A DNA stretch of 44,576 bases from Selaginella moellendorffii (lineage: Eukaryota > Plantae > Lycopodiophyta), in assembly GCF_000143415.4 (NCBI RefSeq), contig NW_003314313.1:601816-646391 (forward strand), written 5' to 3'. Shown here piece by piece: positions 1-44,576 of the stretch. The notes beneath the pieces are model-generated. The model was not told the DNA's origin, did no database searches, and saw only the letters and a list, made by a program, of their open reading frames with translations. Each line of letters opens with the position of its first letter. The first letter of the stretch is position 1. Both the position numbers and the translations under genes were made by a program.

Positions 1-1057
1 TACTTCCACTCAAAGTTCTGAAAGCAATTTATAAATTGATTGTGGAACTTTTAACTGTTAAACTCCTTATCTCTCCATAAAAAAATAGAAAACCTTGAGA
101 AGATTATATAAAAATGAAGAGTAAAACTATGTTAAGTGTGAAAAATTGGAATTTCGTTTGAAAAGAACAATAGAAGCACGTTTTTGAACAAAACTAGAAA
201 GTGACAGAAAAAAAATACATCAAATTTGAAAATTTTTATTTACTTAATGGATTATGCTATAATCATTGTAGTCAATCTCACGGTGGGTCTGTTTCTTTTC
301 TCTATACTCTACTAGTAGATTCCTCAAAAATGCAATCCAACATTGATAAATACATCTCAAAGATAGTAAGATTAAAACTATCAAAGAGTGAGAAAGAACA
401 AGAAGAATAGATTGATAAAACAAAGATAGAAAGGGAAACATATGCTTAAGTAATTTTTATCATTTTTGTTACTCTAGTGTATAATTTCTTGATTAAAATA
501 AAAATTTCTATAAATTGTATATTACTATGAAAATTTAAACCTTCAATTCTGGTTAATACTGGCCAGCATCCTAATTAATTCTTTCTTAAGGTTTCCAGGC
601 AAATCTCTAGAATTCGATCTTGTTAAAGTCTTTTGATGTCAGCAAAATGATGATTTGCTGAAGCCTGGTAATCACATTCTGCTATGCCAGTGTCTTGGGG
701 GGAGTTTATGCTTATCCAATGCACTATCACTCCATTGCCATTTTGCTCCATCACATGGAATCTTAAAGAGATGGAGGGTGCGTGCTGCAAATGAAGACCA
801 AAGAGACCAGAGTGAACTAAATTATGGAAAGCTGGGTTTTAATTATAAACACTTCATATATATTGCTCCCGTCACCATTTTGCTCCATTGGTCCATTGAC
901 TTATTATGGTGAGCAAATTAGAACTTTTCTGATCTTTTGGCACGCGCGCTTCTAAATGGCATCAGTTAATTGGCGGAATTCGTTTCGGATGGACAATTTT
1001 CTATTTTAACCGGACAAGAAATCTCTAGAGCCTTTCTAATGTGCCTCAACGAATATC

Positions 1058-1059
<2 letters not shown>

Positions 1060-1097
<38 letters not shown>
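1060..1097. repeat. (TA)n microsatellite in GST upstream region
   Basis: Pure TA run; a shorter paralogous run lies at ~29211-29243. Confidence 0.95.
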
Positions 1098-1099
<2 letters not shown>

Positions 1100-1111
1100 T
1101 TCGAGAGAGAT

Positions 1112-1200
1112 GTCTTGTGTTTTCTGAGTTTCTCTTTGGAGTAGAAGCAAGTAGTAGCCATGTCGAAAGGGAGTGTCAAGGTCTTGAGCTTCTGGTCGAG
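1112..1200 (+). pseudogene. 5' relic of a tau GST paralogue (leader plus first ~14 codons, MSKGSVKVLSFWSR)
   Basis: The leader (ttttctgagtttctcttt..gagtagaagcaagtag) matches the GST copy 3 leader. The peptide from ATG 1160 matches [14 protein letters not shown], then similarity stops abruptly at ~1200. Confidence 0.8.
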
Positions 1201-1445
1201 AAATTACCCCAAACATAATCTTGACTCGAGGATTGTTGCGAGACCGTCAGAAGGTAAGGTATGGTTTTTATTTTTTATAGAGGTCGCGACAAGTTTCCTG
1301 ACTTTTTGTGCCATGCCAGCTATTTACCCGTACAAAAGGCTCTTACTTAGAAACTTCTAAGGTGCCTTAACGAATATTCACCGGCTCGCTGGCAGAGAAC
1401 TGTGCCTTCTATTTTCTGGGTTTCTCTTTTGTGCGAGTAGCAGTC

Positions 1446-2184
1446 ATGTCGAAAGACAGTGTGAAGCTCTTGAACTTCTGGCCGAGTATGTTTGGCTTGA
1501 GAGTTCACTATGCGCTGGATCTGAAAGGGGTGTCCTACGATTACCAGGAGGAGAATTTGTTCAACAAGAGCAAGGAGCTTCTCGAGGCAAATCCAATCTA
1601 TACGAAGATTCCGGTTCTCATCCACAACGGCAAGCCTATCTGCGAGTCTCTTGTCATCGTCGACTACATTGACTGTGTGTGGCCCGGTTCTCACAAGCTC
1701 CTCCCGGAAGATCCATACGAAAAGGCTGTGGCTCGCTTCTGGGCAGACTTTGGTGACAAAAAGGTAAACTTGTTGCTTCTCCCGGGTTGATCAAAACCAG
1801 ATTTTTCCTCACCAACAGCTCTATGACGCCGGGAGCCGACTCATACGAGCTATGGGGGAGGAGCACAAGAAAGCCGGCGAGGACTTGAAGTGGGCTCTGA
1901 TGAAAATCGATGAAGCTCTCGGCACCATCGCTCCAGGCAAGCCTTTCTTTGGCGGTGACGCTATGAACTTTGCAGATGTTGCTCTGGCTCCATTCATCTG
2001 CTGGTTCAAAGGCTACCAGAAAGTGGGAGGATTCGTGCTTCCAGGCCCGGAAGAATGGCCCAATCTCTACAAGTGGGTGGACGCTGTAAATTCCGTGGAC
2101 GCGATCAAGATATCCACTCCAAGCCATGACAAGATTGCTGAATTCGCTGAGGTTATCAGGAAGCGAGTTATCGGGGCTGCCTAA
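1446..2184 (+). CDS. GSTU: Tau-class glutathione S-transferase, copy 1 (exons 1446-1763, 1819-2184; 227 aa)
   Basis: N-terminal WPSMFGLRV (catalytic Ser), [51 protein letters not shown]. Single phase-0 55-bp GT-AG intron (1764-1818) at the canonical tau position; the spliced frame is open. Confidence 0.96.
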
Positions 2185-4129
2185 ACCATCAAGATAGATG
2201 CTGTTTTTATTTCATCATCTCGATGAGTAACCAATAAAAAGTACTTCAAATAAAGAATGTTTCTGACAAAATCCAGACGGTCCTTTCCAGAAATTTGGTG
2301 GAATGGCAATGCTTTAGTACTGTCTACCACATCAACACTTAATATCTCTCTCTCTCTTTCTGTGTGTTGGTGTGTTGTGTTGTTAGGATTAGCCTTTTTA
2401 TTAAAATCTTATTTTTTAAATTCTCTTTTTGCTTCTGTTTAGAAATATTATTTACAAATTTGCATAAAACAACTAGTAATTACACTTTCTATACTATGTT
2501 GTTATGAGAAGCTAACACTTTGTTACTATATGATTAAACAAACACTCTTGAGAAATCTTTTATTCATTGCTGAATGTTCTTTTGAAGGTTAATTCTTCCC
2601 TATATTATAACATTTCATAATTTTTGTCAAAATAAACTTTTTATTATCTCAAATGCACATACATCTATATATGGCAAAGCCTTTTCTATATAACAAATAC
2701 TTACCACATTGCTATTGTTTCATATTTATTAGTTTAAACATTTACTACCTTATAATCCTAGTTTTATATATTTAAAAAACTAGCTCAAGTCAAATTCTTT
2801 TTCTATAGATTACTTAATTTTATAGAGGTTAAAAAACATTAAGAATTACCACTTTTGAGGAGCTACCTTTGAAATAAATATTTAATAGTTTAGTTTTTTA
2901 ATTAAAATTTAATTTGCTACAATGCATATACTAATATTAGTGTAGTGGGATTTTGATTTACACCAGTCACTTTTGTATATAAATTATGGTTTTTGGGCTA
3001 ATTGATATGTACAATTCTATATTCCATTTCCATATTTCATGCACTCACATTAGTTGTCATGAATGTGATTTCGGGTATTGAAAGATACTTGTTATCCAAT
3101 CCTTACAGACACTCTTTCCTTACTGCTATGATAGCAGGAGGTCAGTACAATTGGATCCCTTTGGTAGCCCGTCTTCTACTAGTAGAGTTAATTGGACATT
3201 TCGAGTGTACTTAAATCGGATGAGCATAGATAGAATTTTTACATATTATACTTAGCCTGGTAAAGAGTTCATGTCTCGAAATATCTTGTATTGGCTAGTG
3301 ATAAAAACCCTCACGTATTAAGTCTAGTCTCTCAATATCATTATATGATAACTTATTATATTCACTAAACACCCTTGCTATCATGGCCTATGTGTTGGTT
3401 CTGTTCTGGTTCCATATACTATTTATGGTAAGTGTTTAGATCTGCTCAAAAGGCATATCTATGAAATGTAGAGAGTGTTTTAAACCCTATAGTGTTGTTC
3501 CTACTTCTAAATTTGCAATCTAGCACTATTCCATATTTAATAAATTTCACATTTGTCCCAAAGACTAACTCTTGGTACTAAAGGAGGTGAAAGCCCAAAG
3601 CAGAGGGGAGGTTATGAAAGGTTTCAAATGTATAATAAGGATAGTGGTTAAAATGTATGTTCGACCATTTGAGATATTAGTTTAGCTCCTATTGGGTTAT
3701 GTTGCTCTTTGTTTTGCATTTCGCTTAAGTCTAAGCCCAAGCTTTACACTGATCTAGTTGGTAGAGTACCCTCCTCCTCGCATTAGGCCACCAGGATGCC
3801 AAAATCATGCCAAACACTGTATGACACTATTTTGCATGCAAGTGTTGGATACGGGGAGTTGATGCTAATGGGATTGTACTAGACCCTCATTCTATAGTGC
3901 AACAAGCTTGGAGTTCAACTCCAAATTTAGATGTGCTACATTTGATATCAAAGGAATTGTTATAGTGATTCTTATCCAACTTTTGTCAGATTTTCTGACT
4001 TAAGTTGCATACACAGAGACTTTTCTAGTAGATCTGAAGTGACTTATGTAGGATTAGTTAGATTGTACCATTTGGTAAGAACATTGTATGTATGTTCAAC
4101 TACTGATAGAGGCATGCATGCAGCTAGTG

Positions 4130-6172
4130 GAATGATGAAAAGGAATTGTGCTAATGATCTTGAAACCTCTAGATAGGTGAATCAAGAGAAGGAAACTCCT
4201 ACTAGAGATGTTGCAAAAGAGGCTAAGGCTAAGTCAAAAGAGGAAGAGGCTAAGGCTGAGTTAGAAGAGGAAGAGCTAGATGCTACAACACTACAACATA
4301 TGGCTCAGGAAGTTGAGATCAAGAATTTGCGAAGGGAAATTTGCAAATTGAAGAAGGAGAACAAAAAGAAGAAAAAAGAATTTAAGATAGCTAAATCAAC
4401 TAAACCTAAGCAATTGGACTTCTCTTCAAATTTTGAGGACGATGAAGTTTTGTAACCGCCCCTGGTTGCATGAGTTTCAAAGTTCAAGCCTCCAAAACCA
4501 CTCAATTTCAAAGGCATGTAGAACTATCAGGTTTTGGAAGATTGGGTCTATGATATTGAAAACTATTTTATTGTAATAAACATAGATGAAAGTTGTGTAC
4601 ATGCAATCCTTTCTCACTAATTATGCCAAAACTTGGTGGTGCCAAGTGTGTGCTAGAAAAGGGTAAGCTAGAAGTTGGACCAAGATGCAGTCTCGTATCC
4701 ATAAGGAATACTTGTTGGACAATCTTGGTTCAAAACTTTACACGAAGTTGCAACAATTAAAGTAGTGAGGGGACCTTATACATTATGTTAATGCATTTGC
4801 TCAGAAGCATATTATGTTTACAAATATGAGTGACAAAGATGCTCGAAGTTATTTCTTGGAAGGTTTAAGTTCACTTTCTCGCAATAAGATTTTGAAGTTT
4901 AAACTGAAAACGTACTTAGAGTGTATAGAGACAGCATAACAAGTTGCTTTCAGTTACTCACTCATGGAATAATATCAACAATCATATATTAGTACCTCAG
5001 ACAAGAATAAGAACTTTGGAAATAAACAAGGTGATTAGAAATAGAAGGTGGAAGGAAAGTTCTGCCCTAGAGGCTCACAAGCAACAGTTAACAAAGATGG
5101 TGGTTGGTGACCATTAGCAGCTTCTTCCGGTCCTAGGCCCTCTGTTCTTCCTCTTGGTGGGTATAAGCAATAGGAACTTGCGAAATCTGCTCCTAGTGGA
5201 ATAGGTAATATGGGTCATTGCTTCCATTGTGGAGGGATAGGATATAGGTCCTTGAAATGTCCCAACAAACATAAGACAAAGTCTTTTATTAATGTCATTA
5301 GGGAAGATGGTGGTGGTGAAGTTGAAGGGGTTGATGAGTTGGTCAATGCAAACTATGAGGAAGAGGAGGTGAGTTACTTTCGTTACTTTCCTTAAGTTTT
5401 TCTCGTAGTCAATGCAAATAATGATTCATTAATATATTTGATAGGCTTTGTTTATGGACACTAAATTTGAGTGATGATTAATACAGGAGCTATGCACATC
5501 ATGATATTTGAAGACTTAGTTAAGTTGTTAATATTAAATGCTAAGCAAATGTCACCTATACACTTCTAGTTTGTGGAAGATGGGCAAGTAGCTAGAAAAT
5601 TTGTGAGTGATATTCCAATAAGACTATCTAAGTGGAAAGAAAGAGTGGACTTGGTAGAGTTGAAGATTCCAGATTTTTAAATGGTGTTTGGTATGGATTT
5701 CTGCAACAAATATATAAAAGGGATTTATGGTGCTGGACAGAGTCATATCACGTTGAGGTCAAAAGGACATCTTGATGTGTCATTTTAGTTGCAAAAGTAC
5801 TCTTTAAAGGATTGCGATGCTAAATTCTTGATTGTGAGAGCCGCTTAAAAAGTAGTTAAGAAGGGATGTTGGACTTTTTGGGTTCAAGTGATGGAAGCTA
5901 AAGGTGATGGTGATTCAATTCGAACTGGTGATGGGGTTGATTTTGTACCAAAAGAGATATTGGAGTTGTTAGCATGGAATCAAGTTATATTTCTGAAGGA
6001 TTTGCCACTAGAGCTACCTCTTAGCTATAAGGTTGATCATCGGATTGAGGTTATTCCGAGTTCTAAACCACCTATGAAGGCTCTATATCGTTTAAACATC
6101 AAGGAGATGGCTAAACTCAAGAAGCAACTCATGGAAGTTCTTAACAAAGGTTATATCCAGCCAAACAAATAA
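4130..6172 (+). pseudogene. Degenerate gag / aspartic protease / start of RT of element B
   Basis: Zinc knuckle CFHCGGIGYRSLKC (5219-), protease-like VMINTGAMH and MVFGMDFC, and LPLELPLSYKVDHRIEVIP...ELKKQL.E.L.KGYIQP-type pre-RT segment. Many stops; truncated at the start of RT. Confidence 0.85.
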
Positions 6173-8056
6173 TTTTATTTATGGAAAGTGTCTAAATTTG
6201 TTCATTTGGCATATCTATGAAATGTAAAGATTATTCTAAACATAATGGTGTTCGTCTTATATCCAAATTCACAATCTAGGGATATTTCATATTTAATAAA
6301 TTTCAAGCTTATCCTAAAGACTAACTTTTGGTATTAAAGGTGGCTAAGGGTGAAAGCCTAAAGCGTGTGTTCCTCAAGAAGGGGGGTATAATAGGGATAG
6401 TGGGATGTATAGTAGGGATAGTGGGTAAGTTGGGTATGGTTGACCAACCTGAGGCAACTCTGACTTGTGTGCCTGTCCTTGTTCTACTTCTGACTTGGGT
6501 CTAAGCCCAAATTCCACACTATACTAGTTTCGTAAGGAGTCCTTATCTTGTTGTGTTTGGCATTGGCTAATGACAGGAACTCTCGCGTATTGAGTCTAGT
6601 CCCTCAATATTGCTATAATATAGCTTACTGTGTCTGCCAAATGCCCTCACTATCATGCCCTATGTGTTGGTTTCGTTTTGGATTTATATACTATTTATGG
6701 TAAGTGTCTAGATCTGCCCAAGAGGCATATCTACGGAATGTAGAGTGTCCTGAATCCTATAGTGATATTCCTACTTCCAAACTCACGATCTAGTGCCATT
6801 CCATATTTAGTAAGTTTTACGCTTATCGCAAAGACTAACTTTTGGTACTAAGGGAAGTTTGGGGTGAAAGCCCAAAGCATGTGTTCCTCAAAGGGTGGGG
6901 GGGAGTTATGGGGGGTGTCAAATGTATAGTATGGATAGTGGAGCTATAGAGGGTTCCAAATGTGGGATAGGTTAGGTAATAAAGATAGTGAGATGTATAA
7001 TAAGGATAGTGGGTAGGTTAGATATGGTTGACCAACTTGAGGTATAATATAGCTCTCACTTGCGTGCTTGTTCTTGTTCTACTTTCGGCTTGAGTCTAAG
7101 CCCAAATTCCACACTATACTAGCTGGTGGAGTATTTATATCTTCGCATTAGGCCATTGGTATACTGAAATAATGTTAAACTCCATTTAGCTCCATTTTGC
7201 GTGCTGGTCTTAGCATTGGGATGTTAAATGCTTTATGACTGTTCCAAGTCACTCTGTGCTCTTGTCCCTTTTCTCCTTGGGCTGAATGCTTGGGAGTTCC
7301 TCCGTGCTTCAATTCATTCGCTCTTTAGCTACATACTTAGGAGTTTGGCTCCATTACTTTGTTCAGTGGCATAAGGCTTTAAAACTTAGGCTCGACTCCA
7401 TTATCCTTGGGACATGTGGCATGTGACATGTGGCATATGACATGTGGCATATAAAAGGTTTATGTTCTGCTTTATGGTTATCCTATGGTAAATCACCATA
7501 AAATAAAGGGTGAAAACCATATGCATTATAGAGGGTTACCTAACTTGTGAATCAACTTAGGAACCTCTTAGGAATCTTACACATGCTCATGAGATTGTCA
7601 CGGAGTATGAGAATCGTAATAAAGCCTAGCTTTTGTAAATTTTGTAATAAATCTTGCAAATCAATAATTTATAAATCAACTTTTTATTTCTCTCGTTCAT
7701 TAGTACTTAAGTTAGTTTTGGTAGGTTGACTTTGGCACTTCGGTGCATAGGTTCAATCTATAACCATGGGGATAACTATTATAGACTGATCACAAGTCCC
7801 TGTCCCTCTCCCAATAACTCATTTTTGAAAGGGGCATGGTCGTGTAAATTTACCAGTTTATAAAAGTTGTCTAAATCTTCCTGATGGGGTTGATTTCTTG
7901 CTCAAGGGAGTTGGGTTTTTGGCTCCCTCCCTATGTCTCTGTGGGCAAAGATGTATCATTCCTTTGTAAGTTGAGTGGTACTTGGAGTAGCAAGAGTGGT
8001 TAACTCCATTAGACATTTTCTTGTCAATGACAACTGGAGGGTGTTTGAGTCTTAAC

Positions 8057-9901
8057 TGTGAGACACAAAATCCCTAGGCCCCAAAGTGGAGCCGGAAGGG
8101 CGCCACATGGTAGTGGCCGAAGCGAGAGCCAAACGAGCGTAACACGTTTGGACCAAAAGCTCCGACTTGAAAAGTCAAGAGCAGGAGTGGAACTCCCAAC
8201 GAAGTGCTCAAGGAACGAGCACAAAGCGAGCAAAAGGCGAGGCTCCAAAAAGGGACCCAAAAGGACCAACACATGACACGTGGGAGTGTCCGAGATGGAG
8301 TCCGAAGTGGAGTCCGAGATGGACCCGAGTTGAAGTCCGAAGTGGAGTCCGAGATGGACCCGAGATGGAGTCCGAGATGGAGTCCGAAGTGGAGTCCGAG
8401 GTGGACCCGAGATGGACCCGAGATGGAGTCCGAAGTGGAGTCCGAGGTGGACCCGAGATGGACCCGAGTTGGAGTCCAAAGTGGAGTCCGAGATGGACCC
8501 GAGATGGAGTCCGAGATGGAGTCCGAGATGGAGTCCGAGGTGGACCTGAGATGGACCCAAAATGGAGTCCGAGATGGAGTCCGAGATGGAGTCTGAGATG
8601 GAGTCCGAGGTGGACCCGAGATGGACCTGAAATGGAGTCCGAGATGGAGTCCGAGATGGACCCGAGATGGAGTCCGAGATGGAGTTCGAGATGGACCCGA
8701 GATGGAGTCCGAGATGGAGTCCGAGATGGAGTCCAAGATGGAGTCCGAAGTCGAGACCGAGACCGGGACCGAGACCGAGATCGAGACCGAGACCGAGATC
8801 GGGACCGAGACCGAGACCGAGGCCGAGCCCGAGACCGAGCCCGAGCCCGAGTCCGAGTCCGAATCCGAGTCCGAGTCCGAGTCCGAGTCCGAGTCCGGAG
8901 CCTGAGAGGGTGAAAGCCCAAAGCGTTCGTCTCCCAGACCCTGGGGGGTTTGGTGAGCTCCAAAAGTATAGTAAGGGGGAGGACTGCAATGGAGCCAGTT
9001 TGGCCAGGAAAGGCCAGTTTGGCCCAGGAAGGCCAGACCCAGTGTTGGGTGATGAGCTGCCCACTGGGAAGTCCAAGACTAGAGTGAACACAGACCGACA
9101 AGCGGGGTAGCTTGGTGAAGTGTTCAAGAGCCGGCTCTAGTTCCCCCGGGAGATCGACTGGCCGATGCTCCCAGTCCAAGTGTGGGTGGCACTACCTACT
9201 TGGATACCTGGTGTGGCTCAACGAAACCCGCTCTAAGCCCATGGCTAGAGCACCCAAGGGCAGAAGGCGAGGAGAGTACCCAGGTGACTTGCATAAGGCC
9301 ACGGTGTTCCAAAATGTTGTCCCAAAGGCCCAGACTGTGGAAAGGAAGAGGAGCAATCCTCTAGGGTAGTGACCAAGGACACAGTCGTGTGGTGAGGAAG
9401 TCCCAGAGGACCGTGGGACTTAGAGGTCGGGCCTGTGGGTCTCGATCTAGTGGCAGTGTTGGCAAACACGGCCAGGGGCAGAAAGGGACTTAGTGGGGAC
9501 TGACAGAGGGATATTGGGGAAGGCTATTCCCCTTGTTGGTGGGCATCCTAAGGATGCTAAGGAGTGGATCTGAGATGACCACTCACGGATGGGTTGCCTA
9601 GTCTTGGAGGGCCAAGACGGTGATGCAAGTGGTGTTGGACCACCAGTGTGACCAAGTTAAATGGGCATGGCCTTAGCGTAACGGGCCGGTACGTCGGTGA
9701 TACCTTGGGTTGTCGATCATGGGATCGGACACATGGAGCACTTGGACCAAGTGCTAAGGTTGAGTGGCATGGATGCCATTCTCGGGGCTAGCAAGCCCCA
9801 AGTCCTGAGTTGGACTTATGGAGGTGGTCAATGAGACTCCTCCAAGTGGTCAGAGGTGTGGTTAAGTGACTAAAGTAAAATGGAAAAATTAGTCGCTTAC
9901 A
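8057..9901 (+). repeat. 5' LTR of element A (1845 bp)
   Basis: Starts tgtgagacac, ends gtcgcttaca; nearly identical to the 3' LTR outside the satellite. Confidence 0.93.
8284..8898. repeat. LTR-internal minisatellite: GAGATGGAGTCC/GAGATGGACCC 12/11-mers grading into GAGACC and GAGTCC hexamers
   Basis: Direct reading; source of the low-complexity ORFs in all frames. Equivalent arrays at ~14239-14888, ~20460-20893 (minus) and degenerate at ~21820-22045. Confidence 0.95.
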
Positions 9902-9904
9902 ATT

Positions 9905-9917
9905 TGGTATCGGAGCC
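9905..9917 (+). promoter_or_regulatory. Primer-binding site (initiator tRNA-Met type) of element A
   Basis: TGGTATCGGAGCC 3 nt after the 5' LTR end; one mismatch to the common plant TGGTATCAGAGC PBS. Confidence 0.88.
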
Positions 9918-12900
9918 GTTCCTTAGTCCGACTTTTATTGGTGCTCAAGTATATCACCACTAGTGTTGGCATCGGAAGGTCCGAGGAGTGAGCCTATCCT
10001 TGAGGAGTAGCAAGTCGGGAAGACATGGCTCTCCATTACAGTTCATGTGTGAACTTGTAGACGAGGTGGTGGATAGAAAAGGGCCAATAATGGAACGACT
10101 TTGGGATCTTGGGAACAGTGTAAGGTTTTCCTCATTGAGTTGAGGATGTGATCCGGATGAGCATTTGTCTCAGCAAATTGGCTAAGGTTGTTGTGGTAAA
10201 CAACTAAAGTTGGGATCACGGGAAAGATAGAGACTCCAAAACAATAAAGGAGTCACAAGATTATCCTCATATAGTTGAGGTTGGTGCTTATGAATGTGAG
10301 ACCAAAGGTAATGACCGTGGAAGGTCAAATACGGAAGAGGACTCAAGTCCTTGAAATGGTAGCCGGGGCTACCTTTAATAAATGCTGGAACAACCCAAGG
10401 AGTTGGGGGGTGTACTTAAAGATGAGTGGTATTCTCATCGCATGGACAAGTAGTCCTAAGGGGCAAAGGTTGCCCCCAGAGAACAAAATCAAGTGTCGGA
10501 GTAACACTTGTGAAAATAGTCCTTTTGAGTAGGACAGGAATGCAAGAAGTGTATTCCAGTGAGCTAGTGCCTCACAAATAGGACCTTACGGGTCTGTGGA
10601 TTAACCAAGTCCAAAACTGCTGGATAACTCAAGTAGAGTCAAGGGATGGTCCTAAAAGGACTGATGGAAGCATTTGGACTGAGGTGTGTTGTACCCCACA
10701 AAAGATGGGGGGGGATCATAGGATCCAAGGATGAGAACAGAGGGTATCTCATCGATGGCAAAATGTGCCATGCTAAAGTTATGGGAAAGGTGTTCCCAGA
10801 AGAAAACAACTTTGACATAAAGTTGTGTGTGACCCCTATGGGGCAGTGCTAACGGATGGTTGGCATGAGAAAGAGCAGTGTTGGTCTAGGCAAAGACTTA
10901 GACACGAAAGGGAAATGTCATAGAGGTAGGCTCGTGGAGCCGATGGTGTGGAGACACCAAATGTGCCAAGGTGTGATACCTTGAGGCTATGTTGGTGGGT
11001 TCATGAGAACCCCTTGCCAAAGGAATCCCAATGGAAATGGGAATGGCATAGCCTAAGCTGCAGAGCATGCAGTTGGAGTGTGGTGACCCAGATAATGATG
11101 GAGGTGTGAAAGCACCAAGCAATGAGTTGTAGGACTTGACAACTATGAGGCAACTAAGCAAGAGGTGCAAAGTAACTGGTTAAACGGGTAGAAGGTAGCT
11201 ACCCAAGACTTCTTAATAGCATAAGGAAGTTGGATATACCCTTACGGGGGATAAGTTGCTTGTGTTGTGATATAGTAAGTCAATGTCATAAAAGGAAATA
11301 CTCATTGTCAAGAAAGCCATCATTGGGACACCCGAACACTCTAGAACACCAGAAGGTGGTGTTTGATGTCGCGAGGGCAAGGGATAAAGCCCAAGGGACT
11401 AAGTCCCTAGCGAATGATGGATAGAAGGTGCTATCCAAATGTCCAAGGTTGCGGAGACAGGAGAGGACTGTCTACCCGAGTTGGACAAAGCCAAAAATGG
11501 AATTTTGGCAAGGCTAGTGATGGGCATGTAAAGGCCCATAAGCAACAATGTAATCCCAGTGTGTGGGATTATAAGGTGAGCATACCCGGATTGAGGAACC
11601 ACTCCCTAGGCTATGGGGTAGGTTCATCCCTAAGAATACTTGCTAAAGCGTGATAGAAAGTGCAAAGCTATCCTCCTGGTCTAGAGGAGAATGACCAAAG
11701 GAAAGGTGTGAAGCCAAAAAGCAAGAAGTAAGGGGATAGAACCGAACCATAGGAATCAAAGGGCATAACCAAGGTTAGTTATGCCAGCTGGGAGTGGAGA
11801 ATCAAGTGGGGGCTCGAGGGTGTTGCCGCTAGCAACCGTGATGCCATGGAAAGTCTAAAATATGGAATTATCCATGTTAGACTATGTGGCATTTTGAAGG
11901 CTTACAAAAAGGGAGGCCTTAGCAAGCTGAGGGACAGAGTTCCTTCAAGGTTCCCAAAGACGATTCTAGGTAGCTTAGTACCTAGAAAGGCCAAGTGTAA
12001 ATGGTTCATGGAACGCGCGAAATCAGAGTGGCGCAGCAGAAGCGTGGTCTTGAAGCTTGCCATGAGGCAAGGCTATCAAGGTTAGGGAAGTAGTTCCCGA
12101 GTGTTCAAAGAGAGGGCTTTGAACGAAAGTCGATGGTCAAGGACTTTCACGCTTATGCAGGAACCATGTTACAGTGGTCAGAGGACTTGCCAAGCGAGAT
12201 TGGCACGTCGGGGGAACAAATACCCTAGTTGAAGGTGATAACTTCAAAAAGGGTGGGCCATGGGGCCGAGCATGGAGGAGTCCATGCATGATCACAAACA
12301 TGTCAGGTGAGAGGACTTGGCAGTGTGGAGGAACTAGGTTCCTAAGCAGTGATCTATAGTGCGCTTTAAAAATAAGTTGGTGCACCGGCGTGGGGAGTCA
12401 CGCCAGGCATCTTGTGTGATGCCGTCCGTAGATGCATATACGGAGGTGGGGTTCGAGTCCCGACCCTCTAGTGCTTGGGTTCGAGTCCCAAATCACTAGG
12501 GCGTGGTGATGGTTTGGAATATGAGGACACTCATATTTTGGTGGTCATGGACTCTCAGTGGGGAGACTGGTTTGGGCACACCGCCAAGCGAGGGATGCCT
12601 CGGAGTTGTGATGCACGGTTAGATTGCTTAGTGTGAAAGCTCAGCATATCTAACTTGAACACTTTGGTGCAAGTGGCACCAAGGTCGTGGTGAGTGAGAT
12701 GGGGACACCTAATCTCAGTTGCTATGAACCCTTGGCCGTAAGGGCTAGCTTGGGTGCACCGCCAAGTGTGGGGGATGCCCCCGGGGTTATAGTTAACAAC
12801 TTGGAGGTCTAGAAAACCAAGTACCTCTTGGCAACTCTGTTAAGGTGCCAAGGTGAGATCACTAGGTGATCTTATAGCTAGATAAGGACAAGGTCCTTGG

Positions 12901-13997
12901 TTGGCTAAGGAATGAAGTTCCTTGTTCAAAATGTTGAAATTGAACTGTTTAAAGTGGTGTGGCTTGGTCGTGATGACCAAGTGGGAAGAGCACCTAAGGG
13001 AAATAAACTATGTCCGTGCAATGGCATAGTGAGTCCGAGGAAAGTAGTCTCTATAAAAGACCCATGGGAGGGTCACGAAGTTGGGCTGTGGATAGAACCC
13101 ATAGCAGAAGATGCTAAAGAGACGTACTAGGGGTGAACATCCTCCGGACTTGGCAAAGAAGAGTCTTTGCTATGGAACCGAAACAATACCTCAAGGAGGG
13201 AGGTAGAGATTCGATGTTGCTTGGTGCAACAATCGACGGATAGGAGCAAAAGATGAGTGGCCAAGATAGGGCCGTGGAATCCCTGGGAAGGAATCCAAGT
13301 GACAAAGTTAGGCGAGGAACACTAATGTGTTGGACGCTAACAAGTTGCGGGAAAGGAAGTGTGTTTCCAAGGAGGGATTCCGAAATGCTCCGATTTGGCG
13401 AAAGTGGAAGCTCCAAGGGAGGGAGCGGTAAGGTAGCCAAATGATAGGGCAATGGACAACCCTAGCACAAAGTGTGATAAATGGAACTTAGTGCCCAAGG
13501 TGGCACGAAATAGAAGAGAGGATGATGGTGCCCTCAAGTAATGAACTTCCTAGGATAGGGAAGTGGAGTTGCACAATCTGTGCAATGCAAGGTGTTGGAG
13601 ACACCTAGGAAATTGACTTCCAAAAGTCAAAAGAGTAAAAGTTCCAAGGTGCAAACATTCAATAGATGGAAATTGAGACTACTCAAGGAGTAGTGGGATT
13701 GACTTAGAGAGGGGTCTCTAAGAGGTTTAGCGAGAACTGAACCAATAAAAAAAGAGCAAACCACCCCAGGTGGTCAAGTGAGTCTCTAAGCTGGAGAGAT
13801 TATCCTCCTTAGAGGATGGGCAAGGCATGGTGAGCCTTTGGTGTCGAACCATTGACGAATGTGGAGAAGGCATGGTGAGCCTTCAATGTCAAACCATTGA
13901 CAAATATTGGCTAGGTGCCAAGGATGGAAATGGTAACACATGCGAGTGTTACTTTACAAAATGGTTTACCGTTCGATGAGGACATCGAACTTCGTCT

Positions 13998-14011
13998 ATG
14001 GGTGGTGGAGT
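13998..14011 (+). promoter_or_regulatory. Polypurine tract of element A
   Basis: atgggtggtggagt lies immediately before the 3' LTR TG, preceded by a perfect hairpin GTTCGATG-agga-CATCGAAC (13971-13990). Confidence 0.75.
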
Positions 14012-15549
14012 TGTGAGACACAAAATCCCTAGGCCCCAAAGTGGAGCCGGAAGGGCGCCACATGGTAGTGGCCGAAGCGAGAGCCAAACGAGCGTAACAC
14101 GTTTGGACCAAAAGCTCCGACTTGAAAAGTCAAGAGCAGGAGTGGAACTCCCAACGAAGTGCTCGAGGAACGAGCACAAAGCGAGCAAAAGGCGAGGCTC
14201 CAAAAAGGGACCCAAAAGGACCAACACATGACACGTGGGAGTGTCCAAGATGGAGTCCAAAGTGGAGTCCGAGATGGACCCAAGTTGAAGTCCGAAGTGG
14301 AGTCCGAGATGGACCCGAGATGGAGTCCGAGATGGAGTCTGAAGTGGAGTCCGAGGTGGACCCGAGATGGACCCGAGATGGAGTCCGAAGTGGAGTCCGA
14401 GGTGGACCCGAGATGGACCCGAGTTGGAGTCCGAAGTGGAGTCCGAGATGGACCCGAGATGGAGTCCGAGATGGAGTCCGAGATGGAGTCCGAGGTGGAC
14501 CCGAGATGGACCCGAAATGGAGTCCGAGATGGAGTCCGAGATGGAGTCCGAGGTGGACCCGAGATGGACCCGAAATGGAGTCCGAGATGGAGTCCGAGAT
14601 GGACCCGAGATGGAGTCCGAGATGGAGTTCGAGATGGACCCGAGATGGACCCGAGATGGAGTCCGAGATGGAGTCCGAGATGGAGTCCAAGATGGAGTCC
14701 GAAGTCGAGACCGAGACCGGGACTGAGACCGAGACCGGGACTGAGACCGAGACCGAGACCGAGATCGGGACCGAGACCGAGATCGGGACCGAGACCGAGA
14801 CCGAGGCCGAGGCCGAGGCCGAGCCCGAGTCCGAGTCCGAATCCGAGTCCGAGTCCGAGTCCGAGTCCGAGTCCGAGTCCGAGTCCAGAGCCTGAGAGGG
14901 TGAAAGCCCAAAGCGTTCGTCTCCCAGACCCTGGGGGGTTTGGTGAGCTCCAAAAGTATAGTAAGGGGGAGGACTGCAGTGGAGCCAGTTTGGCCAGGAA
15001 AGGCCAGTTTGGCCCAGGAAGGCCAGACCCAGTGTTGGGTGATGAGCTGCCCACTGGGAAGTCCAAGACTAGAGTGAACACAGACCGACAAGCGGGGTAG
15101 CTTGGTGAAGTGTTCAAGAGCCGGCTCTAGTTCCCCCGGGAGATCAACTGGCCGATGCTCCCAGTCCAAGTGTGGGTGGCACTACCTACTTGGATACCTG
15201 GTGTGGCTCAACGAAACCCGCTCTAAGCCCATGGCTAGAGCACCCAAGGGCAGAAGGCGAGGAGAGTACCCAGGTGGCTCGCGTGAGGCCACGGTGTTCC
15301 AAAATGTTGTCCCAAAGGCCCAGACTGTGGAAAGGAAGAGGAGCAATCCTCTGGGGTAGTGACCAAGGACACAGTCNNNNNNNNNNNNNNNNNNNNNNNN
15401 NNNNNNNNNNNNNNNNNNNNNNNNNNNNNNNNNNNNNNNNNNNNNNNNNNNNNNNNNNNNNNNNNNNNNNNNNNNNTCATGAGACTCCTCCAAGTGGTCA
15501 GAGGTGTGGTTAAGTGACTAAAGTAAAATGGAAAAATTAGTCGCTTACA
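14012..15549 (+). repeat. 3' LTR of element A (contains an assembly gap)
   Basis: Same termini as the 5' LTR; followed by TSD TTAAC. Confidence 0.92.
15377..15476. other. Assembly gap (100 N)
   Basis: N run. Its flanks map to 9386 and ~9828 in the 5' LTR, implying ~440 bp missing. Confidence 0.99.
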
Positions 15550-18405
15550 TTAACGTCTTTAGACATAGAGGAAAGGTAGTTCCATAACTCATTTAGGTTG
15601 GTGTGTTTCCTATATAGTATGCTTTCCATTACCTTTCGGAGTTGTTTCTGTGACAGTTTGCTAGACATGGGTATGCATCGATGAGCACATTAATCTTCCC
15701 TAACAGGGGGGGGGAGGGGGGGGAGTGTTACAAATGTGACTTTGGGTATTGAAAGATACTTGTCAGCCAGTCCTTATGGACACTCTTTCTTTACTACCAT
15801 GATAATAGGAAGTTAGTACAGTTGGATCCCTTTAGTAGCCCTTCTTGTGCTAGTGGAGTTAACTGGACATTTCAAGTGTACTCAGACTGGACAAACATAA
15901 GGACAGAATTCCTATGTGGTATTAGTTAAGTATACTTAGCCTAGTAAGGAGTCCCTGTCTCATTGTGTCTTGCATTGGCTAGTGACAAAAACCTTTGCGT
16001 ATTGAGTTTAGTCTCTCAATATCACTATAATATAGCTTACTGTGTCTGCCAAATGCTTTTGTTATCATGCCCTATATGTTAGTTTCGTTTTAGATCTATA
16101 TACTATTTATTATAAGTGTCTAGATATGCCTAAAAAGCATATCTACGGAATGTAAAGAGTGTCCTGAGAGTGTCCTGAATCCTATGGTGTTGTTTTTGCT
16201 TCCAGATTCACAATCTAACACCATTCCATATTTAGTAAGTTTCACGCTTATTGCAAAGACTAACTCTTGATACTAAGGGAGGCTTGGGGTGAAAGCCCAA
16301 AGCATGTGTTTCTCAAGGGTGGGGAGAAGTTATTAGGGGTTTCAAATGTATAGTAAGAATAGTGGAGTTATAAAGGGTTCCAAATGTATAGTAGGGATAG
16401 TGGAGCTATAGGGGGTTCCAAATGTATGATAGGGAGTGTTTGGATTTGAAATTTTAATTTAGATCTACACATTGTCTAGATCTCCCTTTCCATATAGCTT
16501 TTTCCATTTCCTTTATTTTGTTTTTTCCTTTTCATTCATCTTTATGGTAGAGTAATAGCCTCTTCCTCCTTTGACTTTAGAGTAGCAGTTGGTGCAGTTG
16601 CTCGATGCTATATGGTTACAATTGAACAATTAGACTCAATTGATGGTGGCATTCACAACATGTAGTACAGCTCATCCTACTATGGGTGCCAATCCTCACG
16701 CTCGGTCGGAGTGCTTCCATAAGACTCCTGAAGATGATATATACCATTGGTTTGATCACTTTATGGTGATTACCATATATCATTTTTGGGATGATGCTTG
16801 AGGTTTGCATAAGTTTCCCACATGTCTCTAAGGGACAACATTGTAATGGTACAATGGTTTGAGCATAGCCACTTATGAGGATTAGAGCATTCTCTTGGAC
16901 TTTCAAATATGCATTTGGACATGTTGATGATTGTGATGATGCCTTCCAACAATTATTTTGTTTTCATCAAGGGCCATCTGAGTCAATGATGCAATTTGGC
17001 ATTCGTTTCTAAAGGCTCTTGCTTCACGTAGAGCCAAATATGTTAAGAGCAGATCAAGTTGGGAATGTTGTGGCCAGCACTTTGTCAAGATCTTGTAGGA
17101 GTTGTGCATGCATTTGCTCCAACCACCTTTGATGATTCTCTTTACTTGGCACAATGTTATAAGATGTTGCCTCTTCCACTTCTTGTTGCACATCCTTTAG
17201 CTCCACTTTCTGTAGAAGAGTTGATATTGTTGTTGCTCAAGTTCAAGGACAAAGGTAAAGACGTGGTTATGGCCATAATGTCTGCTACTGGGTTTGTGAT
17301 GAAATTAGTCACACTTATCAGCATTGTCAACATTTTCTAGATTGGCAACCTCCATTTCCTGGGTGGAGACCTTGGTGTCAACAATGTGTTATTGATGTTG
17401 TTGTAGTAAAAGGTTTGGACATTGAGATGCTTCTAGGAAATGAGGAGTCGCTTAGAATAACAAAGGGATCTTGCGTGAATAAGTTAGTGACCCCTCCATT
17501 TTTCTTTCGGGAGTATCATTGGGAATATCACTTGGCACTAGTTCATCTAGTATTTACTTTCTAAACTTGTTTTTATAACAAAAAGTCTCCTATTATTCTC
17601 TCCATTTTGGTTGATATAGGCTCAAGTTTGACATCTATTGCTTGGTCTGTTGCCATATATTGCCATCTACATTTGTATCATACAGCAAAGCTAGTTTTTA
17701 TTCTTTATGGCAATGGTCATATATATGCATGTGCATAGGATGAGGTAAACTTAATTATACGTGTGGGCAATTTTGAGTTTGAGTTGTAGTCATTGCGGGT
17801 GGTGTCAAATCAAGCTTTTGACCTCATCCTTGGTATCGATTGGTTGCGGCACAATTATGCCAAGTATGACTTTGAGGCTTCTCCCCCTTGTTTTATACTT
17901 TTTTATATTTCTTCAATTCCTCTCATTTCTATTTTTATTCCTCTTCCTCCCTCTACTTTTACCTTTGCTTCTATCAATTTTGTCTTCCCATTACTTTCTC
18001 CTATGTTTCTATTTTGTTCCTTTCTTCCCTTTTCCAATCCTTTTGACGGTCTTTGTGTTGTAGTAGTTGACTAGCTCATGAAGGAGTATGCCAATCTATT
18101 TGAATTTTACATGTCATCTAGAGCCAAGATTGCAACATGTCATCCTATTCTAACTGAGGATGCTCGTTTAATCAAAGTTACTGTTCATAGTCAGTCATCA
18201 AAAGATATCAAGATTTTACATACAAACGTTAAGGAGATGATGAAAATGGGTGTTATTCAAAAGTTATGGAGTTATTAGGTGTATGAACCTCATCTTATGA
18301 TGAAGCCTGATAGGAGTAATCGTTTCTACATCAACTATCATCCATTAAATAAAGTGATAATCCCAAATATGTACCTTTTTTCTCACATTGCTAATCTCTT
18401 GGATT

Positions 18406-18885
18406 TGTAAGTGATTAATTTTTTCATTCTACTTTAGTCACTTAACCACACTTCTGACCACTTGAAGGAATCTCACTCACAACCTCCATAAGTCTTATTC
18501 CAAAGTTGGGGACTTGCTAGCCTTAAGAATGGTATCTATGCCACTCAGCATTTGCACTTGGTCCAAGTGCTTCACGTGTTTGATCCCATGATTGATATTT
18601 AAAGGTATCACTAATATATTAGTTTGTTATGCTAAGACCATGCCCATTCACCTTTGTCACACTGGTGATCTAACACCACCTGCATCATAGTCCTGTCTTT
18701 CAAAGATTGGGCCATCTGTCCATGAGTGATCATCCTAGATCCACTCTTTAGCATCCTTAGGATGCCCACAAATATAGAGAATAACCTTCCTCAATATCCC
18801 TTTTTCGTTCACCACCAAATCCCTTTCCATCCACAGCCGTGTTTGCCAATATTGCCGTTGAGTTAGAGCTTGAAGGCCCAACCAT
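18406..18885 (-). mobile_element. Truncated, diverged element-A-family LTR (3' portion)
   Basis: Reverse complement of the LTR 3' end (tgtaagtgattaatt..agtcacttaaccaca). Similarity fades at ~18885; the RT core of element C is missing at this junction. Confidence 0.85.
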
Positions 18886-19282
18886 TACATCCCATTAACC
18901 TTTGGAATCTTTCATATGGTCTATGGACTATGAGCAGACATAAAAAGCTATTAACAACTCCTCCAATTTTAGTATATCCTAACTACACTCGACCTTTCAT
19001 TTTATGTATGGATGCTTATGATATTCCTCTTGGAGGTGTGTTGATGTAAGAGAGCTTAAGTGTGTTTAGTCCATCCCATTGTATATATCAATTGAACATT
19101 ACAACCAGCAGAGGTGAAATACTCTACAACTAACAAGTGTTTAGTACCAATTTGTGATTTCGAGAAACTTCATGCATATCTACATGGTTTTCTAATATTA
19201 TTAAAAGGTGATAATGCTATGGTTACTTCATTATTGAAGCAAAAGAATTTGGTTGATCATACTACTTAGTAGGCTATGAAAC

Positions 19283-21123
19283 TGTAAGTGACTAATTTTT
19301 CCATTCTACTATAGTCACTTAACCATACCTCCGACCACTTGGAGGAGTCTCATTCACAACCTCCTTAAGTCCAATTCAGGACTTGGAACTTGCTAGCCCC
19401 AAGAATAACATCCATGCCACTCATCCTTTGCACTTGGTCTAAGTGCTCCACGTGTCCAGTCCCAAGACCAACACCCCAAGGTACCACCGACATACCAGCC
19501 CGTTACGCTAAAGCCATGCCCCTTCACCTTGGTCACACCGGTTTGCATCGCAATCCCGTCTCTCAACGACTGGGCCATCCGTTCAAGAGTGACCATCCAA
19601 GATCCACTCCTTAGCATCCTTAAGATGCCTGCAGACATAGGGAACCGCCTTCCCCAATATCCCTTTTACAGTCCCCATCAAGTCCCTTTTCCATCCATGA
19701 CCGAGTTTGCCTACACTGCCACTGGGACAAAGGCCATAGGCCCGACCACTAAGTCCCACTGTCCTCTGGGACTTTCTCACCATACGACCGTATCCTTGGT
19801 CACCACACCAGAGGACTACTCCTCTTCCATTCTATAGTCTAAGACTTTGGGACAACATTTTGGAACAACATGGCCTTACGTGAGCCTCATGGGTACTCTT
19901 CCCGCTTTCCGCCTTTAGGTGCTCTAGCCATGGGCCACTAAGTCCCATTGTCCTCGGGGACTTCCTCACCATGTGACCATATCCTTAGTCACTACATTAG
20001 AGGATTGCTCCTTCTCCTTTCCCCAGTTTGGGACTTTGGGACAACATTTCGGAACACCGTGGCCCTACACGAGCCCCGTGGGTACTCTCCCCACCTTCCG
20101 CCTTTAGGTGCTCTAGCCATGGGCTTAGAGCGAGGTTCCGTTGAGCCACGCCAGGTATCCAAGTAGGTAGTGCCACCCACACTTGGATTGGGAGCATTGA
20201 CCATTCGATCTCCCGGGGGAACTAGAACCGGCTCTTGAACACTTCACCAAGCTACCCCGCTTGTTGGTCCGTATTCACTCTAGCCTTGGACCTCTCAGTG
20301 GTTATCCCATCACCCAACACCTGGGTACAACCTTCTTGGGCCAAACTGACCTTTCTTGGCCAAACTGGCTCCATTGGAGTCCTCCCCCTACTATACTTTT
20401 GGAGCTCACCAAACCCCCCAGGGTCTGAGAGACGAACGCTTTGGGCTTTCACCCTCTCAGACTCGAACTCGGACTTGGACTCGAACTCGGACTTGGACTC
20501 GGACTCGAACTCGGGCTTGGGCTCGGTCTCGGCCTTGTCCTCGGACTCGAACTCGGGCTTGGGCTCGGTCTCGGCCTTGTCCTCGGTCTTGGTCCTGGTC
20601 TCGGTCTCGGTCTCAGTCCCAGTCTCGGTCTCAGTCTCGACTTCGGACTCCATCTTGGATTCCACCTCGGGTCCATCTAGGACTCCATCTCGGTCCATCT
20701 CGGACTCCATCTCGGACTCCATCTCAGACTCCATCTCGGACTCCATCTCGGGTTCATTTCGGATTCCATCTCAGACTCCAATTCGGGTCCATCTCGGATC
20801 CATCTCAGACCCCATCTCAAACTCCATCTCACGTCCATCTTAGATTCCATCTTGGGTCCATCTCAAGTCCATCTCAGACTCCATTTCGGACTCCTCCACG
20901 TGTCATGTGCTGGTCCTCTCATGTCCCTTTTATAGAGACTCACTTATTACTCGCTTCATGCTCGTTTCTTGAGGGCTCTGTTGGAAGTTCCACTCCCACT
21001 CTCGACCTTTCAAGTCGGAGCCTTTTAGTCCAAACGTGTTACACTTGTTTGGCTTTTGCTTCGGCCACTACCACGTGGCACCCTTTTGGCTCCACTTTGG
21101 GGCTTAGGGATTTGTGTCTCACA
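19283..21123 (-). mobile_element. Solo LTR of the element-A family
   Basis: Complete reverse-strand LTR with perfect 5-bp TSD GAAAC (19278-19282 / 21124-21128), inserted at the end of element C RNase H. Confidence 0.93.
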
Positions 21124-21577
21124 GAAACTTTAGATATATTATTTTGATGTTGTTTATCATTTGGGGAGTTTTATGGCTAATGTTGATGCCCATTCTCGAA
21201 ATTTTCCTTCTTCGCTCTTTTCTCATATTTTTTATAAAACTTTCAGAAAATAGTCCCACATTTATGGCTGAGGCATTTCATGTTTTGACCTCTCGGTTGG
21301 GGATACACTACACTTTCATGAGTGTTTATCATCCATCGTCAGATGGTTTGGTGAAATGGCTTGTTCGGACCTTCAAAGGGATGATTGTGAAATATATAAA
21401 CTTTCAGGATTCAGATTGGGATGGTTATTTGCCATCTTTTTAGTATGCATATGTCACAAGGATGCAAATTTTTGTTAGTGCTTCACCATATAAACTCCTA
21501 TATGGTTATGATCCAATACTACTAATGGAGTTGAGTTTATCTTATGTGATTGCCACGAGCTGCCTATACTAAATCTT

Positions 21578-22149
21578 TGTGAGACACAAATCCCTATGCC
21601 CTAAAGTAAAGTAGAAAGGGTGTCACATAGTAGTGGTCAAAGCGGAAGTCCAACAAACATAATATATTTGGACTAAATATTCTAACTTGGAAAATCAAAA
21701 GTGGGAGTGGAACTCCAAACAAAGTGCTCAAGGGGTGAGCAGGAAGCAATTGGGGAATGAGTCTCTAAAATGGGACACAAAAAGAACTAATACATAGTGA
21801 ATGTCATGACATATGAAAGTGTCAAGAACAAGTCCAAGAAGGAGTCTAAGATGGAGCCTGATATAGACTTGAGATGGACCCAAGATGAAGTCCAATACGG
21901 ACCCGAGATAGACCTAAAATGGAGTTCGAGATGGAGTCTGATATAGATCCAAGATGGACCTGAGATGGAGTTTGAGATGGACTCGAGATGAAGTTTGAGA
22001 TGGACCCAAGATGAAGTTTGAGATGGACCCATGATGGAGTCCGAGGTTGAGTGGAATAAGACTTATAGAGGTTGTGAGTGAGACTCCTCCAAATGGTCAA
22101 AAGTGTGGTTAAGTGACTAAAGTAGAATGAAAAATTTAGTTTCTTTACA
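21578..22149 (+). mobile_element. Short (572 bp), older solo LTR of the element-A family lacking the central ~1.2 kb
   Basis: tgtgagacac...tttaca termini; near-perfect TSD ATCTT/GTCTT; degenerate satellite joined directly to the LTR 3' end. Confidence 0.85.
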
Positions 22150-23596
22150 GTCTTGGGATCAATATTTAACAAGTATATTTCCACTTGTCCAAGTAAAGTT
22201 TGCTGAACATCTGGGTCATATATAAGTGGGACAACAATGGTGTTACAACTTCATCATTATCCACTTACAAAGTACAAAGTGGATGACTTAGTGTTAGTCT
22301 ATTTTCCCAATCTTATGGTACAAAGTTTTTTTAAAGGGCTCCTTGTTCAGCGGAAGAGATTATTGTGGCAAGCTGGACTGCAAGTTTATAAAGTTTGGCA
22401 TAACGTTTAACAAATTAATCCTTCAAAAATTGTGTATGTGTAGCAATTGAAACATTTCGTACAAAGGGATCAGAAACAACTTGCACCCCTTACAGATCGA
22501 TTGATGCCTCCTCCTAATGTTCCTCCAAATCCCGGCCCGTCCACAAAAGAACTCTATTCCATCATTCTAAAAGAAAGGGATGATATGAGGTCTAAGTGTA
22601 TAGCTACAATACTGTATACTAATATTAACATAGTGGGATTTGATAGCCGTTAAATTGATTTCAATTTAGACCATTCACTCTTGTATATAAGCTAAGGTTT
22701 TTAGGTTAATTAATATGCACTCCATTTTCATATTCCATGCACTTACAGTATGTTGAGAATTATTTTTAAAAAAAAATACTTCTCAAGCTTTATTGTAATA
22801 ACTAAACTTTCACCATCTAATGCTTCATATTCCATATTTCATGCTCCAAGATTTATATTCCATGTTTCTATCATATAATTTCATTTTAAATTTTTCTATG
22901 TGTTGCCAAAGTATATTTGGAGGAAATTGTAAAAATGGGAAAAATTAAAAGCATCATTCATATATATATGTAAAAGAGGCTACTAATTCAATTGTTAAGT
23001 TTCTAAATTAGCTTGGAGTTTATATTTACACTAAAATACTTAATTTACACGTAGTTTGAACAATAGAGAAATTAAATAACTTTAAACTTAAGAGTAACTT
23101 ATCTTTAATGGGTTTAAAGTAACTTTGAACAATACTTAATTTTGATTACTACCCTTGATAGATATTTAAATCCAAAAATCTTTAGAAATTTTTGTTATCT
23201 AATAGTAATACCTTTGAGAAATTCTGCTTGCAGCAGAGACAGACAACACTGAGTCACTAAGGGTGGGCGTTGTAGACAACACTGACGCCTCGCCACGAGA
23301 CAAGAGTTGTAGCACAGGACCAAATTACACCTACCGATTCTTTTAAGCTGTCTCCAGAAAGGTACTTGAACCGCAAGTTAATTTCTCACACTTCTTTTCC
23401 CTTTTGTAGGAGATAACGCAAGAAATTACCCTTGACTCGAGGATTGTTCGTCAGGAGGTATGGTTTTATACAAGTTTTCTGACTTTTTGTGGCAGGCACG
23501 CTGGAGTCGTGGGATGCGTGGGACCCGTACAAAAGCCTCTAACTGGTACGTTGTGCCTTGTATTTTCTGGGTTTCTCTTTTGTGCGAGTAGCAGCC

Positions 23597-24309
<713 letters not shown>

Positions 24310-24330
24310 AACACGGACGGTTTTCAAGAT

Positions 24331-25011
24331 ATGTACTGTTTTCGATTCATCATCTCGTCTCGAAACCCGTCTAAGGCCGGGGACGTGAGTGAGATCGAGG
24401 AAGATGGAACTGATTCTGAGGAACTGTCGTCCGGATGGAGGTTCCTAGCACGAGTTCTTGGCATCGGCCGATTTTTTCCCATTCGAAAGGAGTTGAAGAA
24501 GAAGATAACAAAGATACACAAAGGATTATATACGACTGTAGCTGACAAGGTAAGGGAAGGAGTTTCTGTTTTCAGTTTTCAGTTTTAAGCCATGATGCGT
24601 GTCTTTCAGGAACAAGTTCTGTTCGAGCAGAGGGAATTTATAAATTTTTGGGAGCAAAACCTACGCTACACAGCGCCAGACGCAGTCCCGAGAGCAGCAG
24701 CAGCGCCTAAACCGCCAGCGGCTGAGAGACGGAGCCACCCTGATTTTAGCAAGTTTTTCAAGATCAGGCTCAAGTTTCCTTCAGTGCCAGTGCGTCCAGC
24801 GTTCCGACTTGTGAAGAGCTTCATAATGTGGTGGTGGCCGAGACAAACTAAGAAGGAGCCAACGGATGATGCTGCTGTTGCTCCTGATGCTGCCGCCAGC
24901 TTTGGAACGCCGTTGCCTCCAAATCTACTGAGTGAGACTTGGGAAGCCTTCAAACTCAAGCTCGGCTTAGTCGTGGTGCTGCTGGTGATCTCGCTCTTGG
25001 TCCTCAGATAA
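24331..25011 (+). CDS. Putative chimeric or 5'-truncated gene of unknown function (exons 24331-24549, 24610-25011; 206 aa; C-terminal hydrophobic anchor)
   Basis: Two ORFs joined in frame by a 60-bp GT-AG intron (AAG|gtaagg...tttcag|GAA); ends LGLVVVLLVISLLVLR*. The first ~9 codons are GST 3'UTR sequence. Confidence 0.5.
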
Positions 25012-25558
25012 CGCACGCACACCTCTCTAGAGCCGAGGTATGGTTTAACACCTCTCATTTGTTCGCTTCGCTGTATAAAATATAGATGTCTGACACTCGA
25101 GTCTTTGTCCCGTGATCTTTTACGTTTTATCTTTTCTGCTTGCAGCAGAGACAGAGACACTAATGCCTCACTCCGAGACAAGAGTCGTATCAGAGGACCA
25201 AATTACACCTACGGATTGTTTTAAGCTGTCACCAGGAAGGTACTTGAACCGCAAGTTAATTTCTCACACTTCTTTTCCCTTCTGTAGGAGATAACGCAAG
25301 AATCTACCGCAAACATAATCTTGACTCGAGGATTGGCGCGAGACCGTCAGAAGGGATGGTGTTTATAAAGGTCACGACGAGTTTTCTGATCTTTTGTGGC
25401 AGGCACGCTGGAGTCCCGTACAAAAGCCTCTTAACTTAGAGACTTCTCAGGTGCCTTAACGAATATCCACCGGCTCGCTGGCATATATCTTCAGAGAACT
25501 GGTACGTTGTGCCTTGTATTTTCTGAGTTTCTCTTTTGAGTAGAAGCAAGTAGAAGAC

Positions 25559-26297
25559 ATGTCGAAAGACAGTGTGAAGCTCTTGAACTTCTGGCCGAGT
25601 ATGTTTGGCTTGAGAGTCCGCTATGCGCTGGATCTGAAAGGGGTGTCCTACGATTACCAGGAGGAGAGTTTGTCCAACAAGAGCAAGGAGCTTCTCGAGG
25701 CAAATCCAATCTATACGAAGATTCCGGTTCTCATCCACAACGGCAAGCCTATCTGCGAGTCTCTTGTCATCATCGACTACATTGACAGTGTGTGGCCCGG
25801 TTCTCACAAGCTCCTCCCGGAAGATCCATACGAAAAGGCTGTGGCTCGCTTCTGGGCAGACTTTGGTGACAGAAAGGTAAACTTGTCGCTTCTTCCGGGT
25901 TGATCAAAACCAGATTTTTCCTTACCAACAGCTCTTTGACGCCGGGAGCCGACTCAGACGAGCTATGGGGGAGGAGCACAAGAAAGCCGGCGAGGACTTC
26001 AAGTGGGCTCTGATGAAAATCGATGAAGCTCTCGGCACCATCGCTCCAGGCAAGCCTTTCTTTGGTGGCGACGCTATGAACTTTGCAGATGTTGCTCTGG
26101 CTCCATTCATCTGCTGGTTCAAAGGCTACCAGAAAGTGGGAGGATTCGTGCTTCCAGGCCCGGAAGAATGGCCCAATCTCTACAAGTGGGTGGACGCTGT
26201 AAATTCCGTGGACGCGATCAAAAAATCCACTCCAAGCCCAGACAAGGTTGCTGAATTCGCTGAGGTTCTCAGGAAGCGAGTTCTCGGGGCTGCCTAA
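25559..26297 (+). CDS. GSTU: Tau-class glutathione S-transferase, copy 3 (exons 25559-25876, 25932-26297; 227 aa)
   Basis: Same motifs as copy 1; 55-bp intron 25877-25931; intact frame. Confidence 0.96.
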
Positions 26298-27311
26298 AAC
26301 ACGGACGGTTTTCAAGATATGTACTGTTTTCGATTCATCATTTCGATGCGTAAACAATAAAAAGTATTTCAAATAAACAACGTCTCTGACATTTTCTAGA
26401 AATCCAGACGGTCCTTCGGGGTTCTTGCTTCAGAAATTTCGTCGAACGGCAATTTTTTACCACCGTCTCTGTGTGTGTGTGTGTGTGTTAGGATTAGCCT
26501 TTTTATTAAAATTTTATCCTTTAAATTCTCCTTATATGTTTATGGAAGCTTCTGTTTAGAAATATGTTTTACTAATTTACATATAACAACTATAAACTAA
26601 ACGTATAGAAATAGTAATGGGAAGCTAACACTTTTTTACTATATGATTAAACAAACCTTCTCCAGAAATCTTTTATTCATTGCTGAATGTTCTTTTAAAG
26701 ATTAATTCTTGCCTAAATTATAACATTTCATTATTTTGTATTTCTTTGTCAATATAAACTTTTTATTACCTCAAATATGCATACATCTATATATGGCAAA
26801 GCCTTTTGTGTATAACAAATACTTACCCTGTTTTCATATTTATTAGTTTAAACTTTTACTACCTAACAATCCTAGTTTTATATATTTAACAAACTAGCTT
26901 AAGTCAAGGTCATTTTTATAAAGATATATATTAAAGTTATATCTTATAAGTTTTTTATTTTCTTATATAAAGATTACGTTAATTTTATAGGGATTGAAAA
27001 AACATTAAGAATTGCCACTTTTGAGGAGCTCTACCTCTGAAATGAATATTTTTTATGGTGTATGTGTTTTAATTAATATTTAACTTTAATTATTACTTTT
27101 TAAAATTAATTGTGTTGAGAGTTATTATTTTTTAAAAATATTTCTCAAGCTGTAAGCTTTTGAATAAATACACTTTCACCATCTAATGCTTTAGACTGTA
27201 TATTTCATGCTCCAATATTTATATTCTATGTTTTTGCCATCTAATCTCATTTCAAATTTTTCTATTCTTTGCCAAAGTATATTTGGAGGAAAATGTATAA
27301 ATAGGAAAAAA

Positions 27312-27322
27312 TACATATATAC

Positions 27323-27359
<37 letters not shown>

Positions 27360-27366
27360 CATATAC

Positions 27367-27417
<51 letters not shown>

Positions 27418-27418
27418 G

Positions 27419-27465
<47 letters not shown>

Positions 27466-27486
27466 TATACATACATATATATACAT

Positions 27487-27583
<97 letters not shown>

Positions 27584-27652
27584 TATACATATATATATAC
27601 ATATACATATACATATACATATATATATATACACATATATATAAATATATAC

Positions 27653-27683
<31 letters not shown>

Positions 27684-27704
27684 CACATATATATATATAC
27701 ACAC

Positions 27705-27766
<62 letters not shown>
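27312..27766. repeat. Compound (TA)n/(ATATAC)n microsatellite, ~455 bp
   Basis: Direct reading; source of the YI/YT/CI-repeat pseudo-ORFs. Confidence 0.97.
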
Positions 27767-27772
<6 letters not shown>

Positions 27773-29208
27773 GGCTAATAATTCAATACTTAAGTTTCTA
27801 AATTAGCTTGGAGTTTATATTTACAAAAATACTTATAAAGAAATTAAATACCTTTACATTTAAGGGTAAGTTATCTTTGGTGGTAGTTGGGTTTGAAGTA
27901 ACTTGGAGCGGTGTTTAATTTTAATTGCTGCCATTAATTAATATTTAGATCCAAAAACCATTAAAAGTTTCTATTATTTAATATTATCACTTTGCCATTA
28001 ATTTTTTCAAACTAGAAAGAGCAAAAAAAAAACGTTGAAGCAAAATTATTACAATAAAAGTTACATTTTGGATTTTGATTCAATTATTACTAAATTGTTT
28101 TACTTATATGAAGATAATAGAAGAAAAATCAATGGTTTTCAACTCAAGTTTTTATTATTACTTCCACTCAAAGTTCTTGAAGCAATTTATAAATTGATTG
28201 TGGAACTTTGAACTGTTAAACTCCTTATCTCTCCATAAAAAAATAGAAAACCTTGAGAAGATTATATAAAAATGAAGAGTAAAACTATGTTAAGTGCGAA
28301 AAATTGGAATTTCTTTTGAAAAGAACAATAGAAGCACGTTTTTGAACAAAACTAGAAAGTGACAGAAAAAAAATACATCAAATTTGAAAAGTTTTATTTA
28401 CTTAATGGATTATGCTATAATCATTGTAGTCAATCTCACGGTGGGTCTCTTTCTTTTCTCTATACTCTACTAGGAGATTCCTCAAAAATGCAATCCAACA
28501 TTGATAAATACATCTCAAAGATAGTAAGATTAAAACTATCAAAGAGTGAGAAAGAACAAGAAGAATAGATTGATAAAACAAAGATAGAAAGGGAAACATA
28601 TGCTTAAGTAATTTTTATCATTTTTGTTACTCTAGTGTATAATTTTTTGATTAAAATAAAAATTTCTATAAATTGTATATTACTATGAAAATTTAAACCT
28701 TCAATTCTGGTTAATACTGGCCAGCATCCTAATTAATTCTTTCTTAAGGTTTCCAGGCAAATCTCTAGAATTCGATCTTGTTAAAGTCTTTTGATGTCAG
28801 CAAAATGATGATTTGCTGAAGCCTGGTAATCACATTCTGCTATGGCAGTGTCTTGGGGGGAGTTTATGCTTATCCAATAAACTATCACTCCATTGCCATT
28901 TTGCTCCATCACATGGAATCTTAAAGAGATGGATGCTGCAAATGAAGACCAAAGAGACCAGAGTGAACTAAATTATGGAAAGCTGGGTTTTAATTATAAA
29001 CACTTCATATATATTGCTCCCGTCACCATTTTGCTCCATTGGTCCATTGACTTATTATGGTGAGCAAATTAGAACTTTTCTGATCTTTTGGCACGCACGC
29101 TTCTATATGGCATCAGTTAATTGGCGGAATTCGTTTCGGATGGACAATTTTCTATTTTAACCAGACAAGAAATCTCTAGAGCCTTTCTAATGTGCCTCAA
29201 CGAATATC

Positions 29209-29246
<38 letters not shown>

Positions 29247-29258
29247 TTCGAGAGAGAT

Positions 29259-29347
29259 GTCTTGTGTTTTCTGAGTTTCTCTTTGGAGTAGAAGCAAGTA
29301 GTAGCCATGTCGAAAGGGAGTGTCAAGGTCTTGAGCTTCTGGTCGAG
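29259..29347 (+). pseudogene. Second copy of the 5' GST relic (ATG 29307, MSKGSVKVLSFWSR)
   Basis: Duplicate of 1112-1200. Confidence 0.8.
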
Positions 29348-29404
29348 AAATTACCCCAAACATAATCTTGACTCGAGGATTGTTGCGAGACCGTCAGAAA
29401 GTAA

Positions 29405-30341
<937 letters not shown>

Positions 30342-31018
30342 AACACGGACGGTTTTCAAGATATGTACTGTTTTCGATTCATCATTTCGATGCGTAAACA
30401 ATAAAAAGTATTTCAAATAAACAACGTCTCTGACTAGAAATCCAGACGGTCCTTCGGGGTTCTTGCTTCAGAAATTTCGTCGAACGGCAATTTTTTACTA
30501 CCGTCTGTGTGTTACGATTAGCCTTTTTATTAAAATTTTATCCTTTAAATTCTCCTTATATGTTTATGGAACCTTCTGTTTAGAAATATGGTTTACTAAC
30601 TAAGAACATATAACAACTATAAACTAAAAGTATAGAAATAGTAATGGGAAGCTAACACTTTTTTACTATATGATTAAACAAACCTTCTCCAGAAATCTTT
30701 TATTCATTGCTGAATGTTCTTTTAAAGATTAATTCTTGCCTAAATTATAACATTTCATTATTTTGTATTTCTTTGTCAATATAAACTTTTTATTACCTCA
30801 AATATGCGTACATCTATATATGGCAAAGCCTTTTGTGTATAACAAATACTTACCCCATTGCTATTGTTTTCATATTTATTAGTTTAAACTTTTACTACTT
30901 AACAATCCTAGTTTTATATATTTAACAAACTAGCTTAAGTCAAGTTCATTTTTATAAAGATATATATTAAAGATATATGTTATAATTTTTTTTATTTTCT
31001 TACATAAAGATTATTTTA

Positions 31019-31222
31019 TGCCTAAAACATGGACGGTTTTCAAGATGGGTACTGTTTTCGATTCATCATCTCGATGTGTAAACAGTACAAAGTACTTCAA
31101 ATAAAGAACGTCTCTGGGTCCTTTGTGGTTTTTGCTCTAGAAATTTCGTCGAACAGCAATTTTTTACTACCGTCTATCACATCAACACTTGCACTCTCTC
31201 TTTCTCTCTCTCTCTCTCTCTC
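31019..31222 (+). pseudogene. Orphan GST stop codon plus 3'UTR (relic of a further deleted copy), ending in a (CT)n tract
   Basis: tGCCTAAaacatggacggttttcaagat...cgattcatcatctcgatg matches the GST ...GCC TAA and 3'UTR, with no GST coding sequence upstream. Confidence 0.85.
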
Positions 31223-32006
31223 ATATGGTGTGTAATTTGTAAAAGCGGTTTACAATTAGTGCCCATGTGGCAGCTGTCTATTGGTTTAGCTTTAAATGTA
31301 CATCCCATTGCAATGGATGCCCAATGGATGCTGATGGGTGGATGAATATGGCATGCTAGGTGGATGAATATGGCATGCAATTTGTAAAAAGGTGGATTTC
31401 ACTCACACCACGTGTATGCCTGCTATTGGTCCATGTGAACTATGAGTGTGAAAAAAACACAAGCATAGAATATTTTACAAATATCCAATCCTTATGCCCC
31501 AGATGGGGCATCATGCCCATAGCAATAACCCATGCTATGTATGGAATGGAGCCATTCATGGCCCATAGACCCATTCATCCCATGCATTCTAGCAAGTTAT
31601 GAATTGCATGCAAACCAAATGGACAATCAACCAAATTGCATACCATACTACTTTATCTAGAGCACTATGTTCTCACATCTTGCTCTTGGCAAAAGAACTG
31701 AATTATCCTTTTTTAGCACACTTCTTTTAACATAGTGTTCATAGCAAGCATAAGTGAACTCCATCTAGCTCCATTGCAAAGCCATGGATATATACTGTTT
31801 TGAGTCATGTCTCTAATGCAATCCATTGAGTTTATCTTTCATTGCCATTGATTTCCATTGTATCTCTCTCAACACTTTAGTTTTGTACTATGATGCTTAG
31901 AAGATTTGGATATGACTCAAAAGTAAGTTGAAGTCTAATCAATTTGATGAATTGGTGGAGCTCATACTTCAATTGTGTACTACATAAAGATGCATAGTGT
32001 TGATGT

Positions 32007-32268
32007 TTGGACCTGGAGTTCTCTCAACAAAAGCATGTTGAAGGAGATTTGAGAATGTAGAAGTTGCAATTGCATGTAGTAACATTCAGGATAACAATAA
32101 ACACTTTCAACATTTTCTAATTATAATTGTTTCAAATTGGACTTGGAGTTCTCTCAAGAGGAGCATGCTAAAGGAGATTTGAGAATATGGAAGTTGCAAT
32201 TGCATGTAGTAACATTCAGGATAACAATAGACACTTTCAACATTTTCCAATCATAACCGTTTAAAATT
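32007..32268. repeat. Tandem duplication, 2 x ~130 bp
   Basis: The ttggaYYtggagttctctcaa... unit starts at 32007 and 32137; copies differ mostly by transitions. Confidence 0.92.
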
Positions 32269-32296
32269 TTGAAATTTGTAAAAAGGGTTTCCAAGC

Positions 32297-32710
32297 ATGA
32301 GGCAAAACTATCCAATGTATGTTGTGCACTACGGCCAAAGAACTGAAGTTTTCAGGGATTGGAAGCTCATGCTCACTTTAGTAAGAGTAGATTTATGATA
32401 GTTTCCTATATACTCTAACCCTTTTACAATGTTTGAGATTTCTGGATTTCCTTTTGGCATAGCAAATTGGAGAGGAATTTATGACTTCTTTGAAGCATAA
32501 CAATGGATCCAATAGGGGACAGAACCAAGGATTCTATATGATGCCTCCTCCTCTCAAGGCTCGACAATCCCTCCGACAAGGCAGCCCAAAACTACTTCTA
32601 ATGTTGTGCCAATCACCGAGGGCAAAGGTCCTGTTGAAGAAAGCGATAGTGAGGGATATGTTATTGTTGGAGATGTAAGCAAGGACAAGTTCACAGACCT
32701 AGAGTGATTT
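32297..32710 (+). pseudogene. Decayed small gene with an RNase H1 N-terminal / caulimovirus viroplasmin (Cauli_VI-like) domain
   Basis: MYVVHYGQRTEVFRDWKLMLTL|ISGFPFGIANWRGIYDFFEA*QW after removing a 57-bp intron (32381-32437, gtaaga...ttgag). Fits YxVxxGxxxxVFxxW-x6-[VI]xGFP...EAxxW spacing; two in-frame stops resemble C>T mutations. 3' end uncertain. Confidence 0.55.
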
Positions 32711-33015
32711 TGGTTCTACCATAAAACAGGTTGAGAGTTCCTCAAGCGAAGATGGGCATCATGTAGCACCGAAGCTCAATAGTTTTGACCCAAATCCTAA
32801 ATTGGGAGCTGCTTTGGAAGCTATAGTGATTACCCTTGGTGAGGCAAGCATAAGCTGCAAGTGCTTATAATGGGCATTTGTGGAATATTTTGAATATTCT
32901 TACCTTTAACTTTGCCAATGAACTAGAAAGAGTCTCTTTCAAAGTGTGAAATATATTTCAAGATAATTATCTATTTTTATTGTGAAAGTGTCTATATTAT
33001 AGTAGTTCCACAACA

Positions 33016-36000
33016 TCAGCCCAATCCATACAAGCTCTCTGGATTTTGGAATGCCCAATGGATCTTGTGTTTGGTCCACTTCATTAACGGGTATGTTAAA
33101 GGGAAGAAAACTTGTATGCATGTGGAGAACCTAGGAAATTGAGTAGATGATGTACCCTGTCTCTCAACTTGGATCCAAATAGGCTCTCCTAGTCGGAACT
33201 CTGGAGAATCAACCGCAAAGTGATGGAACTTGGATAACTCTTTCGGGCTCATATCTATAAAATGTTCAAACATACAAGAGTTTTAGTTGTTTGTGAAAGT
33301 AAATAGCTACCTTGAATGATGTCCATAATCTAGCTGCGGAAGTTCTTTTCAAAGTCTTGATCAAAGATCAAGCAGTTGATGAACTCCGCAGGAGGAATGA
33401 TCGTCCTTACCCGGAAGACCTGTAACAAAGCATCTGTCCCAATGAGTGAAAGCCTACCTAGCAATGCTGGACTCTTGTAAGGCCCCTAACGAGCTTCCAT
33501 ATGCATTGAGTGTTGGAAGCCATCTCAAAGTAAGTCTCCCACTACGTTTGGCTCGATGAATAGGTAACACCAGACCACCGCAGCCACGCATGCCTCCATA
33601 GCTTACTCATAACCTTCACCAAGTTCGGTGAGTCTGACTTAAGCACTACATTGTAGTCGGTAATTGCAGGGTTCTTTAGGATGGAATCCACAAACTTGCG
33701 CCAATCGCCCTCCTCCTTTAGGCTTGATGCACCTCGCAATTGGTTGAGTGCATTCCAAATATGTGGCATGCATGCTTTGAGGTCCATCTTATATAGTCCT
33801 TCTTGGGCAAGTTGTCGGTCATTCTTGTCTGGAACCTCTCTAGCTGCAATTGCCAATGTTGCAATTGTACACCTACAAAATACCTGTGCATTACATTTGA
33901 ACACTTGGAATAACAACCATCCCACAAAGACAGCCTGTGCATATAGAAATGAGGAGCATATAAAACTTGTGCTTTAAACTTAACTTACCACATCCCACTC
34001 TTCTTGTCGCAACGTCCTAAAATGCATTGGCAACCTAAGATGCCAATACGTGGCTCCTTCCCTAAGCACAAACAATCCACGCGTCACACGTCTGTAACAC
34101 AAAGTTACTCTAGTGAGCAAAGTGAAAATTAAACTTACCGATTTTGGAATCTAGCAAACAACCTCTCTAATGGCTTTTGCATATGGCCCACCTGCATCTA
34201 TTAAGGCTTCCTCCTACACCGAAGCTCCTCCAATCTCAGACGCATAGACCACTTTGTAATTTGGTGTGTGGAAATTAGTATTGAAGGCGAATTGGAAACA
34301 ACTAAATTCATTGTTTGGTGCAATCTAGAAAGACAAGTGAGGGAACTCCAATTTATAGGCAATCCATTGCTTATTAGAATGCGAGATGGTCTCAAATGTG
34401 TACGAACAAGTCTGTATGGCTGAAGCATGGCCTTCTCGATGCAAAAACAAGAGAACTTACAATATAGTGTTTCAACAGTGTCAAATAGTTCTCTCAATTG
34501 TTGTGCAGCTGCCCAATTCCTACGTAGGTCCCTGCACAAAACAATAAGATGGTACTAAGTGGTAAGAAATAGATATACGTACCTCTTCTCAATGAACCAT
34601 GCTATTGTGGACTCAACAATTGAAGGAGGCACATTGATACTTACTTTAACAAGGAGTTGTTGGATTGTGTTGTCACAAAACACATCCTCGTATTGTGCTT
34701 TTGAAAGGCCAAGCTTAAGGAGAACACTCTCAATCCTGCCAATGAGGAATGGCTTGGCTGAAAAGCACGCACCGAAGAAATATTTCACCACCAGCCCAAT
34801 GAAACTCAAGATGTCTAGCAACAGCGTCTAGCATCTCCTCGTCACTTGTGCTCTCCATGCTAAAGCAACCAAGAAACTTGTGTTTCAGCCACTGCACTTA
34901 TGAGAGAACTTCAACATCCCTCTGTGCCCTCATCTCAAAGGTTATAGTGGCATTTTGTAAGGCAGAAACCTCCTCATACTGCAGCATAATGAAGTTGGCA
35001 CTATCCTGAGTGGTTAACTAAATAACTTCATTAAATGTATTGGTGGCATCAATCCATCGTTGTTGATGCTCCAATAATCTACATGCAAACATTAGTTCAA
35101 TTTTGAATGGCACAATTTTTAATTATCTTACTCTACTGTAGAAAAGTTGTCAAGTAACTCTATAAGAGTAAGCGGAGTGGAGCTACTTCCCTCTAGAAAG
35201 GGGGGTGGAGGCACATCATGGTCTTCAAGGCCTCCGCTATCACTATCATACACTACCATTAACCTATCTGCACTCAGAAATTAGAAAATGAAGAAAATAT
35301 TTATTTATGTTAATGCTTCTTACCAGCCGCATGGCCTGGAGCCACTATCTCTGGTGACAAGGATGTCTCCGGAGATCTTTGGTGTGATTCATCCCCATCA
35401 TCACCTTGTTCTTTGACTCTGGTGATGTCCATATTGTTTTGTGTGGGGAGAGTTTCTTCCGGTAATGGAAGAATGTCCTCTTCATCCATAAAGTCTTCTT
35501 CTTCATTATTCTCGTCTTGATTTGGTTCCTGTGTGGCTGGCTTTGGAAGAAATGGCTCTATCACCAAGGGATCATCATTTGCAATCAAGGTATTTGTAGC
35601 AACTACAACTGCAAAGACCACAACATATATTTGTGAGGAGGGAACTTAAATAAAAAATGACTTATGTTCACGAACATCCTTCTCCTCGAGTGTTCAGGTT
35701 TGCTTTTGATAACTTAGCCAATGTTTGTCGGTAAGATGCTCCATAACATTGTATAGGTATATTATTGTTGCTCAGTTGCCATTGGCCTTGTTTGCTATAG
35801 CTCCCCATGATGTTTGAGAAGGCCAGTAGCAAGGCTGGATAGAGTTGAGGCCAAATTTTGTAGACTCGGCATGGGCCTCACCACCATTGGACTGCCTTTC
35901 ACGTTGGACAAATGCTCTTGGGTTGGCTATGGATGAAGGTTGGATTCTTGAGGTTTGGAGTGATAGTAGAATCGCATGTTGGGCTGTGCTGGGTTGGAAA

Positions 36001-36305
36001 GGAATACTGGAGTATAAGCCACCCCATATGAGACACTCTGGGAGGTCCACTGCCAGCTTATCAAGTTCTATCACCTTCATAGATAGCTCTCTTTTCCACC
36101 CATAGAAGTCTACATGCCAAGTCTTCGGGATTGCAATCCACTTGGTGACAAGAACTGTGGTGAATGGCTGGGGGACCAGGGGTGTCGTAGACGACATCCC
36201 ACCAATGACTTTGGATCGACTACCACAACATCCACGACGACAACATAAGGATTGCTGATTGTTATCGGCATACATGTGCACTACAGCCACAAGCGGTGAG
36301 AAAGT
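33016..36305 (-). pseudogene. Multi-exon divergent HECT-domain E3 ubiquitin ligase pseudogene (5' end missing or interrupted)
   Basis: HECT landmarks in the correct order: EEALIDAGGPY (~34181-34213), GLFVLREGATYW, AVFVGWLL, DLKACMPHIWNALNQL, DLL*DGF, MSPKELSKFHHF, FPRFSTC (putative catalytic Cys codon 33120-33118), then YP...KIHWAF...YGLG*. Multiple ~50-bp GT-AG introns (e.g. ~35323-35268, ~35131-35080, ~34582-34532, ~34138-34092, ~33988-33935). Many stops and frameshifts. Confidence 0.75.
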
Positions 36306-36367
36306 CTAACACAGTGAAACGAAAATGAGTTAAACAAATCCAAAGAAAAAAAAATTGAAGAGTGCAT

Positions 36368-36734
36368 TTTCAAGACCCCCAACAAGATCAAGACTGGAAA
36401 ATGCAGAAGACAAAGAGAAAAGCTAGTGGAAATGAAGAAGAGCATTAGATTGGCGTTGATTCAGATTGTGGAGAAATGGAACAAGGCTAACCTATATATA
36501 CTATAGGTTGATGAAGCTCCACCACTCTTGGATCGAGGACGGCCTAAATATAGCTGAGGTCGAGGAGGCACCACATCATCATCAGGAATGTGGCTCGAGA
36601 CTCAGGAATCGTACGGGAAATCAAAGAGTCAAGAATAGGGAAGTGTCTCGAGAGTCAGGAATAGGGAAGTGTCTCGAGAGTTAGAAATGTCGGCAAGAGT
36701 CAGGAATGTGGCAAGAATTGGGGGATTCCTGACA
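36368..36734 (-). repeat. 3' LTR of element D (distal end approximate)
   Basis: Follows the PPT; contains a TATA-like tatatata and ~26-bp tandem repeats (gagtcaRgaatagggaagtgtctcga); distal terminus degenerate (ttttcaagacccc). Confidence 0.7.
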
Positions 36735-36745
36735 GCACCCCCTCC

Positions 36746-37267
36746 TCAAGAATGAGGACGTGAATGAGAACGAAGAGGAGGATGAGATGGGTGGCAAGGG
36801 ATGGGAGATGGAGAAAAAGAATGGGGATTGGGACGAGAAGGATAGCGGCGGTGGAAGTCTTGAACAAGGTCAAGATAATGAATTAGGTTGTCTGTAGGTT
36901 CCCAAGTGCGTTCCTCAGGTCCATAACCCTTCCAGTCGACCAGATAGTAGAGTTTAGACCGTGAGATCTTGGAATCAAGGATGTTTTGAACCTCGTACTC
37001 AGACCCATCCTCGAGGTGCACTGGTGGAGGCGGAGGAATAACCCAATTTGGAATAGGACTGGGAATATAAGGCTCAAGGAGAGAGGAGTGAAAAATGGGG
37101 TGAATTTTATATGAGGAGGGAAGTGCAAGGCGATAAGTGACAGGATTAATGATGGCCGTGATAAGGAAAGGACCGAGGCGTTTGAAATCGAGTTTGGGAC
37201 ATGGCCTAGTGGTGGAGATATTTCGTCTAAGGAGCCAGACTTTATCCCGATATTGTAAGAGGGACAA
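36746..37267 (-). pseudogene. Integrase C-terminus (GPF motif) and chromodomain of element D
   Basis: KLDFKRLGPF...YRLALP..KIHPIFHSSLLEPY; EYEVQNILDSK....LYYLVDWKGYGPEERTWEP..NL. Confidence 0.93.
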
Positions 37268-40200
37268 TCCTAATGATGGATATTGGCAAATGTTTTATGA
37301 GATTCCTGAGCATGATGGAGGTGGAAGGAGATGGAGTTGTGGATTTCCTGGAGGTTGGAGACAAATGCCTTAGAGCGGGGATTTGAACGAGAGGATTTGG
37401 ATGGAGAAGGAAGTGAGAGATTGAATTGGGGATTTTGGCCAGAGTTTGCAAAGAAGGGGGAAACTCGAAGAGAGGAGTGAACAGAGTTATTATAGGAGAA
37501 CTCAGCAAGGGGAAGGATATCGAACCAGTCATTGTGATGATAGTTGATGAAACACCTCAGGAATTGTTCCAACGTCTGAATTGTTCACTCGGACTGTCTA
37601 TCAGTTTGAGGATGATATGCTGAAGAGAGGTTGGCCTTCACTCCAAGCAACTGCAAGAACAATTGCCAGAAATGAGAGATGAACTGAGGTCCCTGATCCG
37701 AAACCACATCTACAGGAATCCCATGAAGTCGGAAAATTTCCCTGAATACCAGTTTTGCCATGTCCTCGCCTGAAAACTCCTTGGTACACGGCAGGAAGTG
37801 CGCCATTTTTGTGAAGTGATCCACCACAACTAAAATGCTGTTGAAGCCTCTAGAACTCGGAAGATCACTCAAGAAATCCATGGATTCCCAAAGACTTGAA
37901 GGGACCGGGAGGGAATGAAGCAAACTTGAAGGAAGGTGGCGAGGTACCTTATTCCGGGTGCAAGTGTCACAAGAGGTAACAAAAGCTTTGATGTAGTCAT
38001 CCATGTGAGGCCACCAAAAGTCCCGTGCAACTAGCTCATAGGTTTTCGCAATGTCGAAGTGACTAGCAGTTGGGCTATCGTGGCACGCCATCAGGACCAA
38101 CCTTCGAGCATCACCTTCAGGAACATAAAGCTGCTCCCCACGGTACAACAAGCCATCTAAGAACTCAAACTCGTCAAATTGCCGGTAATCAGGAGTCACT
38201 GGGTGTCCAGCCTGAAGATGGGGGAAAATGTCGTTGGTGAGGTCATCAGATTGAAGATCGTTTTTGATCGCATCTATCAAGGAGGAGTCCTGAGGGGCCA
38301 GGGAAATGGCCATAACTTGAAGCCGATCAGGACCGAGGATAACCTGATCCTATTGATCGAAGGCAGGATTACCAAGCCTGAGACTGAGATAGGAGTGCCT
38401 TGAAAGAGCATCAGGAAGGCCTTGAAGCTTTCCAAGTCTGTACTTGATAACAAAGTCAAACCGACTTAGGAATTGTGCTCACCTTGCTTGACGACGGCTC
38501 AAAACTTGGGAAGTGGCAAAGTACTCGAGATTTTTGTGATCCGTTCAGACTGTTGTTTGATAGCCCGCCCCCTCCAAAAAACGACGCCACTCTCCAAAGG
38601 AATCCACGATGGCAAGGAACTCCTTGTTGTGGATTTCGTAATTGATCTCCGTAGACTAGAACTTCTGAGAATGGAAAGCGACCGGATGAAATTCCTGATC
38701 CGCTCCGAGTTGAGACAGCACAGCACCGATGGCAAAGTCGGAGGCGTCAGCCTCGATGAAGAAAGGCAACGTGGATCAAGACGGGAGTAGAACTAAAGGC
38801 CACCTTCGAAGGCCTGCTGGGCAACAGCAGACCAAGAGAAGGGAACATCATTGCGAGTGAGATGCGTGAGAGGAAGGATAATGTCAGAGTAGTGATCAAT
38901 GAATTTGTGGTAGAAGTTGGCGAAGCCAAGAAAAACCTGAACGTCTGACATTGATTGTGGAGGCTCCCATTCGAGAATAGTTTTGACTTTGGCAGGATCC
39001 ATCGTGATACCCTCAGGAGTGACAATGTACCCAAGGAACTCCACAGACTCCTGATCGAAGGAACATTTCTCAAGCTTCGCGTATAGGCCGTGTTCCTGCA
39101 GCTTCGCCAGCACCTTGTGCACATGCTCATCATGCTCCTCCTGAGTTTTTGAGTAGATGAGGATGTCATCGAGGTAGACGATCACCATCTGATCAAGAAA
39201 CTCCCGAAAGATGTCATTTGCCATGTGTTGGAAAACTGCTGGAGCATTTGTCAAGCCAAATGGCATGACAATGTTCTCAAAGTGGCCATGGCGGGTTCGA
39301 AACGCAATCTTCCATTCATCGCTAGGCCGGATCCGTATCAGGTTGTATGCTCCACGGAGGTTGATCTTGGTGAAGAAACATGCACCGCCAAGGCTCCAGC
39401 CGGGGACTGCGAATGCTGAATGTACCCCGAGGCAAGGTTCTCATCCATATACTCTTTGAGGGCCTTAAGCTCGAACGGGGATAACCCATAGATAAGCCCC
39501 CACGGAGGTGACGCTCCTTCTTGTAAATCAATGGGACAGTTATAAGGTCAATGAACAGGCAATACACTAGCTTTTTTCTTGTCAAACACATCCCCAAAAT
39601 CATGATACTTCTCAGGAAGACTGACAGGAGAAACATGCAAAGCAAAAAGGAAAATAAGTTCTTCATGAAGGAGTTCTTTCATAGTGATTATGGAGATAAG
39701 AAGAGGCGTACGACTAAATGGAATGATGAGACAAGGATACTGTTCAGTGTAAGATGGAAGAGAGGAAAAATAAAAGAGTGAAAACTTCGTAAAGTCAGGA
39801 ACAAAACCCCGATTTGCGTTTAGGGAACTTTTCTTGATTCGGACTCAATGAACAGCAAGGGAAGCCGTGGGAGATGGTGATGTGGGAGAGACGAGCTGTA
39901 ATTCCTTCCAACAGATTTGAGGCTGGTGTAGTTGGAACCAAGGAAGGCCGAGCACCACAGAGGAGGACTTGCTGTTAATGATGTTGAAGGCGATATCGGT
40001 GATGGTGGACCCGATGTGTACTCAAACAGGCAACGTTTCCCTAAGTCCAGAAGATGGAGACACAAAATGCCCGCCGATGCCTTTAACCCTCAGATCCCGT
40101 ATAGTAGGAGAAAGAGGAATATGATGTCAGGTAGCAAAGTCTGTGTCCATGAAGCAGGAAGTTGCACTCGAGTCCAGTAGCGCCAGAGCCTTGAGTCCTG

Positions 40201-40274
40201 ATTGTTTGGTGAAAGAAAGGAGACATGGGATGTGGAAGTTGCAGGAATTGGTGGTGGCTTTGAAGGGGGGGTGG

Positions 40275-43200
40275 GGGGGGTTATGAAGGGTTCCAAATGT
40301 ATAATAAGGATAGTGGTTGGAATGTATGTCCGACCATTTAAGACATTAGTTTGGCTCTTGCTGGGCTATGTTGCTCTTTGTTTTGCATCTGGCTTAAGTC
40401 TAAGCCCAAGCTTTACACTACTCTAGTCGGTGGAGTACCCTCCTTCTCGCATTAGGCCACTAGGATGCCAAAATCATGCCAAATACCGTATGACACTATT
40501 TTGCATGTAAGTGCTAGATATGGGGAGTTGATGCTAATGGGATTGTACCGGACCCTCGTTCTATAGTGCAACAAGCTTGAAGTTCAACTTTAAATTCAAG
40601 TGCGCTACATTTGATATCAAAGGAATTGTCATAGTGATTCTTATCCAACTTTTGTTGGATTTTCTAACTTAAGTTGCATACATAAAGACTTTACTAGTAG
40701 ATCTGAAGTGACCTGTGTAGGATTAATTAGATTGCACCATTCAGTAAGAACATTGTATGTATGTTCAGCTACTGATAGAGGCATGCATGCAACTAGTGGA
40801 ATGATGAAAAGGAATTGTGTTAATGATGCTGAAACTTCTAAATGGGTGAATCAAGAGGAAGAAACTCCTACTAGAGATGCTGCAAAAGAGGTTAAGGTTG
40901 AGTCAGAAGAGGAAGAGATGCTGCGACATTACAACATATGGCTCAGGAAGTTAAGATTGAGAATTTGCGAAGGGAAATTTGCAAATTGAAGAAGGAGAAC
41001 AAGAAGAAGAAAAAAGAATCTAAGCCAGCTAAATCAACTAAACCTAAGCAATTGGACTTCTTTTCAAGTTTTGAGGACGATGAAGTTTTGCAACTGCCCC
41101 CAATTGCATGAGTTTCAAAGTTCAAGCCTCCAAAACCACTCAATTTCAAAGGCATGTAGAACTATTAGGTTTTGGAAGACTGGGTCTACGATATGGAAAA
41201 CTATTTCATAACAACAGATATAGACAAAAGTTGCATGCATACAATCCTTTCTCACCGATTATGCCAAAACTTGGTGGCGCCAGCTGTGTGCTAAAAAAGG
41301 TAGGATAGAAGTTGGACCAAGATGCAATCTTGTATCCATAAGGAATACTTGTTGGACAATCTTGGTTCGGGACTTTGAGCGGAATTGCAACAATTAAAGC
41401 AGTGAAGGGACCTTATACATTATGTTAATGCATTTGCTTAGAAGCACATTATAATTGCAAATATGAGTGACAAAGATGCTCAGAATTATTTCTTGGAAGG
41501 TTTAAGTTCACTTTCTTGCAATAAGATTTTGAAGTTTAAGCTGAAAACATACCTAGAGTGTATAGAGACAGCATAACAAGTTGCTTTTAGTTACTCACTC
41601 ATGGAATAGTATCAACAGTCGTATATTAGTAACTTAGACAAGAATAAGAACTCTAGAAATAAACAAGGTAATTGGAAATAGAGGGTGGAAGGAAAGTTTT
41701 GCCCTAGAGGCTCACAAGCAACAATTAACAAAGGTGGTGGTTGGTGACCACCAGCAGCTTCTTTTGGTCCTAGTCCCTCTGTTCTTCCTCCTGGTGGGTA
41801 CAAGCAACAGGAACTTGTGAAACCTACTCCTAGTGGAATGGGTAATATGAGTCATTGCTTGCATTGTGGAAAGACAGGACATAGGTCCTTGGAATGTCCC
41901 AACAAACATAAGACAAGGTCTGTTGTTAATGTCATGAGGGAAGATGGTGGTGGTGAAGTTGAAGGGGTTGATGAGTTGGTTAATGTAAACTATGAGGAAG
42001 AAGAGGTGAGTTACTTTCGTTACTTTTCTCAAGCTTTTTTCGTAATCAATGCAAACAATGATTCATTGATGTATTTGATAGGCTTTGTTTGTGGACACTA
42101 AATCTGAGTGATGATTAATACAGAAGCTATGCACATCATGATATCTGAAGATTTAGTTAAGTTGTTCACTTAAATAGTCTTATTGGAATATCACTCACAA
42201 ATTTTTTAGCTACTTGCCCATCTTCTGCAAACTGGAAGTGTATGGGTGACATTTGTTTAGCATTCAATCTTTGGCTTTGGTCTTTATTTAAATACTTGTT
42301 AGCACTTACTTTATATGCTTACTTTGCATGAATCAAGTTTCAATCATAGAAAGAGTGGACTTGGTAGTGCTGAAGATTCCAGATTTTTAGATGGTGTTTG
42401 GTATGGATTTCTTCAACAAATATATAAAAAGGATTTATGGTGCTGGACAAAGTCATATCACATTAAGGTCAAAAGGACATTTTGATGTGTCGTTTTAGTT
42501 GCAAAAGCGCTCCTTAAAGGATTGCGATGCTAAATTCCTGATTGTGAGAGCCGCTTAAAAAGTAGTTAAGAAGGGATGTTAAACATTTTGGGTTCAAGTG
42601 ATGGAAGCTAAAGGTGATGGTGACTCAATTCGAATTGGTGACAGGGTTGATCTTGTACCAAAGGAGATATTAAAGTTGTTAGCATGGAATCAAGTTATCT
42701 TTTCAAAGGATTTGCCACTAGAGCTACCTCCTAGCTATGAGGTTGATCATCAAATTAAGGTTATTCCGAGTACTAAACCACCTATAAAGGCTTCATATTG
42801 TTTAAATATCAAAGAGATGACTGAACTCAAAAAACAACTCATAGAGGTTCTTAACAAAGGTTATATCCAACCAAGCAAGTAATCTTATTTATGGAAAGTG
42901 TCTAAATTTTCTCATTTGGCATATCTATGAAATGTAAAGATTGTTCTAAACACAATGGTGTTCATCCTATGTCCAAATTCACAATCTAGGGATATTTCAT
43001 ATTTAATAGGTTTCAAACTTGTCCTAAAGATTAACTTTTGGTATTAAAGGTGGTTAAGGGTGAAAGCCCAAAGTGTGTGTTCTTCAAGAGGGGGGGTATA
43101 ATAAAGATAGTGGGATGTATAGTAAGGATAGTGGGTAGGTTAGATATGGTTGACCAACCTGAGGTATAGTTTAACTTTGACTTGCATGCCCGTCCTTATT

Positions 43201-44576
43201 CTACTTCCGGCTTGGGTTTAAGCCCAAATTCCACACCATACTAGTTTAGTAAAGAGTCCTCATCTCGTTGTGTCTTGCATTGGTTAGTGACAGAAACCCT
43301 CGCATATTGAGTTTAGTCCCTCAATATTGCTATAATATAACATACTGTGTCTGCCAAATGCCCTTGCTATCATGCCCTACGTGTTGGTTCCGTTTTGGAT
43401 CTATATACTATTTATGGTAAGTGTCTAGATCTCCCCAAGAGGCATATTTATAAAGTGTAGAGAGTGTCCTGAATCCTATGGTGTTGTTCTTGCTTCCAAA
43501 TTCACGATTTAGCGCCATTCCATATTTAGTAAGTTTTACACTTATCGCAAAGACTAACTCCTAGTACTAAGGGAGGCTTCAAATGAAAGCCCAAAGCATG
43601 TATTCCTCAAAGGGTGGGGGGGAGTTATGGGGGGTTTCAAATGTATAATAGGGATAGTGGAGTTATAGGGGGTTCCAAATGTGGGATAAGTCAAGTAATA
43701 AAGATAGTGGAATGTATAATAAGGATAGTGGGTACGTCAGGTATGGCTGACCAACCTGAGGTATAATCTAGCTCTCACTTGTGTGCTTGTCTTTGTTCTA
43801 CTTCTGGCTTGGGTCTAAGCCCAAATTCCACACTATACTAGCTGGTAGAGTATTTATATCCTCGTGTTAGGCCATCGATATGCTGAAATAGTGCTAAACT
43901 TTGTTTAGCTCCATTTTGCGTGTTAGTCCTAGCATTGGGATGCTAGATGCTTTATAATTGTTCCAAGTCACTTTGTGCTCTTGTCTCTTTGCTCCTTGGG
44001 CTGAATGCTTGGGAGTTCCTCCGTGCTTCGGTTCATTCGCTCCTTGGCTCCATACTTAGGAGTTTGGCTCCATTACTTTGTTCAGTGGCCCAAGGTCTTA
44101 AAACTCAGATTCCACTCTATTATCCTTGGGACATGTGGCATATGGCACATGGCATATGACATGTGGCATATAAAAGGTTTATGTTCTACTTTGTGGTTAT
44201 CCTATAGTAAATCACCATAGGATAAAGGGTGAAAACCATATGCACTACAAAGGTTACCCAACTTGTGAATCAACTTGGGAGCCTCTTAGGAATTTTACAC
44301 ATGCTCGTGAGATTGTCATGGAGTATGAGAATCGTAATAAAGCCTAGCTTTTGTAAATCTTATAATAAATTTGCAAATCAATAAAGTAATATATTTCTAT
44401 AAATCAACATTTTGTTTCTCTCGTTCATTAGTACTTGGGTCAGTTTTGGTAGGTTAACTTTGGCACTTCGGTGCATAGGTTCAATCCATAACCATGGGGA
44501 TAACTATTATAGACTGATCACAAGTCCCCACCTCTCTCCAATAATTCATTTTTGAAAGGGCCATGGTCGTGTAAAT
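40275..44576 (+). mobile_element. Element B copy 2 (runs off the window end)
   Basis: Colinear with ~3605-7850, including decayed gag (CLHCGKTGHRSLEC), protease, pre-RT segment and LTR-like modules; abuts and truncates element D. Confidence 0.9.

What the first reader, a model, noticed from the sequence alone, without database searches (positions are those of the whole stretch)
31231..36305. Cryptic two-gene cassette: divergent HECT E3 ligase converging on a Cauli_VI/RNase H1-N domain gene, possibly transposon cargo
Seen: manual splicing gives a minus-strand HECT-like gene and a plus-strand small RNase H1 N-terminal-like domain gene, tail to tail within a few hundred bp and similarly decayed (C>T-type stops, frameshifts). 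The block starts abruptly after a GST 3'UTR relic, with an imperfect hairpin (31233-31258), a 20-bp direct repeat (31337-31356 / 31359-31378) and a repeated aatttgtaaaa motif. Established: HECT domains ubiquitinate via a C-lobe Cys; the RNase H1 N-terminal domain binds RNA:DNA hybrids and dsRNA. Inference: this pairing is not a standard plant housekeeping arrangement. It may be the accessory module of an uncharacterised mobile element, e.g. anti-silencing by degrading host factors plus nucleic-acid binding. No transposase is visible; it could lie beyond the LTR insertions, outside the window.
Basis: partly seen in the sequence, partly recalled or inferred. Interest (0 to 1): 0.8.

Follow-up and report, generated by a model that had tools for sequence, protein, structure and literature searches.

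The report
Dead GingerRoot transposon half, HECT gene
This stretch is the non-transposase half of a long-dead, many-copy cut-and-paste transposon (IS3EU/GingerRoot type) of the spikemoss Selaginella moellendorffii. Besides the transposase, the family always carries a very divergent ubiquitin-ligase-like (HECT) gene and a small RNase H1 N-terminal-like gene, a cargo I found in no searchable paper.

Summary
Window 31369-36367 is the right-hand 5.0 kb of an about 8.5-kb IS3EU/GingerRoot DNA transposon of Selaginella moellendorffii (scaffold GL377617.1), lying in reverse orientation.

It is collinear at 89-92% identity with five full-length copies on five other scaffolds. Those copies have TATGG..CCATA termini, 62-bp terminal inverted repeats (TIRs) and 5-bp target-site duplications. 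All share one gene order: integrase-type transposase, then a HECT-like gene, then a small convergent gene.

In the window:
- The HECT-like gene (35744-33016, minus strand) keeps the N-lobe IDAGGP motif and the C-lobe FSTC cysteine. It carries 9 in-frame stops and 2 frameshifts.
- The small gene (32297-32870, plus strand) has a Cauli_VI first half. It carries 2 stops and a 2-bp deletion.
- The transposase part is cut off by a Ty3/gypsy retrotransposon inserted at 36367/36368.

No RNA-seq reads cover the body. HECT identity rests on sub-threshold Pfam hits plus ESM Atlas matches; my own folds failed.

This scan already reported the same family on other DNA of this genome.

The parts
31019..31175 (.). 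Flank: relic of the repeat unit of the tandem GST gene cluster (not part of the transposon)
   Evidence: 79-94% identical to 30335-30506, 26291-26468, 24303-24357 and 2189-2361. RNA reads here come from paralogues at 90-95% identity.
31194..31222 (.). (CT)n microsatellite directly abutting the first transposon terminus
   Evidence: Read directly from the sequence.
31224..31368 (+). Fragment A: about 150 bp of the transposase-side (left) terminus of another copy of the same family.
   Evidence: Aligns to L002 4237-4387 and L001 8215-8365, with 14- and 9-bp deletions. The junction with element B is bridged by a 405-bp contig of run X1, filed in 2024, that lacks the 22-bp duplication at 31337.
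31369..31431 (+). Right terminal inverted repeat of element B (terminus TATGGCATGCAATTTGTAAAAAGGTGG)
   Evidence: Aligns to the right ends of L002-L005. The TIR is 62-63 bp at about 85% identity between the two ends in full copies.
31369..36367 (-). Element B: the right-hand 5.0 kb (reference positions 3142-8458 of 8458) of an IS3EU/GingerRoot transposon, in reverse orientation and truncated by a retrotransposon
   Evidence: Collinear BLASTN matches to L001 and L002, and a six-copy alignment with L001-L005, at 89-92% identity. Summed contig depth in DNA run X1 is 3,300-13,200 inside against 540-1,000 in the flank, with up to 21 distinct contigs at a single variant site.
32007..32268 (.). Two tandem copies of an approximately 131-bp subterminal repeat upstream of the small gene
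   Evidence: Self-BLAST gives 89% identity. The repeat pair recurs in the other copies (ref 7227-7489).
32273..32283 (+). Internal copy of the TIR core motif AATTTGTAAAA, 14 nt (motif end to ATG) upstream of the small gene's ATG
   Evidence: The motif occurs exactly three times per full element: both TIRs plus this site. The window has 3 against 0.085 expected.
32297..32380 (+). Small gene exon 1 (28 codons): first half of an RNase H1 N-terminal (Cauli_VI/HBD)-like domain
   Evidence: Pfam Cauli_VI profile positions 2-20: E 0.018 in the window, E 1.5e-5 and 25.6 bits in L002, E 0.01-0.03 in other copies. The ATG and open frame are intact here.
32381..32437 (+). 57-nt GT..AG intron of the small gene (my model)
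   Evidence: Length and GT..AG ends are kept in 6 of 6 copies. HECT-gene introns in the annotated model are 36-57 nt. No RNA evidence.
32438..32870 (+). Small gene exon 2. It starts ISGFPFGIANWRGIYDFFEA, the putative second half of the domain, followed by a Ser/Pro/acidic tail. It is broken by TAA 32498-32500, TAG 32513-32515 and a 2-nt deletion near 32705.
   Evidence: The frame is open in L001 (135 codons) and carries only one shared 1-nt difference in L004. The public models P0014 and P0015 splice around the broken stretch. The second half of the domain gets no Pfam or PDB hit on its own.
33016..35744 (-). HECT-like gene (10 exons on the P0002 model); a pseudogene here with 9 in-frame stops and two frameshifts (2 nt at 34732, 1 nt at 33636)
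   Evidence: TBLASTN of P0002, P0001 and P0005. Exon map and lesion list. Pfam HECT C-lobe hits. ESM Atlas: feature score 0.95 with 29 of 30 hits HECT, and TM 0.56-0.60 over 294-312 residues to HECT ligases.
33118..33120 (-). Codon of the putative catalytic cysteine (FPRFSTC, matching the HECT LPxAHTC position)
   Evidence: Alignment A4 with P0002 and P0011. It falls inside the Pfam HECT match to profile positions 219-300 of 306.
34184..34201 (-). N-lobe signature EEALIDAGGP (HECT 'EEGxDxGG' motif)
   Evidence: Translation of 34139-34324. The motif is nearly invariant in family alignment A3. Its likeness to the canonical HECT motif rests on my own knowledge.
35745..36367 (-). Upstream linker: homologue of the Ser/Thr/Pro-rich stretch between the transposase and the HECT-like part. 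Some public models read it as one protein with both.
   Evidence: P0005 residues 525-677 align to 35993-35406. P0005, P0011 and P0012 read through this stretch.
36368..39266 (-). Ty3/gypsy chromovirus inserted into element B. It runs on towards the window end; its second LTR was not found in the window.
   Evidence: Family homology ends at 36367. At 36367 five X1 contigs continue with other sequence, and at 36370 eight contigs arrive from other flanks. Pfam finds Chromo and SH3_Tf2-1, rve and Integrase_H2C2, and RVT_1 on minus-strand ORFs.

Best explanation
Window 31369-36367 is the non-transposase half of a dead copy of an approximately 8.5-kb cut-and-paste DNA transposon of the IS3EU/GingerRoot superfamily in Selaginella moellendorffii.

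Shown here:
- The copy landed, in reverse orientation, about 150 bp inside the left end of another copy of the same family. That other copy survives as fragment A (31224-31368).
- A Ty3/gypsy retrotransposon later split the copy at 36367/36368, so its transposase part lies outside the window.
- The family carries three gene-like parts in fixed order: an integrase-type (rve/rva_4) transposase; on the same strand a very divergent HECT-type ubiquitin-ligase-like gene; and, converging on it, a small gene whose first exon encodes half of an RNase H1 N-terminal (hybrid-binding) domain.
- In this copy both accessory genes are pseudogenes, decayed mainly by C>T/G>A changes, and no RNA reads cover them.

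Inferred, not shown, for the once-active element:
- The transposase bound the TIR core AATTYGTAAAA. That motif also sits 14 nt (motif end to ATG) upstream of the small gene's start, which suggests coupled regulation.
- The HECT protein used its retained C-lobe cysteine to ubiquitinate a protein target.
- The small protein bound RNA:DNA hybrid or double-stranded RNA.
- My preferred role, at about 35%, is counter-defence against host silencing. In that reading the ligase removes a host silencing or chromatin factor, and the small protein binds dsRNA or hybrid, much as the Cauli_VI-bearing P6 protein of caulimoviruses is said to do.
- The alternative, at about 25%, is help with transposition itself, such as ubiquitin-driven removal of the very stable integrase-type strand-transfer complex.
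For: Identity as a transposon copy:
- Collinear 88-90% DNA matches to L001 and L002, and to five full copies of 8458-8762 bp on scaffolds GL377590, GL377572, GL377634, GL377587 and GL377609 with unrelated flanking genes.
- Termini TATGG..CCATA, 62-bp TIRs and 5-bp flanking direct repeats.
- rve/rva_4 integrase-core hits in models that also hold the HECT part.
- Many divergent copies in DNA run X1, with a depth step at the terminus.
- The literature gives IS3EU termini as TAYGG..CCRTA (PMC12730594) and describes S. lepidophylla GingerRoot elements of 8.6-8.9 kb with TA..TA termini (PMC6839031).

HECT-like gene:
- Pfam C-lobe hits at E 2.2e-4, 3.7e-4 and 0.045.
- ESM Atlas feature score 0.95 with 29 of 30 hits HECT, and TM 0.56-0.60 over about 300 residues.
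- IDAGGP and FSTC motifs retained.

Small gene:
- Cauli_VI at 25.6 bits, above the 21-bit cut-off, in L002 exon 1, with weaker hits in four other copies or models.
- The top three Atlas feature hits are Cauli_VI proteins, at 0.82, which is a lead only.
- The 57-nt GT..AG intron is kept in 6 of 6 copies.

Death of this copy:
- Lesion lists, mutation spectrum, and zero RNA-seq depth on 31879-36400 in three runs.

Motif: exactly three sites in each of the four copies with both ends intact.
Against: - The HECT Pfam scores stay below the 23.9-bit gathering cut-off and cover only the C-lobe.
- Sequence and profile searches of the PDB found no HECT chain.
- Both of my AlphaFold models were unusable at pLDDT 39-40. 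The fold evidence therefore rests on the Atlas's own low-confidence model (pLDDT 0.53).
- Only the first half of the Cauli_VI domain is detected. The second half, across my inferred intron, gets no hit alone, and public gene models splice it out.
- Flanking repeats are 5 bp, not the 6 bp reported for IS3EU/GingerRoot.
- TIRs are about 62 bp, not 100-150 bp.
- Variable sites among the six copies show no third-codon-position excess. There is thus no evidence that the HECT gene was ever under purifying selection.
- No relatives outside S. moellendorffii were found.
- The functional roles are pure inference.
- The nesting of B in A cannot be completed, because B's other end is outside the window.
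Confidence: 0.85

Rival explanations
1. The HECT-like and small genes are host gene fragments picked up by one GingerRoot lineage ('Pack'-type capture, as described for S. lepidophylla GingerRoot). On this view they are passengers with no role for the element.
For: - 22 of 77 intact GingerRoot elements in S. lepidophylla carry captured gene fragments with introns (PMC6839031).
- No codon-position signal of selection among the six copies.
- No RNA reads.
Against: - Reported captures are fragments of 84-1,654 bp at 79-98% identity to a parental gene, and usually come with loss of the transposase.
- Here a whole ten-exon gene and a whole small gene sit beside the transposase in five of five full-length copies.
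- A search of 1.84 billion representative proteins with a 143-aa exon found only ten proteins. The seven among them that I traced to a source are S. moellendorffii models, so no close host parent appeared.
- The protein is too divergent from canonical HECT to be a recent capture.
- An ancient capture at the origin of the family cannot be excluded, and would not conflict with a later role.
Confidence: 0.12
2. There is no separate HECT gene. The HECT-like region is the C-terminal part of one long transposase-linker-HECT fusion protein.
For: - Two public models (P0005 at 1200 aa, P0011 at 1299 aa) join an rve/rva_4 N-terminal part to the HECT-like part on one strand, through the Ser/Thr/Pro-rich linker.
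- P0012 reads from the linker into the HECT-like part.
Against: - In L002, L004 and L005 the annotators called two separate genes.
- All models are computational, made on decayed copies with long 'introns' that skip lesions.
- No transcript evidence exists either way.
- The window itself cannot decide, because the transposase part is missing.
Confidence: 0.25
3. The two domain assignments are chance or compositional matches, and the ORF relics encode neither a HECT ligase nor a hybrid-binding protein.
For: - All window hits are sub-threshold: HECT at E 0.045 and Cauli_VI at E 0.018.
- PDB sequence searches were blank.
- My AlphaFold models failed.
Against: - The same profile region is hit independently in several copies.
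- One Cauli_VI hit passes the curated cut-off.
- The Atlas feature score of 0.95, with 29 of 30 neighbours HECT, is reached by about 1 in 100 shuffled proteins, and structure matches cover both lobes.
- The two HECT signature motifs sit in the right order and about the right distance apart.
Confidence: 0.05
4. Ordinary single-copy host pseudogenes lying beside a GST cluster, not a mobile element.
For: The public annotation lists them as two hypothetical host genes, SELMODRAFT_421537 and 421536.
Against: - Five other copies with TIRs and flanking duplications lie on other scaffolds with unrelated neighbours.
- Hundreds of divergent contig pieces in a DNA run, with a depth step at the terminus.
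Confidence: 0.01

Closest known systems
[quoted passage not shown] 2019, PMC6839031; Kojima 2023, PMC10045372)
   Same: - Integrase-like rve-type transposase in the family.
- TA..TA termini of the form TAYGG..CCRTA.
- Terminal inverted repeats.
- Element size of about 8.5 kb, against an 8.6-8.9 kb average in S. lepidophylla.
- Lycophyte host, many dead copies and little or no expression.
   Different: - Flanking duplications here are 5 bp, not 6 bp.
- TIRs are about 62 bp, not 100-150 bp.
- The papers I could read describe only the transposase (DDE region) and captured gene fragments. None mentions a HECT or an RNase H1 N-terminal-domain gene (0 occurrences of HECT or ubiquitin).
Fungal IS3EU families carrying accessory TET/JBP dioxygenase and alpha-kinase genes (Kojima 2025, PMC12730594)
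   Same: - Same superfamily and the same TAYGG..CCRTA ends.
- Fixed multi-gene layout, with an accessory gene on the transposase strand and another in the opposite orientation.
- The authors propose the accessory enzyme helps the element escape silencing.
   Different: - The cargo differs: HECT-like ligase plus hybrid-binding-like protein instead of TET/JBP plus alpha-kinase.
- The host is a plant, not a fungus.
- No evidence here of transfer between transposon superfamilies.
Canonical eukaryotic HECT E3 ubiquitin ligases (Pfam PF00632)
   Same: - About 350-residue C-terminal domain with an N-lobe EExxDxGG-type motif and a C-lobe cysteine in an xPxxxTC context.
- Structure-level matches at TM 0.56-0.60 to the HACE1, HECTD3, NEDD4-like and HERC classes.
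   Different: - Sequence is so divergent that Pfam stays below its cut-off and PDB sequence searches find nothing.
- No recognisable substrate-binding domain upstream; instead an acidic and Ser/Thr/Pro-rich N-terminal region.
- Encoded inside a transposon, in many decayed copies.
RNase H1 N-terminal hybrid-binding domain / caulimovirus P6 (Pfam PF01693, Cauli_VI)
   Same: - The first exon matches profile positions 2-20, including the Y..G...G.F..W core.
- A plausible second half (GFPFG.ANWRGFYDFFEAQQW) follows at the right spacing if the 57-nt intron is removed.
   Different: - Only the first half is statistically detected.
- No RNase H catalytic domain follows.
- The rest of the roughly 165-aa protein is a low-complexity Ser/Pro/acidic tail.

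Membership tests
IS3EU/GingerRoot DNA transposons | Termini TA..TA (TAYGG..CCRTA in described IS3EU families) | tested here: met
   TATGGCG..CGCCATA in L002-L005. Window termini are TATGGCATGC at 31369 and TATGGTGTGT at 31224. Literature form from PMC12730594 and PMC10045372.
IS3EU/GingerRoot DNA transposons | Terminal inverted repeats (over 30 bp in IS3EU; 100-150 bp in S. lepidophylla GingerRoot) | tested here: met
   62-63 bp at about 85% identity in L002-L004, up to about 90 bp in L005. This is shorter than the GingerRoot range but within the IS3EU description.
IS3EU/GingerRoot DNA transposons | 6-bp target-site duplication | tested here: not met
   With TA..TA ends, the flanking direct repeats are 5 bp: GCTCA, GAATG and TTTTT are perfect, and ACTAA/ACTAT matches 4 of 5. 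A 6-bp reading works for only 2 of 4 copies and needs asymmetric ends. Not testable for the window copy, which has only one end.
IS3EU/GingerRoot DNA transposons | Integrase-like DDE transposase (rve fold) without an HHCC zinc finger | tested here: inconclusive
   rve and rva_4 hits at E 2e-7 to 1.8e-13 in family models P0005 and P0011, and in the L004 gene. I did not map the DDE residues or check for absence of HHCC. The transposase part is absent from the window.
IS3EU/GingerRoot DNA transposons | Multi-copy, at unrelated genomic sites | tested here: met
   Six loci on six scaffolds. 1,885 contig pieces of 85-100% identity in run X1, with a depth step at the terminus.
HECT E3 ubiquitin ligases (PF00632) | Pfam HECT profile match above the gathering score | tested here: not met
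   Best scores are 21.4 and 20.7 bits against a 23.9-bit cut-off, covering the C-lobe only (profile 213-301 of 306). The window piece scores 13.8 bits.
HECT E3 ubiquitin ligases (PF00632) | Bilobed HECT fold (N-lobe plus C-lobe) | tested here: inconclusive
   The ESM Atlas's own model (pLDDT 0.53) matches HECT ligases at TM 0.56-0.60 over 294-312 of 368 residues, and the feature search scores 0.95. My AlphaFold models were unusable at pLDDT 39-40.
HECT E3 ubiquitin ligases (PF00632) | Catalytic cysteine in the C-lobe about 30-35 residues from the C-terminus | tested here: met
   FPRFSTC is retained in P0002, P0011 and the window copy, 33-34 residues from the end and inside the Pfam-aligned C-lobe. 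Catalytic activity was not tested.
RNase H1 N-terminal domain (Cauli_VI, PF01693) | Pfam profile match above the gathering score | tested here: inconclusive
   L002 exon 1 scores 25.6 bits against 21, at E 1.5e-5, but over profile positions 2-20 of 44 only. The window, L001, P0014 and P0015 are sub-threshold at 12-16.5 bits.
RNase H1 N-terminal domain (Cauli_VI, PF01693) | Complete domain of about 44 residues, including the second half with its conserved aromatic and basic residues | not testable with these tools
   The second half lies across an inferred 57-nt intron. Alone it gives no hit.

The most novel reading that the evidence does not exclude
The HECT-like ligase and the hybrid-binding-like protein may be ancestral, functional accessory genes of a lineage of IS3EU/GingerRoot transposons, possibly with the ligase fused to the transposase. 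On this reading the element used its own E3 ligase to destroy a host silencing or repair factor, or to clear its integrase-type transposase from the strand-transfer complex. That would be the first DNA transposon known to bring its own ubiquitin ligase. It would parallel plant viruses that hijack ubiquitination, and fungal IS3EU elements that carry TET/JBP.
Probability: 0.3. Interest if true: 0.8.

Novelty: new variant of a known kind. Interest (0 to 1): 0.5.

Why it matters
Cut-and-paste transposons are usually thought to need only a transposase. A family that always carries a ubiquitin-ligase-like gene and a nucleic-acid-binding-like gene suggests that some plant transposons manipulate host protein turnover, as viruses do.

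That gives a concrete, testable candidate for a transposon-encoded counter-defence, or for disassembly of the transposition complex.

Practically, the public S. moellendorffii annotation lists these decayed transposon genes as host genes (for example SELMODRAFT_421537, 421536 and 407700). That inflates the count of 'HECT domain' proteins in this model lycophyte.

This particular locus is only a dead, truncated copy. Its value is as one more witness of the family, and as an example of one copy landing inside another.

Tried and rejected
- AlphaFold2 on the HECT-like region (368 aa, 10-sequence alignment) and on the C-lobe alone (123 aa) gave pLDDT 39.3 and 39.9. The models were unusable, so I ran no fold search on them.
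- phmmer of P0002 and a profile of alignment A3 against PDB sequences found no HECT chain; only chance hits appeared at E 0.2-0.9.
- The second half of the Cauli_VI-like domain alone (30 aa) against PDB and Pfam gave nothing meaningful.
- Testing whether HECT pairs with this transposase outside Selaginella led nowhere. A word-index search with the HECT region, with the small gene's exon 2 and with the transposase region returned only S. moellendorffii proteins. A metagenome scan found none. These blanks are weak, because of length limits, word limits and near-identical seeds. The earlier agents' claim of such pairing therefore stays untested here.
- The codon-position test on variable sites among six copies gave informative sites 51/43/42 and singletons 132/97/88 for positions 1/2/3. 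There is no sign of purifying selection, which is expected if the copies decayed neutrally after a burst.
- The Pfam DUF7502 hit (E 4.7e-4) on 35313-35645 lies on an acidic low-complexity stretch and is below its cut-off. I treated it as compositional.
- A circle-junction reading of the two adjacent termini is rejected. Both termini point the same way (tip then interior, tip then interior), not tip to tip.
- Walking beyond the window gave only 1.2 kb more of scaffold (L006). It is still retrotransposon-like, with no transposase.
All searches were made exon by exon or with public gene models.

Full report
**What is in the sequence**

The window is plant DNA from Selaginella moellendorffii scaffold GL377617.1. 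Window position w corresponds to record position 601815+w.

Left of the finding lies a tandem cluster of tau-type GST genes, with GST_N at 29408-29944. The stretch 31019-31175 is a relic of that cluster's repeat unit. It is followed by a (CT)n run at 31194-31222.

**The two genes exist**

On the minus strand, a public 747-aa gene model from another locus (P0002, SELMODRAFT_407700) aligns collinearly from 35744 down to 33019.

- Pfam HECT matches the C-lobe in the window piece 33019-33282 at E 0.045. In the fuller models P0002 and P0011 it scores E 2.2e-4 and 3.7e-4, that is 21.4 and 20.7 bits against a 23.9-bit cut-off.
- The ESM Atlas places residues 380-747 of P0002 among HECT clusters. The feature score is 0.95, and 29 of 30 neighbours are HECT.
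- The Atlas's own low-confidence model matches HACE1, HECTD3, NEDD4-like and HERC-type ligases at TM 0.56-0.60 over 294-312 residues.
- The window copy keeps the N-lobe motif EEALIDAGGP (34184-34201) and the C-lobe FPRFSTC, with the cysteine codon at 33118-33120.
- My own AlphaFold runs failed at pLDDT 39-40, and PDB sequence searches were blank.

I therefore call the protein HECT-like, not a proven HECT ligase.

On the plus strand, an ATG at 32297 opens a 28-codon exon.

- This exon hits Cauli_VI (the RNase H1 N-terminal domain, profile positions 2-20) at E 0.018 in the window.
- In copy L002 the same exon scores E 1.5e-5 at 25.6 bits, above the 21-bit cut-off.
- A 57-nt GT..AG intron (32381-32437), kept in all six copies, would join it to ISGFPFGIANWRGIYDFFEA. 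By eye, and from my own knowledge of the domain, this fits the second half at the right spacing.
- Alone, that half gives no hit.
The full domain is therefore untested.
- Public models P0014 and P0015 splice around that stretch.

The two stop codons are 145 bp apart, tail to tail.

**Both genes are dead in this copy**

- Against the P0002 exon map, the HECT-like gene has nine in-frame stops, all C>T or G>A changes. It also has a 2-nt deletion at 34732 and a 1-nt deletion at 33636.
- The small gene has TAA at 32498, TAG at 32513 and a 2-nt deletion near 32705.
- Of 169 substitutions private to the window copy, 142 are C>T or G>A, mostly outside CpG. CpG observed/expected is 0.34.
- Three RNA-seq runs of the species, about 1.4 Gb read from each at 85% minimum likeness, put no read on 31879-36400.

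**It is a transposon**

A search of 1.84 billion representative proteins with a 143-aa exon found ten proteins. The seven among them that I traced to a source are S. moellendorffii models.

I fetched five of their loci, on five other scaffolds with unrelated neighbours such as PPR, P450, glycosyl hydrolase and amino-acid transporter genes.

- Each holds an 8458-8762-bp element, 89-97% identical to the others.
- The termini are TATGGCG..CGCCATA, the TIRs are 62-63 bp, and the flanking direct repeats are 5 bp: GCTCA, GAATG, TTTTT and ACTAA/ACTAT.
- The gene order is always the same. An rve/rva_4 integrase-type transposase comes first, then a Ser/Thr/Pro-rich linker, then the HECT-like gene, with the small gene converging on it.
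- The window matches reference positions 3142-8458, which is window 36367 back to 31369.
- In DNA run X1, summed contig depth rises from 540-1,000 in the flank to 3,300-13,200 inside the element. Up to 21 distinct contigs appear at one variant site, and 1,885 pieces were laid at 85-100% identity.

**Classification**

The literature describes IS3EU/GingerRoot elements as having TA..TA termini, of the form TAYGG..CCRTA in fungal IS3EU. They have TIRs, usually 6-bp duplications and an integrase-like transposase. S. lepidophylla GingerRoot elements average 8.6-8.9 kb (PMC6839031, PMC10045372, PMC12730594).

The family here fits on termini, TIRs, size, host group and transposase type. It differs in showing 5-bp duplications and shorter TIRs.

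**Boundaries in the window**

- At 31224 a terminus, TATGGTGTGTAATTTG, opens about 150 bp that match the transposase-side end of the family. The match is to L002 4237-4387, with two small deletions. I call this fragment A.
- At 31369 a second terminus, TATGGCATGCAATTTG, opens the right end of the copy that carries the two genes (element B).
- Both termini point the same way. The simplest reading is that B inserted, in reverse orientation, 150 bp inside A. A circle junction would be tip to tip, and this is not.
A 405-bp contig of run X1, filed in 2024, bridges the junction without it.
- The hairpin at 31233-31258 lies in the TIR.
- The motif AATTYGTAAAA occurs exactly three times in each of the four copies with both ends intact: once in each TIR and once 14 nt (motif end to ATG) upstream of the small gene's ATG. 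The window has three sites against 0.085 expected.
- At the right, homology ends at 36367, not 36305. There a Ty3/gypsy chromovirus begins, with Chromo, rve and RVT_1 on the minus strand. X1 contigs of other copies diverge exactly at that point.
- No transposase-part homology exists anywhere else in the window, nor in the 1.2 kb beyond it.

**How it likely worked**

Shown: the layout, the retained motifs, and the death of this copy.

Inferred: the transposase recognises the TIR core, which is also placed before the small gene. The HECT-like protein transfers ubiquitin through its C-lobe cysteine. The small protein binds RNA:DNA hybrid or dsRNA.

I favour counter-defence against host silencing at about 35%. 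Fungal IS3EU elements that carry TET/JBP are proposed to escape methylation-based silencing in an analogous way (PMC12730594). Help with transposition, such as ubiquitin-driven clearing of the integrase-type complex, gets about 25%. The remainder is unknown or no function.

Nothing here tests these roles. Variable sites among the six copies show no codon-position bias, as expected for neutral decay after a burst.

Whether HECT is a separate gene or the tail of a transposase fusion is open. Two public models fuse them, and three loci have them apart.

**Rivals**

- Pack-type capture of host fragments is known in GingerRoot. It fits poorly: whole genes sit beside the transposase in five of five full copies, no close host parent was found, and the divergence from canonical HECT is extreme.
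- Chance domain hits are unlikely, given repeated independent hits and the Atlas result.
- Single-copy host pseudogenes are refuted.

**Novelty**

The element kind is known. None of the papers I could search mentions a HECT or RNase H1 N-terminal-domain gene in IS3EU/GingerRoot or in any DNA transposon.

This scan has already reported the same family, with the same cargo, on at least eight other stretches of this genome. Those notes gave me the family name as a lead. I then tested that assignment myself.

Their further claim, that the HECT gene accompanies this transposase in other organisms, I could not test.

This locus adds a truncated, nested, retrotransposon-split copy.

Noticed in passing
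window 1-2810, 23541-24357, 25301-26976, 28159-31013: Tandem or segmental duplicates of a tau-type GST gene unit, 86-96% identical. GST_N lies at 29408-29944. RNA-seq reads at 30894-31287 come from expressed paralogues at 90-95% identity, with a spliced or replaced 86-nt stretch at 31045-31132.
   Followed up: partly
window 3605-7849 vs 40274-44576: About 4.3 kb of direct repeat at 89-90% identity. The retrotransposon-like sequence that follows the chromovirus pol region near the window's end has a second copy downstream of the first GST unit. The 36368-36745 end of the chromovirus has no partner LTR in the window.
   Followed up: partly
window 8057-9386, 14012-15376 (94.7% direct) and 19935-20894 (inverted, about 85%): GC-rich (55-60%) blocks full of short internal repeats, open in all six frames (GLGLGL, SDSISD and RSRSRS peptides). 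They may be LTRs or a satellite-bearing repeat. They get no Pfam hit.
   Followed up: no
window 27191-27767: AT-rich compound microsatellite of (TA/CA)n type with GC about 18%, giving spurious 145-175-aa ORFs.
   Followed up: no
window 33330-35808 and 32297-32870: The public genome annotation carries gene models on both pseudogenes: SELMODRAFT_421537 (434 aa) and SELMODRAFT_421536 (127 aa). They are built by splicing around the stops. UniRef names the related model SELMODRAFT_407700 a 'HECT domain-containing protein'. These are transposon relics counted as host genes.
   Followed up: partly
L002 4237/12694, L003 5665/14156, L004 6579/15119, L005 5247/14008: Flanking direct repeats of this family are 5 bp when the ends are drawn as TA..TA. 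The literature gives 6 bp for IS3EU/GingerRoot.
   Followed up: partly
window 31337-31358: A 22-bp tandem duplication across the junction of the two transposon termini. It is present in the reference assembly but absent from a contig of DNA run X1, filed in 2024. It is either a polymorphism or an assembly slip.
   Followed up: partly
L003 6001-12236 (P0011) and L001 8001-15494 (P0005): Two public gene models fuse the integrase-type transposase and the HECT-like region into one protein of 1200-1299 aa, through a Ser/Thr/Pro-rich linker. Whether the living element made such a fusion is unknown.
   Followed up: no
L001 15448-15996 (minus strand) and L004 small-gene region: In my exon model the small gene has no stop or frameshift in L001, apart from a private 1-nt change near its 3' end. 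L004 shows none either. These are the least-decayed copies seen and would suit expression tests.
   Followed up: partly
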